Notes under the pieces: model-generated
What the model was told of the DNA's origin: nothing
The model's database searches: none
The model's input: the letters and a program-made list of their open reading frames with translations, nothing else
From: Naegleria gruberi
Lineage: Eukaryota
Direction: 5' to 3' (one strand)
NCBI GenBank assembly: GCA_000004985.1
Contig: GG738846.1
Length of the DNA: 64,000 nt
Shown: piece by piece, positions 1 through 64,000 of the stretch
Numbering within the stretch: position 1 is the stretch's first letter
Layout of the letters: each line of letters starts with the position of its first letter
Translations under genes and position numbers: made by a program

Positions 1-369
1 GCTAAAGCTGAAAGAAAGTTGAAGAATTATGAAGCAAGTATCCAAAGCATTGACAAATCAATTGATTTGAAAAAGAATGATGCCAACTATTTCCATACTC
101 GTGCTGTTGCTTGGAGAAAGATGGGTCAATACCAGAAAGCAGAAGCAGACCACAATATGGCAATTCAACTCAAACCTAACAATACCAAATTCAAATCAAG
201 TTTGGAAAAGACTAAAAAGTTAGCTCGTACTCAACCTCCTCAAACGCAACCAGCTCAAAAAGAGGAAACCACACCTGGTACAAGTGCACCTCCCTCAACA
301 ACAGACAACTTGACAAACCAACAACCACAAACCCCAACTCCAAATCCAACAGAGAATAAAGCTGATTAA
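1..369 (+). CDS. C-terminal fragment of a TPR-repeat protein (5' end outside window)
   Basis: The reading frame is open from base 1 to TAA at 367-369. It contains a TPR-like motif (YEASIQSIDKSIDLKKNDANYFHTRAVAWRKMGQYQKAEADHNMAIQLKPNN) followed by a Pro/Thr/Gln-rich tail. The ORF-track M at 19 is TTG, not ATG. Confidence 0.45.
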   Translation, partial: AKAERKLKNYEASIQSIDKSIDLKKNDANYFHTRAVAWRKMGQYQKAEADHNMAIQLKPNNTKFKSSLEKTKKLARTQPPQTQPAQKEETTPGTSAPPSTTDNLTNQQPQTPTPNPTENKAD

Positions 370-505
370 TCATCAGTTCACTGATTTTTCGCATGCACTA
401 CATCTTGTGATAGGCATCTCTTAAATTTAGGAGGTCGGCAACCATAAAGTAACCTGTCTTCCATCTATGGAAAGTATGAAATTAATTTGAAAAAATCAGC
501 GCCGT

Positions 506-2143
506 ATGCCATTAACATATCAAAGAAAAATGTCAAACAGCACCACCTCAACTCACCCAAATGCCACTCCCATGCAATTAACTGCCGACCACATTGAATC
601 TTCTAATGACAACTCACCAACTCTGATAGAATTAAAAGAAGTTAACAACAAGGAAGAAGAAGAACAAACTCAACAACAAGAAACAAACTTTGAGGATGAC
701 AATGATGTCTGTAGTGATTCAGATAGTGTCTATGTTCAGGTTGCTACCAGAAAAACTCAACGTCTTACCCTCACTTCTATCAAACCACAAATTGACAAGT
801 TTCGAATAGATAGAGCTCAAAATTCATCACCAATTGCTTCCGGAAATGTTGCTGGAAACAATCTAACTACTGTAAAGAAACCAACAACCGAATCAATCTT
901 CACCAAAACAACTGCAAAAACAGGGAAATCTGGCAAGTCCTCTCTCTCTTCTGTCACCTTTCGAATTCCAACATGTTGTGGTATGATTGAATTGAATCTA
1001 GTGAGAGTCTTATCTCTATTGGGAATGTTATTGAATATTGGTGCATTCATTGCCATTGCAGTGATTGTTGGAAATGCTTTCAAATTGGATGCCAAGAAAG
1101 AAACTAATCTCCTCTTGCTCAGAACGGAATTCTTGACCAATTACTATAAAATAGATTGCATTGTCAAGACGGCATGTGTAACTGGTGATATCCAACTCGT
1201 TGCTGAATATAACATGCTGCAACCCAATGCTAGTCAGCAATTACTGGAATTGAAGAAGAATCTTCCGGCCGAATCTTTGAAAAATCTCAAATTGGATTTT
1301 GCCTCACCTCAATACGTTGGTCTGAACAATCTCATTATGGGTTATATTGCACAAGGAGATTTGGATTCTGCCAACTCTGTTCGAAAAAGTTTATCCTATC
1401 TCATTATGGATGGCTATACTAATATCCTTTTAAATATAGTTCGTACGGAAATTGATAAATTAAGTGAAGAGAAACAGGATTATTTGAGATTATTTGGAGC
1501 TGTCAATATGAGTATGGTTTTATTTGGTGTGGCTATTAGTGTGCCAATTGTCTTGTTGATTTTCGCCATTGCATTGTCGACAGATGTGGCCAGTAAGAGA
1601 AAGCTCAATAAGGCAACAGGTATCATGATTATGGAAGCAATTGCAAGTGAAAAGTACAATCCAATATTTAAAACATTTTGTGAGAAGGAATCATGTTTGG
1701 ATTATTTTACATTATTGGATAATTGTCATGATTATCATGAATTATGTGATAGAGCTCATGATTTGAGATATTCTAATCATACATATGGCAATGATCATTC
1801 AGAATTGAATTCTGCCTCATCAATTTCTGAAGACAAAATCCACAAGGAACAATTCGAAACCATTGAACGAAACAAGTATGAGGTGGCATTTAAGATATTT
1901 TCCGAATTCATTGATCCAAATGGTGAAACTCCAATCAAAACAAGTAAGATACTCCAAGACCGAGTAAAGAATGTATTGGATGAATTTAATGTTGGCAGCG
2001 TATTGGACGATGATTTGTTTGATGAATTGGAAAAGCAAGTGTGTGAAATGATTAGTGAGCACTTTATTAAATTTAAACAACAAATCAAACAAAAAAGAAG
2101 ACAAATTAATTCAAAAAACAAGATTGAAAAGGTCAATAAATAA
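506..2143 (+). CDS. membrane protein with tentative C-terminal RGS-like domain
   Basis: ATG at 506 sits in an A-rich context. The uninterrupted ORF is 545 aa and ends with TAA at 2141-2143. Two hydrophobic helices are present (VRVLSLLGMLLNIGAFIAIAVIVGNAF; MSMVLFGVAISVPIVLLIFAIAL). The C-terminal ~130 aa (…VAFKIFSEFIDPNGE…DDDLFDELEKQVCEMISEHFIKF) resembles the second half of an RGS fold, but this is a weak call. Confidence 0.5.
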   Translation: MPLTYQRKMSNSTTSTHPNATPMQLTADHIESSNDNSPTLIELKEVNNKEEEEQTQQQETNFEDDNDVCSDSDSVYVQVATRKTQRLTLTSIKPQIDKFRIDRAQNSSPIASGNVAGNNLTTVKKPTTESIFTKTTAKTGKSGKSSLSSVTFRIPTCCGMIELNLVRVLSLLGMLLNIGAFIAIAVIVGNAFKLDAKKETNLLLLRTEFLTNYYKIDCIVKTACVTGDIQLVAEYNMLQPNASQQLLELKKNLPAESLKNLKLDFASPQYVGLNNLIMGYIAQGDLDSANSVRKSLSYLIMDGYTNILLNIVRTEIDKLSEEKQDYLRLFGAVNMSMVLFGVAISVPIVLLIFAIALSTDVASKRKLNKATGIMIMEAIASEKYNPIFKTFCEKESCLDYFTLLDNCHDYHELCDRAHDLRYSNHTYGNDHSELNSASSISEDKIHKEQFETIERNKYEVAFKIFSEFIDPNGETPIKTSKILQDRVKNVLDEFNVGSVLDDDLFDELEKQVCEMISEHFIKFKQQIKQKRRQINSKNKIEKVNK

Positions 2144-2160
2144 ATAAAATTTAATATTAC

Positions 2161-3090
2161 TTTGTGATTAACTTGAAATGTTATTAACGAACAATCAAAA
2201 AAGTCCAAGAAAACAAAGTCAAAAGTTACCGTAGGTACAATTTTAACAACCAATCCACTATTTTACACTCCTCCACAAAACGTACTAAATAATAACAAAA
2301 AATAATGATTGAGAATATCATAACCTTTGTATAATATAAACTCTAACACTTTTAATAATTGCAAATTTTTTTGAAATTTGCTTGTTGCTACTTGTTTTAT
2401 TGTTAAAAGCTTAACGCTTACTGCGATCTAATATTGGTTTGTTAGAGGTTATCTTTTTCCACTCCTTTGAGAATTTGGATAATAGAAGGTTGTAATGATA
2501 AAGAAGAATTTAATAATTTAATAGACCAACATGGAATTGTTTTACAAAGCATAACAATATTAAGTTTAGTTCAATACAAAATCTAATTCTAATAACTTCG
2601 TTTGAAAAAAAAGGGTAAATACTACAATGTTAACGATTTACTTAACATAGGTTCTGTTGTTGCTATTGAGTTGTTAATTAAAATTAATAATTAATGTTAT
2701 TGTTGTTTCGAATTTAACTAACAAACCTTGAATCCAAACTTTTGAATATTGGTATTCGTTTTTCCAATAAGAAAGCTATTATTATTATCAGAGATAATTG
2801 ATTGTTGCTTTTAAATTTTGGTGGTTTTGTAGTGCTGATAAATTTGTTTGTTGTAAAAGGCTATTTTTATAAGAAAATCCTTTCCATGACTTTGAAATAG
2901 TGGTTTCTTTTTTAAATTGTTTAACCAAGGACTTTGCTAATTCGTTATTTGTGGTAAAATCAAAAATTTGGTCTTCTTGATGATGTAATATATGAAAATA
3001 AATTGACATATTTTTTTAAATAAACTATTTTATCATTACCCAATCATGAAAGGCTAATGGGGAGAGATTATATTTTGGTGTGGATGAATT
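2161..3090. repeat. tandem repeat unit copy 1 (module A 2161-2565 + module B 2700-3090)
   Basis: Module B is >95% identical to 3915-4235. Module A matches 3531-3735 except for two internal deletions in copy 2. It contains the 21-mer AAGCTTAACGCTTACTGCGAT at 2408-2428. Confidence 0.8.
2788..3009 (-). CDS. short ORF of conserved-N-terminus family (MSIYFHILHHQEDQIF…), 73 aa
   Basis: True ATG at 3009..3007 in a ttaaaaaaATG context. It lies inside repeat module B. Divergent paralogs conserve ~50 aa (…ELAKSLVKQFKKETTISKSWKGFS) at the protein level. Confidence 0.3.
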   Translation of the reverse strand: MSIYFHILHHQEDQIFDFTTNNELAKSLVKQFKKETTISKSWKGFSYKNSLLQQTNLSALQNHQNLKATINYL

Positions 3091-3242
3091 ATAATCCAAT
3101 GGCCAAACAATGAATGATTTTATTGATTATTTGTTTGAAAGAGATAGTGAACTAATATTTAGAAATTGCAAGAGAGGTCACAAAATTCAAAAGACCTTAA
3201 TGAAATAATAATGAAGAATTTTCTTTTCCAAAAAGAAATAAT

Positions 3243-3491
3243 TTAATCTTTAAAAGAAAATAACTTCTCAATTTGTTTAACAAAAGCTCCAATAGAAGAG
3301 AAAATCAATATTGGTGGTGATAAATTTGTTTTTTGTTTATCAGAAAATCCATGCCATAATTTTCTAGCGGTTTCTTTTTTAAATTGTTCAACGAAAGACA
3401 TTACTAATTCGCTATCTATAATGCTACTAATAACAAAACCAAAAATTTGATCTTCCTGATGATATAATAAATGAAAAGAATAACTCGACAT
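3243..3491 (-). CDS. short ORF, divergent family member (MSSYSFHLLYHQEDQIFGF…), 82 aa
   Basis: It is ~60% aa identical to the 2788-3009 ORF over the first ~50 aa, while the DNA is clearly diverged. Maintenance of the frame suggests coding. Confidence 0.3.
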   Translation of the reverse strand: MSSYSFHLLYHQEDQIFGFVISSIIDSELVMSFVEQFKKETARKLWHGFSDKQKTNLSPPILIFSSIGAFVKQIEKLFSFKD

Positions 3492-3530
3492 TTTTTTTTA
3501 ACTTTTTAGAGTATATTAATATCCAAGCAC

Positions 3531-4235
3531 TCTGTGATTAACTTGAAATGATATTCACGAACCATCAAAAAAGTCCAAGAAAACAAAGTCAAAAGTAACC
3601 GTAAGTACAATTTTATCACTCCTCCACAAAAATAAACTCTAACAAAATTTGGATAATAGAAGGTTATAACAATAAAGAAGAATTTGATAATTTAATAGAC
3701 CAACATGGAATTGTTTTACAAAGCATAACATATATCTCCTTCTTGTACGTCTCTTTATCCGATTTATAAATACCTTTAAAATTACATTTGCATACTCATA
3801 TTACACATCTATTTATAAACAAGCTCACCAAATCAAAAAATGGTAATCATAGAATCAAACGTCCACACAAGGACTCAGATATTGGAATGAGTTTTATGGG
3901 ATATACTGAAATTACAATTGTTGTTTCGAATTCAACTAACAAACCTTTGAACATTGGTATTCGTTTTTCCAATAATAAATTTGTTTGTTGTAAAAGGCTA
4001 TTTTTATAAGAAAATCCTTTCCATGACTTTGAAATAGTGGTTTCTTTTTTAAATTGTTTAACCAAGGACTTCGCTAATTCGTTATTTGTAGTAAAATCAA
4101 AAAGTTGGTCTTTTTGATGATGTAATATATGAAAATAAATTGACATATTTTTTTAAATAAACTATTTTATCATTACCCAATCATGAAAGGCTAATGGGGG
4201 AGAGATTATATTTTGGTGTGGATAAATTATTATAA
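3531..4235. repeat. tandem repeat unit copy 2 (module A' 3531-3735 + module B' 3915-4235)
   Basis: Direct repeat of 2161-3090, offset ~1.37 kb. The B modules are near-identical, including non-coding flanks. Confidence 0.8.
3847..4146 (-). CDS. short ORF of conserved-N-terminus family, 99 aa (near-identical to 2788-3009 copy, different C-terminus)
   Basis: It lies in repeat module B'. It is identical to copy 1 for 57 aa and then diverges through an indel. Confidence 0.3.
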   Translation of the reverse strand: MSIYFHILHHQKDQLFDFTTNNELAKSLVKQFKKETTISKSWKGFSYKNSLLQQTNLLLEKRIPMFKGLLVEFETTIVISVYPIKLIPISESLCGRLIL

Positions 4236-4790
4236 TCAATACTAATTACAATAAATCAACAATAAATTTGGAATATTTTATTTTTGAAATAATTCATTTT
4301 TTAGTTTATTTTTGGATTTAGATTTTGGCTTTTTGGTTCAATTTGGCTTTTTGCCGATTTTTTATTCACCTATATCCAAAAACTGGTTTGGGATGGATTT
4401 TGGATATTAATATACTCTCTATTATTAATAAAATTAACATAAACAAACCATTGAATACTTCATTATTAATATCAGTGGATCTATTTACTTTTGTTTTCAC
4501 TATTGAAAAATTCTTTAATCAATTAGGAATTAAAAGTTTCTTAATTGTTCCACTTATATATTCGATGAACCCAGTGGTGTCCATTAATTCGAATAGAAGA
4601 ATGTGATCATTTAGATGTTCTTTAACAATATCAATGAATCAACTTTGATAGTATTTATTACTATTTTACAATTATCTGATTCAACAGTGGAATCCATTAA
4701 TAATTATAGTGTTAGAATTAGGAACATGAGGAATCTGATTTCAAGAAGAGGAAATAATTTCTTATTTGTCTATTTTCTAACATGCTTGAT

Positions 4791-5048
4791 TCAATAGAAT
4801 TCAAAGAGAATGAGGTTCAAACTCTCTCCAAGCTGCAAAGAAATTGGTTTGATAGGATGAAGAAACTTTTCTAGATAAGATGTTGACGGTATTGTAGAAA
4901 ATCTATTCCATAACTTTGAAATGGTGGTTTCTTTTTTAAATTGTTCAACCAAAGACATTGCTAATTCGTTATCTATAATGTTACTAATAATAAAACCAAA
5001 AATTTGATCTTTCTGATGATACAATAAATGAAAAGAATAACTCGACAT
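4791..5048 (-). CDS. short ORF, divergent family member (MSSYSFHLLYHQKDQIFGF…), 85 aa
   Basis: ATG at 5048..5046. The track ORF 4791-5159 starts upstream at a non-ATG codon. It conserves the …LVEQFKKETTISKLW… motif. Confidence 0.3.
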   Translation of the reverse strand: MSSYSFHLLYHQKDQIFGFIISNIIDNELAMSLVEQFKKETTISKLWNRFSTIPSTSYLEKFLHPIKPISLQLGESLNLILFEFY

Positions 5049-5073
5049 TTTTTTTTTAATAGTTTCAATATTA

Positions 5074-5811
5074 TTTTTAATTGTTACTTTCGGTAGAAAC
5101 ATTTGGATCATAATTGGTAAATTCAATATTTGCATTCTTTGTTCTGGAAAATTCACCATGCTTCACTTTTAATTTACATGTGGCATTAAAGTGGCATCCT
5201 TGTTGTGCCATTTTACAAACAACTCGAGCAATATTTTTACAATCATCAATACCAGAATGATGTTTGCCAAGGAGAGGTAATTTCAGTGCATTTAACATTG
5301 TCAACATGCCATTCACCTTTTCCATATTGTAAAACTTGGCAAATACATCCTTGACATTGCACCATTGTGTGAAATGAGATCCAATTAAGGAAATTGTTTG
5401 TTTCTCAAAGAAAACTTGATGTGGAATCATTGTTTTTAAGTCCCAATCTTTGAGAATTGTTAAAAACTAATCAAATTGAAAATATTTACCTCCACAAGTG
5501 GCCATCAGGATGTTATCTTTGGTTGGTTTTTCTCCTAAATGAGACATTAACCATTCATTGTGTCTCTTGAGTGCTTCTTCGAATGAAACTCCAGATTCGA
5601 CCATTTCTTGAGTAATTCCAGTCAATTTGGTGCATTCTTCATTAATTTTTGGAATTCTTCTTGTTTTTACATAGTTTTGAATTTCATCCACAACAACCAA
5701 TTGCTTTTCACTTTCAAATTTTAACAAGACTGATGGAAATTCAATAATTTCCATATCATAATTTCTATTAGTTTTACAATCGTCTGCAAAAACAGCTTCA
5801 AAATCCAACAC
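5074..5811 (-). CDS. ERI-1/3'hExo-like DEDDh 3'-5' exonuclease (2 exons seen: 5811..5490, 5447..5074; intron 5448..5489, 42 nt)
   Basis: Exo I motif VLDFEAV. Splicing restores the conserved TCGDWDLK Exo II motif (…MATCG|DWDLKTMIPHQ…). Exo III motif HSGIDDCKNIARV. Donor GTAAAT and acceptor AAG. Stop TAA at 5074-5076. The 5' end is unresolved: there is no in-frame ATG in the exon, and a candidate ATG at 6089..6087 is separated from it by a (TCT)n tract with an apparent frameshift. Confidence 0.6.
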
Positions 5812-6355
5812 ACAAATATACTTGAATGCAGTGGAACTACTACTTCCACTTGATGACTCTGCAACAGGAGCTTTACTAGTAAATGCATTTGATTTTGTTG
5901 ATTCGGAATGAAATCTTCTCTCTGGTTTATCTTTTTGATTGGCATTACTTGTTGTATTTACACTCTTAAATTGTTTACCACCAGAGAAGAAGAAGAAGAT
6001 GAAGATTTAGTGGCAGTGGTCTTTTTACTTGTTGTTTTTGATGAAGAAGAGTTATTTTGATGTTCTGATCTGAAATTGAATTGTGACATTTTTTTGTTGT
6101 TTGGTTTCAGACGTGGTTGTTTGAAAGAAATGTTTTATTTTGAAATTGAAGGTTAAAATTCATGATGTTTCTCAATTTTGAAGTTGAAGCTAGCAAAGAG
6201 GTCTTGGTGGACACAGTTGTAATGAAGTAAGTTTATCGATTCCTTCTCGGCGTGAATCCACATGAATTCAACGTTGAATATTGTACATCATTAGCTTATA
6301 TTGAACTGACTTTTTTATCCTCACAACAATATTGGATTCCTGTTCATGATTTCTT

Positions 6356-6664
6356 TTATTTTCTCCTCAAATAAAGAATACCAGCCACAATCAAACAGAA
6401 TGGCAAGATTAAGATTTTCCAACCAAGAGTAAAGAGCAGAGCAGTTGTTGCCACAATTCCTCCAAAAGCTCCACTAAACATAACAACCACCATATTGGCA
6501 GTTGAATATCGGTCCTGATTATTCTTATAGATGAGGGAGCTTATTCCGAAAGCTACCATACCAGCCATTGCTGCAGAAGCTGCAGTTGCAAGCAGTGGTG
6601 TAATTCCGAATTTTATTAAGGGATTCACTATGGGATGTTCCAAGAAGCTGTAAAGTTGTTCCAT
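6356..6664 (-). CDS. small multi-pass membrane protein (~101 aa; TMEM14-like size/topology, tentative)
   Basis: True ATG at 6664..6662. It has 3-4 hydrophobic Gly/Ala-rich helices and an intact ORF. Confidence 0.4.
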   Translation of the reverse strand: MEQLYSFLEHPIVNPLIKFGITPLLATAASAAMAGMVAFGISSLIYKNNQDRYSTANMVVVMFSGAFGGIVATTALLFTLGWKILILPFCLIVAGILYLRRK

Positions 6665-6835
6665 TTTTTTTTAAAGTTTCTAGTTCAGGAGTGTGATGGA
6701 ATAAAAGAGAACTTGATAATTGAGAAAATTGATTATAAATCAAGAGTGAAATTTGTCTAGTTGAATAAACAATTCAGGTGAGTTGATTTTGTCGAGGTAA
6801 TATATTTTACGAATTATGACAAGTCGTAAATAGGT

Positions 6836-7688
6836 TCAATTACATGTAAGTGAATAGTTGGGATTTTCAATCCAATCAAACAAGTGCTCATGTGGAAAGA
6901 TGGGATTTCCACAATTTGGATTTGAGAGTGTCTCGTTTGTGGTGAGTAACATTAAATCTAGAGATGGTGTATGTTTTGGGCTTCCCATTGCATTAAAGTG
7001 AAGCACCCTAACACAAGATGTGATGCAGTTTTGATGACCAGCATATTGCAAGTGTAGTCCACATTCCATTTCATGAATCCATGCTCTATTCGTTATTCTA
7101 TCGAGAGTATTGAGCACATCCTGATCAGCCAATAGTGTCTCTCCNNNNNNNNNNNNNNNNNNNNNNNNNNNNNNNNNNNNNNNNNNNNNNNNNNTACAGA
7201 TACTCCCAGGCATAGATTAGACCATCAAAACCATGAACCAAGAAGGTATCTGCATCCAAAAACAAGAAATGTGCCAATTTATGTTGAAAGAATTCAATCA
7301 GCTTTAACTTCTTGTTGGCAGAGGCAGCACTATAATGTGTCGATTTGGCGTCAACAGACAACTCGTTCGACTCATAGAATTTCAACGAAACTCTCTCACA
7401 AGAACCAAATCTCTTCACAATACAATCGATGGTATTGGTTGAATTCATGAAAACATGTAGAGTTACATGGTGGGGAGGCGAGGGACATGATGGAAGAGCT
7501 AACAATGGAGAGGCAACCTTTTCTGAGTTTTCATAGATTACCACAACATGCATGAGATGTCCAGCTCCAGCAGCACCAGGTTGTTTTGAAGAATATTTCT
7601 GGTGCGAGTAGAGAAAATGTCTTTCCAGGAGGAATGTTATGAGAGAGAAACAGAGAATTGGCAAAATGACTTTAAATTTATAATTCAT
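6836..7688 (-). CDS. type-II-membrane/secreted protein with DXD motif (possible glycosyltransferase); interrupted by 50-N assembly gap 7145-7194
   Basis: ATG at 7688..7686, followed by an N-terminal hydrophobic anchor (KVILPILCFSLITFLL) and an LFLDADTFLV motif. The same frame continues on both sides of the gap to a stop at 6836-6838. Confidence 0.4.
7145..7194. other. assembly gap (50 N)
   Basis: Run of N. Confidence 1.
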
Positions 7689-7989
7689 TATCGTAGTTTT
7701 GAATGATTTTTTTATATATACAACAACAACAACACACTTTGAAACTTGCCAATTACTATTGGGGTTTCATTTGGAAACAGGTGTTGGTCTAACAATGTTT
7801 GACACGACTAATCTATGGCAAATATGAGTTTTTTTGTTTTGTCATAATGTTGGAAATGGGTGTTTCTTCACGCCCTTATCATTTGTCAGGTGCTGGAAAT
7901 AAACCAAACCAAGCAATTTGATAAACCAAATAAAAACAGTCTCAGTTGACAAGTGATACTTGTTTTTTAATTATTTTCGTAGAGCATTC

Positions 7990-8300
7990 CACACTACTTG
8001 ACTTTAAAGAACCTGGTGTAGTAGCGAGTGCTAAACACAAAGCTGTTGGAAATACATCATTTCGCTGTTGACTTCATACAAACAGCATCCAAAGTGTTAG
8101 TCTAACTTGTTTTTGGTAATTTTAAGGTACAAATCAGGAGATTTTTGAAAGCTTGTTGAACAAAGTGGACTATCATATAAACATCAATAGAAAACCATGG
8201 TGAATGAGTGTTTATTACTCTACTAACTCCATGTTGTGATTTTCTAGCCACATTAGGCCTAGGATTGATGGTGTACCATGATACAAATACTTGAAGTGTT
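7990..8300 (+). pseudogene. degenerate partial inverted duplicate of the 5' coding region of the adjacent receptor-like kinase gene
   Basis: On the + strand, 8030-8066 (GAGTGCTAAACACAAAGCTGTTGGAAATA) and 8160-8300 align to the kinase sense sequence (ESAKHKAVGNN … IETSIENNGDCEYVAVSLLTSWPCCDFLAT, encoded on the minus strand near 11450-11760). Indels and stops disrupt the copy. The track ORFs 8102-8311(-) and 11447-11635(+) share this similarity as antisense reads. Confidence 0.55.
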
Positions 8301-8429
8301 TTTTTCCTCACATTTATTATGATTGGGAGACTTGAGATTCCAATACCGAACTCAAGAGCAAACGACCAATCAGGTTAGTAGAAACCACATATCCTTTGGA
8401 TGTAAACGTAATTGATGGTTATTAGATAT

Positions 8430-11400
8430 TTATATATTGAATTTGGAAAGAATATTTGCTAAACGATCTGCAACCTCATCAAACGAAGGTCTCTCATCTG
8501 GATTTTGATCCCAACAATCTTTCATCAAGTCAATATACTGATCCACAACTGAAACTAAAATGTCAATATCCATATATTTCTTGTCATCTTTCATATACTC
8601 CTTAATCCATACCATACTGATCTCTCTTCAACAGTAGAGAATGGAATTTTAGGTCTGAATCCTTTGGAAACTTTGAGTGGAATACTGAAACTATTCACAT
8701 CTGTTATCTCAGACTTTGAAAATCTATTAATTTTTTCAGAACTTTGATTAATGTATGGATTCTCCTCAAAAAGTAACTCATACATTACAATGCCAAAACT
8801 GTAGACGTCCAACTTGTTAGAAATTGAAATATTACTGTCACCAATCAATTCCTTAATAAATTAATTATGAATAATGTTAGTACAAATACTTACAGGCTTT
8901 AAAGACAAGTTATTATACTATTGTTCAATTAATTAGTATTACTTACAGCCATATAAAGGATACTTCCTAAATTGGTAGTCATATTGGTTGAATTGGTATT
9001 TCCAATCAATTTAGACAATCCAAAATCACAAACCTTGGGTTGCATATTCTCATCTAATAAAATGTTAGCACTTTTTAAATCTCTATGAATAATCATTTTC
9101 GGTTTCAAGTTATGTAAATAACTCAAACCGTTAGAAACTCCAAATAAAATACGAATCTTATCAATTAGTTTGATCATTTTTCTTTTCAATCGAAGTTCAC
9201 TAATTAACTTATCCAATGAACCACCTCCAAGATATTCCATAACCATTAACTTTCTTCGATCTGTGATACAAACACCAAAGAATTGTATAACATTTGGATG
9301 TTTCAAACTGTTGAGTAAAAGAACTTCTCTTTCAAATGTATCTTCCTCCTGTTCTATCTCATCATCTTCATTGTAATCTACACTTTTAATAGCAACACTA
9401 ACTTGCTTCCATCTGGCTTTGTAAACCTGACCGAAACCACCTGAACCTATTTTCTCAACTAATTCTAATTCTTCTATTGGAATCAAATAGGATAATTGCT
9501 TTCCTCTTTCATCCTCTAATTCTAATTCAATATCGAGAAGCTTTTTTTCCATTTCCATTTCTGTCTTTTTTCTCTTATTCCAATACCTGTTTTTGTAAAT
9601 ATAGAGAGCTACACTAACCAGTAAGAAAAATACAAGACATGAAACCAACACTCCAACTGGAACTAGAATTTTGTAAAGCAGATTTTCATCCACATTACAA
9701 AGCTTTCCTGAAAACCCATCATGACAACTACAATTATTAGGACCAATACAATCACCATATCCAGAGCAAGATTCCACACCAATATTTCCAAAACAGATAG
9801 GAGTTTCACATTGCTTGCCAACATACATTGGTAAACTGTTATTGAATTGTTTGCAAACACAATTGTCCTTACTAACACAATTGCCATTTCCTCCACAAAC
9901 CAATTGATCTGTTGATAGGGTAGATATTGAATAACATGTAGGAATGGAGCAATCTGGACCAGCACTTCCTGTTAGACAACTACAAGTATCATAGCCAACA
10001 CAAAATCCAGAACGTTGGCACACTGTGAAATTATTCGAATCAATACCAAAACAACTAGTATGTTCACAATTATCTCCAAAATAGTTCTCTTGACAAACAC
10101 AATGGTCTGTTGAAACACATTTGCCTCTTCCAGAGCAAACTTGATTTGATTTTGATAACACCTCATAGCACATGAAGGAAGAGCAATCATTTCCAAAATA
10201 ACTAGTCTTGCATTTGCAGGTATTATAATCTACACAATTCCCCCAACCACTACAAACAAATGATTGATTGGTTGACGGGATGTTAAAACACGTTGTAATG
10301 TTACAATGAGGTCCAAAATAGCTGTTATCACACTGGCACTTGTCTATTCCAATACATTTACCGTGATTACATCCAGATTCTAATTTACCAAAACAAGTAA
10401 ATTGAGAACAATTTGTATTACCATAACCATAATTGCACACACAATAATCTGAAGATTGACAAATGCCATGTCCAGAGCAAACACTCGTGTCATTATAAGC
10501 AATTCCAAAACAAGATTTGTAATTTTTAGAGCTGTAAGACTGAATCAATAGATTTGAACGAGGAGAACTATATGCATTTCCTGTAAGGTCAATTAACCTT
10601 CCATAATAAACATATGAAACAGCAACGTATGAATTGGTTGCAGATATAAAAACTGAGTTCACATTCGTACCATTCACACGCAAAATCCATTCTGCATCCC
10701 TTAAATTGTTATCCAATGATTGAACTATAATTTCATTGTTTCTACAAGAATCAAACCTTGCTGCAATAAAAACAAGTGACTCGGTACCTGTCACTGAATA
10801 AATTGTAGATTTACAAGAACTCAACTGATTTGAAAGCATTACATTTTTTGTTTCAAGTTTTGGTAAACTCAATTCCACACATTCTAAAATAGTATTTGAA
10901 CCACACAGAATAACAGATGCTGTTCTTCTAACTATATATGTGTTCACTGTTGTAGAAAGATAAGATAGAATAGTACCATTTTGATAAAGTAGCATGACAT
11001 AATTTCCATTTAAACCATTTTTCTCAATTTTGACCAAGTTATTATCTGAATCTCTCCATGTGGTTGATTCACCTTGTGTGAAAAATCCAGTTAACACTAA
11101 CAAATCCATTCCACTAACTGATACTGGGTATATTCCAGTTACTAGTCTTGGATTTTTTCCCATGTCTTCAGTTGCAAAAGTTGTATCAATACTTTGAACA
11201 ACCCATTGTCTACTCCAATCTTTCAACCTTAACATTAAAGCGAAGGTATTGTAAACTTTTCCAGCTGAATCTTCATCACGAAAAACTTCAACTCCAAAAC
11301 TATTCGAATCACCAACATATCCAGTTACAAACAAGGAAGATCTATCGAATGCCAAACTCAAAATATTACCATAATAAACAACCATTTGTTGAGCCCACAG

Positions 11401-11805
11401 TCTTTCACCACTCGTGGCATTGTAAATCATCAATCCTGGACCTCCTGTGGCAAGAAAATCACAACAGGGCCATGAAGTTAGCAGAGAAACAGCCACATAT
11501 TCACAATCACCATTATTTTCAATTGATGTTTCTATGGCAGTCAATGTCGTTCCACAAGCTTCCAAAATCTCTGATTTGTACCATAAAATTTCATTGGTGG
11601 TCAAATCCATCTTTACCAAAAACATGTTACACTGATCATTCTTATACTTTGGATGCTTGATAATAATAGTTGGCGAAATACCAATGGAATTTCTAAAAAC
11701 ACCTCCAAAGAATATATTATTTCCAACCGCTTTGTGTTTAGCACTCTCTATTGCTCCAGTTTCGTTCAAGGTGGTGAAAGGAAAGAGCAAAATGAACCAA
11801 ACCAT
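8430..11805 (-). CDS. receptor-like protein kinase: signal peptide, large extracellular region, ~10 Cys-rich EGF/laminin-type repeats, TM helix, kinase domain (3 exons: 11805..8947, 8851..8599, 8554..8430)
   Basis: ATG at 11805..11803 with a signal-like MVWFILLFPFTTL. Repeated CxxGxGxCxxxDxCxCxxxYxGxxC modules. TM helix LVPVGVLVSCLVFFLLVSVALYIY. Kinase motifs GSGGFGQVYKA, HRDLKSANILLD, DFGLSK and DVYSFGIVMYELL. Intron 1 is 8852..8946 (GTAAGT…TTATTAAG). Intron 2 is 8555..8598 (phase-1 GTATAT donor; acceptor TTTTAG, or CAG six nt later at 8549-8554). Splicing restores the subdomain XI motif …YIDLMKDCWDQNPDERPSF. TAA at 8430-8432. Confidence 0.65.
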
Positions 11806-11842
11806 TATTATGATTCGAAAGAGAGCTATTTCAAGAAAAAAA

Positions 11843-13288
11843 ATGAAACAATTTTTTGTGGTGATTCAAAGGCTTGCACTCACTAAACAACAGCCTGGTT
11901 CCAGTGATGAATTGGAAAATAGAGCAGCTGCAGCCTATCCCTTTCCGAATGCGATTGGAAATTTGTTGAGTCATATTAGTAATTTAAAATATGAATCTGA
12001 TCATAAACAATCACTTTCCGATTTTACAATACCTAATCATGATGAAAATATTATTGATGATGAATCAATTAAATTGCTAGATTTTTTGAATATTGCTCCG
12101 AATGAAATTGTTTGCCTGATGGCACTTTTTCTGGATAATCGAACATTGGCTGCACTTTTGAGATGCTCCTCTCATGTAAATGACATTGTTGATGATGATG
12201 ATCAATTTTGGCAAATGAAGTGTGAGTCAATGATTTTCAATAGGAAAATATTGTCATCCTATAGAAATAGTGTTGCAAGTTATAAGAAACTTTATGAAGA
12301 GTTTATAGCTAAAAAACCTTACTATCATTTGAAAGATTCTCTTGAAAATGTGTTTACTTTTTTAGAGACCAGCGACTGTTCAATACTTTCCTCATTTGAT
12401 TTTGGATTGGTTTATATAGACCCTAGAGAATGTGTAGAATTTGCTGAACTAGAGGACTCTAATTCATTACCAATTGAGGAACAGAGGAGTATTGATATTG
12501 TTAGTAATAATTTTGTAAAAATGTTTACAATGGGAATTAGGGAGGTTGGTGTTCTTGTGGACGTTTCAAATTGTAACGAGTTTAATGAATCAGAATATCA
12601 CTCTAAAATATTCCCATTCATTACAGGGATGGGTAAAAGAGTTGGATTCAAGGCCGTCAACTTGTTCTTTATCAATTACAAGACAAATAAGGGAATTAGT
12701 GAGCTCACTTCAACTATTGAAAAATCTTACAGACCACTTCCTAGTTATGTTCAATCAAAACCTTTGAGAGGCTTTATTCTTGATATTGAAAAACAACAAC
12801 CAAAAGTGGGAGGTACAGATTTGGTTGCTAAAGTTGCAATTCTATCTGGTGGTTTCAACAAAGAAATGATTCCAGAGCCTAGAATTATTGGAGATAATAG
12901 ATATATTACTTTTAATTCCTATTACACAACTCCTCTATATTGTGATGATATTAAGCTCACTGAACCTTTAAAGATTCTACGGGTTCACATTAACTTACCA
13001 AATTCCAAGTTTCCACTCAAGAGAGACGAAAGTCTATATATTGTACAAGAAACAAGCCCACCAAGGAAAACAAAAAGCTTTACATGCCAGGTAATTAGTC
13101 TAGGGTTGGAAATGAAAAAAAGTGACTTTGCACTTTGTGTTGGATACTCTTTCAAGATTCTTGTTAGGATTAAAAGGTTCATTTCGAAAATCCAAATTGT
13201 GGAAGACTCTGTTTCTTTGCAATTGGTGCACATATCAATTTGGACAATTATCAATCTGAATTGTCTGAAGACAAGATTAAAAATGTGA
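11843..13288 (+). CDS. F-box domain protein
   Basis: ATG at 11843 (aaaaaaaATG), only 37 bp from the divergent kinase ATG. F-box-like motif LLDFLNIAPNEIVCLMALFLDNRTLAALLRCSSHV. TGA at 13286-13288. The track ORF start at 11657 overlaps the kinase CDS and is not ATG-supported. Confidence 0.5.
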   Translation: MKQFFVVIQRLALTKQQPGSSDELENRAAAAYPFPNAIGNLLSHISNLKYESDHKQSLSDFTIPNHDENIIDDESIKLLDFLNIAPNEIVCLMALFLDNRTLAALLRCSSHVNDIVDDDDQFWQMKCESMIFNRKILSSYRNSVASYKKLYEEFIAKKPYYHLKDSLENVFTFLETSDCSILSSFDFGLVYIDPRECVEFAELEDSNSLPIEEQRSIDIVSNNFVKMFTMGIREVGVLVDVSNCNEFNESEYHSKIFPFITGMGKRVGFKAVNLFFINYKTNKGISELTSTIEKSYRPLPSYVQSKPLRGFILDIEKQQPKVGGTDLVAKVAILSGGFNKEMIPEPRIIGDNRYITFNSYYTTPLYCDDIKLTEPLKILRVHINLPNSKFPLKRDESLYIVQETSPPRKTKSFTCQVISLGLEMKKSDFALCVGYSFKILVRIKRFISKIQIVEDSVSLQLVHISIWTIINLNCLKTRLKM

Positions 13289-13417
13289 CTGAGTTCCCAC
13301 CTGGTGCAGTGGCTGTTTGTAAAGCAATCAGTTCAGATTGATCATTTTTGAAATTGAATATAACTTGAGTTTTACCTTAATCTTTTAGATTTAGTAAATA
13401 TTATTTATTTTACAAAA

Positions 13418-14107
13418 TTAATGAGCGAATTGATCATATTTAGCTCTAACAGCAACCATTTGATCAGGATACAAGTAGCCCAATAAACCTAAGGCTCCAT
13501 AGTAAGAAGCAGCCAAAACTGCAACAATAGATGCCAAAACTACTGGTTTCTTCAATTTATACCCAAGAGCGACATTCAATCCATAAATTGAGTGATAAAC
13601 TCCACTGGTCAATAAGAGTCCAAAATAACCCATTGCTGCACCTTGACCTATTTCCTTCTCAGCTGCAAAAGCAATGGAAGCAAAAGAACCAGCATATGAA
13701 TGCATAAAACGAGTTCCAAAAATGTGCATTGGAACCAAAGCCCCCAAAGCATATCCAGTGTATGTGTGTAACTTTTTAGCAAGTGATGTATTGGCTGTGG
13801 CTGTTGATTTTTTTCCACTCATAAAGATCAATGAATTGGCAATCATGTGGACTACCAATGGAGCAAATACAACCAAACCTTCCATCATCATATTTGGTCG
13901 ATAGATTCCTCTTGTCTTTTCCAAGACGAGATCATAAGTAGCAGGTGAAACGGAGGCTGAAACTGTAGTAGCTACGTGGAGAGAGGCAAAAACAGAAAAG
14001 GCTACACCAGACCAGTGTTGAAGAGCACGGAGGAAAGATGATGAACCTGTTGTTGTCGATGATGTTTTTGCTTCTGTGACGGATGCTGTCTTGTTGTCTT
14101 GGGTCAT
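13418..14107 (-). CDS. Gly/Ala-rich multi-pass membrane protein, function unknown (229 aa)
   Basis: ATG at 14107..14105 (MTQDNKTASV…). The upstream part of the track ORF is an AT-rich promoter read-through. It has 4-5 hydrophobic helices with GxxxG-like motifs. Codon usage is richer in GC3. Confidence 0.5.
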   Translation of the reverse strand: MTQDNKTASVTEAKTSSTTTGSSSFLRALQHWSGVAFSVFASLHVATTVSASVSPATYDLVLEKTRGIYRPNMMMEGLVVFAPLVVHMIANSLIFMSGKKSTATANTSLAKKLHTYTGYALGALVPMHIFGTRFMHSYAGSFASIAFAAEKEIGQGAAMGYFGLLLTSGVYHSIYGLNVALGYKLKKPVVLASIVAVLAASYYGALGLLGYLYPDQMVAVRAKYDQFAH

Positions 14108-15164
14108 TTTTTTGTGTTTGTTGTAAATTTTGGAGATTTTCCAACCAATAGGGAGTTTTTTATGAGCGGAAAACTCAATGCCTCTAGTTATCGCATTAAA
14201 TACGCAGTTAATAGCGTACGTATAAATATTAAAATAAATTTCACTTTGTAAAAGCGTACGAAGGTCACCGAATGCAGAAAGGTGAAGCAGTTTAATTGTA
14301 AAACGATTGGTTAATGAAATTTCATTATGCAAAGTGCATAGAATACCTCTCAATTAACAAACAATCTTTCAATCTATTACCTAAATAATTCACTTTATTT
14401 CCTCAATTTTCAACTGTATCTATATTACCATTCTTGATATGCGTCATTTCCACACAGTCCCAAATACAGCAAAATAATCATTCATGCACTCACAGGCCTA
14501 CAATTCAATTAGAAAGAGAATCAATTTTAGCACCAATGGGAAGAGACACAAATTAATGTTACAAGTGGGGAGGAGGGGTAATAATCTTACTTTTAATTTA
14601 GGGGTGTTGGCTAGAAAATTACGAAATAATTGGGGGGTAAAAACATTATTTATTTAATTATTTCTTTACTAATTCTTCAAATTGTGATTTCTTTGGTACT
14701 CCACGTTTCTAATTCTATAGTGGTTCTTCTTCTTGTTCCAATTCCTTCTCTTGTTAAACCTATGGAATTATAGTTGCTGGGAAAGTCTTCTTAACTTTTT
14801 CTTTGGTTATTTTTGTCCGTATGTGGTGAAGTACAAACCATTGTATTGTGCTGGTTGTTGTTGATTAATCTTCCTTTCTATTTACAAAAGTGTCTTCTAA
14901 GGTAATGAATCATCAGTTTGTACCAATGGTTATCCTTAATTAATTTCTTGATGGTAATAGCTGTAAGAATTCATGAAGCGAAGGTAAGGCGTGTTATTGT
15001 TGTTGTGGAAACATTTGGAAGTGCGTGCTTTTGTAGAGGGTTAGTTGTATTGAGGTTTTTTTAAAATATTTTTTTACTTTTATTAAGCTAGCTTTTACAA
15101 TAAAGAAAAATCAAGCAAGCTGAAAGCGAAGCTTGGTTTTTCTTAAAATTTTAATAAAATTACA

Positions 15165-15214
15165 TTACACACGAGTGGGGTAGAGAAAATATTATTTTAC
15201 ATACGAGTGGGGTC
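15165..15214. promoter_or_regulatory. duplicated 17-mer TTACAYACGAGTGGGGT in divergent intergenic region
   Basis: Two copies sit at 15165-15181 and 15197-15213, ~210-260 bp upstream of the 15426 ATG. They lie in the shared upstream region of the divergently transcribed genes 13418-14107(-) and 15426(+). Confidence 0.25.
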
Positions 15215-15425
15215 AAAACGAAGGACCGTAATTAATGTCTCTTCCCAATAAGGCCATGCTTGTTATAAAACACTCTCAAACTGTAACCACTTGTCGATGA
15301 TTCAATTTTATCATGTTTCAATTAAGCATGTTTACTGTCGCCTCCATTGCACAACAATTTACCATAAAATTATGTGAGGAAAAAACTTTGGATTTTGAAA
15401 AGATGAAGTTGGTGCCTTAGAAAAA

Positions 15426-17053
15426 ATGAGAAACCTTGATGACGATCTTCACAACAACAACCAACAACAACAAGATTTGTTCGAAGAGGTCTTGCAAATG
15501 TATGGTAGTAGTACGGAGTGTGAGGATTTAGTGTTAGATTTTACATCATCGGATACGAACGGATTGATGAAGAGAGTAGAGTCGTATCTTTCTAGTGGAA
15601 GCAGTTGGTATAAAAAGTTGAAGGTTGATAAGGATATGGAGAGTCTTGATTCGTTTGGAATTAATGAGGTTTCCGACGAATTGGATGATGAGAAGAGTGA
15701 TTGTTCCTTTACCAATAGATATGAAGAATCGTTGAATTGGGAAGTTGATAATTATGAGGACACATTTGATGATTATCAGAATGTAGCTAGAAAGGAAAAA
15801 CCTTGTTGTAAAAAGTTTTCTCCTCTCATCAGAAGAACAAACATTAATTTAGAGTTCCTAGATCCTTCTCAATGTATTGAGGCTTCTTGTATCGGCTGTT
15901 CTTCATTGGAGCGAAAGACTTTGATTGTTTCGACATTGTTCATTGCATGTGAATCATCATCTGATCATTCATCCACATCATCATCTGACTCTCATTTGAA
16001 TTCATCATCATCATTATCATGCAATGTATCTTATTCGGCGATGGACTCATCCAATAGAGTCCTTCTTGTACATTCAAAAGTAGACATCAACAAGGAGACT
16101 GAAAAGCAACGGCTGATAAGGTTGGCCCTATTATCGAGTTCCATTTTGTACATAGTTGTAAACAAGGAAATTGAGGAAGCTATAGCACATCAGATCATGT
16201 AAGTTTATCATTGTTTACTGATGCGATCATTTTTGTTCACAGATCTGAAATTTTGAAAATATCTTCAAGTTTAACAGACGCTTTTAGAGCATCATCTACA
16301 GGTTCTTTATTAAGGATTCCGGATATTAGAGTACTTTTTTGTAGATCTGACTTGGTGTTGGATCAGTAAGTTTTTTATTTATTTCAGCATTGTTAAAAGT
16401 CAAAAAACTATAAATATATGATAACAATTCATCTAAATAGAGGATTGGCAAATAGAGTTGAGTTTTTAAATTTTGGAGAGAACACTGATTGGAATGAATG
16501 GATTGATGAAACATCTCCTATCATTAAGCAAATAATAGAAGGATCATTGAGAGAATTGGATACTGAGCATTCATTAAGGCTGTTCAGCATGGTGTCAAAC
16601 TATGTACACGACTATTTTGGAAATTTTAATAGTATTTATAACTTGATTAGTTCATTTACAAACTTTGACTGTTGTAATACTGATTTTATAATAGCTCAAA
16701 CAGCCATTACAACAGCCAAGATTATGACCAAGGTGAAAGAATTGGCAACTAAAAAGGAAATTGAATACAAGGACACAATCTCCAAGATTGAAACTGAAAG
16801 TAGGACCATCATCAGAAAAAAGAATAAGGAAATTGAAAAGCTTAAAAAACAACTGAACGAATTCAAAAAGAACTTCTACTCTACAGTTGACTTGACCGAG
16901 AAGGCAGAAAAGAAGCAGGAAACCAAGATTATTGATCTTTCATCGCATCTCATAGTTAATTCAAAACATGATTCAATGAATAGAAATGATCAATGTGGAC
17001 CAAAATCCATCCTACTACTTCCACCCTTACGTTTATGTTATCGACAAGTTTAG
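15426..17053 (+). CDS. hypothetical acidic/Ser-rich protein with coiled-coil C-terminal region (3 exons: 15426..16198, 16243..16365, 16441..17053)
   Basis: ATG at 15426. Intron 1 is 16199..16242 (44 nt, GTAAGT…TTTTGTTCACAG). Intron 2 is 16366..16440 (75 nt, GTAAGT…ATCTAAATAG). Both are phase-consistent and join three track ORFs into one frame. The terminal stop at 17051-17053 overlaps the MORN gene start, so the 3' end is uncertain. Confidence 0.45.
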
Positions 17054-17906
17054 AGTTTATGATGAGTTGAGAAAATCAAAGAATTATAGAGTTAAGAGAT
17101 ATAAGGATGGATCCAAATATGAGGGTGAATATGTCAATCATGCCAGAGAGGGACTGGGAACCTTTTTGAATGAGTTTGGAAATATCTATACAGGTTTCTG
17201 GCAGGATAACGAAAGACATGGATATGGAATGCAAGAATATAATGAAGGTAACAAGTATTGTGGACAGTGGAAGAAGGACGCAAAGCACGGCTATGGTACT
17301 TCATGGTATAAGGATGGAGGTGTTTTTACTGGAGAATATCTGGAAGGATTGAGAACTGGAAAAGGAATCTACACGTATCCGAGTGGAAATCAATATGATG
17401 GTGAATGGAAGAATGGTGTAAGAAATGGATTTGGTATCTATCGTTATTGTTCTGGAGAGGAATATTATGGAGATTGGGTTGATGATTTGAGAACTGGATT
17501 CGGAACCTATATTGGAGCTGATGGATCAAAATACGAGGGTGAATGGTCACAAGGATTGAAACATGGTGAAGGTACCTTGGTAAATGGAAATGAAAATTAT
17601 AAGGGATCATTTGTGAGTGGTAAAAAACATGGAAAGGGAAAGATTGTGTTCAATTGTTCCAAAGGTGGAGAAGATCCTCTCTCTTTTGAGGGATCGTTTT
17701 TGGAAGATGAAATGGAAGGAGATGGAAAGTACTTTTTAAAGAGTGGTGATGTTATTCATGTAATTGTATCAAAAGGAGTTGAAAAGATAATAACACGAGA
17801 GGTGTGCAAGTTCAAAACCTTCCTTTTAAATGCATGCGCTAAGAATCAAGATTATAACAAGGGATTTCACTTTGTGGATATCCTTATCAAAAGTAATAAT
17901 TTATAA
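16986..17906 (+). CDS. MORN-repeat protein (≥8 MORN motifs)
   Basis: Repeated Y-x-G-x-W-x-x-G-x-x-H-G-x-G motifs (YEGEYVNHAREGLGTF; YTGFWQDNERHGYGMQ; YCGQWKKDAKHGYGTS …). ATG at 16986 and TAA at 17904-17906. The N-terminus overlaps the previous gene's last exon in another frame. Confidence 0.55.
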   Translation: MINVDQNPSYYFHPYVYVIDKFRVYDELRKSKNYRVKRYKDGSKYEGEYVNHAREGLGTFLNEFGNIYTGFWQDNERHGYGMQEYNEGNKYCGQWKKDAKHGYGTSWYKDGGVFTGEYLEGLRTGKGIYTYPSGNQYDGEWKNGVRNGFGIYRYCSGEEYYGDWVDDLRTGFGTYIGADGSKYEGEWSQGLKHGEGTLVNGNENYKGSFVSGKKHGKGKIVFNCSKGGEDPLSFEGSFLEDEMEGDGKYFLKSGDVIHVIVSKGVEKIITREVCKFKTFLLNACAKNQDYNKGFHFVDILIKSNNL

Positions 17907-17919
17907 TAATAATAATAAT

Positions 17920-20647
17920 TTATTCAGTAACTACTTCTATTTCATTATTTGTTTGCTCGTCATCATCGAAAGGTAAATCAATAGCCAAACTCAAACAATT
18001 TCTTGCTATAATACTCCACAAATATGAAACAAAGAAAGGTTCAGTATCTCCATCTTCAGAGAAGTGTGAAGGCAAAAATTGAATAACTTTCAAGTGTTGC
18101 TCAGCTCTACTAGTCGACCAAAACTGAGATGCTTTATGAATGCACTCTAAGTAGCTCTCTGAACTCCACATTTTGGATTGTTGTGCATTATCCACATATT
18201 CATCAAATACATCATTGGAAATCTCTCTTGATGGTGACATGTGAGATTGTCCAACCTTGTCATTAATCATTTGTTTTCCTTCAATATTAATGATATTGGA
18301 AATTTGCACATCAAAATATTCTACTATTGTCTTTAAATTATGTACATAATCAGGGAATAATGACAATTCCTCAAGTCTCTTGACCACACGTCTCTGATAT
18401 AATAATTCATAAATTAGTCTCAAATTTTTCCTCAATCCACCCTCCTTGTTATTCACCAAAATACAATTTATAGTTTCTAGAGCAAACTTGAGTAAGGAAA
18501 AATGGGTTTCCTTGTCCTCTTCAGTGGATGATGGCAACATTCGTATCTTTTCAAATTTAATGGTCAACAATCTTGTAAGTGTGACCAATCTTTGAGCTGT
18601 ATACGTGTGCATGTTAGAAAAGTATGGACCAGAGTTGGAAATTATTGCAAGGCAAGACCTATTCAAAAACATATCCTTTTTGTGTGAAATATTATAGTGA
18701 ACAACAGAGATGAGTACAGCAACAATCAAACTTCCAAGATGAATTTCATCTAGAATTCTCTCAGTAAACCACGGTACGGAACTGATGACTTGCTTGTGGA
18801 TATTGATCATGAATGATGTGTCTTGAGTGAGAAGTGTGAGTACTACCAGAAGAGTATAAATGTGATTTGGCTTGTCATTCTTTGAATGGTAAATCTTGTG
18901 GAGGAGTGGTAACAAGATTGTCTCTGAGTCTGATTTTGAAAGAACAAACTCTCTGAATGATTTGTTGTCGTGTAACAAACTATAGGTGAGGAGTGTGCAT
19001 TCCTCCTCTTCAAAATCTCTCACAATAGAGTTGAATATCTTTTCAAATGATATTCCATTGTTGCTCTTATCGTCTGACTTGACTTTATATTCTGAATAGT
19101 CGTTAAAGCTCCACGAATTAAATTGAGAAATGATCACATCATCCAAGTTGGTTAGATTTGTAAAGTGTGAAAGGTATGGATTAAGTACTCGGTGATCATT
19201 CTTCCCATAAAATATCAATAACAGAAGATTCATTATACTTCTCCTACCAAGGAGTTCAGGAAGCATTTCACTGAGTTTCTCGCTATATTCAATTTCCTTT
19301 GTTTCCTTATAAAAGATATTTCTATAGGCATTATAGGGCAAGAAGAGGATTGAGGAAGCAGTCTCTCCCAATTTGGAAAAGATTTTTTGGAGTGTAGTTC
19401 TAATTGAAACTTGGAATGGTGATGCCTCCTTCTTTGTAATTCTATATGTTATATGGTTTTGCAAGAGGGCATGTATCAATCTATTTGGATCAAATGATTT
19501 ACAACTTGATTTGAACTGTTTTCTAATTCTCATAATGGAAATTGCCTCCTGCAGGAAGATATTATGCTCTCTGCTTGATTCTTGAATTTTACCAATGGTA
19601 TCATGTACTTCTTCCTCTTCCTGATCCTCATTAATGACGCCTCCATAGAGAGAGGTACTAAATAATATTAAAAGACAGTTCATAACCTCCAAATGCAGTA
19701 AATAATTATGAATTGTCACTCGATTCTCACTCAAAAACAATAAAATAGTCTCTATGAATATTCTCACCACTAGAGGTGAGTGAATTCTATTCTTTCCTTC
19801 CATTTCAAATTCTGGATCTCTTTCCTCATCAATATAACAATAATTTTCAATGAGATTGGCAGACAATTTGAAACCTGGTGGTAAATTATACAAGTGTGTT
19901 TTTAAATACTCTGCATTATTTTCACAATCCATTATAATTCTATGAATGAGATATCTAAAGATTACAAAGGCATTGCAAGTGACAAGAATTGCCTCTCTAT
20001 TCACTGTGGATAAATCCTCTTCAGTGTTTGACTCATCCGACTTTCCCTCTTCCATTCTCAAAATTAACCACTGTGATAATTGTAACATGAAGGCACTCAA
20101 TGATCCTGTCTGTAAATTATTTCCATCTATTCATTTGATTATTATCCACAACAAGTTGTTGTTATCATTATGTAATTAATTAAAATAATATTATATATTG
20201 TCAATATTACAAAGATTTTGAATCAAAATTAATGAATTAACTCTCTGATCAGAGAGAGATGTAATAATTTTAATACCTACGTAAAAGTGATGCATATTTA
20301 AACAAGTGTTTATCCAAAATATCAGGATGAAGTAAAGACAATGGAAAGTAATCTCCGATATTGAGTACAGATGAAGAAGAAACAGCTCGAGCTACAAGCC
20401 CAATTCCACTACTGGTGGATGATTTCTCACCACCATCGGATAATGTACCATTGTTTTGTTGTGGTTGTTGTTGATTGGAAAACGTTGATTGAGAAATAAT
20501 AGTTTGAGAAATGGATAAGAGAGACTGATACGCAAATTTACTCCAAAATTCATCATGATTTCTAATAGGCTCTGCTCCACACAAATCATTTAGAAAATCA
20601 TTTTGGCCAATAGTATTTTCAACCGATGATGAAAAGGTTCCTCCCAT
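17920..20647 (-). CDS. dymeclin (DYM) homolog, 2 exons (20647..20281, 20126..17920)
   Basis: The N-terminus MGGTFSSS…NDFLNDLCGAEPIRNHDEFWSKF parallels the dymeclin N-myristoylated MGxxxS…DPFWNQLL start. The intron is 20127..20280 (154 nt, GTAGGT…GAATAG, phase 1) and joins in frame. The total is ~857 aa, including a Q-rich insertion. TAA at 17920-17922. Confidence 0.55.
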
Positions 20648-20864
20648 ATTATTATTATTATTATTATTATAATTGTAAAAAGTCTATATTAAATGTATTC
20701 TGCTTGATGATGATATTATTGTGTTTTTTAAAAAGCTTTCCGAAAGATCTTGTTGTGTGTGATGAAGAATTTGATTTTTTTTTCTTTTGAAACAAAAAGG
20801 AAGCAAGTTTTTTAATTTTCAATATCAATTAAGAAATTGACCTAGTGCTCAAAAATGGGTAATC

Positions 20865-21938
20865 TCAATGAATTTTATTATAGGCATTCAATAAAAGGAA
20901 TTGGTAGAGATTGGATAGATGATTTTGCCAATTTGGATCTGATTTGGTGATGGATTCAATGTTGAGTTTGGAAAGGATGGATTTGAGGATTTCTTTCTCT
21001 TTAAAACATTGTGGGGAGAGTATGATATTGGAAATTTGCTGTTCAATGAATTGTTTCAGTATTATTTGAGTTTCATTATACTTTTCAATTAAAAGATCAT
21101 TATTGAAATATCCAAATTTGTAAATGAGATAGTTGTAGAATTTTTGTTGAGAGAGTGGTTTTCCTTTGTGTAATTTTTCATACAGTATTTGAATGAATTG
21201 ATCCAAATCCAAGAGGTACATTTCATTTTGTGTTTTAATGTATTTGAATATTTGCATTGGATGAACAGAATGATCGAGAAATAAACTCTGTTCCAATATT
21301 TCAGATGAATCATACTGACCAATACTATTCAAAATTTCCGAATAATTCAATTTACAATGATGAGAGAATTGGTGGGTATTCCGAGTCAAGATGAGTCTAA
21401 TCATTTTAGGCATTGCTTGTTGATACTTGTTAATATTCCTCAAATGTCCAAATGATTGAAAATATTTAACACATTGAGTGAGATAAATTACATAATTATT
21501 TACATAGTCCGTTTTAACGCCCAATCTATTAATTATACTTTGAATGTATGAATTGAGAATGTTAATTTTCAATTGCTTGTACTTTTTAAAATTATTATAA
21601 TTGGTTTTACACTCTCTACAGATAAAGTAATTTAAAACTTTAGATTTGAGCTCAGAATTTTCATAGACGAGATATTTTACATTTTCATATACATTTCCAT
21701 ACTTGATAGATAAGGTTAAATATTTATACAATTGTACATCATTATTTACAATAAAGTATTGATTATATACACATTGACAATGATCCAAAATGATTAATAA
21801 TTGATCAACTCGATTCTTGTGACTAATTTTCGAATAAATTGTCAAATTTTCAATTGAATCCGATTCTAAATCTTCAATTTTAACTTGATAAATATTTCCA
21901 TATAATATATCCACTGTTTTTGAATATTCTTGTATCAT
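20865..21938 (-). CDS. hypothetical Asn/Lys/Tyr/Ile-rich protein (357 aa)
   Basis: True ATG at 21938..21936 and an intact ORF. It is low-complexity with no recognisable domain. ORF 21985-22263(-) might be a 5' exon joined by a weak GTTAAA donor. Confidence 0.35.
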   Translation of the reverse strand: MIQEYSKTVDILYGNIYQVKIEDLESDSIENLTIYSKISHKNRVDQLLIILDHCQCVYNQYFIVNNDVQLYKYLTLSIKYGNVYENVKYLVYENSELKSKVLNYFICRECKTNYNNFKKYKQLKINILNSYIQSIINRLGVKTDYVNNYVIYLTQCVKYFQSFGHLRNINKYQQAMPKMIRLILTRNTHQFSHHCKLNYSEILNSIGQYDSSEILEQSLFLDHSVHPMQIFKYIKTQNEMYLLDLDQFIQILYEKLHKGKPLSQQKFYNYLIYKFGYFNNDLLIEKYNETQIILKQFIEQQISNIILSPQCFKEKEILKSILSKLNIESITKSDPNWQNHLSNLYQFLLLNAYNKIH

Positions 21939-21984
21939 TATTTGTTTTCTTTTTTCAATTTCCGAGAGTATGAAATTTTGATTT

Positions 21985-22263
21985 TTAACCTTGTCTGCCT
22001 CCTCTCTCCTCTTTCAAATAATATTCCAAATAATCCATCAAATTATTCATCAATTCCGAGAGTTTTTCCAAATCACGATTAAAATATGACTTTAGGAATT
22101 TACTTTTTTTCAATTCATCATAGAAAGCAAGAGCTTGCTCTCGTGTTTTTAATTTTCTTTTCTTTATCAATAAATATAATGATGATGATTGTTGACTCGT
22201 AAAGTGATCATGTTTGTTCCGATAAAAATTGGTTTCAAAATTGGTTTTCAACTCTGTTTGCAT
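21985..22263 (-). CDS. small hypothetical ORF (92 aa) or 5' exon of the downstream gene
   Basis: True ATG at 22263..22261. It is basic and helical. A possible in-frame junction to 21938-ORF exists at a non-consensus donor. Confidence 0.25.
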   Translation of the reverse strand: MQTELKTNFETNFYRNKHDHFTSQQSSSLYLLIKKRKLKTREQALAFYDELKKSKFLKSYFNRDLEKLSELMNNLMDYLEYYLKEERGGRQG

Positions 22264-22661
22264 TTTTATTTAAATAAAATTAATATTATCCTTCAAAAAA
22301 CTATTCAAAATGGCAAAGTTCCTGGTGTATTTTCAAGTACCTCACTCAACATTGCAATCTCCTGTTAGAATGGTCATAGAGTTTGTTTGTACTGGATGCA
22401 AAGTTCAAAAGAGAAATCAATGTTAATAACATCCTTGAAGGATCGACCGATGGCTTAGAAAAACTCATAAATCCACATTCCAAAAAAATTCCTATTCCAC
22501 CTTACAAACATTCTTGTACTTGATCCACTCTATCATCAGAATCAGAACTATTTGATTTTTCAGAAACAGGGATACTCTCATTCTCTGTCATGGGTTGTTG
22601 CTTTTCTGCCATCTCCTTCACACTAATAGATGATGAAACCTCCATGGTGATATCACCCCTC

Positions 22662-23948
22662 TCACTTCCTTCCAAATCCACCACATTCACATCTCACACC
22701 ATCACCACCACCACTTTGATTTTTACTGTATTTATGGGTACTACTGGTATTCCTGGCAGATTGAATGTGTTTTGAATTGTTAGATCTGATACTACTGGTG
22801 GTACCATTCTGATCAGATCCTTGATTTTCCTTGAGAAGGTGAATGGGTGTGTAGAGAGCCAAAGCAGTGAATGCAAAAACAAGAATTCCCAAAGTGTTAC
22901 ATATTGAATATCCAAGTGCAAAATGACTGAGTGCTGGATCTTGTTGAGCAACACCACTGCCACCTGCAAAAGCTTCGAATAGAAAACATCCAAATAATCC
23001 ACTTTGTAAAATTAGTACTTTAACAATGGAATTTCTCTTCTTTTTTTGATCTTCAGCTATTTTTGAAATTGTTTTAAGAACTGCATATGCTGCAATCTAA
23101 TTAAAATTGTAAATTGACTCGTAAACATTTTGTAAACATACCACCAACATTGTAATTTGAGTTGTCACCTCCAACACAAATATTATAAAACATAAAATAT
23201 AGCCGTACGTGACCAAATCATCTCCAGCATAGGCCAATCTATTTAAAATAGTGACAATACTCACAAATACAGTAATCAAAACCAATCCAACTGAATTAAT
23301 ACCTGTAAAAATTGTTACAATTTTTGTAAAGTAAAATAATTTTTTGGATCGAAGTGTTCCACTCGAGAGTCTAAATGTTTCAATGAAAACCAACGTTACA
23401 AACCAAACGATAATGACCATCACTTGAACATTCATCAATGCCATACATATTTCAAGGGATTCTGCAATTGCATAAATGACAATTTGTTCGAATGGAATTC
23501 CAACTTCATGGGGTGTTAGTCCGAGTGTATTGTTGAACCAGAGTAGAGTTTGAAAACCCTCAATTATTGTTTCATTATTTCCATACCTATCCGAAAAATA
23601 ATCTTGATATCTGAATCCAAATGAAATGTTAAGACTATCGAAAATAATCCTCGAAATTAACAAGACAATTTCCAAGCAACACATAACCAACACTCCATAA
23701 ATAATTCTTTTTTGATTTTTCATTAAATTTCCCCTTTCCCGCCTCAACTTGAGCAGGAAGTAAATGATAAAGAGGAGTAGACCAATAGTGATGAACAAGT
23801 AGATGATGACTATTGTCATTTCAATGTATGATACGATGAGTGGTTCAAGTCTTAGGAGAGATGTTAGTACAGGTGGGAGAGTATTGTTTGACAATGACAT
23901 TGATAACAGTGATGATTCCAGTTGCGGTAGTGGTGATGAGGTTGTCAT
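22662..23948 (-). CDS. seven-transmembrane (GPCR-like) membrane protein, 2 exons (23948..23142, 23096..22662)
   Basis: ATG at 23948..23946, with seven hydrophobic helices. The in-frame TAG at 23099-23097 lies inside a 45-nt intron (23097..23141, GTATGT…TTTTAATTAG, phase 0) that joins two track ORFs in frame (…TQITMLV|IAAYAVLKTI…). The C-terminal end is uncertain because ORF 22502-22690 continues in a +1 frame. Confidence 0.5.
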
Positions 23949-24202
23949 TTTGTTTTTTTTCTAATGGAATTTTGTAGCTCTTATTAAAAGTTACTATTAG
24001 TGACAGTTTGAAAAAAAACCATCTCTCCCATCTTTAAATGTTTTGACATGGTATGGTGTATTTTTAATCCTTGCAAATAATTAAAGGAAACCTTGATAAA
24101 TAAAAAACAAGATACCATTTCCAAACAAAGTAACTTTTTTGGGTTGTAATATTCTTTCTGATGAATTTAATTTCAAAAAAACAATTAAAAATATCAAAAA
24201 AA

Positions 24203-24478
24203 ATGTCAATTTATTTTCATTTATTATTTCACCAAGAAGACCAAATTTTTGGTTTTTTTATTCAACAACAAATTAATTTAATTCCATTACCTTTGGGTTT
24301 TTTGATAAATTCATTTAATAACAAAACTAATAGAAATGAATTTGAAAAACCCTTCTTCAAGCGCGTTGCGTGTGTTTGTGAAATTGGTTGTGGCCACTTT
24401 TTGATCCTGATTATATTTGGCAAGGGCTATATATATGGAAACGAGTTCAAATTTTTTCTAATGTCGTTTCTATCATAA
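24203..24478 (+). CDS. short ORF of conserved-N-terminus family, subfamily C (MSIYFHLLFHQEDQIFGFFIQQQIN…)
   Basis: ATG at 24203 in an aaaaaaaATG context. 24195-24400 is near-identical to 24716-24910. Confidence 0.3.
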   Translation: MSIYFHLLFHQEDQIFGFFIQQQINLIPLPLGFLINSFNNKTNRNEFEKPFFKRVACVCEIGCGHFLILIIFGKGYIYGNEFKFFLMSFLS

Positions 24479-24728
24479 ATAGGAACCAAAATACAACAAA
24501 CCAACATCGTCTAAGTAGTTGGAAGATGTTAACAAATCTGATCTCAAAAAATTCATAAATACATTCATCATTTGTGTAAAAAAGTGAACATATTTAAATG
24601 TTACATTGTAAATTAATAAAACAAGATTGAGAATTAGTAATAATTATGATGAAGATGACATCTGTTCCAAGCTTAGTGGAATACTTTTAGACAGATGCTA
24701 TTTAATAAATAAAAATATCAAAAAAAAA

Positions 24729-25049
24729 ATGTCAATTTATTTTCATTTATTATTTCACCAAGAAGACCAAATTTTTGGTTTTTTTATTCAACAACAAATT
24801 AATATAATTCCAATACATATGGGTTCTTTTATAAATTCATTTAATAACAAAACTAATAGAAATGAATTTGAAAAACCCTTCTTCAACTACGTTGTGTGTA
24901 TTTGTGAAATTGGTTATAGATGGCAAGTTGTGTCTGTTTTCCACTATTTTGATTGGTATGTTCAAGTTTACAAGATCATCAATATAAGCTCCTTCAAAAC
25001 CTTGTATTTCATAAACCATCAAAAATTCATAAATATCAACAATATCTGA
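24729..25049 (+). CDS. short ORF of conserved-N-terminus family, subfamily C, second copy
   Basis: ATG at 24729. It is identical over the first ~66 aa to the 24203 copy. The inverted 21-mer ATCGCAGTAAGCGTTAAGCTT at 25526-25546 lies ~480 bp downstream, in the same relative arrangement as in the 2.1-3.1 kb unit. Confidence 0.3.
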   Translation: MSIYFHLLFHQEDQIFGFFIQQQINIIPIHMGSFINSFNNKTNRNEFEKPFFNYVVCICEIGYRWQVVSVFHYFDWYVQVYKIINISSFKTLYFINHQKFININNI

Positions 25050-25556
25050 AACATGGTGGAATAGTATGGTGGAGTAGTATGTGTATATATCAACTTTTAG
25101 CACCAGCAGTATAAAAGTGAACATATATACCTTTTAACTTACACATTACTTATAATTTTATATATTAGAAGCATGATAGTTGAATAAGTCATCAGTATCA
25201 ATTATGGAACAAGTATTATTCAAGTTTTTGAAATGGAGAACTTTTAGATAATCAATATAGAACCAAACAGAAACACCTTTGCTTTTTCATCTTGTCCAAC
25301 CACTAAAAAATATTCAGGAATTAATGTTGAATAATATTTTTGGTGCTTAATGTGGGATTCTTATCAAAAGTAGTTTCAATCATCTTTGTATGTTGCTCAG
25401 AAATGCTGTCTTTTAGGTCATTAACTTTATTCAGTAATGATTTTGCTTGATGTGTTTACCATGTTTCTTAATTTTTTTGAGCATAAAAATTATTTATCAA
25501 CTCAATTTTATTGTTTACAAAAAATCGCAGTAAGCGTTAAGCTTACGTAGGTTTAA

Positions 25557-25606
25557 NNNNNNNNNNNNNNNNNNNNNNNNNNNNNNNNNNNNNNNNNNNN
25601 NNNNNN
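25557..25606. other. assembly gap (50 N)
   Basis: Run of N. Confidence 1.
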
Positions 25607-27399
25607 ACCTTATTTTGTTGTTGATAAACCTATAAACAAACAACTTATGATTCAATTAAAATCAAAAACATAAATTTTTACATGAAAAATAATTTCTAAT
25701 TTCATGATAATAATTTTCCAATAAAAATCACTATTACTACTAGTATATAGATGATGTAGAGATGACGAGCTGAAATTATTGTGGTATAAAGATGTGAAAC
25801 CACTCTGTTAATCATCAAAGTAGTCTTCCCTACTACCGAACCGTTTATTTGTTTCAAAGCAATTTAAAATTACTGAAAATTCTTTATTAATGAAGAGTAA
25901 GTATTAATAAGATTCAATGACCTGGATTGTGGAAGGTTGACCAAACAGGCAATGCAGTGAAAATACATAGTTTAACTCGTCAAGAGAAAACCGGCATGAT
26001 TTTGCATAACGTGGAATAGTATTATCATTAGTATTTGTTTGAACAACAATACTGAAATAATAGTTATTATATTTGTGGAAGGCTCAAGAATGAATGGTTA
26101 TTGCCAATGTTGGCATATTTTTTAAATCCTCTGAAAACTTCACTTTCTACTCTTTCTCCATTCATTGGTGAGAAAATCTATTCTTGGTTTCTTAATCATT
26201 ACTACCTTAGCATAATCAATAAATTCGAAACAATAACTGAACAAGTAACTCTAACTAGTGTAGCAATAGATTGAGCACAGTTAGTGTAAGAATATTATTG
26301 ACAAATAATTCAAACCGAATGGAACAGTTGTTTAGAAGACAATTTTGAACAAACACTAATGACCAAACTCCAACAATTAGGAAATCTGAAAAAACTTAAA
26401 GACAATTTCGAAAAACATATTACTAATAAATTGAATACTCTTTTAACAACCAAAAAGTATTTAGAGGAAGAAATGTATTAGAAAATTATCAAGAAACAAC
26501 ATAAAAACAAGGTCTAGCAAAATAAATGACTTAATTTTAACCAAATCGGAAGTTCTTTCAATTTCTCCAAATAAAATACAACTTGATTTATTGGATTTTT
26601 GAGATTTGTGATTTGATGTAATATAATAGGTAACAAAGTTTACCTTTAAAGAACCATTTGAACAAGCGAAAATTGAATAAATAGTGGCTTCATTTAAGAA
26701 GGCTGTAATTTAATAATCAAAAAAAACAAATTAACAATAATTAACAATATGATTCAATTAAATGAATCCAGCAATCAATATCTTCATTGTATTGAATTTC
26801 ATATCGGTGAAATATTTGAAGGCTTTGAAATCTGCATATTTCTTTATGTTTTAATGGTTTTACAAGAAAGTTTGGAACAAGAGAAATCAAATAGTAATAA
26901 CCTTTTTGGGATTCAATTTTATTTGAAAAATCGTTCAAATGTTCATGTGAATAGAATAATCCATGTTATAACATTACAAATCTTCTTCACTTTACCAATA
27001 TGATTCATTTGTTTCAAGTTTAAGGATTTTTTACATGTTAGATCAATACTTTGAAAATAATTCTTTCTTTCTTCCATATTATAAAAATCCTTAATATCAT
27101 TTTGATCAAGTGATTCATTATTACCATCACTATCAATGGACTGTGTTATATACGAAACAATCCCGTATAAAAAATTATTCAGTAATATTCGGTCGCATCA
27201 TTCTTCCATTTGCAAAAAATATCTTTGTACACACCGATTCCCGCTAAATTATTTTGATGATAATTTTAACAATTTTTTCGTCAAATTTTAACGTATCAGA
27301 TTGCAAAATTATGAAATAAAGTTTATTGAAAAATTTTAAAAATTGATGCTTAAAGCATAATAAAATCGTCAACAAGTGTTGGGAGAAAAATTCCAAATT

Positions 27400-27575
27400 A
27401 ACGCGCAATTGACGTCAAGAATTATCGTCAATTCTTAATGATTTATTATCAATTTTTGACGTCAAAAATTGATAATAAATTGATAATGTTTTGTATCAAA
27501 TATTGATGAAAAAACATCAATAATTACGTCAAAAAATTCATAATAATTATTGTCAATTATTGACTAAATTCCAGC
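27400..27575. promoter_or_regulatory. cluster of TGACGTCA (CRE-like) palindromes and TTGATAAT/ATTGAC repeats
   Basis: Perfect TGACGTCA at 27410-27417 and 27467-27474. TTACGTCA at 27524-27531. The inverted GTCAAT…ATTGAC pair at 27552-27566. Interspersed TGATAATAAATTGATAAT repeats. No ORF. Confidence 0.35.
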
Positions 27576-28066
27576 AATTATTTACTCCAAAATCTTGTAA
27601 AATTTCCAAGTTCCAAACTCATCTATTATTAGATCCACTTCCATTCCAAATTTCCAACCGAAAAAAATATCTACACTCCTCATCCTCACTCCAACTGATG
27701 AAATATCACTCACCTCTTCAGTTACATTCAAAATTAATGATAATAAATCAAAATTACTTACATTGTTTTCTGTTCAAAATCTGTTGCTTGCATATAAATC
27801 GTGCTGTTTAGCACAAATTGAATTATAACAAATTACCTAATTTCTTGTGATGAATAATTTTGATGATCCGTAGCAGGTAAAATCATATAATATGAAAATA
27901 ATACAACAAACCAATTTCGAAGAATAAAATCTTTATAAATCCAACTAACAACAATAATTAAAAAATTAAGAAATTAAGAAATTTAAATACAACAAACCAA
28001 TAAACAATAAAACTCCGCCAACAATTATCGTATTAACAAATTAATGATACTATTCAATATTTAATG

Positions 28067-29235
28067 NNNNNNNNNNNNNNNNNNNNNNNNNNNNNNNNNN
28101 NNNNNNNNNNNNNNNNNNNNNNNNNNNNNNNNNNNNNNNNNNNNNNNNNNNNNNNNNNNNNNNNNNNNNNNNNNNNNNNNNNNNNNNNNNNNNNNNNNNN
28201 NNNNNNNNNNNNNNNNNNNNNNNNNNNNNNNNNNNNNNNNNNNNNNNNNNNNNNNNNNNNNNNNNNNNNNNNNNNNNNNNNNNNNNNNNNNNNNNNNNNN
28301 NNNNNNNNNNNNNNNNNNNNNNNNNNNNNNNNNNNNNNNNNNNNNNNNNNNNNNNNNNNNNNNNNNNNNNNNNNNNNNNNNNNNNNNNNNNNNNNNNNNN
28401 NNNNNNNNNNNNNNNNNNNNNNNNNNNNNNNNNNNNNNNNNNNNNNNNNNNNNNNNNNNNNNNNNNNNNNNNNNNNNNNNNNNNNNNNNNNNNNNNNNNN
28501 NNNNNNNNNNNNNNNNNNNNNNNNNNNNNNNNNNNNNNNNNNNNNNNNNNNNNNNNNNNNNNNNNNNNNNNNNNNNNNNNNNNNNNNNNNNNNNNNNNNN
28601 NNNNNNNNNNNNNNNNNNNNNNNNNNNNNNNNNNNNNNNNNNNNNNNNNNNNNNNNNNNNNNNNNNNNNNNNNNNNNNNNNNNNNNNNNNNNNNNNNNNN
28701 NNNNNNNNNNNNNNNNNNNNNNNNNNNNNNNNNNNNNNNNNNNNNNNNNNNNNNNNNNNNNNNNNNNNNNNNNNNNNNNNNNNNNNNNNNNNNNNNNNNN
28801 NNNNNNNNNNNNNNNNNNNNNNNNNNNNNNNNNNNNNNNNNNNNNNNNNNNNNNNNNNNNNNNNNNNNNNNNNNNNNNNNNNNNNNNNNNNNNNNNNNNN
28901 NNNNNNNNNNNNNNNNNNNNNNNNNNNNNNNNNNNNNNNNNNNNNNNNNNNNNNNNNNNNNNNNNNNNNNNNNNNNNNNNNNNNNNNNNNNNNNNNNNNN
29001 NNNNNNNNNNNNNNNNNNNNNNNNNNNNNNNNNNNNNNNNNNNNNNNNNNNNNNNNNNNNNNNNNNNNNNNNNNNNNNNNNNNNNNNNNNNNNNNNNNNN
29101 NNNNNNNNNNNNNNNNNNNNNNNNNNNNNNNNNNNNNNNNNNNNNNNNNNNNNNNNNNNNNNNNNNNNNNNNNNNNNNNNNNNNNNNNNNNNNNNNNNNN
29201 NNNNNNNNNNNNNNNNNNNNNNNNNNNNNNNNNNN
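28067..29235. other. assembly gap (1169 N)
   Basis: Run of N. The six-frame ORFs spanning it are artefacts. Confidence 1.
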
Positions 29236-29236
29236 T

Positions 29237-29728
29237 TATCAGAAAGTGGTTGGAGAAAAGAAAGCAACACCAAACTTTCATATTTGTACTGAGTTAGTCA
29301 ATTCTTGTAGAATGTACGGCCCTCTTGGTGTAAATTCTGCTTTTATTGGAGAAGGACTCAATTTCACACTCTCAAAGACTTACGTTTGTTCAAATTCTGC
29401 TCGATATTCAATCATGTACTTTGATATGTGCCAATTATGTGATTTAATGGATTTAAATGAACCTCTTATTGCCTCTGAATGTATAGTTGGTCACTACGTT
29501 GTAAGAAAGGAATTAGATTGTATCAAGGATATCAAAACGAACGAAGTTTTCAAAGTGGCATCTTTCTCAAAAGATTTTAATGAGATTACCTTAATTTCCA
29601 ACACCACCAATAAGACAAGGGAGATTAGTAGAAGTGAAGCATTTGAAATGCTCCCATGTGTTGTTGTCAAACTCCCTGATGAAGAGAAATATATTCCTGT
29701 GCATTATTATGCATATCAATACTTTTAA
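29237..29728 (+). CDS. 3' part of a hypothetical protein gene truncated by the assembly gap
   Basis: The frame is open from the gap edge to TAA at 29726-29728 (163 codons). An internal ATG at 29311 (MYGPLGV…) could instead be the start of a 139-aa protein. Confidence 0.3.
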   Translation, partial: YQKVVGEKKATPNFHICTELVNSCRMYGPLGVNSAFIGEGLNFTLSKTYVCSNSARYSIMYFDMCQLCDLMDLNEPLIASECIVGHYVVRKELDCIKDIKTNEVFKVASFSKDFNEITLISNTTNKTREISRSEAFEMLPCVVVKLPDEEKYIPVHYYAYQYF

Positions 29729-31090
29729 TAAATTGAAATTTATTGACTTGGAAATTTATTTGTTATTTGAAATTGGAAAAATTTCCAAGTTCCCTCCTGC
29801 TAAGACAACTTTTCGCTTGTTTGACGAAAATAGCTTGACGCAAAATCGTCAAAGTACCAGCACGCTTTGACAGTAAGTGTTTAGCGGGATTGTTAGTTGT
29901 AAAAATCAAAGAACTTGGAAAAATATTTCAAAAATATTGGAAAAACATCAGGTATATCACGACTCTGTTGATTCTTGGAGTGATTTCACATCTATTAACT
30001 CCAAGAATTTCACCACATCATCTCATCATGATTTAAATAATAGTATTAATAGTAATTTTTGGAATTTAATCCTTCATCATGATTTGGAAATAATTTTATT
30101 ATTTGGAAAAATTCAAGTTGGTACATCATCATCGGAACAACTACCAACCATCATCATTGTTATTTATCATCATTTTAATAGTAATATTTGTGGAAATAAA
30201 TCTGATAATAGTAATATTTTAGTGAAATTTAATATTTTCACTAAAATCATCATCACTGCCAGATTTATATGATAATTTGGAAAACTTTCAATCTAGTGTT
30301 CAGCATAGTCAATTCCATCAGGTAAAATCACTTCCGAACATTTTCCTATTGGTTATCATGATGTTAGGTACATGTATATTTTCAACATGTACATGGACCA
30401 TAACTCAACATGTACTTCACCAACTTGGAAAATGTCTTTCATCACTACTATTCATACATAATAAACAATATATTTATTATCAGATTTTCATCATTTTGTG
30501 TTTTTGCCAACTTCGGGTTATTCATGGTCCCAATCATGATTCATGCCAAAAGTACACAGTCAATCTTCTTGAAACATTAATATACTTTTATTAGTACTAT
30601 TGTAGATGTACCATATCAATTATTTCGTCTTGTTTCGTTGAAATCATGAAGATTTTGATTTTTCTGTTTTTAATTAAATTTCACATCACATACACCATAT
30701 TTGTTGATGTAAAAAAGACTAGTTACATGTAAATAATCCATTGTTGATTCTATAATCATGTTTTATTTTGTTTTTGTGTATTTAGGTTTTTGAAATCTTG
30801 CAAATTATTCTGAGGTTGTTCTTCATATAAATATGATTTCTCACTTCATGATATGAGGAGGGATTGATATCATGATTGTTTGGAAGTGTTGTACAAATTT
30901 TGGACACTCCCTGAATTGAAATCAGGAAGAAAGAGTCTAATCTTTAGCACCATATAAAATATGACATTTGACTATGGTTTTGGTCTTATTGGTTGTTTCC
31001 TCAAATATTGGAAAAGGAGAATGATAAACACTTTTTCTCAACATATTCTTTATTTATGGAAGTTATGACCATAAAAATGAATTTCGCATT

Positions 31091-31139
31091 ACCAAACCAT
31101 GCGAATTTATTTAGTTGAAATTTATTCGCATGGTTTGGT
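31091..31139. repeat. perfect 16-17-bp inverted repeat hairpin (ACCAAACCATGCGAATT … AATTCGCATGGTTTGGT) with 16-nt loop
   Basis: Seen directly in sequence. It is intergenic. Confidence 0.7.
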
Positions 31140-33119
31140 AGAAGTAATTTCATTAGAATAATCCCCTTTAATATAGGTAAAGGTCCTGTTGTTATACTTG
31201 TAGGTTGTATCAGTATATTAAATTTAGTAATCATGATGGCTTGATATTGATGCCTAGGCCAAAATACTTAATAATAGGTTCATAGATTTGTTGGAACACT
31301 ATGGGAACCAATTGAATTATTTCACTTAATCATTGGTTCTAAAAGATTTTCTAGACAATGGATGAAAGTACAACGTTTCTTTTTCAAGAATGATGATAAG
31401 GACACTAGAAATTATGATCAAGTTAAGAAGAAGGTAATGAGGTTAGAAAAAGACACCAAGCTTCAATTGCAAAACTTAACATTGGCATAAACTGGACTGC
31501 AATTGAAAATTACTGAATCCTACCCTATTAACGAAGAGTACATTAGTATTTATAATAAGGTTTCAATAACCGAAGAAGAGTTTCAAAAAACAATACTACT
31601 AAGATTAATAAATATATTTAAATATATCAACAACTCCAAAAAACAACACCAAGAAGAGCAACAACACAAACAAGAAGACCACGGAAACTGAACAAGAAGA
31701 AGAATTTGAAAATTTAGTTCTTAGAAAATATTGGCGAATATTCCAATGCAAGAATTAAGGTTGGAGTGGTACAACAACAATAGATAGAAACTCTCTGATA
31801 ATTCAAAAAAAGTAGAGATACTTTCTCAACCGCATCTTCTTATGTGTTTATCATTTGTTTGAGTGGTGAAGGATAGTAAATTATCAAATCTAAAGTGCAG
31901 GTAAATGAAAAAAAAGTAGAGATACTTTCTCGATCAAATCGTGTCATCCTTGTCCAGGGACCATGCTAATCTTCTCTGTATCGTTTATCCAATTTTCTAG
32001 CGTCCCTCGAGGGGACTTATCAATATAGGATTTGGTCGATGACTAAAAGTTGAACAAGAAAATATAGTAGTTTTTATTGTGGTTTTGAAAAATGACCTTT
32101 AATTTAATTAGTAAAAATATATTGGAAAGAGAGTGGCTACTTTCTTCTGGTACTATTAAATCACTAATAAACACAATATTTATTATCAGTTTTTCATTAT
32201 TTTGTGTTTTGGCTTGGAGCCAAACCTTGATTGATTCACTCCTTCAAGATTGATCAAACTCATTGCGAACAAGATATTAAAATATTAAATTCTTATTGTT
32301 TCTTTTAATTTCTTTCACCTTAAATCTAACAATTAACCTCATTTCCATAAACATCACTATGATCAAATTAAATTTCAAAGATAACCAACTTGTTCAACAT
32401 CTACACATTCTAGTGATCACACTCATATCAATTAATCCATTTTTCATTTTCAAATTTTTTACTTTCCAAAGTTTCCCAACAAAAATGTCAAAACGTAATA
32501 GGAGTAGTTTATAAGCTGAACCTAAGGTGCCAACTCAAAAGACTTACAATAAAACAAATAATCATAAAGGCCAATATAATAGCAACAGGCGGCAGTCACA
32601 TTAAGGATAAAGCAGGATACAGCATTGTGACAGACAGGGAAAACCTTCAAATCAGGCATCATATGCCCAAAATGCTGAACTACAAGCTTATCCATAAAGC
32701 TAATAAAGAAACTGGCTTCAAACTATGAATGGAGCAAAGATCTTAACAAATATGTAAGCATTTTGTAACAGCCATTTTTTCAATCAAGTGAAGATACTCT
32801 ATTGTCTTTTAGTTTTACAACGTGATATTTCTTTAGATGCACAAGTAGCTCATGCTCTCACAAACGAGATGAAAATCTCTCTTCCCTTCTACAACTCTCA
32901 ACTTTGAGATGTTTGATTTAATCAGCGAAAAACAACGAGTTCCAATCTTATTAGTGTGTGAGTGAAGATTATAATATTGGTGAATGAAAGTGAAATTTCC
33001 AAATATTCAACTTGACACTTCACTTGGCCCAACTATACTATTAAACAGCGTCTATCTTTTTGTGGCGTTCAATTTTAAAAACAATAACAACTTTATTTTT
33101 CATATTATAAAATTATAAT

Positions 33120-34094
33120 ATGGGTAATAGTTCTCTAGTGAGGTCCTCTATTGATATTGGAATTAAGGGAAAAATTAACAATACTCCCTCTTTTAAAAGT
33201 AGTAGTGGCACTACATTGATTGAAAGTAATCATAACAGCAGCAATGCAAATATTGGAGGAGGGTCATCCGATCTAAAATTATATCAAAAATTGAATGATG
33301 AGGAATTTGAAAAGGTGGCTCAAGTATTGAGGAAATCACTAATGGATGGAATTGTTACTCTGCCAGGCGATTTAACAAGGTCAGACTATAGACCAATGGA
33401 AGCTTCTTCCTCACCACCAAATCATTTCATCACCACCTCTTCAACTTCATCCATTGATCAATCCAAAACTAGAAATAATAGTTTGAATGTACATTCATTT
33501 CGTTCCTCTACGAGAAATACTCGTTTGAAGGATATTAAGGGAACCTTTTTTTCAGAATCCATACTCATCAAGAGTTCTAACAATTCACAGTTTAATAATA
33601 GCAGCAGCAGTCATTCAAAGATAGTGTCATTGCAGCATGATCAGCATGATGATGAGATGGATGCAATGAAACGATTTAAATTACCACCAATCTCTCCAGC
33701 ACACCCTTTTTCTGAGAGGGATAATAATAATAATAATAACCAAACAGCAATCACTTCATTTGAATCATTGATTGATGAAACTCATCATGGAGGGGGAGGA
33801 AACTCACAACCTTCTCAATTTGAATTTGACAATAATATTAATCATACAATTTCAACTCCTGTGGGATCATCAACATCTTCAGAAAGCAGCTTGGACCAAC
33901 ACCATCATGTCAATACTTCTATTGAATTACAACAAGACAAGACAAATTTATCAACACCAAATCAAGATAGTGCAATTAAATCTCAATCAGAGTCCACAAC
34001 CAACAATTCAACTCTAACCCATCAATCATCCAATGAAGAGCTCGAAGTTTTCATTTGTCCATCTCATGATGCACATCATCTCCACAATCAATAG
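33120..34094 (+). CDS. Ser/Asn/Thr-rich low-complexity protein (324 aa), N-terminal MG
   Basis: ATG at 33120 (ataATGG) and TAG at 34092-34094. It has poly-N (NNNNNNQ) and poly-S tracts and no recognisable domain. Confidence 0.4.
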   Translation: MGNSSLVRSSIDIGIKGKINNTPSFKSSSGTTLIESNHNSSNANIGGGSSDLKLYQKLNDEEFEKVAQVLRKSLMDGIVTLPGDLTRSDYRPMEASSSPPNHFITTSSTSSIDQSKTRNNSLNVHSFRSSTRNTRLKDIKGTFFSESILIKSSNNSQFNNSSSSHSKIVSLQHDQHDDEMDAMKRFKLPPISPAHPFSERDNNNNNNQTAITSFESLIDETHHGGGGNSQPSQFEFDNNINHTISTPVGSSTSSESSLDQHHHVNTSIELQQDKTNLSTPNQDSAIKSQSESTTNNSTLTHQSSNEELEVFICPSHDAHHLHNQ

Positions 34095-34483
34095 CACATC
34101 AAGTTCCCTCTCTCAGTGCGTGTTAACAATTTGCTCTCAATATTGCTCTCGTAAAAAGGGCGATAAAAAACCAAAAAGGTCTCTGTACAATCAAATATAA
34201 AAATTGACCCTTAATTGACCTTATTTGGAGAATGAAAAACACAAGTGTTCGAAAACCAAACCGTAACATCATAAAAAAACTGCTCAACAAGGACATTCAC
34301 ATAGTCACTTCTCACCAGAAAGAACCACTCGTCGTCATCATTTTGATAAAAATATCTCTCTTTTAAAAACAACAACAAACTACTACACCGCAAATTTATT
34401 AAGGTGTAAGACCACTTATTCTTGTTGAAACTTAATAGTAATACTATCAATTATTTGACTCTCTTTTTCAAAATAGATCAAAG

Positions 34484-35026
34484 ATGGGGAGTAATACAGC
34501 TCTCACTCATGCCAAAGCATCAGTTAAACAATCACTCACTGAGGAACAATTAGAAAAACTTCATAACATGATGAAACAAAGCCTCATTGAAGGTAAAAAA
34601 CAAAAGAAGGTTAAAAAGACTTCCAAACTCACTAGTAAGGATTTTATAAATTCACCTCGTGATCCACTCAATGATAGTCTCAAACAAGACTCGAAGCAAT
34701 TTTCAAACTATCATCCCCATCAAAATATTCTCTACTCTCAATTGTATAATGATGGTGATCCATTTGCTGATAACAAGATTTGCTTTCCAATGCTATTGAA
34801 GAATAATCATGATGCTGCAAGACAAAAGTCAATATCACCTCTTCCCTACATTCCTGGTTATTTAGCATCCGATTACATGCCCTCTCCAAAGGCTTTACCT
34901 CAATTAAAGTCGTGTGGACGTTTGGTTGGTGTTCATTCTTCACGCACTGAAATTAGTACAGTGCAGAGAAGTAAGACATGTCCACCAACGGCAGCTGCTG
35001 TGAATAACAAGTCCTATATTGAATGA
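34484..35026 (+). CDS. hypothetical protein (180 aa), N-terminal MGSNTAL (myristoylation-like)
   Basis: ATG at 34484 (aaagATGG) and TGA at 35024-35026. No recognisable domain. Confidence 0.35.
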   Translation: MGSNTALTHAKASVKQSLTEEQLEKLHNMMKQSLIEGKKQKKVKKTSKLTSKDFINSPRDPLNDSLKQDSKQFSNYHPHQNILYSQLYNDGDPFADNKICFPMLLKNNHDAARQKSISPLPYIPGYLASDYMPSPKALPQLKSCGRLVGVHSSRTEISTVQRSKTCPPTAAAVNNKSYIE

Positions 35027-35311
35027 CTAGTTGTGTGAGGTGAATTTGGTGTGATATTACATCTATGGAATGGTGAGTATTCTCAGTGGATATCACCACC
35101 TACAGAATACTGTGTAAATAGAGTACTCAAGATTTTGATGATTCTATGAAAGAAATGATCAAACTTGATTCATGAAAAGAATGATACAATTATCATTCCT
35201 AAATAATAAATTTAAATTGTCAAATCATTCTTTGAAATGTGGAATTAATCAGAAAATACACATTAAGGATAATAATTTTATTTTTTATAAAATCCAATTA
35301 AGAAGTTGAAA

Positions 35312-36796
35312 TTAAACAAGTAAATTCAAAACCAAAACCACCAACACAACCACTAATTGACTCAAAACTACCATATTAGAATTGTTACTGGCTTTTGATT
35401 TGGCAGGTGAAATACTGCTACTGCTAACCACTGGAGTTGGACCTGATGGATATTCATATTCCAAACTTGTACTATTAAATTTGGCCCCACCTGGCATGAT
35501 AACCATCGGTGGTCGACTCATGACCATTGATGAAATATCAAGACCTGGCAATGATGGTTCGCCCAAGAATACTTGAGCACTCTTAGAGGTGAGCTTCAAG
35601 CACGAGTAGGCAGCTTCATATTGAGTTTTACATTTTAAAAAGGCAGATGATTTCAGGTCCACAATTTGATACTTGCCATTTCCTGGAAGCATGTGCGCTG
35701 CATTCGAATAACCATTATTCCACAAACAAATTGACACATCCTGAACAAAACCAGTACAAGTTCCAAAACAAACACCATTGCCATTACCTGAAGAGCTAGT
35801 TCCATTACAACTGCATTGGAAAGAACCTGGACAATTGAGACCATTTCCATTACAAGTCAAAGTATTGGCAAGACCCAATTTGAAACACATTCCATTCTTT
35901 GAACCACAAGTTCCACTATAACAATGAGAATCTGATGAGCACATCTTTTCATGAGTATTGAAATTGACACGAGAGCATTCTCCATTGTAACAAGTTGCAA
36001 GTCCAGAGGATCCAATCTTGCTACTCTCACATCCAAGAGCATCTCCTTCACAGAATTCGCCCCATTTGGCATATTTGGAACATACATATTGGTCAATCAT
36101 GGCAGCTTTAACAATTCTACAAACTAATCCACTTGGACAAATGCTTGTCACACTCATTGGATCACAAACCTCACCTTCCTTTAAGGTTGTTACTTGATTA
36201 CAAATTCCATTCAAACAAGTCAATCCCTCTCCACACAGTGTATGAGTATGAGTTTGCATATCATGAGTATTACATGTTTCATTGACACTTCTCATTAAAC
36301 AATTGACACACATTCCAGAGTGACACATTCTATTATCGGCACAAATTGAATAAGTATTCTCAGTTGCACTGTAAACTCCACACATTTCTCCAAGTCCTAC
36401 TTTGAGATTATCAAATTTCAAGCAATATCCACCCAGACAATTCAATCCATCTGCACAATTATTAATGGAATTGCATGAATCTCCCTGATATCTCGTCTTT
36501 CTATAATCACAAATGGAATTGAAACAGCCAAGTGAAGCCAGATAGCAATTAGCATCACTGGTGCATGATTTTCCTAAAACTGAATTCAAGAAGGTTGCAT
36601 ATGGTGCACATGTTCTATTGCCAGAATCGAGTTGCATCATATTGACGAAACCAATTGGACATGTTGTTGATTCAAGTGTTGGAGCAATGTCATAATTGGA
36701 TGTACATGTTTGAGCATGGACATTGTGCACAATAGTCACCACCAATAAAATTAATGCGTTGACCAACAGTAATAAGTTAAAAGAAGATTTGAACAT
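35312..36796 (-). CDS. secreted Cys-rich repeat protein with Ser-rich stalk and C-terminal hydrophobic (GPI-signal-like) tail
   Basis: ATG at 36796..36794, followed by the signal peptide MFKSSFNLLLLVNALILLVVTIV. About 7 tandem 6-Cys modules (C…C…G..C….C…C). An S-rich region. C-terminal SNNSNMVVLSQLVVVLVVLVLNLLV. Confidence 0.55.
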   Translation of the reverse strand: MFKSSFNLLLLVNALILLVVTIVHNVHAQTCTSNYDIAPTLESTTCPIGFVNMMQLDSGNRTCAPYATFLNSVLGKSCTSDANCYLASLGCFNSICDYRKTRYQGDSCNSINNCADGLNCLGGYCLKFDNLKVGLGEMCGVYSATENTYSICADNRMCHSGMCVNCLMRSVNETCNTHDMQTHTHTLCGEGLTCLNGICNQVTTLKEGEVCDPMSVTSICPSGLVCRIVKAAMIDQYVCSKYAKWGEFCEGDALGCESSKIGSSGLATCYNGECSRVNFNTHEKMCSSDSHCYSGTCGSKNGMCFKLGLANTLTCNGNGLNCPGSFQCSCNGTSSSGNGNGVCFGTCTGFVQDVSICLWNNGYSNAAHMLPGNGKYQIVDLKSSAFLKCKTQYEAAYSCLKLTSKSAQVFLGEPSLPGLDISSMVMSRPPMVIMPGGAKFNSTSLEYEYPSGPTPVVSSSSISPAKSKASNNSNMVVLSQLVVVLVVLVLNLLV

Positions 36797-37317
36797 TTTA
36801 AGGTGATTTTTTTTTCAACATTCTTCAAATTTCACGATAAAGTATCATAATTTATTCTTCCCTCACTGTTGTGACAATATGAATGGTTTCCTTCTTAGAA
36901 GTCATCTATTACTGTATCCAAAGGGCTTCCACAAACAGTCAGGTCTGTGCTGGTTGGTGAAAACCAATCATTTAAGAGAAAATCTTGTGTTAAAATTCCC
37001 AAATAAGGTTCCTTTGTGGGTTATATTGATTGATTTTGATTGTGGTGAGGCGGGTAATTATAAAGCATTTTCTTCAACTAAATGCTGGATGGACAGGTCT
37101 GTGGTTAGATTATTCTCAAAAGTTTTCAAAAAGACATTTTCACAAGCCAATCGTTCTATCTTAGTCACATGCTTATGAATTCACATTGAAATTGCTGTAA
37201 ATTCAATTGTTAGTTTCCATTTAATTTCTCTTTAAGGTTGGAATAATCTTTTCAAATGTGTTTAGCTCCGTTGTGAGTTAGAGAACAGTTTATGATGATT
37301 TTTATGATTTTTATGTT

Positions 37318-40300
37318 TTACAAAATTGTACATGCTTCTGCATTGGCCTGGTACTTATTTACAATATTATATCTGTTGAGGATTACATTCTCTCCATCAC
37401 CAACCCAGGTTTCTTGCTTGGTAGTTTCATTCTTTTGCTCACTCTTTTCATCTTGTTCTCCAATGTGGAATCTACCGAGAATGTATTCATTAGTTCCCTT
37501 TTCAAAGTAGGTGAAATAGGATTCATCGAAAAAGATTTCCTTCTGAGTATGTCTGGTATTACTAGTTGAAAGAGTTGGGAGGGCAAGAACTCTAACAAGT
37601 GCACCAGCATCAGCTCCACAAATACTCCAAATTCTAATAACTGATTCATTAACACAACAAGTAGCAACCATAGTACCAGCAGCAATAACCTTGGCACAAG
37701 AGACAGCACTTGGATGTTCCAAGGTCATTAAACATTGACCTGTGTGCAAGCTCCAAATTTTGACAGTCTTATCGGATGAAGAAGAGGCCAACACATTACT
37801 CAAATCAATCAATTCAGTATTGAGAGACATTGAAGTAACAATGGAATCATGACCTTCAAGAGTATAAATTAATCTCCAACTTGCCATGCTAGTTGAGTTG
37901 CTGATATCATATACATAAATCTTCTTATCAACAGTGCAAGCAATTACTTGTTGAGTAAGTTCCCAAGAGGTAACTTCTTTTGAATCTGTTGGAAGTTCCT
38001 TCAATTCAAAGCTTTTAGAGAGACGTTTCATAGAAATGTCATAAATGTGAACACAATATTGAGTTGGAACACGAGCTAATTTTACAATGGCCATACAGGT
38101 CTTGTTACTAAGTAATTTAACAGCAACAATATAATCCTTAGAATAGGTAACTTCCAAAAATACTTCATCCTTCAACAATTCTGTACCTCCAATAACAACC
38201 AAAGTAGAATTGATATGGTAGTAGCTAGATTCAGTATAAACAAAGCACAAGACACCAAATTGATAATCGAATGGTGAATGTGAAAGATAAGAGTATGGAA
38301 AGTGCAAAACTTCCTTATTAAGACTGATAGTATCCTTCTTGGTTTGCAATTGTTGGCTTGCGAGTACCCTCAATCTGTCCTTGAAATGCAAATACCCTCT
38401 CACAAGAATACCATCAATTTCAGTCCACCCTGTTGGAGACTTTCTCAAATCCAAATCAATTCTAATCTTTTTAGTTGGGTAATCCTTTTTGAGAATTGTT
38501 GGTGCAAAAACTCTAGATCTTTCCATCATTCTACAATTGGTATCGTATGGTTTTCCTAGCCAAACAGTATCCCATGAGTTGGTAGACTTGTCAAATATCG
38601 AAATTTTAAAGACACCACCAGGGCAGAATGTTTCAAAGACACGAACTTCTTCAATGAACATTTCTTCTTCAATTTCAAATTCCAAGAATTCCAATGATCC
38701 AAAACCTAAAGTTCTATTGGATGGTGACCATGCAGTTCCAAAGGATCCATATTTTGGATAGGTATTGACAACTCCAATCAAATTGAGAGCAGAAAATGGT
38801 GGATAATCAGCTCTAGAGTGGGCTGTGGATAAGTCATCATCAGCAGTTGTAGAGGCAGCGCCTCCCTCAGATCTATTTCTTGAAATGTACTCACTGCTGC
38901 AATTCATTACCTTTGAGACCCATTGTTCATATAAAAACTCATCAGTTTCACTTAAAAGGCTCTCGTGAAGCTCTTTCATGGCAGATATTGGCAAATCATC
39001 TTCGAACATATTATCCAAAATTTGTTTTCTTCTACCTGTTAATCTATTGGCAACGTGAGAGTCTTTAGCACTGAACAAACTATAGGTTAAAAGATCATAG
39101 GAAAAGTGATGTTTAAAAGGTTTGGTTGTGTGACGGAAATTCTTTCTAGTATTTAAAATAACACGACCATCCAACAATCTTACATCCTTCAAGTGAAATC
39201 CATTACTCTTCCAATCATCGGTATTGGTTGAACAATAATTCATAATACCACTAAATTCGTCAACAAGACGATCTCTTTCCTTGTCCAATTTTTCCTTTTC
39301 CTTTCTAACTTCCTCTTCATCACTAACATATTCTCTTCTTTTAATGGATGGTTCAACAGAGGTGTTCAAGATTGAAATTTTAGAATCACTTGGTGTGGAT
39401 GGATTGGAAGGTACTTTTGTATTGTTGGTATTTTCAATATCAATCCATCCTTTTCCCTTCACGGCCTCTTTCAAACTGGAAGAGGAGAGTGTGAGAATTT
39501 TCAAATCAGGTTGTGTATAAACTTTCATTAAATTCACTTGACCAAAACGATAACATGTTTGCATTTGCTCTCTATATTTGACAGCATTTCTCCAATTGCA
39601 ACGTGGTCTCTTGTAGTACTCTCTTTCCTCTCGTTGAATTGATTCTTGTGGTTGTTGTTGTTGTTGATTATTTGATGACGATGGTTGGCCTTTTTCAAAA
39701 ACAGATGATAATGTAGAGAAGGAAGCAAAGGATGGTGTTGAAACCAACTGTGGAGGAATTCTAGAGTTTTGAGATTGTGCCGAATTAACGCTTCCTCTTG
39801 GAGAAAGTGGTGTTGATGTTATGATTGGTGAAGAGGGAGCAAGGGGAGATTCAACATTAGCCTTCACAGCAATAGGGAAGGTAGGAGAGGAAATTCCACC
39901 TGTTGTTGTTGTTGTTGTTGTTGTTGCTGTTGTTGGTGTTGGAGGTGGTTGTGCTGAAGCTCCACCTGAAATTAAAAACGATTGACGATTATAGTCGTGA
40001 TAGAAGGTAGTATATGGTTCGTATCTGGCAATAAAGTATTCCAAGAATTTGCTCTCATCATTTCCAACATTTTGAAAGATATGACTTGCCTTGCAACAAC
40101 TTTCAATATCGGCACCATTCATGAAGGAAAATATGTGGAAAATAATACTTTCATTCAATGGTAATTTTCTCTTATTTCTTGTACGGATTTGTACCAATCT
40201 TGCTTTTTGTTTTTTAGAGTAGATTGGATTGATCAGGTGGGTGTGATTTGATGTGGCCGACGACATGCTGCCGGCAGCAGTTAATGATGAAGCTGCTTGG

Positions 40301-40320
40301 GTTGATGTGTCGATGGACAT
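37318..40320 (-). CDS. F-box / WD40-repeat protein (1000 aa)
   Basis: ATG at 40320..40318. F-box-like LPLNESIIFHIFSFMNGADIESCCKASHIFQNV. A poly-T/poly-Q low-complexity linker. C-terminal WD40 repeats (GHDSIVTSMSLN…DKTVKIWSL…). It is a single 3-kb exon. Confidence 0.55.
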   Translation of the reverse strand: MSIDTSTQAASSLTAAGSMSSATSNHTHLINPIYSKKQKARLVQIRTRNKRKLPLNESIIFHIFSFMNGADIESCCKASHIFQNVGNDESKFLEYFIARYEPYTTFYHDYNRQSFLISGGASAQPPPTPTTATTTTTTTTGGISSPTFPIAVKANVESPLAPSSPIITSTPLSPRGSVNSAQSQNSRIPPQLVSTPSFASFSTLSSVFEKGQPSSSNNQQQQQPQESIQREEREYYKRPRCNWRNAVKYREQMQTCYRFGQVNLMKVYTQPDLKILTLSSSSLKEAVKGKGWIDIENTNNTKVPSNPSTPSDSKISILNTSVEPSIKRREYVSDEEEVRKEKEKLDKERDRLVDEFSGIMNYCSTNTDDWKSNGFHLKDVRLLDGRVILNTRKNFRHTTKPFKHHFSYDLLTYSLFSAKDSHVANRLTGRRKQILDNMFEDDLPISAMKELHESLLSETDEFLYEQWVSKVMNCSSEYISRNRSEGGAASTTADDDLSTAHSRADYPPFSALNLIGVVNTYPKYGSFGTAWSPSNRTLGFGSLEFLEFEIEEEMFIEEVRVFETFCPGGVFKISIFDKSTNSWDTVWLGKPYDTNCRMMERSRVFAPTILKKDYPTKKIRIDLDLRKSPTGWTEIDGILVRGYLHFKDRLRVLASQQLQTKKDTISLNKEVLHFPYSYLSHSPFDYQFGVLCFVYTESSYYHINSTLVVIGGTELLKDEVFLEVTYSKDYIVAVKLLSNKTCMAIVKLARVPTQYCVHIYDISMKRLSKSFELKELPTDSKEVTSWELTQQVIACTVDKKIYVYDISNSTSMASWRLIYTLEGHDSIVTSMSLNTELIDLSNVLASSSSDKTVKIWSLHTGQCLMTLEHPSAVSCAKVIAAGTMVATCCVNESVIRIWSICGADAGALVRVLALPTLSTSNTRHTQKEIFFDESYFTYFEKGTNEYILGRFHIGEQDEKSEQKNETTKQETWVGDGENVILNRYNIVNKYQANAEACTIL

Positions 40321-40631
40321 TTTTTGAATTAGATAATAAAAATTATTATTTGATTTTTAAATTTCTAAGAAAAACAGATCTTGCATGGAGAAAATGCCAG
40401 ATTTAATATAATAGAGTTACTTCGTTCTCCTCGTTTAAAACCAAGACAACAATCTATTAAATCAAATTGGAAAACAAATAAAACCACACAGGTTTAAGAA
40501 AGGTCACAAAAATCTACTTAGAAAGGTTTTATTTGTACTTCAAAGTAAGTAATTAATTTACAATTTCCAGTATAATCAAAACTTCTAATGCACACTCGCA
40601 CTCAATAAATAAAACAACAATAAAAAAAAAC

Positions 40632-42152
40632 ATGAAAATTTCCACAATCAAACAATTAGTACGGGAAGCTAGTGCAAAAAATCGACAACAATCACAAATT
40701 TCAAATCACCGCGACGATGATTCTGATGCAATGACCGTAAGCAATGATGAAGAAATGAAGGAATTCAATTCTTCTGATCAATTAATTTCCAATTCTTCTT
40801 CTTCTTCAACTGCTCCGAAACAAAGAAAGAACAGAAAGAATTATATTACATCAAATTCGTTTTTTTCTAAAACACATTCAATTAAGATGTATGCTGATTT
40901 GTGGTTTTATATTTCGAAATTTATGGATGAACCTTTAAATTACTTTCTTACACAGTTTCGTTTAATTTGTAAACAGGCCTTGGAGGCTGCAAGCAGATAC
41001 ACCAAATTGGAAATGAATGGGATTTATGGAAATAGATTATTTTTAATGATTTGTAATCACATGACCGAACTTAAAGTATTGTCATTAGAGAAACGATTAC
41101 AAAATCGAAAGAAAGTAGGAATTACAGATATAGGTCCATTGAAAAGGGGAAATTTAGAAAAGTTAGAATATTTAAACTTGCAAAATAATTCCATTTCCAA
41201 TGTTACAGCTTTTGGTGTTGCAAAGAATTTGAAAAATTTGAAATATTTGAATTTAAAAGGTAACAAGATTACTACTTGGCAATATTTGGCTAATAAGAAA
41301 TTGAGGAATATCGAATATTTAAATTTGAATAGTAACATGATTACCAGTGTGTACACGTATCTTTATATAGATACCAAATTACCTGAATCCAATTTGAAAA
41401 CTCTCAAATTGGGAAATAACAAGTTGGATGCAATTTTTTTCGTTAACATTAATATGAACTATTTCTCCAATTTAACAAACTTGGATTTGAAATATAATAG
41501 AGAAATTGGTACGATATGGTATAATGGTGAATCGAAATTGGATAAATTGGAGCAATTGAATATTAGTGGAACAAGTATTATCGATCTGACACATGTTCTA
41601 ACTAGCTTTCCAAAATTGAAAATTCTCAAATATGGCAGTGTTGACTATGAAAGCATGACAACAATGAGCAATCTATTGCAAGAATTATCTCCATCCATAG
41701 TCGAAGATACACCACTAAAAAATCAAATTGAGACGCTCTATTTGAATAACATGAAACTAACGTGTGGAAATATTGTAGAGCTCTGCAATCTGAAACTATA
41801 TCAACAATTAACCAAACTAGTCTTGAGTGAGAACAAAATTTGCAACCAATCTATTCAAGTGCTTTCCCAAGTACCAAATCAATTGACTAGCTTGACTGTT
41901 CGTAATTGTTTTCTTAATGATGGTTGTGCCACACATCTATGCTCCTTTCCAAAATTGAAATACTTGGATGTTGCCTGGAATTTCCTCACCAATTCAGGTT
42001 GTAATGTGTTGGTGAGCTCGAATTTGGACCATCTCGATATCACTCACAATACTTACATTGATGCCAAGCTCATTTCAAGTCGGCCAACCAGTATCAAGAA
42101 GATTATTTATGGTTGGGGAAGAACCAACATTCATGAAAGAATTACTCAATAG
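40632..42152 (+). CDS. leucine-rich repeat (LRR) protein (506 aa)
   Basis: ATG at 40632 (aaaaaaaaacATG). About 12 LxxLxLxxNxI repeats (LEYLNLQNNSISNV; LKYLNLKGNKIT; IEYLNLNSNMITSV …). TAG at 42150-42152. Confidence 0.55.
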   Translation: MKISTIKQLVREASAKNRQQSQISNHRDDDSDAMTVSNDEEMKEFNSSDQLISNSSSSSTAPKQRKNRKNYITSNSFFSKTHSIKMYADLWFYISKFMDEPLNYFLTQFRLICKQALEAASRYTKLEMNGIYGNRLFLMICNHMTELKVLSLEKRLQNRKKVGITDIGPLKRGNLEKLEYLNLQNNSISNVTAFGVAKNLKNLKYLNLKGNKITTWQYLANKKLRNIEYLNLNSNMITSVYTYLYIDTKLPESNLKTLKLGNNKLDAIFFVNINMNYFSNLTNLDLKYNREIGTIWYNGESKLDKLEQLNISGTSIIDLTHVLTSFPKLKILKYGSVDYESMTTMSNLLQELSPSIVEDTPLKNQIETLYLNNMKLTCGNIVELCNLKLYQQLTKLVLSENKICNQSIQVLSQVPNQLTSLTVRNCFLNDGCATHLCSFPKLKYLDVAWNFLTNSGCNVLVSSNLDHLDITHNTYIDAKLISSRPTSIKKIIYGWGRTNIHERITQ

Positions 42153-42230
42153 TAAATTTATTCAAATTCACAATTATATGTAATAACAAATAGATGAACA
42201 TTTAAAAGTAAAATTAAAACTTTAAAAAAA

Positions 42231-43529
42231 ATGTTTAACAAGTAGGTAGGAAATATTTTCTCTCTCTTTTTATTGAATTCTAAATAATGGAATTGTTATT
42301 GTGATGCCTATCGGAATTAATTGATATAATCCTGGACTAAATATTTATATATATTTTGATTGAATTTACTATTAATATTATCATCATCATATGATATTAG
42401 AATTTTGGGAGGATTAAGTAAAACAAGTATATTTTCAAAAATTGGATCAATTCTAGGAGGTGGAGCAACATCAAGGAAGATATTTAATGAGGAGGATTTT
42501 AAATTGTTGGAAAAGGCTCTTCTCTCGAGTGATGTCGGAAATAATACTACACAATTACTTCTAACAAGGATGAAGACACAAGTATCTGAAATTGAAAAGC
42601 AAATTGAAAATAATCCCACTGCAGAGGAAAATGTCAAACCCATGAAGAATATTCTACGTGAGGAAATGCTGAAATTATTCCAATATCCAATGCAACAACA
42701 AATTGTAAAGAGATTGCAACAAAATCAAGGAACACCTGAGGGTGGAGTTTCCATTCCTTTGATTCCATTAAATCCAAAATCAAGACCAACTGTTGTACAA
42801 ATTTGTGGAGTGAATGGATCTGGAAAGACAACAACTATTGGAAAATTATTACACAAGTATAGAGAATCAGGAACTGTTAGAAATATTGTTGTTGCAGCTG
42901 CAGATACAGTCCGAGCAGCAGCTCCAGATCAATTGAGAACTTGGGTTGAACGTACAAGTGGATGTACTCTCGTCGATTTGACAGAATCTGAAAAATTGAA
43001 AAAACAACACACTACAACTCCTCAACAAGTCAAAGTTAAGAATATTAGACAAGTGAGTTATAAGGTTCCTGCTGAAAGTGTAGTTTATGAAGCCATTCAA
43101 CAAGCTTTGAGAAAGGAAGATGTTGACCTTGTTTTTGTTGACACTGCAGGAAGATTGCAAAATCAAGAAGCTTCAATGAAAGAATTGAGTTTAATTACTG
43201 AAATGTGTTCCAAGTCGAGAAAGGGAGCACCTGATCATACATGGCTCATTCTCGATGGTACAATAGGTCAAAATTCTATACAACAAGCCAAACTATTCCA
43301 AAAGTATGTGAGAATTTCAGGAATTATTGTCACTAAATTGGATGGAAGTGCCAAAGGAGGTGTCATTCTTGCAATTGCCAATGAATTGAAAATCCCAGTT
43401 CTCTACATTGGTTTGGGAGAAAGTGTCAGTGATTTGAAACCTTTTTATCCTGAACAATTTGTTGATTCCATCTTGTCAGTAGCCTCAGCAGAGGAAAAAC
43501 AAACAAAATCAGAAGAGGATGATGAATAA
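42231..43529 (+). CDS. ftsY: bacterial-type FtsY (SRP receptor NG domain) homolog, probable organellar (mitochondrial) relic; 2 exons (42231..42241, 42401..43529)
   Basis: The NG-domain GTPase motifs are FtsY-like, not SR-alpha-like: GVNGSGKTTTIGKL, DTAGRLQN, and IIVTKLDGSAKGGVILAIANELKIPVLYIGLGESVSDLKPF. The track ORF has no in-frame ATG until codon 72. An 11-nt first exon ATGTTTAACAA plus a 159-nt intron (GTAGGT…ATATTAG, 42242..42400) gives MFNKILGGLSKTSIF…, which matches the start of the bacterial FtsY N-domain. TAA at 43527-43529. Confidence 0.6.
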
Positions 43530-43600
43530 ATCAATTTAAAATAATAACTATTCGAAATGCATGGCGAATTTAAATGTTTTTTTATGTTTTTTGAAAAAAA

Positions 43601-46229
43601 ATGAAAGAACATGATATTGAACAATTTATTGAATGGTCCCACAACATTGGAGCCTTCAAACATGAAAATATTGACTTGAAATTCATCTCCTCCGAGTGTG
43701 GTATCGGAGGTATTCTAACATCAGACATTCAAGCCTCTGAAGATGATCAAGTGGATTTATTATCTGTTCCTTTGGAAAATTGTTTAAATGTTAGGAATAT
43801 GAATAGGGAATTTAGAGATTTAATATCGGAATTGAAATTAATTGCTGATGGAAATAATGATAAGAATGAAGAACTTGCTTCTCAGTGGAAGGGAACAAAC
43901 ATGTTTGAAAATGGATTAATTGTTTTCTACATGTTTTTAATTTATGAGTTACATGTTGAGAAGGAGAAGAGTACACACTTTCCATATTTGAATTTATTAC
44001 CAAGGGAATTTACTACAGCTCTTTATTTTGATGAAGATGAAATGGCTGCATTGAGATCTACCAATTTGTACAAATCTGTGCAGAGTATTAGACAAAATTT
44101 GAAGCAAATTTACGAAACGAAAGTGGAATATTTAATGAACAAGTATCCACAAAAGTTTGATAGACAAGTGTTTAGTTATGAGAATTTCATGTGGGCTTTT
44201 TCTGCTGTTTGGTCAAGAGTTTTTCCAATTGAATATCCTGCAGAGAATGGAGAAGGTGTGGAAATTGTTCCAACATTATTGCCAACAGTTGACATTTTGA
44301 ATCACAAATTTAATGCCAAGATTACATATTTCACAGGATCTGACAGAAGATTCTACTTGAAAACAAGAGAATCTCTCAAAAGCGGAGACTATGTCTGCAA
44401 CAATTATGGAGCAAAGAGTAATGATTCATTCTTATTGAGTTATGGATTTGTCATTCCAAATAATTCTGAAGACACTCTCTATGTTCAATTTGGTATTTCT
44501 GATGATGGCAATGAAGAATTGGTTCAATTCAAGAAAAAGTATTTGGAAGACAATTCTCTCAAGTAAGTTTTATAACATCTTTATCTTGATAATATTCCAA
44601 TAGTCTTGGATTTTATCTCAAAAAACAACAACTGCCAGAAGACATGCTAGATTCCATTCGTATCTGTATGATGACCGAAGATGATTTTTATCTTGCCAAA
44701 CAATCAACAATCTCTCAACACAGAGAACAATCTAAGGATTCTGTCTACAGATTCAGTGTAAAGAATGAATTCAAAATGCTTCACACACTGAGGTCATTGT
44801 TCATATCAAAGAGACGTCTCTTCCCAACCACTATTGAAGAAGATGAAGAAGAGTTGAGTGAAGAAACCAACTTTAACATGCAAAATATTCTCATTTACAT
44901 AATTGGACAAAAGAAGATTATTGAAAATGCCTTGAAATGCATTGATGAAAAACTCTCTACTTTGCTTGGAACCTATACCAAACTTGTGGACAATAATAAT
45001 CATCAGGAAAATATTCTCCAAACCATGAAGAATATCTTTATTGAAAATAGTGGAAAATTATCTGTGGAAATGAGACCAGAATTGAATTCTTTCCATGCCA
45101 TTTCCAAAGAATCCATCTCAAAAGGTGAAATAGTAATGATTGTCAAATCAGAGGAATTAATAGATGTGGATAATGCTCTTGATTCCCCGTTTGGAGAATT
45201 CTACACTGAGGCAAGAGAGGAGGATCTCAGTGCCAATCTCGATGATGAAATGGCTGTCATGTTTTACATTATGTTTGAAATGTTCTCCTCTCCAAATTCA
45301 CCTCTCAAGTCCAATAATCACAAAAAGTTTTTCAATCTCCTTCTCAAGCATTACAATTTCCAAGAAACTCCATTCCTCTCCGAAAAACTTCAAGATGAGC
45401 TGAGTGGAACCAATACCCTTGATTTGATTCAGAGAACAAGAGATGGACTTTCTGAAGTTTTCGAGGAGATTAAGAGTGCCCTCATACAGTCTGGTGTAAG
45501 TTTTCATTCTCTAATTTTTTACTGAAATTTATATTTTCACAGTTGCAAGATGAGGAAAATGTAATGACCTTTGAAAACTTTCTAGTTGCCTATTCAGTAT
45601 TTGATTTGTTCGCTGTTGGATCAGAGACTGTATTACCAATACCAGCAATTTCACAATTAGGCAGCTTTTTGGTTGAGTTTGATGATGGAAATCTTGTGGT
45701 TAAAAGTTTGATTGACATTCCTAAAGATAAGATTATTACCTTCTCTGCCCTTTCACTCACAAAACCAATCGAAGACTTACTCATGTACAACATTTATCCA
45801 ATTGATTATGAATTGGCCTTGCCTAATGTAAAACATGCCATTGGTATTGATTTGGAATCTTTAGAATCTCTCATTACACAACAAAAGCTTGACATTTTGA
45901 ATTTTTTGAACAATTTATCCTTCACTCACTATTTGACAAGAGGTAGAAAGTGTAGCCTTCTTCCAATCCAATTAGGAGTTTTATTTACTACAGATGAGAT
46001 TGCACTTTCAAACCTTCTCAATCAAAAAAAGATTGAAATTAACATGTTTGATTCGTCAGTCATGGAGAATGTGAATCACGTCATTAGTGCAATGGTTGAA
46101 AACTTTGCAAGTGCCTTCTCAGAGAATGAGGAAGCAGTAGAAGAAATCAGAACACTGTCAAGTATAGAACAGAATGCAAAACTCTTCTTTCCTCACTTCT
46201 TTCAGAATAAAAACCTTCAATTTTATTAA
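43601..46229 (+). CDS. SET-domain protein-lysine methyltransferase (SETD3/Rubisco-LSMT-like), 3 exons (43601..44562, 44604..45495, 45543..46229)
   Basis: ATG at 43601. SET motifs …LPTVDILNHKFNAKITYF… and GDYVCNNYGAKSNDSFLLSYGFV. Intron 1 is 44563..44603 (41 nt, GTAAGT…CCAATAG, phase 2). Intron 2 is 45496..45542 (47 nt, GTAAGT…TTTTCACAG, phase 0). Both join three track ORFs in frame. TAA at 46227-46229. Confidence 0.6.
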
Positions 46230-48708
46230 ATTCTAATAAGGACAATCCATTCTTTTCATTATTATTGGAAGTGCTTAAATTTTGTAAAACGCACTTGACA
46301 TGCTTCATGGTTGGTCTTTCAGCCCAGTCCTTTTTCAATAAATTCAAAACCAAATCAATAGCAATTGGATTGACTTCCTTCTCCACAAGCTCAGCCCTAA
46401 TGTTATTATAGGCCAATTCATAATTTTTCAAAATTGCATCAGACATGAAATAGGAAGTACTTTCCAATCGAACCTTTGTACGGAATGTCAATAGATTGTA
46501 CAATAAAACTCCAAAAGAAAAACTATCTGTAGCCCTCAAATTCTCTCTAGACATTTCGGCTTTTGATTTCAATTCAGGAGAAATTGTTGGTAATGAACCC
46601 AAATAGAGAGCATGTCTTCTCATTTGAAAGTCTGGACTGTCTCTTGTAATCTTGATTACATCTTGTCTTGTCGATTGCAAGTAACCAAAATCTGCAATCT
46701 TGACACATTTAGAAATGCAAGACGGATCTAAGAGAACATTTTCCACCTTAATATCTCTGTGAACCAAATCTAACTGGTGCAAGTAATTAATTGCATCTGC
46801 AATTTGATAGGCAATCTTGAAAGTATCTGGGAGTGATTCATCACCCTCAACTTCTTCATGATAAAAGATCAAACTAGTCAGTGTATCATAAAAAGGCATA
46901 ACTATATGACAATAGGTTTCTTTGTCTGTCTCACTATTACAAAAACCATCAAGGTATGGAGTGAGATGTTTGTGGGAGAGCGATTTGATTTGGGAAGTGT
47001 GTTGGAAGAACTCGTCAAGCTCTGCATTGGTAATTTTCATGTGTTTGATTGCTACAGTTCGATTATCAGTTTTGGATATGTACTTGTGCAGAATACCTTC
47101 TGCTCCACGCCCAATCTCCTCTACGAGTGTGAAATGTTCTAGAATTTTTTGATTAGTCTCGATATAGGTTTCCTCAATAATTGGAGTTGTATTGGTTGTA
47201 GGTTTCTTCTTTTTTCCAATTTTAATGGTGTTAAATTTGAGTTTACCACCATCTTCCAACTCTATATTATTAATACTATTTACAGTACCAACTCGGTGTA
47301 GAATGGTATAATCTTTACAAGTAAAGATATTTCTAATTGAAGTGTTGCTGAGCTTGAGTGATTCCACAATGTGTGGAGAAATTGGTTGTGGAAAGTTTGT
47401 AGAGATATTACTTCGCCACAGCTGATGGTTATTATTACTGCCCCAAGAATAGATCAATCCACTGATTGTCCTAACCACAGTATGACTATCCCCTGTATCT
47501 ATGGAATGAATCTTCTCCTCTCCAAATAGCTTTTTTTGAAGCTGTACAGGTTCGAATAATTGCTTGTTAATGGAAGGGCTGAAACCTAATTGACCCATGT
47601 GATTTCCTCCAAAAGCATAGAGTTCATTATTGAGGGTAAGAACTATAGAGAAATTGGAGCCTGCGGAAATCTTGCTAATTTGTGATTGAATTCCTTTCAC
47701 TCTATTCAATTGTAAAATGAATTCCTCATGTTTTCCAACTCCTGTTTGGCCAAATGAGTTATGGCCAAACGAATACAATAGTCCTTCAGTAGAGACTGCC
47801 AAAAAATGACCATATCCAACACTAACAGATCTAATAGTAACACTTCCATAATCTCTCTCTGCCTTTTTAATATCTAAACTACCTTCCAAAATTTGAGTTT
47901 CAAAATTTTCAGTGAATGTGTAATAAATCTGACCATCAATAGTCAACCACACTGCTAAACCTCCTTTGTATTGGAAATCTGCTACATTTTCTTTCAATAT
48001 ACTAGCCACATTAGAATTAATTAAATCTTGAATATCTATGGCCTTTCCATCGTTCCACACGTAGAATTCTCCCAATAATTTATCTACAATAAACAATATT
48101 CTTAATTGTGAATTTGTTTCTCTATTTACATTTGAAATGACTTGTTCATTTTCCTCGAATCTATTTGCACGATATGGTGCAGATCGTACAATGTATCTAT
48201 TTAATGAAGTGGAATCTGTCGAAATATCCTCCTCTTCGTCCAATTCTAAAAGTTTTAGCTTTTTCTTCAATTCTGTCCTAATACTTTCTTCCTCATTCAT
48301 GGTCCAAACCATAAAGTCTTCATAAATTTCAAAATCTGAATTCTTTAACAATAGTAATTGATTTGTCTTGCTTCTGACCATTAACAAGTCATCATCGGAT
48401 TGACCTTGAAAACATGATATTTCAAGGTCTTGTGTAAGAAAACTATCTGGTAATGTATTGTCCTCCAATACGAGGATTGAATTGTTTCCACGCCCTGTTA
48501 TCATCAAGGAAGGCCTTTTTACATTATCGTCATCATTAGTACTAGTTGAGAAAGAATGCTGATGAACATTTGATTTGGCCATCGAATAGAAAACCTCTTC
48601 ATGTTGATTACCATGTATCACTAGTACAAATAATTTGAATATCAGCAATATGAGGAGGCAAGCCTTCAATAATATTATCAATGTTGGTGATGAGGTGAAT
48701 GCTTTCAT
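46147..48708 (-). CDS. transmembrane RCC1-repeat protein kinase
   Basis: The first ATG is at 48708..48706; the track start is TTG. Signal/TM MKAFTSSPTLIILLKACLLILLIFKLFVLVI. RCC1-like repeats (GYGHFLAVSTEGLLYSFGHNSFGQTG…; YAFGGNHMGQLG…; YSWGSNNNHQLW). Kinase motifs IGRGAEGILHKY, VAIKHM, HRDIKVENVLLD, IADFG. The 3' end overlaps the convergent SET gene by 83 nt. Confidence 0.55.
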   Translation of the reverse strand: MKAFTSSPTLIILLKACLLILLIFKLFVLVIHGNQHEEVFYSMAKSNVHQHSFSTSTNDDDNVKRPSLMITGRGNNSILVLEDNTLPDSFLTQDLEISCFQGQSDDDLLMVRSKTNQLLLLKNSDFEIYEDFMVWTMNEEESIRTELKKKLKLLELDEEEDISTDSTSLNRYIVRSAPYRANRFEENEQVISNVNRETNSQLRILFIVDKLLGEFYVWNDGKAIDIQDLINSNVASILKENVADFQYKGGLAVWLTIDGQIYYTFTENFETQILEGSLDIKKAERDYGSVTIRSVSVGYGHFLAVSTEGLLYSFGHNSFGQTGVGKHEEFILQLNRVKGIQSQISKISAGSNFSIVLTLNNELYAFGGNHMGQLGFSPSINKQLFEPVQLQKKLFGEEKIHSIDTGDSHTVVRTISGLIYSWGSNNNHQLWRSNISTNFPQPISPHIVESLKLSNTSIRNIFTCKDYTILHRVGTVNSINNIELEDGGKLKFNTIKIGKKKKPTTNTTPIIEETYIETNQKILEHFTLVEEIGRGAEGILHKYISKTDNRTVAIKHMKITNAELDEFFQHTSQIKSLSHKHLTPYLDGFCNSETDKETYCHIVMPFYDTLTSLIFYHEEVEGDESLPDTFKIAYQIADAINYLHQLDLVHRDIKVENVLLDPSCISKCVKIADFGYLQSTRQDVIKITRDSPDFQMRRHALYLGSLPTISPELKSKAEMSRENLRATDSFSFGVLLYNLLTFRTKVRLESTSYFMSDAILKNYELAYNNIRAELVEKEVNPIAIDLVLNLLKKDWAERPTMKHVKCVLQNLSTSNNNEKNGLSLLEFNKIEGFYSERSEERRVLHSVLYLTVF

Positions 48709-49436
48709 TCTCCAATTAATCAAAATATTTTCTTTCAAAAAACTTATTAAAAACTTTTCCGTAAGACTTTAAACACACGTAAATCGTTGGTGTTAATATT
48801 ATATTATTGTGTATACTCTTGTGAATTTGTTGCTGATGATGATGATGGTGATGGTGGGTACTACTCTCCTAAATTCAATCACAACTTATTCTTGTTGTGA
48901 ATTAATCATACTTGGTATTTTTTTCTGTTATTTTTTTAATGCATTCTTTTGGTGGTGAATTTGATATTTAATTTTGGAGGGAGATTTGTGAGTGTTTTGG
49001 GTGATTTGAATGATCTTGATCCCCAAAAGTTGAAATGCATTTGGTAAGGTGTCGAGGAATGTGTATGAAAAAGTAGGACGGATGACAATTGAATGAAATA
49101 TTTGAATGTTGTTTCTTTAAGCATTTTCTTGTTTTGATTTGTGACAGTAGTAAACTCAAAATTAATTGATTGATGGTATATTTCCAATTAAAGAGTATTT
49201 TCATTTATTGTATATTAGATAATACCAGTAATCCTAATTGGTTTTTCCTTTCTTAAGGCTGCCACAAGGAAGAAGAAACTTGCAAATAACAAGTGGAATC
49301 CAGCAACTGCTGTTTGAACACAAAAGAATGAATAAACACAACCACTTTGTTAAATCATTCCATAATCATATTTGTAAGTATTTTGCATAAATAGTTTAAT
49401 AATTTCTCTATTAATTGAAATGGATGAATTAACAAC

Positions 49437-49925
49437 TTACAAGAAACAAAAAACGCATTGAGTTTCATTTCTATACAAGATACTCAAGAATGTACAAACA
49501 TGTTCTGGCCATTGTTTTGGATTCAAGATATCCTCAACAGTGACCTTATCTTGCTTATTAAATTCACTGAAAAAACACCAAACATAAAGAATAAAAGATA
49601 ATAATATACAATAACCACCAGGAATATAGGAGGCCCAAATTGGATCCGATGGTGTCATGACTACAGAAGTAAATCCACAAATAAATAATGTATAGATGGA
49701 TCCGATTTGTAAATTTCTAGCCAGAGGAGCAAACTCTAATTTTGATGTTACTGGATTTTCCTTCTTCGGTGCCTTATATTTTGTTTTAACGAGTGTATCG
49801 TTTTGAGTCTCCCTTACTACTTCATCAGGAACAGACTCGATCAAGGTTTGATTTAATTTTTCTGAAAATCCCTTATAGGATTCCTTTTGTGCTTCATCTT
49901 CAGTGTAATAGATTGGTTGGGACAT
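49437..49925 (-). CDS. small membrane protein (2 TM), function unknown
   Basis: ATG at 49925..49923 (MSQPIYYTEDE…). There is a GTAAGT directly at the annotated stop (…TTCTT|GTAAGT), so a further 3' exon is possible. Confidence 0.35.
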   Translation of the reverse strand: MSQPIYYTEDEAQKESYKGFSEKLNQTLIESVPDEVVRETQNDTLVKTKYKAPKKENPVTSKLEFAPLARNLQIGSIYTLFICGFTSVVMTPSDPIWASYIPGGYCILLSFILYVWCFFSEFNKQDKVTVEDILNPKQWPEHVCTFLSILYRNETQCVFCFL

Positions 49926-50776
49926 TGGGTTTTTTTTATTGTTGTGGAAGATTGTACAATGAATGGACCAACAGTTTTTCATCATATTATCAACGAAATG
50001 CTCCTTCTCTCAAAAACAGCGCCCCAATATCGATAAGCATGCCTTGCTTATTAAGAGGACTCATGTTTCGATTTGGAAAATTAATATTTTCCGAGAGGTG
50101 ATCTTTGGAGAAATATAAAAGTGAGACTATTATTGATTTGACTCCAAATAATATTTGATTAGAAACATTTTATAACTGGAATGATACCCTTAAATCCAAT
50201 TCAAATTGCAGGTTTAAATATCAGTAAAACTTCTAATTAAAATTTACATATATTAATCATCGAAACTCTTCAATTTTGATTTAATTCCAATGTTGCAATC
50301 AAAAGAATAAAGTGAATCAGCTAGAGTCTTTCTCAAAGGCATTAACACGGTTTTAAAATCAATTAATCAGAATGGATCTCTAACTTTTGTAGATCATATC
50401 AAACAATTGAAAATTCTTATCATTTCAATGGTCCATCTTGACAATGAGTTTTCAGAAATAAAACTGCTTGAAACATAACAAGGTGTTTACTATAGATATA
50501 CCATTTCTTACAAGTAATGAATTGACTAAAATCTGACAAACGTATAATCAAACTCATATAAAAGAGAGATTATTCTGCCCTAGATGGAAATCAAGAAATG
50601 GTACTTGGAAATGTTTATTTGGATTGAAATAACCCAAAGTATGACACGATATAATAATCATCATTATTACTAAACATTGGAATTTAAGGTTATTAATAAA
50701 TGAAGAAAATTAAGCCTTAAATTTGTAATATTTTGGCGGGAAAGTTTTTACAGAAATTTATTTTTAATTTAAAAAA

Positions 50777-50989
50777 ATGTCACAAATCTATCACATGTTA
50801 ATTCATCAAGAACACCAAATTAATTCTTTAAAATGTGATTTAATCTTCAAAATCCTCCCAGTCTTCAAAATTGATCGGCGATTTAATAAGGCTTGCAAAC
50901 TTGTCAATAATTTCAAAATAAGCCTTTTTCAAGTCAAAGTCAGAAGAATTAACATTTCTTTCTTTTCACAAAAGACACACAATTCATAA
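50777..50989 (+). CDS. short ORF of conserved-N-terminus family, subfamily D (MSQIYHMLIHQEHQINSLKCDL…)
   Basis: ATG at 50777. The 5' ~60 nt is homologous to the 24203/3009/60237 copies. The ORF runs into the left TIR of the adjacent element. Confidence 0.25.
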   Translation: MSQIYHMLIHQEHQINSLKCDLIFKILPVFKIDRRFNKACKLVNNFKISLFQVKVRRINISFFSQKTHNS

Positions 50990-52539
50990 TTATCGCTTAG
51001 ACAAACAAAGGTGTTACATGAATCACACTTGCATCAGTTGGATTCATTATTGACTTTGGTATCAAGCCTCTTATACCAAGCCATTCTCGTAACACCAGAT
51101 AACCCTGTTGCTTTTTGAATAACCTTGCATAACTTAATGGTGTAATCTAAGGTTCTTTCTTTGGCGGTTCTGAAAAGCAATTTCAAATCAAAATTTTCAT
51201 CCTTAGGATCTAGAATTTGATTTGAATTAATTATTTCTAATAATTCCTTGGTGGAATAGAGTTTCATTTTTTTAAAAGTACTTTACTATTGAAACGTTCC
51301 ATTATTATTCATATTCTTCTCAATTATTTAATATTAATCTAACAGTTTATTATTATTATTATTAATAAATTGTTAAATGTCTACTAATGATATTGAATTG
51401 GAATGGTTTGATTCATCCTTAGATGAAAATCTAAAATTCAACCAACAAATAAACCAGAAAATGTTTAATGGAAAAAGGTATTGCTTAGTAATGATAATTG
51501 GATCATTTCAACAAGATTTAAGAACTACCAATTGAATCAAATTGAAAAATCACATTATTATCGGAATTTCTCAATCCAGTTAAAAGACAGAGAATTGGTC
51601 TCCTATCAGAACAAGTATCTGCTTGTATCCTTGTTTATTTGTACCATGAAAGAAACGTAGTATTTATTATTGCTGAGAGTTCTGGTTCTGTCTCTCTTTG
51701 TCTTACAATTATGGATGAACTCTATTCTGTTGTGAGTAATAATAATAACAAGGATTAAAGAATATTAGTAAAATGAGGAAATGTATCAACAAGGATTTAT
51801 GGAGAAACTTCTCCATAGCCTTTTTTTAATCCCCTTTAAAATGGCTGGATGTAGAATTAGCCTCACCGATTATCTTTCCCAGTTCAGAAATGATTTCAGT
51901 TCATATTCTTGTCCTTCCAAATACCAAAACACTTACCATTGACAGAAATTCCTCAAGGATAATCAATTGACAATCCGATTTGTATTCACCCATGTAGGAA
52001 TTGTTTGGTTGAGAGAGGAATTTTGGTTTTCCACCTCTCTCCTTAGTAGTTGATAGATTTTGAATGGTATGATTCGAATTGAGTTGCTGGAGAGATGTTG
52101 TTGGCAAAAGTATAATAAGGTGCTACCACTGTGACACAAAACACACTTTTACAAAATAGAAAATTTTATTAGAATGCAAGTTGGTGGAATTTATGAAACT
52201 ATTTTTATTTCTATACGAAAGACTTATTTAGAAAGTCTGATTTCGAATATTTTTCTTAAAGAGAGGATTCACATTGTTCAATGGAATAGAAGAACGATTG
52301 GATAGTGAATTGAGGGAATTATCTCATAAGAAAACTGGGAAATTTAGGCTCATTTTGTCCATAAATCCATATCCCAGATACAATTCCTCATCATTTTACT
52401 ATTAATAATAAATTATAGTCTCTTATATCATAACGACCTTAGAGACTAGCTCAACAATGAATCCAACCGATGCAAGTGTGATTCGTGTAACACCTTTGTT
52501 TGTCTAAGCGAAAATTATGAATGGTGTGTCTTTTGTGAA
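50965..52539. mobile_element. TIR-flanked DNA-transposon-like element (~1.58 kb), probably non-autonomous/degenerate
   Basis: The 89-bp terminal inverted repeats at 50965-51053 and 52451-52539 are ~93% identical (TTCACAAAAGACACACAATTCATAATTATCGCTTAGACAAACAAAGGTGTTACATGAATCACACTTGCATCAGTTGGATTCATTATTGA). The interior holds only short ORFs (51034-51267(-), 77 aa, with a helix-turn-helix-like GLSGVTRMAWYKRL; 51901-52107(-)). No clean target-site duplication is visible. Confidence 0.55.
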
Positions 52540-52572
52540 TTAATTAAGTGTGCTTCAGAACCACTTCCAAAT

Positions 52573-53280
52573 ATGGTCATGTGGCAACCAAAAAAGGGAG
52601 ATTGTGTTGTTGGATTTTTAGAGAACGATGAGTTGACCTCACCATTACAATTATCTAACATTCCATTATTTAATCCCAATTCCATCAAGAAAAAGAAGGA
52701 CATTGTTGAATTTGAAAGAAACGACAATTCAAACCTTTTATTAAGAATTAGAAATTTATTTTTAGAAGAGAGTACAGAAAGGGTAAATAATTTATATGAA
52801 AAAAAGAGCAAGAAATTAACAAACGAAAGTGTTAAAAGAAAGAAGTATTCTAATTCTTCTGATCTGGACTTGGAGAAGGATTTTGAAATTATTGACAAGT
52901 TTGAAAGTCTTTTTAAATCGCCAATCAATTTTGAAGAGTGGAAGGAGAAGAATGTGATTGAGAATTTTTATCCTTCATCTTTGCAAGAGGAAAAGCAAGT
53001 TGATAATTTAGCAAGAAACAACAAATATATAGACAGTCTTCCGACCAATAATCATTGTAATTTGTTTTACCCAACCACGACCACTGCAAAACAAGAAAAG
53101 TTCCAATTGGTTGCTGAATATTTTGAAAAGGAGTATGGCTTGAAGGTTTTATCTGATTTTCCAAAGAGCTTTTCATGCATTTATGGTTTTCTTTATATTT
53201 TCAGAAAGGATAATGGTAGAATTGAATCAAAAATTCAAATTGGGGAAAGACAGAACAAAGACTTGCCATCAAAGCCCTAA
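52573..53280 (+). CDS. hypothetical protein (235 aa)
   Basis: ATG at 52573 and TAA at 53278-53280. No recognisable domain. It may belong to the same gene as the following ORFs. Confidence 0.3.
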   Translation: MVMWQPKKGDCVVGFLENDELTSPLQLSNIPLFNPNSIKKKKDIVEFERNDNSNLLLRIRNLFLEESTERVNNLYEKKSKKLTNESVKRKKYSNSSDLDLEKDFEIIDKFESLFKSPINFEEWKEKNVIENFYPSSLQEEKQVDNLARNNKYIDSLPTNNHCNLFYPTTTTAKQEKFQLVAEYFEKEYGLKVLSDFPKSFSCIYGFLYIFRKDNGRIESKIQIGERQNKDLPSKP

Positions 53281-53291
53281 GAAGATGTGAA

Positions 53292-54133
53292 ATGGCTTTT
53301 ATATTTCCACTAGAACAGGTGGAAAACAAAAAGGAAGGCCTTGTCAAGGAAAGCAAAGCGATTTGCAGATTGTTAGATTTGGGTTTCGGTCCGTTGAATG
53401 AATTACTCTCCAGTGACAGTGTTACAGATTGTAGATTGGATAGATTGTTCAATGGGGATCGATTCTTCTCAAATTCCAGCAGAGATTTGCAAATCAATTA
53501 CAAAACAAGTCGTATTCACACTCTTGATAAGGGTGACTCTTATTCTTGTTTTATAGATGATGGAAACAACTTTGTAATTCAATCAGATGAGAGAATAATT
53601 GAAAGATCTCCATTTGTGATTAGATTGGATCAAGAAACTTTGGAATCATTCTTTCCAAATCTTCCAACTGAGGTAAAGGATATGTATAATCTTTTAAAGA
53701 GAGTCATTGGATATTCTAAAAAGTATAGCTTGTTAAGATTTGCTTCCTTATTTCAATGCAACCCAAAACCAGCAACTGGATTATCAGTTAAGAAAATTGT
53801 TTTATTAAGAATTTTAATCAAGTTAATAATTTGAAAATTATATTTCCAATTGACGTAGGTGAATTTCAAAGAGTTGATTTTGCCAATTCCCAATTCGTTT
53901 TTAAGAATGCCAATATTCCACTCACACATTTAAAGATGAACTCTAGATTGTTCAATACATTAGCTGTTCAAATCAAATTGAGTAATTCAATTTTCAGAGA
54001 TTCATTCAAAATTACATTAGATGATGATGATGGAGATGATGATGAAGATGATGGAGAAGATGATGAAGAAGATGAAAATGATGATGGAGAAGATGAAGAG
54101 AGAGGAACATCAAAAAAAACAAAATTCGATTAA
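53292..54133 (+). CDS. hypothetical ORFs 53292-53834 and 53831-54133; the latter ends in a long acidic tail
   Basis: The two frames are adjacent, with a C-terminal DDDDGDDDEDDGEDDEEDENDDGEDEE tract. The exon structure is unresolved. Confidence 0.25.
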
Positions 54134-54282
54134 TCAGAATAATTAAATTCTTCTTCTTATCAACAAGAAGAAATGTACAATAAACAAATCTGTTACAATA
54201 TACTAAGGTTTAAGAAGAGAGTAATCATTTCTCCAAAAAAATAAATTTGATAAACTAATGGGTTTCTGGAAAAATTGAAAAT

Positions 54283-54748
54283 TTATTCTTGAGAAGCATT
54301 CTTCATGTATTCAATCAAATCGGCTCTTTCGGCTGGCTTCTTCAAACCTGTTAAAATTAAGTTAAAATTAAAATTAAATTAAAATTAAATAAAAAAATAA
54401 AATTAAATAAAAAAATAAATGTTAAATAATTAATAATAATAAAATCATTAAATAATAATGCAAATAAATGATGAGCGTACCTGCAAAAACCATTTTAGTT
54501 CCAGGTATATACTTCTTAGGATCCAACAAATAATCAAAGAGGGATTGTTCATTCCAAGTAACACCCTTTTCCTTATTGGCAGCAGAGTAGGCATAACCTT
54601 CAGCCAAACCAGACTTTCTACCCCACATACCGTAGAGATTTGGACCAACCTTGTGAGCACCTCCCTTGTTGATGGTGTGACATTGGGCACATCTGGCCTT
54701 GAAGATCTTTTCACCCTTAGTTGCGTTACCTTGTGGAATTTCTATCAA
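54283..54748 (-). CDS. cyc: cytochrome c, 2 exons (54748..54481, 54347..54283)
   Basis: The heme-binding CAQCH motif and classic cytochrome c sequence ([84 protein letters not shown]|[20 protein letters not shown]). The intron is 54348..54480 (133 nt, GTACGC…TTTTAACAG, phase 1). TAA at 54283-54285. Total 110 aa. Confidence 0.85.
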
Positions 54749-55596
54749 ATGATGATGATGATGATCATTATATTGTAGGAAAAAGTTATTTCACGTCAAT
54801 TTGTAAAGATGACAATGATGATTTAAAATATGGAACAATATATTAGTAACAGATATATAATGATATATGTAGTGTAGCAAGAAGTAGTAGCAGCAACAAG
54901 TGGTACAAGTCCGTGTGAACAAGTTGTTTCATCATGATGGAAAATAATGTTGATGAATTATTGAAGAAAATATAAATTTCATTATTATTATTGAAGGTAC
55001 GTACCAGACATTTTTTTTATTGTTCAGTGTTGGCCAATTCTACAACACGCGTTCAGCTTAAATTCAACCACGCGCGTCGTTGAGCAACTCTTGGTCAACC
55101 ATTCGTAAAACCAATCAAAATGCCTTAAGGAGAATAATGAATTAATCTAGACAAAAACCGGCCAATTTGTTCTGTTTAGGCGGCGTTTTGAATGTGTGTT
55201 GGTGCAAAGATGATGTGTTGTGAGAAGCATCTCTCTTTCAAATCCCATTTATTGTAAAAAAATGCACAGGAGTTTTTTCCTCGAATCATTTAAATGATGG
55301 GCCGACTGTAAATTTTGGCTATCAAAGAATGGAAGAGAGGATGAAATTAATTGACTGGATGATAATAATATTGGAAAGTGGATGACAACAATAATATATT
55401 ATCTATTCTAGTGGATTGTATTATCCATGCATTTTATTTTGATTGGGTTGATATTGTAGTGCCACATGTGGAATGAAGGAATGAAGAAATTGGAGATTTG
55501 TATAATTTTGGATTTTGGATGTCCCTCTTGTCAATATAATCTTTCCACACCAATTAATTACATTAATTTATATTTAACATTTTAATCTATTAATTT

Positions 55597-56697
55597 TCAA
55601 ATTTTGATAGTATTTTGTTGTAAAAGGACACTCATTATATCTTTAGAGTCAGAGTAGTTATCGAGCATGATAATATTCACCTGTCTTCGTGCAAGTGCTT
55701 GCGTGGATAACCAATTTACAATTTCCGAATTGTAAAAGTGACCCAATTCTAGAGCACTAGATGGCCTGCCAATGATACCATTTGCAATCATTAAATTGTC
55801 TGGTGTAATTTTACATTGAATTGCAAAAAATGATTGATCCTGAACCTTTCTGGAGGAAATTTCTTTCGAGACTCTCATGAACAAATCATGACTATTCCTA
55901 ACAATGGGTCTAAAGTATCGAATATTTGGCAAATCATTATTATTATGGATGGAAAGAGAAGGGGACCAGAACAGTCCATTTGAGTGTTTTACAATATTTT
56001 CATTGTGGTAAATTACGATTATTCTTTGCTTGTTGGTTTGCCTCCAAATTTCATTCAGTGATGAGCTAGCTTGAATAGTTTTAGAGTTGGCCAATAATTT
56101 TCCAAACTTTTTTTTCAAAACACTACTCAAATAATTATGGTCATACTCACTCATTTCAAAAAAGTGAGCAAAATCCAAAATGACAACCTCATTAGGAGAT
56201 TCTTTCATGAATTGAACAATTTCATTAAGAGAATCTTCAATTGGTCTATCAAACATTGTATTACATGATTTGAGCATGGTAACTTTCTTAAATGTTGACC
56301 TGTCTCTACAAGTTCTAATATCAAAATAACGAATACCATCTCGCAATTGTAATAATGCAGATCTACTTTGAGTTTTTGACCATTTCTATTGAATTGAAAT
56401 AATATATATTTTAATTATTTTATAATTGTTATTATATATTTTAATTATTATTAATTTAATTAATTAAATTACAATTATTTGTTTTAAAAAAAAATATATA
56501 TATAAAACTTACCGATTGAACTCTATTTAAAACATCTTTTGGATAATATTTAAGAGTTTTAAATATGAAATGTTCATTTCTCTTTCCATCTGGAGAAATT
56601 CTAGAATATTCATTCAAATGATTTGAAAATGAGGAACGTGTACCAGGAATGACCAATCTATTCAATGGATAATCACCAATGATTCCCCTCAAATCAT
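55597..56697 (-). CDS. PI-PLC X-domain-containing (PLCXD-like) protein, 2 exons (≥56697..56513, 56385..55597)
   Basis: X-box motifs WMYDL…LNRLVIPGTRSSFS and GIRYFDIR. The intron is 56386..56512 (127 nt, GTAAGT…ATTCAATAG, phase 0). TAA at 55597-55599. The first in-frame ATG is at 56697, and no ATG-initiated upstream exon was found. Confidence 0.55.
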
Positions 56698-56899
56698 ACA
56701 TCCAACTGGATGGATTTCCCTTATATGGATTTCCCTTAATTTTAGCAACGGGTGGTCCCAAAAAGAATTTTTTCAATAAGGGTTAGACCGAAGGAGGTGA
56801 GCTAAAAAATGTTACATCACGGTAATTTCGCGCCAACCAAAAACCGCTGAAAGTTGTCTGTTCTGACCGTTAAATATTCAACAAAAAAAAACAACAAAC

Positions 56900-57230
56900 A
56901 ACAATTACTCATCATGAATTCATCATCACCCTGCTAAATAGGTATATTGGTTGGTATTCCCACCTTCAGCATGCTACCTTGAGAAGCCACCATGAGGAGA
57001 GTTCTCCCTTTGCTTCCTTCCTCACCAGCCATTACTACATTCACCTCGCCAAAACATCATCTAGATAAGTGCCTGCCCATTTACTTGAAATTGTTGGTAC
57101 ATTAAAGCGAAGGTTCATGTACAAGAACCCAGAAGTACTTGTTTCTAGAAGAACAAGTGGTAATTGATACTTTGAACACACTGTCTCACTCTTGGTCCAA
57201 TAAACCTTCGGCTCGACTTTAACAAATTTT
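56900..57230. other. GC-enriched ORF-free island ending in T-run (candidate structured ncRNA or UTR)
   Basis: Local GC is ~45% against a ~33% background. No ORF of ≥60 aa on either strand. It ends …CCTTCGGCTCGACTTTAACAAATTTTTGTTTTTT (57194-57237). Confidence 0.2.
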
Positions 57231-57281
57231 TGTTTTTTGAGTGACTTCTAAATTTTTTATAAAAATATTTGTCAATCCTTC

Positions 57282-57770
57282 TCACCTCCCACGGTCTAAT
57301 AAGGGTGTATTGATTTTCTTTTTCAACTTGTCATACACTGATTGAATGAATAGAGTACTTGTTGCCAATTCATTACTTATTTCCAATGTTTTTGAACTAT
57401 TTTCAGTGCAGGTTTGATCTAATTGTTTAAAAATCAAACGAAACAAATTTCTTTTCGATTTTGGATATTTTATAAAGAGGGTTTGCTTACTGTGTCTCAA
57501 TCTGGCAGAGGGTTTCCAAACACCATTTCCTTGTTCGAATTGATTACATAAGAAACCAAACGAAACCTCTCCCAATAATGATAAAAATAATATCACCAAC
57601 AATGATACAACCATTGTCATTAATTGATGACTACAATTCTTCATCTCTTCAATTTTTTTTTCTCTCTCAATACTGTTATTGAAATCATTCAATGATGGAG
57701 AATGATGGAATACAACAAATTTACAATAAATTTTTTTTTCATCTAAGGTATATTCCAAGACCTCATCCAC
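57282..57770 (-). CDS. hypothetical ORF (track start is GTG; first ATG gives signal-like MKNCSHQLMTMVVSLLVILFLSLL…)
   Basis: The frame is open, but no supporting domain was found. Coding status is uncertain. Confidence 0.2.
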   Translation of the reverse strand: MDEVLEYTLDEKKIYCKFVVFHHSPSLNDFNNSIEREKKIEEMKNCSHQLMTMVVSLLVILFLSLLGEVSFGFLCNQFEQGNGVWKPSARLRHSKQTLFIKYPKSKRNLFRLIFKQLDQTCTENSSKTLEISNELATSTLFIQSVYDKLKKKINTPLLDRGR

Positions 57771-57915
57771 ACAATTAATATCATATAATAAAAATCAAAC
57801 AATCATCAAGTTGAGTTGAATCAGATAAGTTATTATTGTATCCACGTGGATATTACTCGATGAAAGAAGATATTCCTTCTAATTTGTTTCAAAAAAATAT
57901 TTTAAAAATAAAAAA

Positions 57916-59007
57916 ATGAACAACAATAACGATCAAACTCTGTTGCCTTTCGAAGGAGGAGGAGGTTCTACAAGTAATGGTGGTTTGGAGTTTCAAGGTT
58001 AGTTGGATTCGTGTTGGAAAAAATTTATATAAATTTATTATTATATCGGATCATCAATTCTAGAATTTGGAACTCATCAACAATTAACCTTTCCTTCTGA
58101 TCCGATGGGATCAATGACTCTTGATGAAAATCCAATGATGAGTAATATTCCATCAAGTGGTGCCACTGCTGGTACTAGTACTGGTAGTAATCAACAACAA
58201 CAAAATACAATAGTATTGAGTGGAGATGATTCTGATGATGAAATGACCAATGTGGATTATTCACAATATAGTTTTTGGAACCTTGAATATTATATTCCAT
58301 TCTTTAATGTGAATACTAATGAAGTACTCAGGAGAATAACCAAACCATATCTCTTTTTTTTGAACACTGACGAATCTTTTGTATCATACACAAAGAGAGG
58401 AAAGAGACAATCTGATCTGTGGGGACCATTTTGGATTATCACAACACTTATTGTTGTAATTGTCATGACTAGTAATATTGGACACTTTTTTAATTTAAAT
58501 GCTATCGGAAAAGAGTTGGAGGGAGATTTTCAACAATCTGGATCCAATAATAATACATCAGGAAATGAAGCTTTCCGTCGACCAACAAGTGATTTATTAG
58601 AATGGACAACTGACTTTTCACTCATTTCTGTAGGAGCAACAGTGTTTTATGCATTTTCTATGGTAGTTCCTGCTCTTTTATGGGTTGCTATGAAATATAA
58701 GGGTGTAACTGTTAGTCTTGTTGAAACCATATGTGTCTATGGATATTCTTTCGCAGTAGTTATACCACCACTTGTTTTATGCATGTTCAATATTACTTGG
58801 TTGAGATGGATTTTGATTATGGGAGGATTTTTATATGCCAGTGTTTTTATAGTATTTGGTTTATTCAAAGAATGGAAGAAGGTTGTCACTGGTCCACAAG
58901 ATAATATTTTCCTTCTTGTTTTTGCAGCTTTTATTGTACTTTCTCACCTCATTTTGGCTGTCTTTGTCAAGTTTTACTTTTACACATTTTCAGTTGATTT
59001 GAAATAA
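57916..59007 (+). CDS. Yip1-domain (YIPF) family membrane protein, 2 exons (57916..57997, 58064..59007)
   Basis: ATG at 57916 (aaaaaaATG). The intron is 57998..58063 (66 nt, GTTAGT…CAATTCTAG, phase 1) and joins in frame. The conserved Yip1 motifs are DLWGPFW and VYGYSF, with 5 TM helices. TAA at 59005-59007. Confidence 0.55.
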
Positions 59008-59436
59008 ATTTTGTAATATTTAATTGAAATATGGTTTATCATTGAAATTGTAATATATTTATTATAACTAAACTGAATAGGAATAGTAGTGTTTTTTCAA
59101 TAATGAAATTTTTATTCTACAAGTGCATCATTATACTTTGTTGGGAATTAGTTGTTGATTGCTAAAGGAAGAAGCAATGGTTTATCCTTTGGAATAAAGT
59201 GAGGAATAGTTGACGTTTTGTTCAAGTCAATGTTGATTTTAAAAAAATACAAACACCTTACAACAATTCCACAACACCACTACCCAAATAAGAAAGTATT
59301 ATAAAAATAAAACCTGAACTTCAATGACGAAATCAGAATTGGATAATTGAAATAAACTAAATCACAAAAAAGAGAAAACCAATAAACAAAATAAGCCACA
59401 TATAAAACCACCATTGAAACAAAGTTTTGCTTGTTG

Positions 59437-59660
59437 ATGGTAAAATATTTGTTGTGGTGGTTTTAATAATTAATAACGAGGGGATGGAAAATCCGTCATC
59501 CAAATCCCACACAACTCCTCCACTAAAATCCAGAATCCACAATATCTGGGATTTGGATTAAGGTTATTCCATCCCCTCTTAACAACAAATCACATTTAAA
59601 AGAATTAATTTGATTTTCTTGATGAGATAAAATGTGGTTGATTTGATGTGTCATTTTTGA
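59437..59660. repeat. repeat copy carrying a MITE-like insertion (paralog of 60126-60240)
   Basis: GGTAAAATATTTGTTGTGGT…TTTTAATAATTAA[insertion]CAACAAATCACATT…GATGAGATAAAATGTGGTTGATTTGAT is shared with 60126-60240. Confidence 0.7.
59478..59578. mobile_element. 101-bp palindromic MITE-like insertion with 12-bp perfect TIRs (GAGGGGATGGAA / TTCCATCCCCTC) and nested inverted repeat (TCCAAATCCCA / TGGGATTTGGA)
   Basis: It is present in the 59437-59660 copy and absent from the otherwise colinear paralog at 60126-60240 (AATAATTAACAACAAAT). It is flanked by a TTAA/TAAC direct-repeat context. The exact target-site duplication is ambiguous because of local TAA repeats. Confidence 0.6.
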
Positions 59661-59958
59661 AATTTTCTTTAATATTGGTAAAATCTTAATCCAAACTTTA
59701 CAGTAAAGTCAGACTTGGAAATTATAGTCAAAGTTTAATTGTGGTAGTATAATAGTGTTTCTTCTATTACAAGAACAATAATAAAAGGTAGAGAAATTTA
59801 AATTTTAAAAATAAAATATAGAAAGAAATATGATTATTCTGAGTTAATGGATATCTATTTGCAAGAAATTATCTTAACCATCAATCATTACAAAGATCTT
59901 ACCATTAATGCAATCACAAACCATCATCAAGATCCAGATTATGATCATATTGATTTCA

Positions 59959-60237
59959 TTAAGCAAAATATTGTAAAAGAATTGAAGTTTTAATGGATCT
60001 GCAATTAAAATTGGTGCTGGAAGTGTATATTGTAAAAGGTTGAGATATTTGTGTTAAATATTGCAACCTTCTTACAACCACCAAAAAGCAAGACAAAAGA
60101 AAGCGAATTCTTTTTCTTTTTGTTGTTGAGGGTAAAATATTTGTTGTGGTAGTTTTAATAATTAACAACAAATCACATTGAAAAGAATTAATTTGATTTT
60201 CTTGATGAGATAAAATGTGGTTGATTTGATAAATCAT
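59959..60237 (-). CDS. short ORF of conserved-N-terminus family, subfamily D (MIYQINHILSHQENQINSFQCDL…)
   Basis: ATG at 60237..60235. The 5' ~60 nt is homologous to the 50777 copy. The ORF extends into the repeat at 60126-60240. Confidence 0.25.
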   Translation of the reverse strand: MIYQINHILSHQENQINSFQCDLLLIIKTTTTNILPSTTKRKRIRFLLSCFLVVVRRLQYLTQISQPFTIYTSSTNFNCRSIKTSILLQYFA

Positions 60238-60240
60238 TTT
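60126..60240. repeat. repeat copy without insertion (empty-site paralog of 59437-59660)
   Basis: See the paired feature 59437-59660. Confidence 0.7.
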
Positions 60241-60394
60241 CTTTGATTTCAGTTGATAAAGCTTGTTTTTGGTATTACCGTTTTTGTGAATAATATATAT
60301 TTATTTTGAAAATTACAATTCTTTTCCTCTAAAGTTGTTGATTGAGAATAATTGTTTGATCTGAAAGTTAGTTATGATGCACTATCTTGATTTT

Positions 60395-63300
60395 TTATTC
60401 TTCATTTGGTTGATCATCTAATAATTTACCATTATTTTTTTCTGATAAAGCTTCATCATCCTCATTTTCAGAATAATAGGCCTCACTTCCACCATCATTA
60501 ACATCCAAGTAATTGATTGCCAATTGCTTGTTTTCAGCTTCTTCCAAATCAATTGATAGGAATTTTGAAGTATCAATTCTGGCAGCTTGAGGATTTGGAT
60601 TTTGATGATGTTTATCCTTGAGTAAATATGTTTCCATTTTCCCCTTTCCTTTAACATCTACCTCTCTAGTTTCGAATTCAAATAAATCATAAACTCTTTC
60701 ATAAGTTGCTCTTGAAATTTGAATCCTTCCTGGTTCACCTGTAGATTCCATTCTTGAGGCAGTATTGACAGCATCTCCCCACAAATCATAGGCAAACTTT
60801 GAACTTCCTAATACACCTGCTGTTACTGATCCTGTGTGAACACCAACACGAATGTTTAAATTTGTATTATGTTTGACATTGTAATTGTATAAAATTGTAA
60901 ATTGACCCATTCCAAAATTAATAACCTTTTCAGGGTGATCTGATTGCTTTTGATGCAAACCACCAGCAAGGAAATAGGCATCTAAATTAAATGATTAATT
61001 ACTATACATGCCAAATATTATCAACAAAACTTACCACCAATGGTTTTAATCTTTTCAAGAGAATAGGTTTCACACAACAAGTCAAACTGGTTGACAATAA
61101 TATTCAACATTTCTACAACTTGGTGTGGTTCCAAATGACTACTCAAACTAGTGAAACCAACAATATCACTAAATAGACAGGTAACATCTTTAAAGTTTTC
61201 ATAAATATTAGTTTCACCTGCTCTTAATCTATTGGCAACAGGTAATGGTAAAATGTTAAGTAAAAGTGCTTCTGATTTGGTTTTTTCTTGTGCCATTAAA
61301 ATGGAATGTTTCAATTCGGAGGTAATATCCTTAATAAAACATGAAATAATAATTGTTCTCTTCTTATCATTAGGATCTCCCAATACTGAAACACATAAAT
61401 TAACTCTTGCTGGGAATGCCTTTCCGTTCTTTCTTTTGGCTTTTAACTTTTCAAATGTTTCTCCAAAGTTGCTAGTAGCATTCTTCATTCTCTCCAGAAC
61501 TGAATTTAGAGTGTCAACAACCTTCTTTTTAGAAAATAGAACAGCCAATCCAGTTCCAATAATTTCTGTAATTCTATAACCAAACATATCTTGTGCAGCT
61601 TGATTGAAAAATCTAATAGAACCATCTACATTACAAATGATAGATCCTTCTACAGTTGAATCAAGGACAGCCTTAACCTGGGAGAATGCTTGTTCATCTT
61701 CCTTATCATTATTTGAATCTTGGAACATTTGTAATATTCTATTCATGCCCTTCAATTTTCGATTCTTTCCATTGTTGCTTGATGCTGTCGAATTGTATTG
61801 ATAGTGAAGAGCATAATCTCTTAATTGATCATTTGAATCGATAAATTCCCATGATACATAATTGAACATAATTCTCATCTGATGGATTTGAGCCCAATAT
61901 CTATTGAACATATTATTACCTAAATAGAATAAAAATAGGCAAGCAATAAATCCAATAGAGGAGAACACTCCTGACAAATATCTGGAAGGATGCTGGTGCA
62001 AATCAACATAGGTATCAATGAAAGCATACAACTTGTAGGCCATAATTTTAGAAGCACTGTAAAATTGCATAAACTTGATATATATATCACGTGGGCCAAT
62101 AGTATGATGATAAGCTTGATTATTCAATTGATCTGCTTGTGAGGCTAACATATCCAATAATTGATCCAATCCATAACAATTATAATCTGTAGAGTTACAT
62201 TGATGACTTTGTACAACTGGAATATTTTCTGAGAGAATGGATTTTCTATTGTTGTACTCTGCTCCGTATATTAAATTGTTCCAAGACTTGACTGTTAGAG
62301 CTAGATAATTTTGGTTAAGTACAAAGTTGGCATCATTTTCATTTGGTTTTAGTGGTGAATCAAACACAATTTCGTCCAATCCAAAGTTTACAACTTGACT
62401 GTTCATTAAAACTCTACCTGCTTCTGCAACATTTAACATGGCCACATACGAATCATCTAAATTCAAGAAGAATTCTGTAATGATCAAGGCACCAGATACA
62501 AATGCAAATACAATAATGAGTAAACTGATTATTAATACAGATCTCTTTGGAGATAGATAGTCTGTTTGAGATTTGTTAACTTCTTCTCTAGTGTCCTTAT
62601 CTAAACGATGGAAAATCTTACCAACTTCATCTTTACCTATTCTCTTGAATAATCTTACAAGATTATTAATTTTACGTAAATGGAAATATAAAACTAGTAA
62701 ATAGCTCAAAGACATTAACAATACAATGGCATTTACACAAACTGCAATAATTATATAAATAACTCTAAGTTCTTGTGCCACCACTTGATTTCTATCAATA
62801 AAATTCACACAAAATGATTCATATGAACGCATGAGAGGTAATCTATTGAGCCACCAAAACATGAAAACATAGGATTCATATGTTTTGTTGTATTGGAAGA
62901 TTGTTGATTCTAACAATGAATCAATATTTGAAATCACTAGTTTAGTAGTTTCAGAGAGAGAGGTATTTCTAATTTCATAAACAATCTGGCCTGGAGTAAC
63001 AATTGGCAAGTACAAAGTAACATCATCATGGGTGAAATCATTTACCATGTCAGTTGTGAATACACCGACTGTTTTAGAGAGTGTTTGTACGGTTCTAGCC
63101 TTATCTTGAAGTGTTTTCAGTCTGTCCTTGTGGGCTGAGAATGATTGCAACAGAGCTGTATCATTAATACCATTAAACTTGATTGTAGATTGAAGTGAAC
63201 GAATACCACTGGCTATCAAATGCGAAACGCTATTCATGGTACAAGCTTGTTTGACAAGGAATACTTTTGAGGAAATTTCATTAGAGAAGGAAATATTTAC

Positions 63301-63957
63301 AGCCAAGGTGATTGTAATTAGTGCCAAGCCAAACAATAGGAATACTATGAAAAATCCATAGACAAACTTGTGTTCTTCTGGTACTAGTAATGATGTTCTG
63401 TAGAGCATTTCTTTTTTCTGAGTTGGTGTCACCATATCAGATCCATTTAAACTTTCCTCATCAATTTCCTCATCGAATAAATCAACTGCAGATCTTGGTT
63501 CTTCAGGTGATGTTGGTACTATTGGAACAACCTTGTTGTGTTTGGATGAAATCTTGATTTGGTTTACAGGCTCCCTCTTTCTAACTCTCTTAGATTCTTC
63601 ATCTTCAATTATTTGTGCTTCAAAATACAAGTCAGAAGCCAATTCTTTTTGGAATAGGTAATTTTCTAAAAATCTGGCATAGGTTCTTAGTGCAGTCTTA
63701 TCTCCAGAAAAGTTAGTCATCAAATTTCCAAATAAAACTTCCAGTTCAGCAGTAATCTTTTCAATTTGTTGATTCACTCCAATGATTTTTGAATCGGAAA
63801 CTACTTCATTTTGCAATTCCTTCCAGAATTGTCTGTGGAAGTAGGCCAATTGTTGTTCTTTGGCGTCAATTTTTTGTAATAACATCTTCATTTCCAAATT
63901 ACTTGTGGCATGTCTATTGGATGAAGATGAAATGATTTCCAATTCTTTCAATCTCAT
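60395..63957 (-). CDS. membrane adenylate cyclase: 4 TM helices bracketing two extracytoplasmic loops, PAS domain, class III cyclase catalytic domain (2 exons seen: 63957..61034, 60980..60395)
   Basis: ATG at 63957..63955. TM helices FVYGFFIVFLLFGLALITITLAV, IYIIIAVCVNAIVLLMSLSYLLVLYF, VLIISLLIIVFAFVSGALIITEFF and FSSIGFIACLFLFYLGNNMF. PAS-like QVKAVLDSTVEGSIICNVDGSIRFFNQAAQDMFGY. The catalytic domain is split by a 53-nt intron (60981..61033, GTAAGT…TTTAG, phase 1), giving …EKIKTIG|DAYFLAGG… Substrate-defining residues are Lys (IKTIGD) and Asp (YDLWGD), which is the adenylate-cyclase type. TAG at 60395-60397. Further 5' exons beyond the window cannot be excluded. Confidence 0.6.
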
Positions 63958-64000
63958 TTGAATGAAATATCTGTTCAGAATATTTGGATGTTGTCTGAGT

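Follow-up and report, generated by a model that had tools for sequence, protein, structure and literature searches.

Nine small open reading frames with a common 5' module in Naegleria gruberi form a possible lineage-specific proto-gene family

A stretch of 64,000 nucleotides of Naegleria gruberi DNA, referred to here as the window, contains nine small ORFs that start with the same short 5' module. As the encoded sequence is unconserved and matches nothing known, the nine units look like a young, rapidly turning-over micro-gene family and not like a conserved protein family. The family appears to be confined to the N. gruberi lineage. Judging from the sequence, we consider it possible, with a likelihood a little short of even, that these units are proto-genes, a lineage-specific family of small ORFs undergoing translation now or until recently.

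An nhmmer profile of the 5' module returned exactly nine matches in the window (E 5.9e-16 to 1.1e-10), the next-best match having an E of 0.13, and a 27-nt degenerate pattern of the module matched six times in the window against 0.00 expected. Four copies are located at 2788-5159 and two at ∼24.2-24.7 kb; a single copy lies at 50777, and a further pair at 59654 and 60237. The initial annotation had reported that the module recurs at 24203, 24729, 50777 and 60237. The profile search confirmed these positions, but the count of four further copies was incomplete, as a ninth copy at 59654 on the minus strand had been overlooked. The window is nuclear DNA of N. gruberi NEG-M, five of its ORFs being exact NEG-M proteins, and it also carries a U6 snRNA gene (Rfam); a prokaryotic or viral source was rejected on these two grounds.

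The ORFs of the family are 43-106 codons long. Their consensus N-terminus reads M-S-x-Y-x-F-H-x-L-x-H-Q-E-D-Q-I-F and lies within 18-25 conserved codons, among which only M1, H6, L8, H10, Q11 and Q14 are invariant in all nine copies. The copies fall into types A to D. Among the A, B and C types the module is ∼87-91% identical, whereas the bodies are unalignable. The D type (50777, 60237 and 59654) has a more diverged module, MxxQI(Y/N)HxLxHQExQINSxKCDL, and D-type modules are 83-85% identical to one another. Conservation of the module exceeds that of all downstream sequence. The homology units are ∼75-210 nt long, end abruptly and are dispersed through AT-rich intergenic DNA; the sequences downstream of the module are unrelated, with sharp homology boundaries. 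The module had been described as a shuffled N-terminal segment or 5' exon. Fusion to unrelated downstream DNA at sharp boundaries agrees with the first description, but the second fails for want of a consistent splice donor. A shared 5' exon or spliced leader was also rejected because GAT stands in place of GT where the A-type module ends, and because A/B homology runs on in frame for ∼40 codons beyond the module.

The first cluster consists of four minus-strand ORFs, all of them present in the ORF list as initially described for 2788-5159. These are A1 (73 aa; 2788-3009, module at 2953-3017 including the A-run), B1 (82 aa; 3243-3491, module at 3433-3499), A2 (99 aa; 3847-4146) and B2 (85 aa from the module ATG at 5048; 4791-5048). 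The mechanical ORF of B2 spans 4791-5159, and its 37 codons upstream of the module ATG overlap the end of an exonuclease gene in another frame. B2 starts 29 nt past the stop codon of this upstream gene (5077-5079), which leaves no room for a promoter and counts against the gene reading. Consistent with the earlier statement that two of the ORFs sit inside near-identical repeat units, A1 and A2 are embedded in repeats of 97-98% identity. A2 is 97% identical to A1 as far as codon 57; its new tail arises from a 68-nt deletion relative to A1/B1 that shifts the frame. B1 and B2 share 90% identity across 161 nt, while A and B copies share 72-78% nucleotide identity across 166-203 nt and ∼65% protein identity. 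The diverged A and B copies have indeed kept an open frame, but the figure of ∼50 conserved residues given for them was too high, as the four copies all agree in 28 of their 57 aligned columns.

The entire convergent intergenic region around these ORFs is occupied by a tandem duplication on the minus strand (2159-5071), with unit I running from 5071 to 3529 and unit II from 3514 to 2159. Within each unit the order is B ORF, A ORF and two conserved non-ORF blocks (2472-2560/3646-3735 and 2159-2248/3529-3618). A satellite or classical tandem repeat was rejected, since TRF gave only four trivial micro-arrays of 7-16 nt in 2100-5200. The ∼1.4-kb two-copy A/B repeat is instead a segmental duplication.

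The C copies are on the plus strand: C1 (91 aa; 24203-24478, module at 24196-24258) and C2 (106 aa; 24729-25049, module at 24721-24783). Their homology units (24180-24389 and 24704-24915) are 93% identical, and the C2 tail is unrelated to that of C1. Comparison of C1 with C2 gave six nonsynonymous and no synonymous changes. In a second strain, three clustered C1 sites (24287, 24291 and 24293) show the state of C2, and C2 shows the state of C1 at 24804; these swapped states suggest gene conversion between C1 and C2. The C cluster adjoins assembly gaps.

Direct inspection of the D3 locus (70 aa; 50777-50989, plus strand, module at 50772-50841) revealed that its body from ∼50843 is the antisense strand of a partial inverted copy of the gene at 52573-53280. 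The D3 tail owes its openness solely to the chance that its source gene is open in the antisense frame, which counts against the gene reading. On the minus strand, D1 (92 aa; 59959-60237, module at 60179-60240) starts 155 nt past the stop codon of an upstream cyclase gene. D2 (43 codons; 59523-59654, minus strand) is shortened after codon 25-26 by a MITE-like insertion (59474-59582) that is absent from D1, and without it would continue through 59357-59477 as a 62-aa ORF. This insertion has perfect 12-bp terminal inverted repeats, GAGGGGATGGAA, at 59478-59489 and 59567-59578, and TTAA/TAA is duplicated at its flanks.

We observed several signs of an open and maintained reading frame. The ATG stands behind an A-run in all nine copies, which is the context of confirmed N. 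gruberi genes in the window; outside large ORFs, only 24 ATGs in the window have at least six A residues in the seven upstream positions. The start codon is intact in every copy, even amid changed surrounding bases (D1 versus D2). Frame 0 has no stop over the first 70 codons in eight of the nine copies, against 26 and 53 stops in frames +1 and +2. When each type was counted once, the conserved 5' parts (186 codons) had no stops versus 13.1 expected (P=2e-6). The unrelated tails are likewise of notable length (Poisson P=0.005; Fisher combined P=0.002), and ATG-started ORFs of at least 70 codons account for just 4.3% of the intergenic background. Seven indels fall within the first ∼57 codons, each with a length divisible by three (P=5e-4), and at neutral A-B divergence the probability that both cores remain open is ∼0.03. 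The minimal features of a coding gene, namely a native start context, a stop-free frame 0 and in-frame indels, were thus found together. As the initial annotation had held, the copies are not a stop-riddled dead repeat: it is frame 0 specifically that is open, and the indels are in frame.

Beyond the N-terminal segment, the encoded amino-acid sequence lacks detectable constraint. The dN/dS comparison among copies that had been proposed as a check gave values of about 0.3-0.8 between paralogs, with only one of the three A-B pairs (0.33-0.73) reaching p=0.04, and leaves purifying selection unsupported. Differences between A and B are evenly spread over the three codon positions (8, 9, 8; 6, 6, 8; and 6, 4, 4). 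Signs of constraint on the module itself are a module-only dN/dS of 0.09-0.58 and codons of the invariant H, L and Q residues that show only synonymous differences between types (CAT/CAC, TTA/TTG and CAA/CAG). In the second strain, the small ORFs diverge by 3.05% per nucleotide versus 1.0% in the flanking genes, a roughly threefold difference, with nonsynonymous to synonymous ratios (N:S) of 10:2 versus 3:6. For B2 alone the counts are five nonsynonymous and no synonymous changes, against none and four in the adjoining exon, and the pooled small ORFs (10N:2S) differ from this exon (0N:4S) with a Fisher p=0.008. The second-strain C1 also carries a frameshift. Pooled dN of the small ORFs between strains (∼0.03) equals dS of the flanking genes, and the rate at which the small ORFs change from strain to strain is close to neutral. 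No purifying selection on the encoded sequence was detectable either between paralogs or between the two strains, and the claim that it acts on a ∼50-residue core is unsupported in view of the even codon-position changes, the A-B dN/dS values and the strain N:S ratio. Codon usage is also unlike that of genes, with log-odds of -0.11 to +0.07 per codon versus 0.21 +/- 0.09 for real genes, which places the small ORFs at or below the 5th percentile of the latter. Their GC content (26-30%) is intergenic-like.

These data bear on the most serious alternative, which we regard as unlikely, that the copies are a decaying non-functional repeat. They would then be pseudogene fragments that stem from the 5' end of at least one formerly functional small gene, were scattered through segmental duplication and now drift; the open frames would be a leftover of recent origin and gene conversion. 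The near-neutral rate and N:S ratio between strains, the frameshift in C1, the even distribution of substitutions over codon positions and the intergenic-like composition all favour such decay, as do the unconserved C-termini, the visible rearrangements of A2, D2 and D3 and the location of the C cluster beside assembly gaps. However, at 20-28% A-B divergence it is hard to obtain by drift both the stop-free frame 0 and the seven of seven in-frame indels, and decay does not readily account for start codons that are intact in nine of nine copies even where neighbouring bases have altered. An intact parent gene was also missing from the protein databases searched.

That the family is lineage-specific and unassignable, as proposed initially, was supported by the searches, which found no relatives among 5.8 billion proteins or in Pfam, PDB and Rfam. 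Word-indexed profile searches of the 5.8 billion proteins retrieved only the orthologous C1 ORF of another strain (P0001), and exhaustive HMMER against 1.84 billion representative proteins gave nothing but one spurious match, a bacterial repeat protein with a score added up from 11 weak stretches. Eight small ORFs matched no Pfam family at E<=10, and neither PHROGs (best E 0.37) nor PDB sequence profiles (best E 0.33) gave a significant family. None of the small ORFs was among the annotated N. gruberi proteins in the searched databases, a point against the proto-gene reading. Comparison of the cluster regions with the window by tblastx gave only already-known paralogies. A 30-nt degenerate module pattern had two matches in JGI metagenomes, both due to chance, and none in IMG/VR, and nothing relevant was found in the literature on Naegleria repeats, MITEs and small ORFs. 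AlphaFold modelled the 57-residue core as a single low-confidence helix (pLDDT 64, pTM 0.33), which likewise counts against it as a gene product. In a second Naegleria species, 378 nt of sequence downstream of the cyclase stop contain a different ORF and no module; the module is absent at this one readable orthologous position (the D1 site).

A very improbable alternative is that the module is a conserved part, terminal or internal, of some non-autonomous mobile element, whether a MITE or a Helitron-like or SINE-like one. An element carrying different internal or captured sequences would explain both the sharp boundaries and the gene-fragment fusion in D3, where the module adjoins a captured inverted gene fragment. 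The short, abruptly ending homology units scattered in AT-rich intergenic DNA fit this view, and a genuine MITE-like insertion has landed in the same regions. A transposon terminus was nevertheless rejected, as none of the nine module matches has an inverted partner and the copies of any one cluster all face the same way; an inverted-repeat scan of 2000-6000 gave only weak arms (70-82%) unrelated to the unit ends. No target-site duplication was visible at the C1/C2, D1/D2 and A/B boundaries, which are placed only to within a few bases, and C1, C2 and B2 are all in place in the second strain, with no empty site among these three. ARAGORN found no tRNA-like sequence in the window. A SINE or non-LTR retroposon was dismissed on the lack of a tRNA-like head or structured RNA and of a 3' poly-A, the A-run being 5' of the module, as in the normal start-codon context. 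Retroposon 5' truncation would give the opposite pattern to that seen, where copies agree at the 5' end and diverge at the 3' end. Maintenance of an ORF is also unexpected for a terminal repeat.

We find it similarly hard to credit that the ORFs encode hypervariable peptides under diversifying selection, with the N-terminus serving as leader or recognition segment and the variable rest as the active part. The conserved N-terminus, variable remainder, tandem clusters and maintained ORFs are of this kind, and so is the nonsynonymous excess between strains, both in B2 and in the pooled comparison with the adjoining exon. Pooled dN, however, is not above the neutral rate. By inspection, the ORFs have no signal peptide, cysteine framework or conserved cleavage site; frameshifts are tolerated, and the tails resemble translated AT-rich DNA.

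The least probable of the alternatives is that the conserved 55-75 nt act as DNA or RNA, for instance by binding a protein, by encoding a small RNA on one strand or the other, or by serving non-coding transcripts as core promoter or leader, with the ORF being incidental. The high identity of the module among types with unalignable bodies is in line with this, and inspection of the reverse strand showed a C-box-like UGAUGA motif followed by a T-run, but the motif is broken in the C type. Rfam gave nothing except U6 for the whole window at the gathering threshold and nothing for 2100-5200 even at E<=1, including SL families. RNAalifold of the module gave no pairs on the sense strand and four on the antisense strand without compensatory change. 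A structured RNA or snoRNA on either strand was rejected on these grounds, and action as DNA or RNA leaves unexplained the frame-specific absence of stops and the in-frame indels downstream.

On the preferred proto-gene reading, the unit would be a short gene-like cassette with an A-rich leader, an ATG in normal N. gruberi context, 18-25 conserved codons and, after them, a freely variable stretch of 20-90 codons. The small ORFs would be translated, or would have been until recently; we infer this from the sequence, as we do transcription and a function of the N-terminal segment. Selection would keep the start codon, the N-terminal segment and the open frame, leaving the remaining amino-acid sequence unselected. 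The family may have grown by local tandem duplication at spacings of 480-530 nt, with a B-A pair arising first, a copy of this entire block next, and C1/C2 and D1/D2 after that, while ectopic gene conversion among neighbouring copies would keep the 5' ends alike. New tails could arise through deletion, frameshift or fusion to downstream DNA (A2, the C1 ortholog and D3), and copies could be lost through insertion (D2). B2, C1, D2 and D3 are probably already evolving neutrally.

A bolder version, which we consider improbable, is that leader, ATG and a functional N-terminal segment make up a portable start cassette that seeds new translated ORFs via recombination. The segment might bind metal through an H-x3-H helix or serve as a recognition tag, and its placement before arbitrary DNA would be a built-in engine of micro-protein birth, with the D3 chimera and the open tails, unrelated between the A/B, C and D types, as snapshots. 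Equivalently, it could be a leader plus hypervariable-payload peptide system in a free-living heterolobosean.

If the ORFs are translated, N. gruberi has an unannotated, fast-turnover micro-protein family that is stable only in its 18-25-residue N-terminus. This would mark a gap in the Naegleria gene catalogue and provide a compact natural system for small-gene birth, diversification by frameshift and fusion, homogenisation by gene conversion, and loss. If they are not translated, they are merely a low-copy dispersed repeat for annotators to mask. In both cases there is no tie to a known function or long-standing question, and the significance is therefore modest for now.

Several known systems offer comparisons. 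Like MITEs and other non-autonomous transposons, the units are short, dispersed in AT-rich intergenic DNA and abrupt at their homology ends; unlike MITEs, they lack terminal inverted repeats and visible target-site duplications, keep a constant orientation within clusters and maintain an ORF. The element at 59474-59582 shows how a real MITE-like element looks in this region. Oomycete Crinkler (CRN) and RxLR proteins are modular effectors with a recombining N-terminal domain. The Naegleria family similarly places one N-terminal module on unrelated C-terminal parts, apparently via boundary recombination, but its ORFs are much smaller, without a secretion signal or recognisable C-terminal domains, and the organism is a free-living amoeba without a host.

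Conserved-leader/hypervariable-core peptides are known from the Amanita MSDIN RiPP precursors and cone-snail toxins. As in these families, the N-terminus is conserved even at the nucleotide level, the rest is variable and the paralogs are clustered. The Naegleria ORFs differ in having no signal peptide, processing site, follower peptide or cysteine framework, no dN above the neutral rate and a tolerance of frameshifted tails. A continuum of proto-genes and young de novo or orphan small ORFs has been described for yeast and Drosophila. Unlike these, the Naegleria family is multi-copy rather than made up of singletons, has a common, better-conserved N-terminal module and a reading frame clearly kept long-term, and its non-coding origin is only putative. 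It resembles them in its short, unannotated ORFs with intergenic-like composition and codon usage, in its restriction to one lineage, in weak or absent purifying selection and in rapid birth and death.

Nine copies of the module, the conserved 5' segment of ∼18–25 codons (55–75 nt) whose ATG lies behind an A-run, were matched by an nhmmer profile in the window, and exactly nine (E 5.9e-16 to 1.1e-10; next best E 0.13). A 27-nt degenerate module pattern gave six matches against 0.00 expected. The four minus-strand ORFs described by the initial annotation in 2788–5159 are present: A1 (2788–3009, 73 aa), B1 (3243–3491, 82 aa), A2 (3847–4146, 99 aa) and B2 (mechanical ORF 4791–5159). The start of B2 was moved to its module ATG at 5048, leaving 85 aa; the upstream gene, for an ERI-1-like exonuclease, has its stop 29 nt before this ATG. 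The previously listed copies at 24203 (C1, +), 24729 (C2, +), 50777 (D3, +) and 60237 (D1, −) were also recovered by nhmmer, together with a ninth that had been missed (D2, 59654, −). A1 and A2 are 97–98% identical over ∼260 nt, B1 and B2 90% over 161 nt, and A and B 72–78% over 166–203 nt. Residues M1, H6, L8, H10, Q11 and Q14 are invariant in 9/9 copies; the earlier figure of '∼50 conserved residues' was an overstatement, because the four A/B copies all agree in 28 of 57 columns. Predicted N-terminal peptides of the small ORFs include (Ac-)SIYFHILHHQEDQIFDFTTNNELAK and SSYSFHLLYHQEDQIFGF.

Several features of these copies point to coding. The A-run directly precedes the ATG in all nine, as it does at those N. 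gruberi starts of the window that are confirmed; outside large ORFs, just 24 ATGs are preceded by A at six or more of seven positions. The first 70 codons of frame 0 (the frame of the module ATG) are stop-free in 8/9 copies, the exception being the interrupted D2; over the same codons frames +1 and +2 hold 26 and 53 stops, and in the intergenic background only 4.3% of the ORFs that begin with ATG extend to 70 codons or more. When the conserved 5' part of each type was entered once (186 codons) and the null rate was taken from frames +1 and +2 (0.0705 stops per codon), we observed 0 stops against 13.1 expected (P = 2e-6). The seven tails, mutually unrelated, also exceeded their expected length (Poisson P = 0.005; Fisher combined P = 0.002). 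Each of the seven indels in the first ∼57 codons has a length divisible by three (P = 5e-4; 3, 12, 3 and 12 in A/B, 3 and 6 in B1/B2, and 3 in D), and frameshifting indels occur near the 3' ends only. In a simulation at the observed A–B divergence, both 57-codon cores remained open with P ∼0.03. Between types, the module codons for the unvarying H, L and Q residues differ only synonymously, and dN/dS for the module alone is 0.09–0.58. The units thus appear to be coding now, or to have been until recently.

The initial annotation had attributed this pattern to purifying selection, which the substitution data do not bear out. The dN/dS ratio was 0.61 (p = 0.25) and 0.33 (p = 0.044) for A versus B and 0.73 (p = 0.43) for B1 versus B2. 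The differences between these paralogs are even over codon positions. C1 and C2 differ by six nonsynonymous (N) and no synonymous (S) changes, and codon-usage log-odds per codon are −0.11 to +0.07 for the small ORFs versus 0.21 ± 0.09 for real genes cut into 75-codon pieces.

Between-strain data came from two metagenome-assembly contigs (ENA ERZ929261) that are orthologous to parts of the window and belong to another N. gruberi strain. The first is 97.5% identical to window 23401–24820; its C1 ORF has seven substitutions (5 N, 2 S) and a 2-nt frameshifting insertion in 276 nt, and the gene adjoining C1 has five substitutions in 548 nt. The second spans the last exonuclease exon, where 4/4 substitutions are synonymous, and the first 39 codons of B2, where 5/5 (in 117 nt) are nonsynonymous. 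When the counts are pooled, 10 N : 2 S changes fall in the small ORFs, a rate of 3.05% per nt, and 3 N : 6 S in the flanking genes, a rate of 1.0% per nt (Fisher p = 0.03 for N:S; rate test p = 0.01). The between-strain rate of the small ORFs is about neutral, and we consider a diversifying leader-peptide family improbable. At three clustered C1 differences the other strain has the C2 state, and its C2 in turn carries a C1 state, a mosaic typical of short gene-conversion tracts between adjacent copies. The second contig also lacks 104 nt (5489–5592) that fall inside an open exon of the exonuclease gene in NEG-M, the strain of the window; this length is not a multiple of three, and the absence may reflect a polymorphic deletion, an intron not recognised as such, or misassembly.

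The units have been extensively rearranged. The 2.9-kb convergent intergenic region, bounded by the stop of gene 506–2143 (+) and the exonuclease stop (5077), consists entirely of a ∼1.4-kb unit present twice in tandem (5071→3529 and 3514→2159), each copy with a B ORF, an A ORF and then two conserved blocks without ORFs on the same strand. A conserved block at 2472–2556 and 3646–3730 is open on the + strand (IWIIEG[C/Y]N[D/N]KEEF[N/D]NLIDQHGIVLQSIT...) and may be a relic exon of some other gene. A and B are older paralogs than the tandem duplicates, and their homology is limited to ∼190 nt that begin at the A-run and end at codon ∼59. C1 and C2 have 212 nt in common (93%) and are unrelated afterwards; D1 and D2 share 79 + 53 nt, D3 shares ∼70 nt with them and no more, and the A, B and C types share 61–80 nt and no more (83–90% identical to C). 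ATG-to-ATG spacing is 482 (B1–A1), 526 (C1–C2) and 583 (D1–D2; ∼475 without the insertion). A 68-nt deletion in A2, of sequence that A1 and B1 keep, shifts the frame into a new 42-codon tail. D2 is broken after codon 25–26 by a ∼105-nt MITE-like element (59474–59582) whose 12-bp terminal inverted repeats (GAGGGGATGGAA) match perfectly, with a TTAA/TAA duplication; the element is single-copy in the window, and D1, the paralog of D2, lacks it. An inverted partial duplicate of the start region of gene 52573–53280 adjoins the D3 module, within ∼2 nt (50853–51053 versus 52451–52946; two blocks, 84% and 94% identical, the 290 nt between them absent), so that the D3 'protein' past codon ∼24 is the antisense strand of that gene.

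Two profile searches of 5.8 billion proteins found nothing except the other strain's orthologous C1 ORF (P0001), and exhaustive HMMER against 1.84 billion representatives gave a single bacterial repeat protein with a score summed from 11 weak stretches. Pfam, PHROGs and PDB sequences gave no match, in agreement with the earlier statement that no known family could be assigned. The AlphaFold model is one helix (pLDDT 64, pTM 0.33). At the DNA level, a 30-nt degenerate module pattern had two chance matches in JGI metagenomes and none in IMG/VR. In a contig of a second Naegleria species, most columns of the cyclase exon are identical to NEG-M, and the 378 nt downstream of the cyclase stop contain no module but a different ORF (MLVVASWKICLVAVVLG...); D1 of NEG-M starts 155 nt past this stop. 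These searches and this contig show a family that is unannotated and, so far as visible, confined to the N. gruberi lineage. In the same contig the exon for the cyclase catalytic domain has two extra canonical GTAAGT...AG introns, 44 and 47 nt long (alignment columns 128–171 and 242–288; window ∼60830 and ∼60760); NEG-M has neither, which points to intron loss or gain between close Naegleria species.

The window DNA is compact, AT-rich and eukaryotic nuclear, with 34% GC in coding sequence versus 26–28% in the small-ORF region. Five long ORFs are identical to annotated N. gruberi NEG-M proteins (EFC50102, EFC50104, EFC50105, EFC49895 and EFC49897), all on a single ∼1.0-Mb scaffold. A full-length U6 snRNA gene (31912–32016, −; Rfam, 76.6 bits) is flanked by two 62-nt direct repeats (30446–30507 and 32151–32213; 86% identical, 1.7 kb apart). 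Assembly gaps (N runs) lie at 7145–7194, 25557–25606 and 28067–29235. Two of them, directly downstream of the C1/C2 cluster within the gene-poor 25–30 kb, suggest repeats that broke the assembly there, and the apparent 13.5% GC at 28–30 kb is artefactual, caused by the N run. Gene-poor sequence also holds a perfect 40-nt palindrome centred on GACGTC (27441–27480) and an imperfect 51-nt one (82%; 31090–31140). Inverted repeats at 8002–8280 and 11418–11770 (75–85% identical, 53 and 175 nt) have one arm upstream of ORF 8929–11805 (−) and the other within it.

Taken together, the start codon, the N-terminal 18–25 codons and the open frame have been preserved across divergence where drift should have erased them, while the amino-acid sequence behind the module is unconstrained and individual copies now change at a neutral rate. 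We tentatively favour a young, high-turnover family of putative small ORFs (micro-protein or proto-gene units), because it fits both trends. A purely non-functional, decaying repeat is a serious rival, though rather unlikely: it would suit the neutral rate, and leaves the preserved start and frame to be explained. A transposon terminus is improbable, as the modules have no inverted partner and uniform orientation inside clusters, 3' poly-A and tRNA-like head were not found, and no target-site duplication was visible at unit ends placed to within a few bases. Similarly improbable is a DNA- or RNA-level element: there was no Rfam match even at E ≤ 1 in 2100–5200, and neither strand had a consensus structure or covariation. 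In the same interval TRF gave nothing relevant to a satellite. The proposed 5' exon, whether a spliced leader or a shared exon, finds no support: the module lacks a consistent donor site at its end, and A/B homology runs on in frame beyond it.

Under the favoured small-ORF family, amplification would have proceeded by local duplication, the 5' ends being partly homogenised through gene conversion and the units remodelled via deletion, frameshift and fusion; B2, C1, D2 and D3 would already be drifting or dead. The small ORFs are not the conserved protein family under purifying selection first proposed. They are tied to no known mechanism, and constitute a previously unannotated family of orphan small ORFs specific to this lineage, or a dispersed unit of low copy number.

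What the first reader, a model, noticed from the sequence alone, without database searches (positions are those of the whole stretch)
7990..8300. Degenerate inverted copy of the receptor-kinase 5' coding region located just 3' of the same gene
About 300 bp on the + strand align, with indels and stops, to the sense sequence of the kinase N-terminus (ESAKHKAVGNN…WPCCDFLAT). The kinase itself is on the minus strand 3 kb away. An inverted partial duplicate next to its parent gene could form antisense or hairpin transcripts, or it may mark a past rearrangement or gene-conversion donor from a paralogous kinase.
Basis: seen in the sequence. Interest (0 to 1): 0.5.

Follow-up and report, generated by a model that had tools for sequence, protein, structure and literature searches.

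The report
Dead inverted fragment of neighbouring kinase gene
A 279-bp, stop-riddled, inverted copy of the start of a Naegleria gruberi receptor-kinase gene sits 150 bp past that gene's end; it looks like an ordinary decaying leftover of a local DNA duplication, not a working element.

Summary
Window 8002-8280 (+) is a degenerate inverted copy of codons 13-130 of the adjacent receptor-kinase gene. That gene lies on the minus strand at 8430-11805, and the parent segment is 11418-11770. The match has blastn E=2e-28 and an alignment score about 70 SD above shuffles. Identity is about 80-85% in aligned columns. About 88 parental bases are missing, there are small insertions, and three stops fall in the parental frame. 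Homology ends abruptly on both sides.

Differences are spread evenly over codon positions. Using Naegleria lovaniensis and one other homologue as outgroups, 15 of 18 polarisable codon changes lie on the fragment's lineage. These include losses of conserved Cys, Trp, Gly and Pro.

The window is Naegleria gruberi. The fragment carries N. gruberi-specific residues and matches the neighbouring gene better than any homologue I could retrieve. The rest of the N. gruberi genome could not be searched.

It is best read as a neutrally decaying, DNA-level partial duplicate. The window holds other local partial duplicates, one of them inverted. In N. lovaniensis the homologous kinase sits in a full-length convergent inverted duplication. 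A hairpin or antisense role is untested and disfavoured, because the longest perfect complementarity is 18 nt. Interest is low.

The parts
8002..8280 (+). Degenerate inverted pseudogene fragment. It is a copy of codons 13-130 of the adjacent kinase gene, with three in-frame stops, about 88 parental bases missing and small insertions.
   Evidence: blastn E=2.4e-28 and 1.6e-11; alignments; inverted blocks I1, I2, I3, I6, I7, I13; translation with stops; no + strand ORF of 50 aa or more here.
11418..11770 (-). Parent segment: nt 36-388 of the kinase CDS, covering the end of the signal peptide and the start of the orphan ectodomain.
   Evidence: Same alignments. It retains the outgroup residue at 15 of 18 polarisable differences.
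8430..11805 (-). Receptor-kinase gene. Exon 1 is 8947-11805, the intron is 8852-8946 (GTAAGT...TACTAAC...AG) and exon 2 is 8430-8851. The protein has an orphan N-terminal domain, EGF/teneurin-type repeats, a TM helix and a protein kinase domain.
   Evidence: ORF list; Pfam Pkinase 6e-40 and EGF_TEN 9e-21; exon junction agrees with N. lovaniensis P0001 (...YMA|ELIG...).
8607..8617 (-). 5-bp tandem duplication GTATG|GTATG inside exon 2. It shifts the reading frame, so as assembled the kinase ORF stops at 8591-8593 and loses subdomain XI.
   Evidence: Exon 2 is 422 nt (mod 3 = 2). Homologues P0001, P0009 and P0002 switch from frame -3 to -2 exactly here, and removing 5 bp restores ...EERSVWIKEYMKDD....
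8281..8429 (.). 149-bp spacer between the fragment and the kinase stop codon. It has no homology to the gene and holds an AATAAA hexamer at 8313-8318 on the minus strand.
   Evidence: Flank alignment score equals the shuffle mean; hexamer positions; sequence.
7689..8001 (.). The rest of the 741-bp intergenic region, up to the ATG (7688) of the next minus-strand gene. It has no homology to the kinase gene or its upstream region.
   Evidence: ORF 7125-7688; flank alignment score equals the shuffle mean; no Rfam family at a meaningful score.

Best explanation
The element is a non-functional, neutrally decaying partial duplicate (a pseudogene fragment) of the neighbouring Naegleria gruberi receptor-kinase gene.

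A 353-bp piece of exon 1 (codons 13-130) was copied at the DNA level and now lies in inverted orientation in the intergenic spacer, 150 bp downstream of the gene's stop codon. It has no start codon and no promoter. The copying happened after the N. gruberi lineage separated from N. lovaniensis. Since then the copy has accumulated about 15-20% substitutions, roughly 88 bp of deletions, small insertions and three stops. The parent's N-terminus stayed under purifying selection over the same period.

Shown here: the homology, the sharp boundaries, the disablements, and the direction of change.

Inferred: the mechanism. I favour, at about 2:1, a single event that produced a fragment from the start. 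Candidates are a replication template switch or a templated insertion during double-strand-break repair that copied a nearby sequence in inverted orientation. The less favoured alternative is a full-length convergent duplicate later trimmed by deletions.

The lack of function is also an inference.
For: - **Unique, highly significant match.** The neighbouring gene is the only match in the window.
- **Abrupt boundaries.** The left flank 7700-8001 and the right flank 8281-8430 score exactly like shuffles against the gene and its upstream region.
- **No coding capacity.** There are three stops and frame-breaking indels in the parental frame, and no + strand ORF of 50 aa or more.
- **Even spread of differences.** Counts over codon positions are 16/12/14.
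- **Direction of change.** With P0001, P0009 and P0002 as outgroups, 15 changes lie on the fragment lineage, 3 on the parent lineage and 7 are unpolarised. The fragment changes include a conserved Cys to Ser, Trp to Arg, Gly to Leu, Pro to Leu and three stops.
- **N. gruberi-specific residues.** The fragment shares SAKHKAVGN, YKSEIL and PCCDFLAT with the neighbour, and scores better against it than against any retrievable homologue.
- **Not an assembly artefact.** 15-20% divergence with many indels is incompatible with misplaced reads.
- **Local partial duplicates are common here.** There is a second inverted gene fragment (50853-50970 against 52830-52946, 84%). There are also direct partial copies at 2838-5061 and 24180-24915.
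- **Family precedent.** The same kinase family forms a convergent inverted duplication in N. lovaniensis (3.83-kb arms, 96.8% identity).
- **No known RNA family.** Rfam gives nothing at a meaningful score.
Against: - No expression or small-RNA data could be consulted, so absence of function is inferred, not shown.
- The rest of the N. gruberi genome could not be searched. A closer, unannotated paralogue as the true source is therefore not excluded.
- The parent gene itself carries a 5-bp frameshift in the assembly. The whole locus may therefore be decaying, which complicates the picture of a functional parent and a dead copy.
- The two arms would pair strongly if they were ever on one RNA.
Confidence: 0.8

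Rival explanations
1. The fragment is the relic of a full-length convergent (tail-to-tail) inverted duplication of the whole kinase gene, like the one still present in N. lovaniensis. In N. gruberi, deletions then removed most of the left copy, the spacer and the left copy's promoter and first 12 codons.
For: N. lovaniensis locus L001 carries the homologous gene as a convergent inverted pair. The arms are 9592-13418 (+) and 22821-18992 (-), 96.8% identical, with a 5.6-kb spacer. The N. gruberi fragment and gene have the same convergent orientation. The fragment itself shows a strong deletion bias, with about 88 bp lost.
Against: This route needs at least three events (a duplication plus two large deletions), where a single partial copy would do. 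There is no trace of any other part of the gene, of its promoter or of a spacer on either side of the fragment (tblastn). L001 is not syntenic with the window. The fragment is far closer to its neighbour than the species are to each other, so the two duplications are independent unless long-term gene conversion is invoked.
Confidence: 0.2
2. The fragment is the footprint of an inversion made by staggered breaks. Under this model the kinase gene once ran on the + strand from about 8002. The segment 8002-11770 was then inverted, and the stretch between the staggered nicks was duplicated, leaving inverted copies at both ends of the inverted segment.
For: The geometry fits exactly. The two copies are inverted, they lie at the two ends of the segment that holds the rest of the gene, and both have sharp outer borders.
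Against: The present start codon and first 12 codons (11771-11805) would have to come from unrelated DNA at the far breakpoint. However, similarity to N. lovaniensis P0001 (YTTFNNTG against FTTLNETG) already begins one or two codons outside the duplicated block. No syntenic outgroup locus was found with which to test orientation.
Confidence: 0.07
3. The inverted fragment is functional at the RNA level. Read-through of the kinase transcript, or a + strand transcript across the fragment, would pair with the kinase 5' coding region. The resulting hairpin or antisense duplex would feed an RNAi pathway or otherwise down-regulate the kinase.
For: Cofolding the kinase 5' CDS with minus-strand RNA across the fragment forms 229 intermolecular pairs and gains -143 kcal/mol, against -9 +/- 5 for shuffles. 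The fragment lies only 150 bp past the stop codon on the same transcribed strand. Naegleria genomes encode candidate Dicer and Argonaute homologues (PMC13315211).
Against: The longest perfectly complementary run is 18 nt, so no 21-nt siRNA from the fragment would match the mRNA perfectly. The duplex has 15-20% mismatches and is broken by indels of 31, 24, 10, 9 and 6 nt. The substitutions look like unconstrained decay. An AATAAA hexamer lies between the stop codon and the fragment. RNAi has not been demonstrated in Naegleria. Similar fragments occur elsewhere in the window.
Confidence: 0.05
4. The fragment derives from a different, closer kinase paralogue elsewhere in the N. gruberi genome, or has exchanged sequence with one, rather than from the neighbouring gene.
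For: N. lovaniensis has at least three family members, so N. gruberi might have more than one. The neighbouring gene itself seems absent from the N. gruberi proteins held in the database, so unannotated paralogues could exist.
Against: No N. gruberi protein of this family was found in two searches of the protein collections, although N. gruberi proteins are present there. The window holds no other copy. Adjacency to an 80-85% identical source is the simplest account.
Confidence: 0.1

Closest known systems
Duplicated (non-processed) pseudogene fragments, or 'gene relics', produced by local segmental duplication or by templated insertion during replication or repair. This category is named from established knowledge.
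   Same: There is partial homology to a nearby parent gene. There are stops and frameshifts. No start codon or promoter was copied. Substitutions are spread evenly over codon positions, and the changes are concentrated on the copy's lineage.
   Different: Nothing essential differs. The inverted orientation and the position directly behind the parent gene's 3' end are a less common geometry. The mechanism of origin is not established.
Convergent inverted duplication of the homologous kinase gene in Naegleria lovaniensis (PYSW02000013.1, locus L001; protein C9374_001521 = P0001).
   Same: It involves the same gene family and the same tail-to-tail orientation of the two copies.
   Different: In N. 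lovaniensis the arms are complete genes plus about 400 bp upstream (3.83 kb). They are 96.8% identical, both appear to have an intact first exon, and a 5.6-kb spacer with two genes separates them. In N. gruberi one arm is a 279-bp wreck 150 bp from the other gene's stop codon. The two loci are not syntenic.
Hairpin-RNA and pseudogene-derived endo-siRNA loci (Drosophila hpRNA genes; mouse oocyte pseudogene/parent-gene inverted repeats). These are recalled from the literature and were not re-read here.
   Same: An inverted copy of part of a gene lies close to, or on the same transcript as, its parent and could form dsRNA.
   Different: Known loci have long, near-perfect arms and documented small RNAs. 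Here the arms are 80-85% identical with large indels, no perfect run exceeds 18 nt, and no small-RNA or transcript evidence exists.
Inverted duplications at inversion breakpoints (the staggered-break model described for Drosophila inversions). This is recalled from the literature.
   Same: Two inverted copies of a short stretch bracket a segment of a few kb.
   Different: An ancestral opposite orientation could not be shown, and the gene's first 12 codons lie outside the duplicated block.

Membership tests
Duplicated pseudogene fragment | Significant homology to a protein-coding parent gene | tested here: met
   blastn E=2.4e-28; score 186 against 21.5 +/- 2.3 for shuffles; tblastn 60% identity over 52 aa.
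Duplicated pseudogene fragment | Disabling lesions (stops, frameshifts, truncation) and no intact ORF | tested here: met
   Three stops in the parental frame, multiple indels that are not multiples of three, and no ATG or promoter copied. No + strand ORF of 50 aa or more.
Duplicated pseudogene fragment | Relaxed constraint on the copy relative to the parent | tested here: met
   Differences are 16/12/14 over codon positions. 15 of 18 polarisable codon changes lie on the fragment lineage, several at invariant residues. The sample is small.
Duplicated pseudogene fragment | DNA-level rather than retroposed (processed) origin | tested here: inconclusive
   The fragment lies wholly within exon 1, so loss of the intron cannot be scored. 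It has no poly(A) tract at its 3' border. A 6-bp ACTTGA occurs at 7996-8001 and 8289-8294, but that is within chance.
Hairpin-RNA / endo-siRNA inverted-repeat locus | Long, near-perfect inverted repeat able to give perfectly matching ~21-nt small RNAs | tested here: not met
   80-85% identity, about 88 nt of deletions, and a longest perfect run of 18 nt.
Hairpin-RNA / endo-siRNA inverted-repeat locus | Both arms transcribed (on one RNA or as sense/antisense) and small RNAs detected | not testable with these tools
   No RNA-seq or small-RNA data are available. An AATAAA hexamer at 8313-8318 (minus strand) precedes the fragment, which is only suggestive.
Hairpin-RNA / endo-siRNA inverted-repeat locus | Organism has RNAi machinery | not tested
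   Literature only: candidate Dicer and Argonaute homologues in N. fowleri, with RNAi not demonstrated (PMC13315211).
Full-length inverted (palindromic) gene duplication as in N. lovaniensis L001 | Both arms span the whole gene | tested here: not met
   Only 279 bp of homology. The flanks score like shuffles against the rest of the gene, and there are no further tblastn hits.
Inversion-breakpoint duplication (staggered breaks) | Inverted copies exactly at both ends of a segment whose orientation is reversed relative to an outgroup | tested here: inconclusive
   The geometry fits. The outgroup loci L001-L003 share no flanking genes with the window, so orientation cannot be compared.
Transposable element with terminal inverted repeats | TIRs at the ends of a mobile unit present in several copies, not derived from host coding sequence | tested here: not met
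   One arm is the conserved coding sequence of the kinase, homologous to N. lovaniensis proteins. There are no further copies in the window.

The most novel reading that the evidence does not exclude
The kinase gene and the inverted copy of its own 5' coding region form a natural hairpin unit. Read-through kinase transcripts would fold back on themselves (229 predicted pairs) and be destroyed or processed by the putative Naegleria Dicer/Argonaute system. This would be an endogenous, pseudogene-derived self-silencing device in a heterolobosean, a group in which RNAi has not yet been demonstrated.
Probability: 0.04. Interest if true: 0.55.

Novelty: new member of a known kind. Interest (0 to 1): 0.13.

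Why it matters
The practical value is small. The fragment should be annotated as a pseudogene fragment so that it is not mistaken for an exon or a regulatory element.

Three observations together suggest that short-range partial and inverted duplication is an active mode of genome change in Naegleria:
- this fragment;
- the other local partial duplicates in the window;
- the full-length inverted duplication of the same family in N. lovaniensis.

The fragment also dates a window in which the parent's ectodomain stayed under selection, with only 3 polarised changes against 15 in the copy. That contrasts with the 5-bp frameshift now seen in the parent's kinase domain.

Only if small RNAs were found here would it become a useful entry point to RNAi in Naegleria.

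Tried and rejected
1. **Searching the rest of the source genome for paralogues was not possible.**
 - The window is N. gruberi (100% match to P0017).
 - Six exact look-ups of window proteins or P0017 found no contig on record.
 - The DNA collections available cover only prokaryotes, viruses and metagenomes.
2. **A word-index protein search with the 431-aa N-terminal domain returned nothing.** The exhaustive HMMER search then found only two real relatives, P0001 (51%) and P0002 (39%). It also found weak repeat matches to bacterial proteins.
3. **A synteny test of orientation failed.** The three homologous loci L001-L003 share no flanking genes with the window.
4. **No similar fragments were found near the homologous genes in L001-L003.**
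5. **Homology does not extend beyond the fragment.** Both flanks score at the shuffle mean.
6. **A known RNA family was rejected.** The only Rfam hit is a chance match at E=0.47 outside the fragment.
7. **The 15-nt direct match 7897-7911 / 11790-11804 was judged to be chance.** About five such matches are expected in 7 kb of AT-rich DNA (my estimate).
8. **A flanking 6-bp ACTTGA as a target-site duplication is within chance.**
9. **Rescuing the parent's frameshift by a cryptic intron was not adopted.**
 - Many GT..AG combinations are mechanically possible, for example 8598-8549.
 - All of them delete residues conserved in every homologue.
10. **An assembly artefact was rejected,** because the copies differ by 15-20% and by many indels.

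Full report
**What is there**

The window is AT-rich (32% G+C) eukaryotic DNA with three N-runs. An FtsY/SRP-receptor-like ORF at 42567-43529 is 100% identical over its whole length to a 'predicted protein [Naegleria gruberi]' (P0017). The window is therefore Naegleria gruberi.

A receptor-type protein kinase gene lies on the minus strand:
- exon 1 at 11805-8947
- a 95-nt intron at 8946-8852 (GTAAGT...TACTAAC...AG)
- exon 2 at 8851-8430

Pfam finds EGF/teneurin-type repeats and a protein kinase domain behind a roughly 430-aa N-terminal domain with no family. The next gene on the same strand starts at 7688. The finding therefore lies in a 741-bp intergenic spacer, 150 bp past the kinase stop codon and 314 bp before the next ATG.

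**Checking the observation**

blastn of 7900-8420 against the whole window finds only one other place, the 5' end of the kinase gene on the opposite strand. The hits are 175 bp at 75.4% (E=2.4e-28), 53 bp at 84.9% (E=1.6e-11) and a colinear 21-bp block. The repeat finder independently lists six colinear inverted blocks at 80-95% (I1, I2, I3, I6, I7, I13).

The local alignment score is 186, against 21.5 +/- 2.3 for shuffles. The core is 8002-8280 (+), matching 11770-11418, which is nt 36-388 of the CDS, codons 13-130. A global alignment gives 225 identical of 265 aligned columns (84.9%, JC distance 0.17). The fragment is 279 bp against 353 bp in the parent. The main deletions are about 31, 24, 10, 9 and 6 bp, and there are a few small insertions.

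Read in the parental frame, the fragment has three stops and several frameshifts.

**Borders**

Neither flank continues the homology. The left flank 7700-8001 was compared with the kinase upstream region and with the whole gene. The right flank 8281-8430 was compared with the continuation of the CDS and with the rest of the gene. All of these score at the mean of shuffles. The copy therefore has no start codon, no promoter and no other part of the gene. A tblastn of the kinase against the window finds nothing else of this family.

**Which copy is decaying, and from what did it come?**

The exhaustive HMMER search with the N-terminal domain found only two real relatives:
- P0001, 51% identical, from N. 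lovaniensis
- P0002, 39% identical, from assembly GCA_041937235.1

The full-length search added a second N. lovaniensis paralogue, P0009. I used these three as outgroups and translated the fragment codon by codon in the parental register. The results were:

| Category | Codons |
|---|---|
| Identical between fragment and parent | 57 |
| Changed on the fragment lineage | 15 |
| Changed on the parent lineage | 3 |
| Not polarisable | 7 |

The 15 fragment-lineage changes include a conserved Cys to Ser, Trp to Arg, Gly to Leu, Pro to Leu and the three stops. Nucleotide differences are spread evenly over codon positions (16/12/14). The fragment is therefore the unconstrained copy, and the parent's ectodomain remained under selection after the duplication.

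The fragment also shares residues with its neighbour that differ in all outgroups (SAKHKAVGN, YKSEIL, PCCDFLAT). It scores 52+30 bits against the neighbour, 38 against P0001 and 25 against P0002. The duplication is thus younger than the N. gruberi / N. lovaniensis split, and the neighbour is the best available source.

The caveat is that the N. gruberi genome itself could not be searched. No N. gruberi protein of this family, not even the neighbour itself, appears in the protein collections, although N. gruberi proteins are there. An unannotated closer paralogue therefore cannot be excluded.

**Context from relatives and from the rest of the window**

In N. lovaniensis (L001, PYSW02000013.1) the homologous gene is present as a complete convergent inverted duplication. 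The arms are 9592-13418 (+) and 22821-18992 (-), 3.83 kb long and 96.8% identical, with a 5.6-kb spacer. The orientation of the two copies is the same as in N. gruberi. However, the loci share no flanking genes, and the N. gruberi fragment is far closer to its neighbour than the species are to each other. The events are therefore independent unless long-lasting gene conversion is assumed. No short fragments accompany the genes in L001-L003.

Within the window, other local partial duplicates exist:
- a second inverted gene fragment (50853-50970 against 52830-52946, 84% over 120 bp, inside ORF 52573-53280)
- four direct partial copies at 2838-5061
- a direct pair at 24180-24915

Short-range partial duplication is thus commonplace in this stretch of genome.

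**How it most likely arose and what it does**

The simplest account is one event that copied about 350 bp of nearby sequence in inverted orientation into the spacer. Candidates are a template switch during replication or a templated insertion during break repair. Neutral decay with a deletion bias followed.

Two alternative origins remain open:
- A full-length inverted duplicate trimmed by deletions needs more events and has left no other trace.
- An inversion with staggered breaks fits the geometry. It would require the present first 12 codons to be foreign, yet similarity to P0001 already begins just outside the duplicated block.

I find no evidence for function. The two arms would pair strongly if they were on one RNA: 229 pairs and a gain of -143 kcal/mol, against -9 +/- 5 for shuffles. 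That is a trivial consequence of homology. The longest perfect run is 18 nt, large indels interrupt the duplex, and an AATAAA hexamer (8313-8318, minus strand) lies between the stop codon and the fragment. Naegleria has candidate Dicer and Argonaute genes, but RNAi has not been demonstrated there (PMC13315211). Rfam gives nothing.

**A complication worth recording**

As assembled, the parent gene is itself out of frame. Exon 2 is 422 nt long, and a tandem GTATG|GTATG at 8617-8607 shifts the frame exactly where all three homologues read ...LWIQEYMKED... straight through. This is either an assembly error or a very recent disabling mutation. The low number of parent-lineage changes shows the gene was functional for most of the time since the fragment arose.

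**Verdict**

The finding is a real but ordinary feature: a dead, partial, inverted duplicate of the neighbouring kinase gene. It is a new instance of a well-known kind and of low interest. The hairpin or siRNA reading has roughly a 4-5% chance and could be tested cheaply with existing or new RNA-seq and small-RNA data.

Noticed in passing
window 8607-8617 (minus strand sense GTATGGTATGG), inside kinase exon 2 (8430-8851): A 5-bp tandem duplication puts the last ~52 codons of the kinase domain (subdomain XI, ...CWDQNPDERPSF...) out of frame. As assembled, the ORF stops at 8591-8593. The homologues P0001, P0009 and P0002 read straight through. It is either an assembly error or a recent pseudogenising mutation of the 'parent' gene.
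   Followed up: partly
window 50853-50970 (+) and 52830-52946: A second inverted gene fragment. 120 bp are 84% identical to the reverse complement of part of ORF 52573-53280 (+), 1.9 kb away. This is the same kind of object as the finding.
   Followed up: partly
window 2838-3095, 3342-3499, 3975-4233, 4896-5061 (minus-strand ORFs 2788-3009, 3243-3491, 3847-4146, 4791-5159): Four direct partial copies (72-97% identical), each with a short ATG ORF beginning MS(I/S)Y(F/S)H(I/L)L(H/Y)HQ(E/K)DQIF... They lie just 3' of an RNase_T/ERI1-like exonuclease gene (5077-5811). They could be a small tandem gene family or repeated exon debris, and they have no Pfam match.
   Followed up: no
window 24180-24389 and 24704-24915: A direct repeat of about 210 bp at 93% identity, 0.5 kb apart. 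It was not examined.
   Followed up: no
L001 (N. lovaniensis PYSW02000013.1) 9592-13418 (+) and 18992-22821 (-): The homologous receptor-kinase gene is present as a complete convergent inverted duplication. The arms are 3.83 kb and 96.8% identical, starting about 400 bp upstream of the ATG and ending 9 bp past the stop. The 5.6-kb spacer carries two paralogous small genes (16291-17108 and 17771-18618, 66% identical).
   Followed up: partly
window 10513-11805 (minus), kinase N-terminal ectodomain (aa 1-431): This domain has no Pfam family. In 1.8 billion representative proteins it has only two clear relatives, from N. lovaniensis and assembly GCA_041937235.1. Residues ~119-175 weakly resemble a repeated motif (GGVVLFDA.GERL...V.SVAF.P.G) in bacterial repeat proteins (E 1e-7 to 1e-3), which hints at a beta-propeller-like fold. 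The kinase also seems to be missing from the N. gruberi proteins held in the databases searched.
   Followed up: no
L002 (GCA_041937235.1 JBEGDK010000091.1) 9393-9579 and 13544-13861: Direct repeats (78-84% identical) flank the homologous kinase gene, one upstream of its start and one downstream of its end. The annotated protein there (P0002, 566 aa) is a truncated model, since tblastn shows an uninterrupted ~968-aa first exon at 9821-12700.
   Followed up: no
window 7145-7194, 25557-25606, 28067-29235: Assembly gaps (N runs). The first interrupts the gene immediately downstream of the finding (6836-7688, minus strand), a type II membrane protein with a DxD-like motif and no Pfam match.
   Followed up: no

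What the first reader, a model, noticed from the sequence alone, without database searches (positions are those of the whole stretch)
24160..25606. Second small-ORF cluster in opposite orientation with the same downstream 21-mer, inverted, abutting an assembly gap
Two + strand copies of the conserved-N-terminus ORF (subfamily C; ~200 bp near-identical) are followed ~480 bp downstream by ATCGCAGTAAGCGTTAAGCTT (25526-25546). This is the reverse complement of the 21-mer at 2408-2428, which lies at the same relative position, ~380 bp 3' of the ORF, in the first cluster. The small ORF and this 21-mer are therefore parts of one composite unit that has been copied in both orientations. The gap at 25557 starts 10 bp after the motif, which suggests the repeat broke the assembly.
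Basis: seen in the sequence. Interest (0 to 1): 0.5.

Follow-up and report, generated by a model that had tools for sequence, protein, structure and literature searches.

The report
Orphan small-ORF arrays sharing a 21-mer
Two oppositely oriented tandem arrays of an unannotated, Naegleria gruberi-specific small-ORF family are each followed by the same isolated 21-base word; the match is real, but the word is not a regular part of the repeat unit or a transposon end, and it does not explain the assembly gap.

Summary
The window is Naegleria gruberi nuclear DNA. ATCGCAGTAAGCGTTAAGCTT occurs exactly twice, at 25524-25544 (+) and 2407-2427 (-). Each copy lies downstream of the last unit of a small-ORF array, in the same orientation relative to the ORFs. 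Chance is excluded: it is the only exact repeat of 20 nt or more outside extended duplications, and no simulated window had a GC-rich repeated 21-mer.

The "composite unit" reading is only partly supported. The flanks show no homology, and there are no TIRs, TSDs or poly(A) tails. No degenerate copies exist. The word follows 2 of 10 known family members. It is missing from the sister tandem unit in cluster 1, from clusters 3 and 4, and from a member at another locus. A 21-bp repeat cannot break a Sanger assembly.

The ORFs form a genuine lineage-specific family. A 13-codon core (H-x-L-x-HQE-x-QI) shows coding-type constraint; the tails evolve neutrally. There is no Pfam hit and no homologue outside N. 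gruberi-like contigs.

My best reading: tandem orphan-gene arrays that turn over by duplication, indels and short-tract sequence exchange, with the 21-mer as a short copied or surviving patch. Modest interest.

The parts
24203..24478 (+). Small ORF C1 (91 aa from the conserved ATG; the mechanical ORF starts at 24161)
   Evidence: An orthologue that is 94% identical was called on the ENA contig L001 (P0001).
24729..25049 (+). Small ORF C2 (106 aa). The first 82 nt, including 25 codons, are identical to C1; the tail has diverged.
24187..25250 (+). Two-unit tandem array, period 526-533 nt. The 5' 203 nt are 93% identical. The 3' ~330 nt of each unit show no extended similarity beyond short islands. 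There is no third ORF.
   Evidence: (D3, D14)
25524..25544 (+). 21-mer ATCGCAGTAAGCGTTAAGCTT, copy 2
   Evidence: Here it forms a local 6-bp hairpin (GTAAGC/GCTTAC) that is not conserved at the other site.
25557..25606 (.). 50-N assembly gap
2407..2427 (-). 21-mer copy 1, 264 nt downstream of the convergent RGS gene stop. It lies in a 122-nt stretch that is absent from the sister tandem unit.
2788..3009 (-). Small ORF A1 (73 aa)
3243..3491 (-). Small ORF B1 (82 aa)
3847..4146 (-). Small ORF A2 (99 aa)
4791..5048 (-). Small ORF B2 (85 aa from the conserved ATG). It starts 29 nt after the stop of the ERI1-like exonuclease ORF.
2159..5080 (-). Cluster 1: tandem duplication of a ~1.4-1.55 kb unit, each unit holding one A and one B ORF
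   Evidence: (D2, D4, D5, D6, D12, D13, D16)
50777..50989 (+). Small ORF E. Only the N-terminal module is conserved; its tail is an inverted fragment of the gene-like region at 52451-52946.
   Evidence: (I1, I4)
59523..59654 (-). Small ORF D1, interrupted after codon ~25 by a 105-nt MITE-like insertion
59959..60237 (-). Small ORF D2

Best explanation
The region holds a two-unit tandem array (C1, C2) of an unannotated small-ORF family found so far only in Naegleria gruberi. The family has at least ten members: four clusters in this window and one member at another locus. Its members share an A-rich leader, an ATG and a ~13-25-codon N-terminal module (H-x-L-x-H-Q-E/K-x-Q-I/L). Subfamilies A, B and C and P0012 also share a weaker ~45-aa region (EL-x-x-S-x-V-x-QFKKE). 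Everything 3' of that is free to drift. The arrays grow and decay by local tandem duplication, indels, a MITE insertion and fusion to unrelated sequence. The ORF 5' part stays near-identical within an array, whether through selection or through short-tract gene conversion. I infer, but have not shown, that the 21-mer downstream of the last unit in clusters 1 and 2 is one of two things. It may be a short tract copied from one array to the other during repair or recombination between the inverted paralogous arrays (ectopic gene conversion or template switching). Or it may be the last surviving island of the 3' flank of a common ancestral unit. It is not a transposon terminus, it is not an obligatory part of the unit, and it is not the cause of the gap.
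For: Organism: a window ORF is 100% identical to an N. gruberi protein.
Family: nine copies in the window plus P0012 on contig L008, next to a MAPEG gene.
Coding-type constraint in the core: at the five codons whose amino acid never varies, 0 of 10 first and second positions vary, against 4 of 5 third positions.
Neutral tails: C1 and C2 differ by 10 amino acids in codons 26-58, whereas their first 82 nt are identical. The orthologue P0001 has a frameshifted C-terminus.
Lineage-specific: there is no Pfam hit. Only N. gruberi-like metagenome contigs matched among 5.8e9 and 1.84e9 proteins. Nothing was found in ~90 kb of N. fowleri and N. lovaniensis DNA, in JGI metagenomes or in viral contigs.
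The 21-mer: it is exact, isolated, sharply bounded and not chance. There are no intermediate or degenerate copies, which fits a recent short copy better than an old, widely used motif. It is absent from the sister unit and from the other clusters.
Rapid structural turnover: three indels separate units 1 and 2. A 98.6%-identical strain lacks window 2216-2615 altogether. There is a MITE insertion in D1.
Against: Conversion tracts normally lie within recognisably homologous flanks, and there are none here.
A 100% match next to ORF modules that are only 83-88% identical could instead reflect strong selection on the word.
The two sites are 23 kb apart, which is far for template switching.
A 10-nt flank match (TTTTATTGTT) lies on the same + strand side at both sites (p ~0.01). 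It fits neither the relic model nor the unit model.
There are no expression or population data.
The genome-wide copy number of the 21-mer is unknown.
Confidence: 0.45

Rival explanations
1. The 21-mer is a functional cis-element that belongs to the arrays and is kept identical by selection. It could be a site for a sequence-specific DNA- or RNA-binding factor, a 3'-end or boundary element, or a shared small-RNA target or source (21 nt is the length of an siRNA).
For: It is a perfect 21/21 match, while the neighbouring ORF modules are only 83-88% identical between the clusters (I2-I13). It has the same orientation and lies after the last unit in both arrays. It is a GC-rich island (43%) in AT-rich spacer. 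The flanks have diverged completely.
Against: It is absent downstream of clusters 3 and 4, of L008 and of the sister unit in cluster 1. A 98.6%-identical strain lacks the whole segment at site 1, so the segment is dispensable. There is no Rfam match and no fold shared between the two sites. It was not found in ~90 kb of other Naegleria DNA. No degenerate versions exist, whereas a binding-site family would usually show some.
Confidence: 0.25
2. One reading: the small ORF plus the 21-mer form one mobile composite unit (MITE-like, Helitron-like or retroposed) that has been inserted in both orientations.
For: The family is dispersed, with five loci in both orientations. The genome does carry MITE-like elements: a 105-nt insertion with 32-nt TIRs between TTAA repeats. 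The ORF and the 21-mer have the same relative orientation in both clusters.
Against: No TIRs, TSDs or poly(A) tails bound any unit. Homology between subfamilies is confined to about -10 to +75 or +150 of the ORF and does not reach the 21-mer. The distance from the ATG to the 21-mer differs by 213 nt. Eight of ten members have no 21-mer. The variation in the conserved module follows codon positions, which is not how a transposon end varies.
Confidence: 0.07
3. Assembly artefact: the last ~33 nt of the contig before the gap (25524-25556) come from a chimeric or low-quality read end, so the second copy does not truly lie at this locus.
For: The copy lies 12 nt from a contig end. No flanking homology supports its placement.
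Against: A 21-nt chimeric piece drawn from 23 kb away on the same scaffold, and landing in an orientation that matches the ORF arrays, would be an odd coincidence. Nothing resembling a vector or adapter was found in 185,579 prokaryotic genomes, JGI metagenomes or viral contigs. This could not be tested directly, because no reads were available and the related-strain contig L001 stops at 24820.
Confidence: 0.08
4. Pure coincidence.
For: AT-rich matches of 12-15 nt are common in this window. One isolated 18-mer also occurs elsewhere.
Against: None of 150 simulated windows had a repeated 21-mer with GC >= 0.4, and only 0.7-3% had any repeated 21-mer. On top of that, both copies would have to fall by chance within 0.8 kb downstream of homologous arrays and in matching orientation.
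Confidence: 0.02

Closest known systems
Lineage-specific (orphan) small-ORF gene families in tandem arrays, evolving by birth-and-death and concerted evolution
   Same: The copies are head-to-tail with a shared unit. The 5' coding module is near-identical within an array, while the spacer has diverged. Some members are degenerate or truncated. No homologues were found outside the lineage.
   Different: Only a ~13-25-codon N-terminal module is conserved family-wide. The tails appear neutral and are sometimes unrelated sequence, so it is unclear whether full-length proteins are made. Expression has not been shown.
MITEs / TIR DNA transposons (e.g. TTAA-targeting piggyBac-like MITEs)
   Same: These are short, non-autonomous, dispersed repeats found in both orientations. 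A true MITE-like insertion is present in the same window (59474-59578).
   Different: The ORF units and the 21-mer have no terminal inverted repeats, no target-site duplication and no common ends.
Templated insertions / short-tract ectopic gene conversion during double-strand-break repair
   Same: It is a short, perfectly identical, sharply bounded patch shared by two paralogous regions. It sits in an indel-rich stretch.
   Different: The template is 23 kb away. The flanks show no residual homology. The event itself cannot be observed.
Helitron 3' ends (hairpin followed by CTRR, inserted at A|T)
   Same: At site 2 the word forms a 6-bp hairpin. At site 1, read on the + strand, the word is followed by CTAA-T.
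   Different: The hairpin and the CTRR are not shared by the two sites. The flanks on either side share no homology, so no common element body exists.

Membership tests
TIR transposon / MITE | Terminal inverted repeats at the ends of the repeated unit | tested here: not met
   Inverted-repeat scans of 2100-2800 and 24900-25556 gave only weak AT-rich pairs, none at shared unit ends. The two 21-mers themselves are 23 kb apart and enclose ordinary cellular genes: Dymeclin, MORN, an exonuclease and an EGF-kinase.
TIR transposon / MITE | Target-site duplication flanking each copy | tested here: not met
   The flanks of the 21-mers and of the ORF modules share no duplicated bases. By contrast, the D1 insertion has TTAA on both sides.
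TIR transposon / MITE | Many copies sharing the same 5' and 3' ends | tested here: inconclusive
Homology ends at different points in each subfamily. The whole genome could not be scanned.
Helitron | A 3' hairpin followed by CTRR and a 5' TC, inserted between A and T, with a homologous element body | tested here: not met
   The hairpin is 6 bp at site 2 but only 4 bp at site 1. CTAA-T follows the word at site 1 only. The flanks show no homology.
Processed (retroposed) copies | A 3' poly(A) tract and TSDs | tested here: not met
   The A-run lies 5' of the ATG, not 3' of the unit.
Tandemly duplicated protein-coding gene family | Head-to-tail units | tested here: met
   C1/C2 have a period of 526-533 nt. 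The A/B unit has start-to-start spacings of 1137-1557 nt. D1/D2 have a period of 583-692 nt.
Tandemly duplicated protein-coding gene family | Coding-type (codon-position) constraint | tested here: met
   This holds for the 13-codon core only: in codons with an invariant amino acid, 0 of 10 first and second positions vary against 4 of 5 third positions. It does not hold for the tails.
Tandemly duplicated protein-coding gene family | Evidence of expression or translation | not testable with these tools
   No transcript or proteome data were available. The small ORFs do not appear among N. gruberi proteins in the databases searched.
Any Pfam protein family | A significant profile match | tested here: not met
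   Eight ORFs gave 0 families at E <= 1. The AlphaFold model has low confidence (pLDDT 53, all-helical).
Any Rfam RNA family | A covariance-model match at or near the gathering score | tested here: not met
   The only match above threshold in the window is U6 at 31912-32016. Around the 21-mers all matches have E > 2.
Large inverted segmental duplication | Paralogy of the flanking genes in mirror order | tested here: not met
   A tblastn of all ORF pieces from 1-7144 against 20000-28066 matched only the small-ORF N-termini.

The most novel reading that the evidence does not exclude
The small ORFs encode a previously unrecognised, N. gruberi-specific family of short peptides defined by an H-x-L-x-HQE-x-QI N-terminus. 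The 21-nt word is a shared regulatory element of the arrays: either an siRNA-length target or source, or an array-boundary site. It is kept identical by selection while everything around it decays.
Probability: 0.08. Interest if true: 0.55.

Novelty: new member of a known kind. Interest (0 to 1): 0.25.

Why it matters
If the family is expressed, it adds an unannotated, fast-evolving orphan peptide family to a model free-living excavate, and shows how such genes spread through local tandem duplication and decay. The 21-mer would matter only if it proves to be a recurrent genomic signal. On present evidence it is a local curiosity, and it has no bearing on the assembly gap.

Tried and rejected
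- Exact scans for the 21-mer in JGI metagenome contigs, GTDB genome contigs and IMG/VR gave 0 hits.
- Searches for related loci with the ORF profile in metagenome and viral contigs gave none.
- Exact-protein look-ups for the window's RGS ORF, for ORF A1 and for the annotated RGS protein P0013 all failed. As a result I could not get NCBI gene calls or further N. gruberi sequence.
- P0014 and its contig L009 turned out to be an unrelated clustering artefact.
- A 23-kb TIR-bounded mobile or viral element between the two 21-mers was rejected, because the genes inside are ordinary cellular ones.
- I looked for a shared coding exon through the 21-mer. In every frame, a stop lies next to the word, or inside it, at one site or the other (sequence).
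- I considered splice-site or branch-site readings (GTAAGC, CTTAAC). They are not consistent between the two sites.
- A search for a gene to the right of the gap found stops in all six frames across 25150-28066.
- I tested whether the 122-nt insertion is a patchwork of templated pieces. Apart from the 21-mer, only chance-level matches of 12-15 nt were found.
- A literature search on N. gruberi repeats, MITEs and orphan genes, and on PRJEB11402, found nothing relevant.
- The structure prediction was too uncertain to justify a fold search.

Full report
ORGANISM AND CONTEXT
The window has 32% GC, carries a U6 snRNA gene and encodes eukaryotic proteins: RGS, EGF-receptor kinase, PAS-guanylate cyclase, LRR, Dymeclin and MORN. 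The 1000-aa WD40 ORF at 37318-40320 is 100% identical to a Naegleria gruberi protein on a 1.0-Mb scaffold. Its N. fowleri and N. lovaniensis orthologues are ~69-70% identical. The window is therefore N. gruberi nuclear DNA. It has three assembly gaps: 7145-7194, 25557-25606 and 28067-29235.

THE OBSERVATION
ATCGCAGTAAGCGTTAAGCTT occurs at 25524-25544 (+) and 2407-2427 (-) and nowhere else, even with 3 mismatches or 6 mismatches.

The two subfamily-C ORF copies are real: 24187-24389 versus 24713-24915, 93% identical over 203 nt, with the first 82 nt identical.

The word begins 475 nt after the C2 stop. In cluster 1, 360 nt lie between the A1 stop and the word. Measured from the ATGs, the distances are 795 and 582 nt. 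In both clusters it follows the last ORF of the array in the direction of the ORFs.

The gap starts 12 nt after the word.

IS IT CHANCE?
No. It is the only exact repeat of 20 nt or more in the window that is not part of an extended duplication. Markov-simulated windows contain any repeated 21-mer in only 0.7-3% of cases, and one with GC >= 0.4 in 0 of 150. That both copies also sit within 0.8 kb downstream of homologous arrays, in matching orientation, makes coincidence negligible.

WHAT THE SMALL ORFS ARE
A six-frame motif scan finds nine members in four clusters:
- A1, B1, A2 and B2 at 2788-5048 (-)
- C1 and C2 at 24203-25049 (+)
- E at 50777 (+)
- D1 and D2 at 59523-60237 (-)

A tenth member (P0012) lies next to a MAPEG gene on contig L008. 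That contig comes from ENA assembly ERZ929261, which also supplied contigs 97.5-98.6% identical to the window (L001, L004).

All members share an A-rich leader, an ATG and the core H-x-L-x-H-Q-E/K-x-Q-I/L. At the five codons whose amino acid never varies, none of the 10 first and second positions vary, whereas 4 of the 5 third positions do. That is a coding-type signature.

Subfamilies A, B and C and P0012 also share a weaker ~45-aa region, EL-x-x-S-x-V-x-QFKKE.

Beyond that region the tails look unconstrained:
- C1 and C2 differ by 10 amino acids in codons 26-58.
- The orthologue P0001 has a frameshifted end.
- The tail of E is an inverted fragment of the gene-like region at 52451-52946.
- D1 is interrupted by a MITE-like insertion.

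The family appears specific to the lineage:
- There is no Pfam match.
- A word-indexed search of 5.8e9 proteins and an exhaustive HMM search of 1.84e9 representatives returned only the two ENA N. gruberi-like ORFs.
- About 90 kb of N. fowleri and N. lovaniensis DNA around orthologues of two window genes contains no member.
- Metagenome and viral scans found none.
- An AlphaFold model is all-helical but has low confidence, pLDDT 53.

This is an unannotated, lineage-specific small-ORF family in tandem arrays. Whether it is expressed is unknown.

IS THE ORF PLUS THE 21-MER A COMPOSITE UNIT?
The evidence is mostly against it.
- With both clusters oriented ORF-first, the only exact matches of 10 nt or more are two pieces of the ORF module and the 21-mer. 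Local alignment of the intervening and following sequence scores at the level of shuffled sequence.
- Cluster 1 is itself a tandem duplication (2159-3528 and 3529-~5080). The 21-mer lies in a 122-nt stretch present in unit 1 and absent from unit 2, one of three indels between the two units.
- Clusters 3 and 4 and L008 have no copy.
- No TIRs, TSDs or poly(A) tails delimit a unit.
- Protein-level comparison of the two neighbourhoods shows no other paralogy, so this is not a large inverted segmental duplication.
- The genes between the two words are ordinary cellular genes, so the words are not the TIRs of a 23-kb element.

WHAT THE 21-MER IS NOT
- It is not a known RNA, and the two sites share no fold.
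- It is not a shared exon: in every frame a stop lies next to the word, or inside it, at one site or the other.
- It is not vector or contaminant sequence as far as the prokaryotic, metagenomic and viral collections can tell.

THE RELATED-STRAIN ALLELE
The related-strain allele (L004, 98.6% identical over the RGS gene) replaces window 2216-2615 with 67 nt of unrelated sequence. That deletion also removes parts of the ancestral D5 and D6 blocks. It shows the segment is dispensable and that the region turns over quickly, but it does not date the word.

THE GAP
The identity ends 12 nt before the gap, and those 12 bases do not match the other site. A 21-bp repeat cannot confound Sanger-read assembly. 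The sequence right of the gap has no similarity to either cluster and has stops in all frames as far as 28066. The cause of the gap is unknown. The diverged tandem array beside it, or simply low coverage, is as likely as anything else.

MECHANISM
Shown:
- The arrays are tandemly duplicated.
- The ORF module is conserved in a coding pattern.
- The spacers decay quickly by indels, a MITE insertion and fusion to unrelated sequence.
- The 21-mer is a real, sharply bounded, perfect, two-copy match associated with two arrays.

Inferred:
- Within arrays, the 5' ~200 nt stay 90-98% identical while the rest of the unit shows no extended similarity beyond short islands. This suggests short-tract gene conversion, selection on the module, or both.
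- The 21-mer is most simply a short tract copied between the two inverted arrays during repair or recombination, or the last island left of an ancestral 3' flank (confidence ~0.45).

The main rival is a selected cis-element, such as a binding site, a boundary element or an siRNA-length target (~0.25). The perfect identity favours it. Its absence from most family members, from the sister unit and from the related strain's allele counts against it. A mobile composite unit (~0.07), a contig-end artefact (~0.08) and chance (~0.02) are less likely.

One unexplained detail remains. A 10-nt match (TTTTATTGTT) lies just left of the word on the + strand at both sites (p ~0.01 against random intergenic pairs). 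Relative to that flank the word is inverted, which fits neither the unit model nor the relic model. It may be coincidence.

VERDICT
In kind, this is a new member of a known category, a lineage-specific tandem small-ORF family, with a curious shared 21-mer. The decisive test is to count and inspect all genomic copies of the word and of the ORF module in the full N. gruberi assembly. That could not be done with the collections available here.

Noticed in passing
window 59474-59578: A 105-nt MITE-like insertion is present in small-ORF copy D1 but absent from its tandem sister D2 (compare 60162-60165). It has 32-nt terminal inverted repeats, 88% complementary (GAGGGGATGGAA...), and is flanked by TTAA on both sides (59470-59473 and 59579-59582), where D2 has a single TTAA. 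This looks like a TTAA target-site duplication of the piggyBac type. There is no other copy in the window.
   Followed up: partly
window 50841-51053 vs 52451-52946: The tail of small ORF E is an inverted partial duplicate (89 nt at 94% and 67 nt at 91%) of the start and middle of the gene-like ORF at 52573-53280 and its upstream exon-like segment. The conserved N-terminal module is therefore fused to unrelated sequence.
   Followed up: partly
window 31912-32016 (-) and 31800-31947: There is a U6 snRNA gene (76.6 bits). A 44-nt stretch that overlaps its 3' end (31904-31947) is repeated directly, at 80% identity, at 31800-31843. This may be a partial U6 duplicate.
   Followed up: no
window 23949-28066: About 4 kb has no ORF of 100 aa or more apart from the small-ORF family, and all six frames are full of stops from 25150 to 28066. 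That is unusually gene-poor for the compact Naegleria genome. The stretch is flanked by two assembly gaps.
   Followed up: partly
L004 4648-4714 vs window 2216-2615: A contig from ENA assembly ERZ929261 (98.6% identical over the RGS gene) has 67 nt of unrelated sequence in place of 400 nt of the window, including one 21-mer copy. After the RGS stop it also keeps a block that matches window 3495-3585, which unit 1 of the window has lost. This is a structural polymorphism in the array between close strains.
   Followed up: yes
window 8002-8280 vs 11418-11770: Inverted repeats of 52-53 nt (83-85%) link two oppositely oriented ORFs, one of which is the EGF-domain protein kinase. This looks like a local inverted paralogue pair.
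   Followed up: no
window 2394-2403 and 25507-25516: The same 10-mer, TTTTATTGTT, lies just left of the 21-mer on the + strand at both sites, although the 21-mer itself is inverted between them (p ~0.01 against random intergenic pairs). Unexplained; possibly coincidence.
   Followed up: partly
window 4791-5159 and L008 1053-1090: Two family members start within the presumed 3' UTR of a same-strand upstream gene. B2 starts 29 nt after the ERI1-like exonuclease stop, and P0012 starts 35 nt after a MAPEG gene stop. D2 starts 158 nt after the stop of ORF 60395-60958. This may hint at co-transcription with the upstream gene.
   Followed up: no

What the first reader, a model, noticed from the sequence alone, without database searches (positions are those of the whole stretch)
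42231..43529. Nuclear gene for a bacterial-type FtsY (SRP receptor) with a spliceosomal intron, likely an organellar SRP-pathway relic
Eukaryotic cytosolic SRP receptors are SR-alpha type. This protein instead has the FtsY-specific NG-domain signatures (VTKLDGSAKGGVILAIANELKIPVLYIGLGE…DLKPF). It starts directly at the N-domain (MFNKILGGLSKTSIF…), like alpha-proteobacterial FtsY without an A-domain. It lies in an ordinary intron-containing nuclear context between an LRR gene and a SET gene, so contamination is unlikely. Plastid cpFtsY is the usual eukaryotic FtsY, but nothing else here suggests a plastid and cytochrome c indicates a mitochondriate organism. To my recollection, mitochondrial FtsY/Ffh relics have been described in only a handful of protist lineages, heteroloboseans among them. 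This locus would be such a case, or a new one.
Basis: partly seen in the sequence, partly recalled or inferred. Interest (0 to 1): 0.7.

Follow-up and report, generated by a model that had tools for sequence, protein, structure and literature searches.

The report
Naegleria gruberi mitochondrial FtsY gene

Summary
An 11-nt first exon (42231-42241), a 159-nt GT..AG intron (42242-42400) and a second exon (42401-43529) give a 379-aa protein. It has an SRP54_N helical bundle, an SRP54-type GTPase domain and all G1-G5 motifs. It scores best as bacterial FtsY: NCBIfam TIGR00064 245.9 bits, against Ffh 159 and SRP54 140; solved bacterial FtsY structures 160-177 bits. It has no SR-alpha SRX domain. 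The surroundings are plainly eukaryotic, and the same phase-2 intron sits at the same codon in N. lovaniensis, Willaertia magna and Acrasis kona.

The window is Naegleria gruberi. The spliced protein is identical, 379 of 379 residues, to the corrected "NgFtsY/mtFtsY" of Pyrih et al. 2021 (Mol Biol Evol 38:3170, PMC8321541). That paper revised this gene model in the same way, confirmed the 5' end by PCR on the transcript and by peptides, and placed the protein in mitochondria by LOPIT proteomics and by expression in Trypanosoma brucei. It also described the partner mtFfh.

Small additions from this work:
- The N-terminus aligns with the bacterial FtsY N-terminal helix and carries no extension.
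- There are two lineage-specific insertions.
- The intron is old within Heterolobosea.
- Metagenomic relatives exist.

The parts
42231..42241 (+). Exon 1 of mtFtsY (ATGTTTAACAA; Met-Phe-Asn plus the first two bases of Lys4)
   Evidence: The same 11-nt mini-exon is found in N. lovaniensis and Acrasis kona, and a 14-nt one in Willaertia magna.
42242..42400 (+). Spliceosomal intron, 159 nt, GT..AG, phase 2, GC 0.23
   Evidence: The position is conserved in L001 (172 nt), L002 (65 nt), L006 (38 nt) and, on my reading, L003 (34 nt). The published table lists 1 intron for this gene.
42401..43529 (+). Exon 2 of mtFtsY, including the TAA stop at 43527-43529
   Evidence: 100% identical to the N. gruberi predicted protein P0001 over its 319 aa.
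42402..42488 (+). Together with exon 1, N-terminal residues 1-33: 5 Lys/Arg, no acidic residue, rich in Ser/Thr/Gly. Residues 1-13 (MFNKILGGLSKTS) align with the bacterial FtsY N-terminal helix (F.RLK.GL.KT). Probable location of the mitochondrial import signal.
   Evidence: Alignment; composition; AF2 pLDDT below 50 here. The paper showed that the N-terminal leader suffices for mitochondrial import in T. brucei. The exact length of the tested leader could not be read.
42438..42719 (+). N domain (helical bundle; includes the ALLSSDVG motif at aa 44-50)
   Evidence: Pfam SRP54_N over aa 17-79; helices in the AF2 model.
42705..42773 (+). Insertion of about 18-23 aa in the N-G linker (VKRLQQNQGTPEGGVSIPLIPLNP), present only in Naegleria and Willaertia
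   Evidence: Alignment; pLDDT 75-79.
42774..43478 (+). G (GTPase) domain: G1 GVNGSGKT (aa 140-147), DTVRAAA (172-178), DTAGR (251-255), TKLD (315-318), GSAKGG (319-324), GLGE (341-344)
   Evidence: Pfam SRP54 2.3e-60; motif positions; invariant columns; Foldseek top hits are FtsY structures.
42975..43067 (+). Insertion of about 25-30 aa in the insertion-box region (DLTESEKLKKQHTTTPQQVKVKNIRQVSYK), shared by heterolobosean sequences including Acrasis and absent from bacterial FtsY
   Evidence: Alignment. It splits the HMM matches into two stretches. pLDDT is about 60.
40632..42152 (+). Upstream neighbour: leucine-rich-repeat protein gene (context only)
   Evidence: Pfam LRR_4 and LRR_8.
43601..46229 (+). 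Downstream neighbour: SET/LSMT-type methyltransferase gene, multi-exon (context only)
   Evidence: Rubis-subs-bind domain. The paper names XP_002682643.1 as a 'SET family protein immediately downstream'.

Best explanation
The locus is the Naegleria gruberi nuclear gene for mtFtsY, a bacterial-type SRP receptor that is imported into the mitochondrion.

Shown here: the gene structure, the FtsY-type NG architecture with an intact GTPase motif set, the eukaryotic nuclear context, and identity with the published NgFtsY.

Shown in the literature (PMC8321541): the transcript 5' end, peptides, co-fractionation with mitochondrial markers, import of the N-terminal leader and of the full-length protein into T. 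brucei mitochondria, and the existence of a partner mtFfh that lacks an SRP RNA.

Inferred mechanism, following the bacterial paradigm:
1. mtFfh binds hydrophobic N-terminal segments of mitochondrially encoded membrane proteins as they leave the mitoribosome.
2. mtFtsY, peripherally attached to the inner membrane, forms a GTP-dependent NG-NG heterodimer with mtFfh.
3. Reciprocal GTPase activation releases the nascent chain to an insertase, most likely Oxa1, since SecY is absent from these mitochondria.

My confidence of 0.9 refers to the identity of the gene. I rate the co-translational Oxa1-delivery mechanism at about 0.6.
For: - The spliced protein equals the published corrected NgFtsY at 379 of 379 residues, and the flanking SET gene matches the paper's description.
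- P0001, the N. gruberi predicted protein, is 100% identical.
- Pfam finds SRP54_N and SRP54 GTPase.
- NCBIfam scores FtsY 245.9 bits, Ffh 159 and SRP54_euk 140.
- In PDB phmmer, bacterial FtsY scores 160-177 bits, cpFtsY 158-167, archaeal FtsY 111-118 and SRP54/Ffh 93-115; no SR-alpha chain is among the 60 matches shown.
- The AF2 model has pLDDT 85 and pTM 0.84, and its top 42 Foldseek PDB hits are all FtsY or cpFtsY.
- All G motifs are present, and all 37 columns that are invariant across 50 FtsY sequences are kept.
- The intron position is conserved in four heterolobosean genera.
- Published localisation and partner protein. Published mechanistic model.
Against: - The TIGR00064 score is just under NCBI's trusted cut-off (245.9 against 260.7), because two insertions interrupt the match.
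- Published targeting predictions for NgFtsY are mixed: TargetP mTP 0.022 ('other'), MitoProt 0.669, MitoFates 0.699, Predotar 0.38.
- There is no N-terminal extension over bacterial FtsY, so a classical cleavable presequence is not evident.
- No functional assay exists in any mtSRP-bearing organism: no GTPase measurement, no Ffh binding, no substrates.
- The bacterial sister group of mtFtsY is unresolved.
Confidence: 0.9

Rival explanations
1. mtFtsY and mtFfh act post-translationally. They would hand nucleus-encoded proteins that have already been imported into the matrix to Oxa1, by analogy with chloroplast SRP delivering LHC proteins to Alb3, and would not act co-translationally on mitoribosome products.
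For: The authors of the 2021 paper raise this as a possibility that cannot be dismissed. The mitochondrial SRP lacks an RNA, as the seed-plant chloroplast SRP does.
Against: No cpSRP43-like adaptor was found by phylogenetic profiling. N-termini of several mitochondrially encoded N. gruberi proteins behave as signal peptides in T. brucei, which fits the co-translational route (abstract).
Confidence: 0.2
2. The gene is a recent bacterial acquisition or an assembly contaminant, not an ancestral mitochondrial relic.
For: The closest non-heterolobosean hits are bacterial FtsY at 37-38% identity, from Bacteroidia, Nitrospinae and other groups, not clearly alphaproteobacterial. The published trees do not resolve the bacterial sister group.
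Against: The gene has a spliceosomal intron at a position conserved across Naegleria, Willaertia and Acrasis. It lies between eukaryotic genes on a scaffold of about 1 Mb. Its GC content matches the neighbourhood. The published mtFtsY clade unites four distant eukaryotic lineages, and its partner mtFfh has strong alphaproteobacterial affinity.
Confidence: 0.04
3. It is a plastid-type cpFtsY left over from a lost plastid.
For: cpFtsY structures score almost as well as bacterial FtsY: 158-167 bits, Foldseek E about 1e-21.
Against: The similarity to cpFtsY is no higher than to unrelated bacterial FtsY. The published phylogeny places mtFtsY apart from cpFtsY. The protein fractionates with mitochondria. 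Naegleria has no plastid (general knowledge).
Confidence: 0.02
4. It is a divergent cytosolic/ER SR-alpha.
For: None beyond the NG fold that it shares.
Against: Pfam reports no SRX/SRP-alpha_N domain. No SR-alpha chain appears among the 60 PDB matches shown, all of which score at least 93 bits. The paper reports a separate N. gruberi SRP54 and SR-alpha that follow ER markers in LOPIT.
Confidence: 0.01

Closest known systems
NgFtsY / mtFtsY of Pyrih et al. 2021 (Mol Biol Evol 38:3170; PMC8321541); GenBank XP_002682642.1 (truncated model), ACER01000034.1:330136-331575
   Same: The same gene. The spliced protein is 379/379 identical, with one intron and the same downstream SET-family neighbour.
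   Different: Nothing differs in sequence. My additions, which I did not find in the paper's main text (term search): an explicit alignment of the N-terminus to the bacterial FtsY N-terminal helix, the two insertions, and conservation of the intron position in Willaertia, Acrasis and metagenome contigs.
Bacterial FtsY, short form without an A-domain (e.g. Thermotoga maritima 1VMA, Thermus aquaticus 1RJ9/1OKK)
   Same: NG architecture, all GTPase motifs, the FtsY-type TKLDGxAKGG loop, and an N-terminal F..L..GL.KT helix. About 33-38% identity; 160-177 bits.
   Different: Encoded in a eukaryotic nucleus with an intron. Two insertions, in the N-G linker and in the insertion-box loop. DTVRAAA instead of DTFRAAA. 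An acidic C-terminal tail. The partner Ffh lacks an SRP RNA.
Chloroplast cpFtsY (Arabidopsis 2OG2/3B9Q/5L3R)
   Same: A nucleus-encoded, organelle-targeted bacterial-type FtsY that works with an RNA-less SRP54 homologue. Similar scores, 158-167 bits.
   Different: A different organelle and a separate clade in the published trees. cpFtsY works alongside a thylakoid SecY/Alb3 system, whereas mitochondria that carry mtSRP lack SecY.
Eukaryotic SR-alpha
   Same: Homologous NG GTPase core and the role of SRP receptor.
   Different: SR-alpha has an N-terminal SRX domain that binds SR-beta and is of archaeal descent. Neither feature is seen here.

Membership tests
Bacterial-type FtsY (SRP receptor, NCBIfam TIGR00064) | SRP54_N helical bundle followed by an SRP54-type GTPase domain (NG), with no M domain | tested here: met
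   Pfam PF02881 (3.7e-05) and PF00448 (2.3e-60). The protein ends 16 aa after the G domain. The AF2 model matches FtsY structures with target-normalised TM-scores of 0.74-0.89.
Bacterial-type FtsY (SRP receptor, NCBIfam TIGR00064) | GTPase motifs G1-G5 and the insertion-box DTxRAAA..Q motif are intact | tested here: met
   GVNGSGKT, DTVRAAA...Q181, DTAGR, TKLD, GLGE. All 37 invariant columns of a 50-sequence FtsY alignment are retained.
Bacterial-type FtsY (SRP receptor, NCBIfam TIGR00064) | Scores better as FtsY than as Ffh/SRP54, with the FtsY-type TKLDG(T/S)AKGG loop | tested here: met
   FtsY 245.9 bits, Ffh 159.1, SRP54_euk 140.2. GSAKGG at aa 319-324. That this loop is FtsY-specific (DARGG in Ffh) rests on my own knowledge.
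Bacterial-type FtsY (SRP receptor, NCBIfam TIGR00064) | Reaches the curated equivalog cut-off | tested here: not met
   245.9 bits against a cut-off of 260.7. The shortfall comes from the two lineage-specific insertions, which split the match into two stretches. The model was built for prokaryotic annotation.
Bacterial-type FtsY (SRP receptor, NCBIfam TIGR00064) | GTP-dependent heterodimer with Ffh and reciprocal GTPase activation | not testable with these tools
   Needs biochemistry; none has been published for any mtFtsY.
mtFtsY (mitochondrial FtsY clade, Pyrih et al. 2021) | Sequence belongs to the published clade | tested here: met
   Identical to the published NgFtsY. The nearest relatives are N. 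lovaniensis at 82%, a sequence identical from residue 11 onward to the published N. fowleri mtFtsY (P0003) at 83%, Willaertia at 71% and Acrasis at 39%. I did not compute a tree.
mtFtsY (mitochondrial FtsY clade, Pyrih et al. 2021) | Nuclear gene (spliceosomal intron and/or eukaryotic neighbours) | tested here: met
mtFtsY (mitochondrial FtsY clade, Pyrih et al. 2021) | Mitochondrial localisation | not testable with these tools
   Published: LOPIT co-fractionation and import into T. brucei mitochondria. Here only the N-terminal composition could be checked: 5 basic and no acidic residues in the first 33 aa. Published predictors disagree.
mtFtsY (mitochondrial FtsY clade, Pyrih et al. 2021) | Co-occurrence with mtFfh in the same genome | not tested
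   mtFfh is not in this window. The paper reports it at ACER01000115.1 / XP_002680081.1.
Eukaryotic SR-alpha | N-terminal SRX (SRP-alpha_N) domain, with the NG domain closest to SR-alpha | tested here: not met
   Pfam reports no such domain. No SR-alpha chain is among the 60 PDB matches shown.
Chloroplast cpFtsY | Specific relationship to the cpFtsY/cyanobacterial clade, and plastid targeting | tested here: inconclusive
   Similarity to cpFtsY (158-167 bits) is not higher than to diverse bacterial FtsY. The published trees separate the two clades. No tree was computed here.

The most novel reading that the evidence does not exclude
The mitochondrial import signal of mtFtsY is not an added presequence. 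It would be the ancestral bacterial FtsY N-terminal membrane-binding helix itself (MFNKILGGLSKTS aligning with F.RLK.GL.KT), reused as an import signal that is probably not cleaved and that afterwards still tethers the receptor to the inner membrane. The protein is no longer at the N-terminus than short bacterial FtsY. The first 33 residues are basic and free of acidic residues. The published N-terminal leader suffices for import. Separately, the mini-exon and phase-2 intron are conserved across Heterolobosea, and prokaryote-style gene calls on metagenome contigs hide further mtFtsY genes, so the system may be more widespread in environmental protists than is catalogued.
Probability: 0.35. Interest if true: 0.3.

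Novelty: already known. Interest (0 to 1): 0.15.

Why it matters
The biology is remarkable: it is a remnant of the bacterial SRP targeting pathway that survives in the mitochondria of a few protist lineages, which implies that the last eukaryotic common ancestor had it. That conclusion was drawn from this very gene in 2021. What remains useful is practical. The N-terminal homology to the bacterial membrane-binding helix gives a concrete hypothesis about how the protein is both imported and anchored to the membrane.

Tried and rejected
- Contamination or a chimeric contig was rejected on three grounds: the conserved intron, the eukaryotic flanks and the matching composition.
- Alternative 5' structures were checked. 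There is no in-frame ATG upstream of 42231 before the stop at 42195. The only other start, M61, truncates the N domain.
- The apparent anomaly at 28-30 kb (GC 0.135, with overlapping ORFs in several frames) is an assembly gap of 1169 N.
- I did not build a phylogeny with SR-alpha, cpFtsY and alphaproteobacterial sequences, because those sequences could not be obtained reliably. I relied on HMM and PDB score ranking and on the published trees.
- An 18-residue hydrophobic-moment scan of the N-terminus gave only weak amphipathicity (0.13-0.23). The 'amphipathic helix' reading therefore rests on alignment, not on biophysics.
- A literature search found no follow-up functional work on mtFtsY since 2021.

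Full report
**Observation.**
- An ATG at 42231 opens an 11-nt exon (ATGTTTAACAA).
- A 159-nt intron follows (42242-42400). It starts GTAGGT, ends TAG, and has GC 0.23 against 0.36 for the coding part.
- The second exon runs from 42401 to the TAA at 43527-43529.
- The spliced CDS is 1140 nt and encodes 379 residues, starting MFNKILGGLSKTSIF.
- An in-frame stop at 42195 with no intervening ATG rules out a longer first exon.
- Without the mini-exon, the first ATG in the long ORF is Met61, which would delete half of the N domain.

**What the protein is.**
- Pfam finds the SRP54-type GTPase domain (E 2.3e-60) and the SRP54_N helical bundle.
- NCBIfam ranks FtsY (TIGR00064, 245.9 bits) well above Ffh (159.1) and eukaryotic SRP54 (140.2). 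The FtsY score is slightly under the curated equivalog cut-off of 260.7, because two insertions split the match.
- Against the sequences of all solved structures, bacterial FtsY scores 160-177 bits, chloroplast cpFtsY 158-167, archaeal FtsY 111-118 and SRP54/Ffh 93-115. No SR-alpha chain is among the 60 matches shown.
- No SRX domain is present.
- An AlphaFold2 model of the exon-2 product, built with a 50-sequence alignment, has mean pLDDT 85 and pTM 0.84.
- The top 42 Foldseek hits of that model in the PDB are all bacterial FtsY or cpFtsY.
- All GTPase motifs are intact: GVNGSGKT, DTVRAAA, DTAGR, TKLD, GSAKGG, GLGE.
- All 37 columns that are invariant in the alignment of 50 FtsY sequences are retained.

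The protein is therefore a bacterial-type FtsY that looks catalytically competent.

**Nuclear, eukaryotic context.**
- The upstream gene encodes an LRR protein. The downstream gene carries a Rubisco-LSMT substrate-binding domain, typical of SET-type methyltransferases.
- Elsewhere the window encodes an RGS protein, an EGF-repeat receptor kinase, dymeclin, an RCC1-kinase, Yip1 and a PAS-adenylate cyclase, and a U6 snRNA.
- Base composition is uniform across the locus.

**Identity of the locus.**
- A protein search returned a Naegleria gruberi 'predicted protein' of 319 aa that is 100% identical to the C-terminal 84% of the query.
- Next came N. lovaniensis (82%), a sequence matching the published N. 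fowleri mtFtsY (P0003, 83%), Willaertia magna (71%) and Acrasis kona (39%), and then bacterial FtsY at 38% or less.
- A literature search led to Pyrih et al. [quoted passage not shown]
- Its supplementary Table S1 lists N. gruberi mtFtsY as XP_002682642.1, 'inaccurate gene model', one intron, with XP_002682643.1, a SET family protein, immediately downstream. It also gives a corrected sequence.
- The paper places the gene at ACER01000034.1:330136-331575.

The paper reports the following about this gene and its product:
- The revised 5' end was confirmed by PCR amplification of the transcript 5' end and by peptides.
- The protein co-fractionates with mitochondrial markers in LOPIT proteomics, while the cytosolic SRP54 and SR-alpha follow ER markers.
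- Both the N-terminal leader and the full-length protein direct mNeonGreen into T. brucei mitochondria.
- A partner, mtFfh, exists.
- No SRP RNA accompanies the mitochondrial SRP.
- mtFtsY forms a clade that unites Heterolobosea, Hemimastigophora, Alveida and Goniomonas.
- The bacterial sister group of that clade is unresolved. An alphaproteobacterial origin is not rejected by AU tests.

**Independent support for the gene model.** The intron lies at the same position and phase, inside the fourth or fifth codon, in several relatives:
- N. lovaniensis: 11-nt exon, 172-nt intron.
- Willaertia magna: 14-nt exon, 65-nt intron.
- Acrasis kona: 11-nt exon, 38-nt intron.
- On my reading, also a JGI metagenome contig (L003: ATGTTTAAGAG, then a 34-nt intron) and a TARA contig (L004). 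In both, the prokaryote-style gene calls miss the mini-exon.

**Details beyond the paper.** These are modest.
1. The N-terminus MFNKILGGLSKTS aligns with the conserved F.RLK.GL.KT segment at the start of the bacterial FtsY N domain, and there is no extension over short bacterial FtsY (the 1VMA alignment). From my own knowledge, that segment is the membrane-targeting helix of bacterial FtsY.
2. The first 33 residues carry five basic residues and no acidic ones.
3. The paper states that FtsY N-termini are too poorly conserved for such a comparison. A term search found none of 'amphipathic', 'A domain' or 'membrane-targeting' in its main text.
4. Published predictors disagree on NgFtsY targeting: TargetP says 'other', while MitoFates gives 0.699.
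5. The import signal therefore seems to overlap the ancestral helix. Whether it is cleaved is unknown.
6. There are two insertions. One, of about 18-23 aa in the N-G linker, is specific to Naegleria and Willaertia. The other, of about 25-30 aa in the insertion-box loop, is shared by the heterolobosean sequences aligned here, including Acrasis. Both are modelled with lower confidence.

**Mechanism.**
- Shown here: the architecture and the intact motifs.
- Published: localisation and the partner protein.
- Inferred from the bacterial paradigm and argued in the paper: mtFfh captures hydrophobic N-termini of mitochondrially encoded membrane proteins at the mitoribosome. mtFtsY at the inner membrane forms a GTP-dependent NG heterodimer with it. 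GTP hydrolysis releases the nascent chain to Oxa1, since SecY is absent.
- A post-translational role, analogous to chloroplast SRP, is the main rival.
- Contamination, a plastid relic and a divergent SR-alpha are each rejected by the evidence above.

**Verdict.** The finding is already known. No later functional work turned up. Interest as a discovery is low.

Noticed in passing
window 31912-32016 (-): Full-length U6 spliceosomal snRNA gene (Rfam RF00026, 76.6 bits, E 1.1e-17).
   Followed up: no
window 7145-7194, 25557-25606, 28067-29235: Runs of N (assembly gaps of 50, 50 and 1169 nt). The largest explains the GC dip to 0.135 at 28-30 kb and the spurious overlapping 400-550-aa 'ORFs' in several frames at 28050-29728.
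   Followed up: yes
window 42579-43529 (+) / protein P0001: The public GenBank/UniRef model of this gene (XP_002682642.1, 319 aa) starts at Met61 and lacks the first half of the N domain. The truncated form is still what protein databases hold.
   Followed up: yes
L003 3739-4771 (JGI metagenome 3300037860); L004 about 1716-2820 and L005 (TARA / ENA metagenomes): Environmental contigs encode mtFtsY-like proteins, 44% identical to the window's protein, that carry the heterolobosean insertion-box insertion. They appear to have the same 11-nt mini-exon and phase-2 intron. Prokaryotic gene callers truncated their N-termini and labelled them 'fused signal recognition particle receptor'. L003 has a thioredoxin gene upstream, as does the Acrasis kona locus L006.
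   Followed up: partly
L001 (N. lovaniensis), L002 (Willaertia magna): Gene order around mtFtsY is not conserved with N. gruberi. An FKBP gene lies downstream on the opposite strand in both N. lovaniensis and Willaertia, and actin lies upstream in N. lovaniensis. In N. gruberi the neighbours are the LRR and SET genes.
   Followed up: no
window 43601-46229 (+): The downstream SET/LSMT-like gene appears to be split into at least three ORF segments (43601-44566, 44644-45525, 45543-46229), which implies short introns. Only the Rubis-subs-bind domain was detected by Pfam at E below 1e-3; the SET domain itself was not.
   Followed up: no
window 54020-54099: A 21-nt tandem repeat (GATGAAGAAGATGAAGATGAT, 3.8 copies) that would encode an acidic Asp/Glu run, followed by AT-rich tandem repeats at 54363-54468.
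   Followed up: no

Follow-up and report, generated by a model that had tools for sequence, protein, structure and literature searches.

A 101-bp palindromic MITE-like element, most likely of hAT origin, in one of two paralogous repeats of Naegleria gruberi

Two paralogous copies of a non-coding repeat lie in the same intergenic spacer of Naegleria gruberi, and one of them contains a compact palindrome that the other lacks. What is this palindrome, how did it come to be there, and did it arrive before or after the repeat was duplicated? The original prediction, made on the 64,000-nucleotide stretch of DNA that was analysed here (hereafter the window), regarded the two repeats as the filled and empty sites of a MITE-like element with a piggyBac-like target preference. 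DNA transposons are known from Naegleria genomes (PMC6125883, PMC12344493), and a literature search found no description of MITEs or hAT elements of Naegleria. We report herein that the palindrome has the anatomy of a small non-autonomous transposon with terminal inverted repeats (TIRs). It is probably a MITE-like element of the cut-and-paste type, with the hAT superfamily as its most likely source, that was inserted after a local duplication of the repeat.

The pairing of a filled with an empty repeat was borne out by a repeat search and by MAFFT alignment, with copy 2 appearing as a clean empty site. The two copies are colinear, with ~97% identity across 112 bp of core matches. Their left blocks (59425-59477 and 60117-60169) pair at 91% across 53 nt and their right blocks (59579-59657 and 60162-60240) at 95% across 79 nt in the repeat search and MAFFT alignment, while the blastn cores showed 95% identity over 43 bp and 98.6% over 69 bp. 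The colinearity that had been predicted was therefore retained, but the boundaries, previously placed at 59437-59660 and 60126-60240, had to be moved to those given in Table 1. The start-to-start spacing is 692 bp for the left blocks and 583 bp for the right blocks, from which it follows that the extra DNA in copy 1 amounts to 109 bp, not 101 bp. An element of 101 bp does exist, as had been claimed, but the extra DNA comprises this element plus an 8-bp target-site duplication. Both ends of the element fall, to the exact base, on the boundaries of the indel seen when the paralogues are aligned.

The host repeat is treated here as non-coding, low-copy DNA. Its core folded no better than shuffled sequences (z near 0), it matched no family in Rfam, and a 48-aa ORF located between the two copies had no real homologue among 1.84 billion representatives. 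An intron-like identity (GTAAAAT...YAG) was considered for the repeat and found no support. Directly to the left of the element lies a separate 63-bp hairpin (59403-59465) with perfect 11-bp arms (TAAAACCACCA/TGGTGGTTTTA), which overlaps the left half of repeat copy 1; its Rfam match to miR-430 is below threshold (34.2 bits versus a gathering score of 47.3).

Table 1. Coordinates of the element, its target site, the host repeats and the neighbouring genes in the window
Feature	Position	Strand	Basis or remark
MITE-like element, 101 bp, palindromic, non-coding	59478..59578	.	Inserted block in the paralogue alignment
Left TIR, GAGGGGATGGAA	59478..59489	+	Perfect over 12 bp
Right TIR, TTCCATCCCCTC on the + strand	59567..59578	-	Perfect over 12 bp
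Inner inverted-repeat arm, ATCCAAATCCCA	59498..59509	+	Perfect 12-bp pair; holds one of the six AATCC/GGATT motifs
Inner inverted-repeat arm, TGGGATTTGGAT	59547..59558	-	Perfect 12-bp pair
Left copy of target-site duplication, TTAATAAC	59470..59477	.	One C-to-T difference from the empty site
Right copy of target-site duplication, TTAACAAC	59579..59586	.	8 bp
Unoccupied target, TTAACAAC	60162..60169	.	Single copy in the paralogous repeat, without excision footprint
Host repeat copy 1 (filled)	59425..59657	+	124-bp repeat, split by element and duplication; blastn, MAFFT
Host repeat copy 2 (empty)	60117..60240	+	124 bp; blastn, MAFFT
Third copy of host-repeat core	50790..50855	-	Partial, roughly 80% identity; blastn, three-way alignment
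YIPF gene, 300-aa Yip1-domain ORF	58105-59007	+	Pfam
PAS-domain class III adenylate cyclase, last exon	ends 60395	-	Pfam

The nature of the insertion is best read from its junctions. The filled copy has the structure AATAA-TTAATAAC-element-TTAACAAC-AAATCAC, and the empty copy AATAA-TTAACAAC-AAATCAC. Thus, rather than the blunt junction AATAATTAA/CAACAAAT that had been proposed, 8 bp of the form TTAAYAAC flank the element on each side and occur once at the empty site. The two copies of the duplication agree at 7 of 8 positions, and since the bases beyond these 8 bp are mismatched, the length of the duplication is exactly 8. The window contains 27 perfect inverted repeats with arms of 12 bp or more and a spacing of 30-800 bp; that of the element is the only one whose flanks form an 8-bp direct repeat with no more than one difference. 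Among 100 simulated windows of matched composition, two showed the same combination of TIRs and an 8-bp repeat (0.02 per window on average). The sole other inverted repeat of the window with 8-bp flanks that match at 7/8 positions (GCCATTGG/GCAATTGG) has 11-bp arms (TATTGATTTGG), extends over 516 bp (45845-46360), spans two long ORFs, one of them kinase/RCC1, and is probably a chance match.

The length of the duplication also bears on the piggyBac-like preference for TTAA that had been suggested. The target does include a TTAA, which adjoins the right end of the element, and MITEs derived from piggyBac are likewise small and palindromic, with AT-rich targets that contain TTAA. Nonetheless, piggyBac duplicates exactly TTAA, whereas subtraction of the 101-bp element from the 109 bp of extra DNA leaves a duplication of 8 bp, and the piggyBac reading is thereby removed. 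TTAA makes up no more than the first four bases of the AT-rich 8-bp target: the left flank reads ...TTAATAAC/GAGG and the right flank CCTC/TTAACAAC, such that TAAC, not TTAA, stands at the left end. Moreover, piggyBac elements end in CCC...GGG, and the ends here are GAGGGG...CCCCTC. It is almost certain, then, that the element is not a piggyBac-like MITE inserted at TTAA.

The body of the element agrees with the compact hairpin that had been foreseen; both the perfect 12-bp TIRs and the second, internal inverted repeat were confirmed (Table 1). TIR and inner repeat together make up arms of 32 nt that are 88% complementary and enclose a 37-nt loop, and exact matches to GAGGGGATGGAA in the 64-kb window are confined to the two TIRs of the element. 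When folded as single-stranded DNA, it reached -21.6 kcal/mol (z = -5.65), and none of 200 shuffled sequences was as stable; when folded as RNA, z was -6.6 for the + strand and -6.1 for the - strand. The pentamer AATCC/GGATT is present in six copies, against 0.3 expected from its frequency in the window, with starts at element positions 13, 26, 50 and 57 (+) and 72 and 78 (-). A count of six was reached by 9 of 2000 plain shuffles and by 50 of 2000 mirror-preserving shuffles. Stop codons interrupt four of the six reading frames, and the two open frames have only 33 codons each. In its size (101 bp, with ~800 bp as the upper bound) and its lack of coding capacity, as well as in its terminal inverted repeats (12/12 bp) and flanking target-site duplication, the element fits the generic description of a MITE. 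The label also implies a multi-copy family, a status that is unproven for this element.

The window has the base composition of AT-rich eukaryotic DNA (GC ~32%). The GC content of the element is 44.6% versus 25% in the 500-bp flanks on each side, a difference that points to foreign DNA and away from slippage at the site. Could the palindrome nevertheless be something other than a transposon, either a one-off insertion created by template switching or snap-back synthesis, or a hairpin RNA gene with only a superficial likeness to a MITE? Such origins are favored by the fact that a second copy was found in no search, whether of the window, of viral contigs or of called proteins, and by the generic miRNA-precursor models that Rfam 15 returned. 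These matches are sub-threshold (30.2 versus 83 bits, and 24.7 versus 184 bits), nothing in the element region reached a gathering score of Rfam 15, and matches of this kind are expected of any long hairpin. Snap-back synthesis would leave unexplained the 8-bp target duplication, the 37-nt loop, which is not palindromic, and a GC content 20 points above that of the surroundings. We therefore consider an origin without a transposon very improbable. Taken together, the observations describe a piece of foreign, structured DNA that was integrated by a staggered cut, and not a product of slippage or a local palindrome.

If the element is a transposon, to which superfamily does it belong? hAT elements "usually generate 8 bp TSDs" (PMC12730594), and the duplication seen here, exactly 8 bp long with both edges unambiguous, agrees with this criterion (PMC12730594, PMC3260210). 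The transposase of Hermes prefers targets of the form 5'-nTnnnnAn-3' (PMC10368747), and TTAACAAC has a T at position 2 and an A at position 7, an agreement observed at one site in an AT-rich genome. Maize Ac/Ds elements have the ends C/TAGGGATGAAA, 8-bp duplications and reiterated subterminal hexamers to which the transposase binds (PMC3260210). The 12 nt of GAGGGGATGGAA can be aligned to this Ac/Ds end with 9 matches in 11 positions and a single 1-nt gap, a likeness picked out from among known examples. Each of these three features, the exact 8-bp duplication, the fit to nTnnnnAn and the Ac/Ds-like end, is weak alone, and it is their combination that makes hAT the most likely source. Both the superfamily and mobilization in trans are inferred.

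Several details qualify this likeness. The terminal consensus of hAT elements is YARNG, with which the end of the element, GAGGG, agrees at four of five positions, the first base being G and not C or T. The element resembles Ac/Ds and miniature hAT elements in its TIR length (~11-12 bp in those elements), its short non-coding body and its exact 8-bp duplication. The subterminal repeats of Ac/Ds are AAACGG (PMC3260210), and the reiterated AATCC of the element would be their analogue. The first base is C or T in Ac/Ds but G in the element, whose host is a heterolobosean amoeba. Compared with Ds1-type and miniature hAT elements, its length of 101 bp is near the lower limit, and it consists almost wholly of one hairpin. 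No autonomous partner came to light: of the 31 window ORFs that reach 180 aa, 28 were scanned with Pfam and showed no transposase domain, the three omitted ones being located on an assembly gap.

The departure of the first base from YARNG speaks for a non-autonomous TIR transposon of another superfamily capable of 8-bp duplications, such as the Mutator-like elements (MULEs), P, Merlin, Zisupton or Novosib. Many MULE ends start with GAG or GGG, as does that of the element. On the other hand, the TIRs of MULEs are usually much longer than the 12 bp found here. A full-length Mutator element, MuDRF, was reported in N. gruberi (PMC3164196), and is thus a DNA transposon with TIRs from the very species that hosts the element, but the duplications made by MuDRF are 9 bp long (PMC3164196), while that of the element is exactly 8 bp. 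Mutator elements and MULEs as a whole are recognized by duplications of 9-11 bp, and a 9-bp reading of the flanks of the element is out of register. In addition, the TIR of the element is closer to that of Ac/Ds, and its target fits nTnnnnAn. Mutator-like elements remain the main rival to the hAT assignment, and a source in any of these other superfamilies seems unlikely.

The element may belong to a multi-copy family. No second copy was present in the 64-kb window, either in a TIR search that allowed up to two mismatches or in a blastn-short search with the element. Viral contigs gave no match in a scan for the exact TIR pair, a search with low power for N. gruberi copies; six-frame peptides of the element, compared at similarly low power with 5.8 billion proteins, met no called ORF that held a copy. 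The exact TIR pair was encountered at nine loci in metagenomes, which represent four distinct bacterial-looking palindromes, and in two metagenome-assembled genomes among prokaryotic genomes (Saprospiraceae and Gemmatimonadaceae), as a single copy in each. One of the metagenome palindromes is the same locus as that in the Saprospiraceae genome.

These bacterial palindromes (L002-L012, among them contigs from Antarctic metagenomes) have the identical 12-nt pair, GAGGGGATGGAA...TTCCATCCCCTC, and a similar range of overall lengths (87-111 bp), but their interiors, with a GC content of 41-55%, are unrelated to that of the element. As relatives of the element they were rejected, on account of these interiors and of the finding that none has an 8-bp flanking repeat; furthermore, in most of them the inverted repeat continues outward beyond the 12-mer, which is thus not their terminus. 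Since a palindromic 24-nt pattern was scanned over very large collections, the matches are regarded as coincidences. A 27-nt end, GAGGGGATGGAAGCTGAGCAAAAAAAA, is common to two groups of these loci (L003/L007 and L005/L006/L008), which may constitute one bacterial repeat family. The notion that the element is an orphan GC-rich hairpin that reached N. gruberi from an external source such as bacterial prey or a virus, and that it shares its ends with the bacterial palindromes for functional reasons, seems to us exceedingly unlikely; if it were true, the element would be a cross-domain mobile hairpin.

A MITE-like insertion of hAT type would account for the structure of the filled copy, and the direction of the event is a separate matter. 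Earlier, the presence of both states in one stretch of DNA was taken as "direct evidence of mobility", which is too strong a wording, because the comparison is between paralogous sites and not between alleles of one site. An indel cannot be polarized from two paralogues. The element might thus predate the duplication of the repeat, and copy 2 might have lost it, either by recombination between the 8-bp repeats or by an excision that left no footprint; the 8-bp direct repeats would lend themselves to microhomology-mediated deletion. The window also contains a third copy of the core of the host repeat (AAATCACATT...GATTTG, with 39 bp at 90-92% by blastn), which stops short of the target site. 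As it spans only part of the repeat to the right of the target, it cannot polarize insertion versus deletion; its presence does mean that the host repeat forms a small dispersed family of its own. This third copy, on the - strand, begins directly after the TAA stop of an upstream reading frame.

The empty site is clean, with one TTAACAAC and no footprint, and insertion after duplication is for that reason the parsimonious order, and the direction that we infer. Precise removal of the element with a single intact TTAACAAC left behind is a less common event than plain insertion, and excision of the hAT type normally leaves footprints. A loss from copy 2 therefore appears improbable. Even if it had occurred, the element would still be a transposon with a target-site duplication, and the timing alone would change.

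The following history would account for the locus. The first step would have been a local duplication of a ~124-bp non-coding repeat within the spacer that separates the convergent genes for YIPF and the PAS adenylate cyclase, and the element would next have integrated into repeat copy 1. A transposase supplied in trans would bind to the 12-bp ends, GAGGGGATGGAA, and probably also to the reiterated subterminal AATCC motifs, excise the element and insert it into a target whose two strands are cut 8 bp apart. Repair of the resulting gaps would then duplicate the 8 bp TTAACAAC.

The spacer that contains the element and the two repeats is 1.4 kb long, and there was no sign of an effect of the element on the neighboring genes. 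The insertion is, in this respect, an ordinary and routine one into intergenic DNA. The YIPF ORF of the window is the same as the N. gruberi protein listed at NCBI as "predicted protein / Protein YIPF", except for a 25-residue gap in the gene model, and its homologues in N. fowleri, N. lovaniensis and Willaertia are 59-68% identical, which identifies the window as nuclear DNA of N. gruberi. The NCBI model (264 aa) omits 25 residues (the ELEGDFQQSGSNNNTSGNEAFRRPTS region) that are in frame in the window and present in Logan protein P0001; the intron predicted there may be a mis-annotation.

Sequences from other sources were compared with the spacer and its flanking genes. A Logan contig from run ERR1078381 (L001) is ~99.5% identical to the window in the YIPF coding region and probably represents another strain of N. 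gruberi. It loses colinearity after window position 59077, 400 bp short of the element, and ends before reaching it. In the tail of this contig, a 32-bp stretch matches the reverse complement of 60291-60320 and a 40-bp stretch matches 59744-59783; the spacer may be structurally polymorphic between strains, or the contig may be chimeric. At its start, the contig has an Illumina adapter together with a snap-back copy of the beginning of the gene. An ENA contig (L013) contains the cyclase orthologue of a related Naegleria species, at ~80% DNA identity, with another gene downstream. The YIPF loci of N. lovaniensis and N. fowleri are non-syntenic downstream and have neither the host repeat nor the element, and in look-ups for other loci no record matched the exact YIPF product, the NCBI N. 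gruberi proteins, the ORFs that span the filled and empty sites or the last exon of the cyclase.

A few other features of the window are worth recording. A U6 spliceosomal snRNA gene is located at 31912-32016 on the - strand (Rfam RF00026, 76.6 bits, match to the full-length model). Runs of N mark assembly gaps at 7145-7194, 25557-25606 and 28067-29235, and the last of these is responsible for an apparent GC content of 13.5% in the bin at 28-30 kb and for spurious overlapping ORFs at 28050-29728. The segment 56402-56501 is nearly pure A+T of low complexity (3% GC) with overlapping short inverted repeats, and sits between two - strand ORFs, of which one matches the phospholipase C X domain weakly and below threshold.

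The repeat landscape of Naegleria is poorly characterized (PMC12344493), and the element is useful there as a seed for annotation. With its defined ends, a known duplication length and an empty site for comparison, it could serve as a starting point both for the annotation of a family of DNA transposons and for the hunt for a transposase in Heterolobosea. It is also a possible presence/absence marker among strains of N. gruberi.
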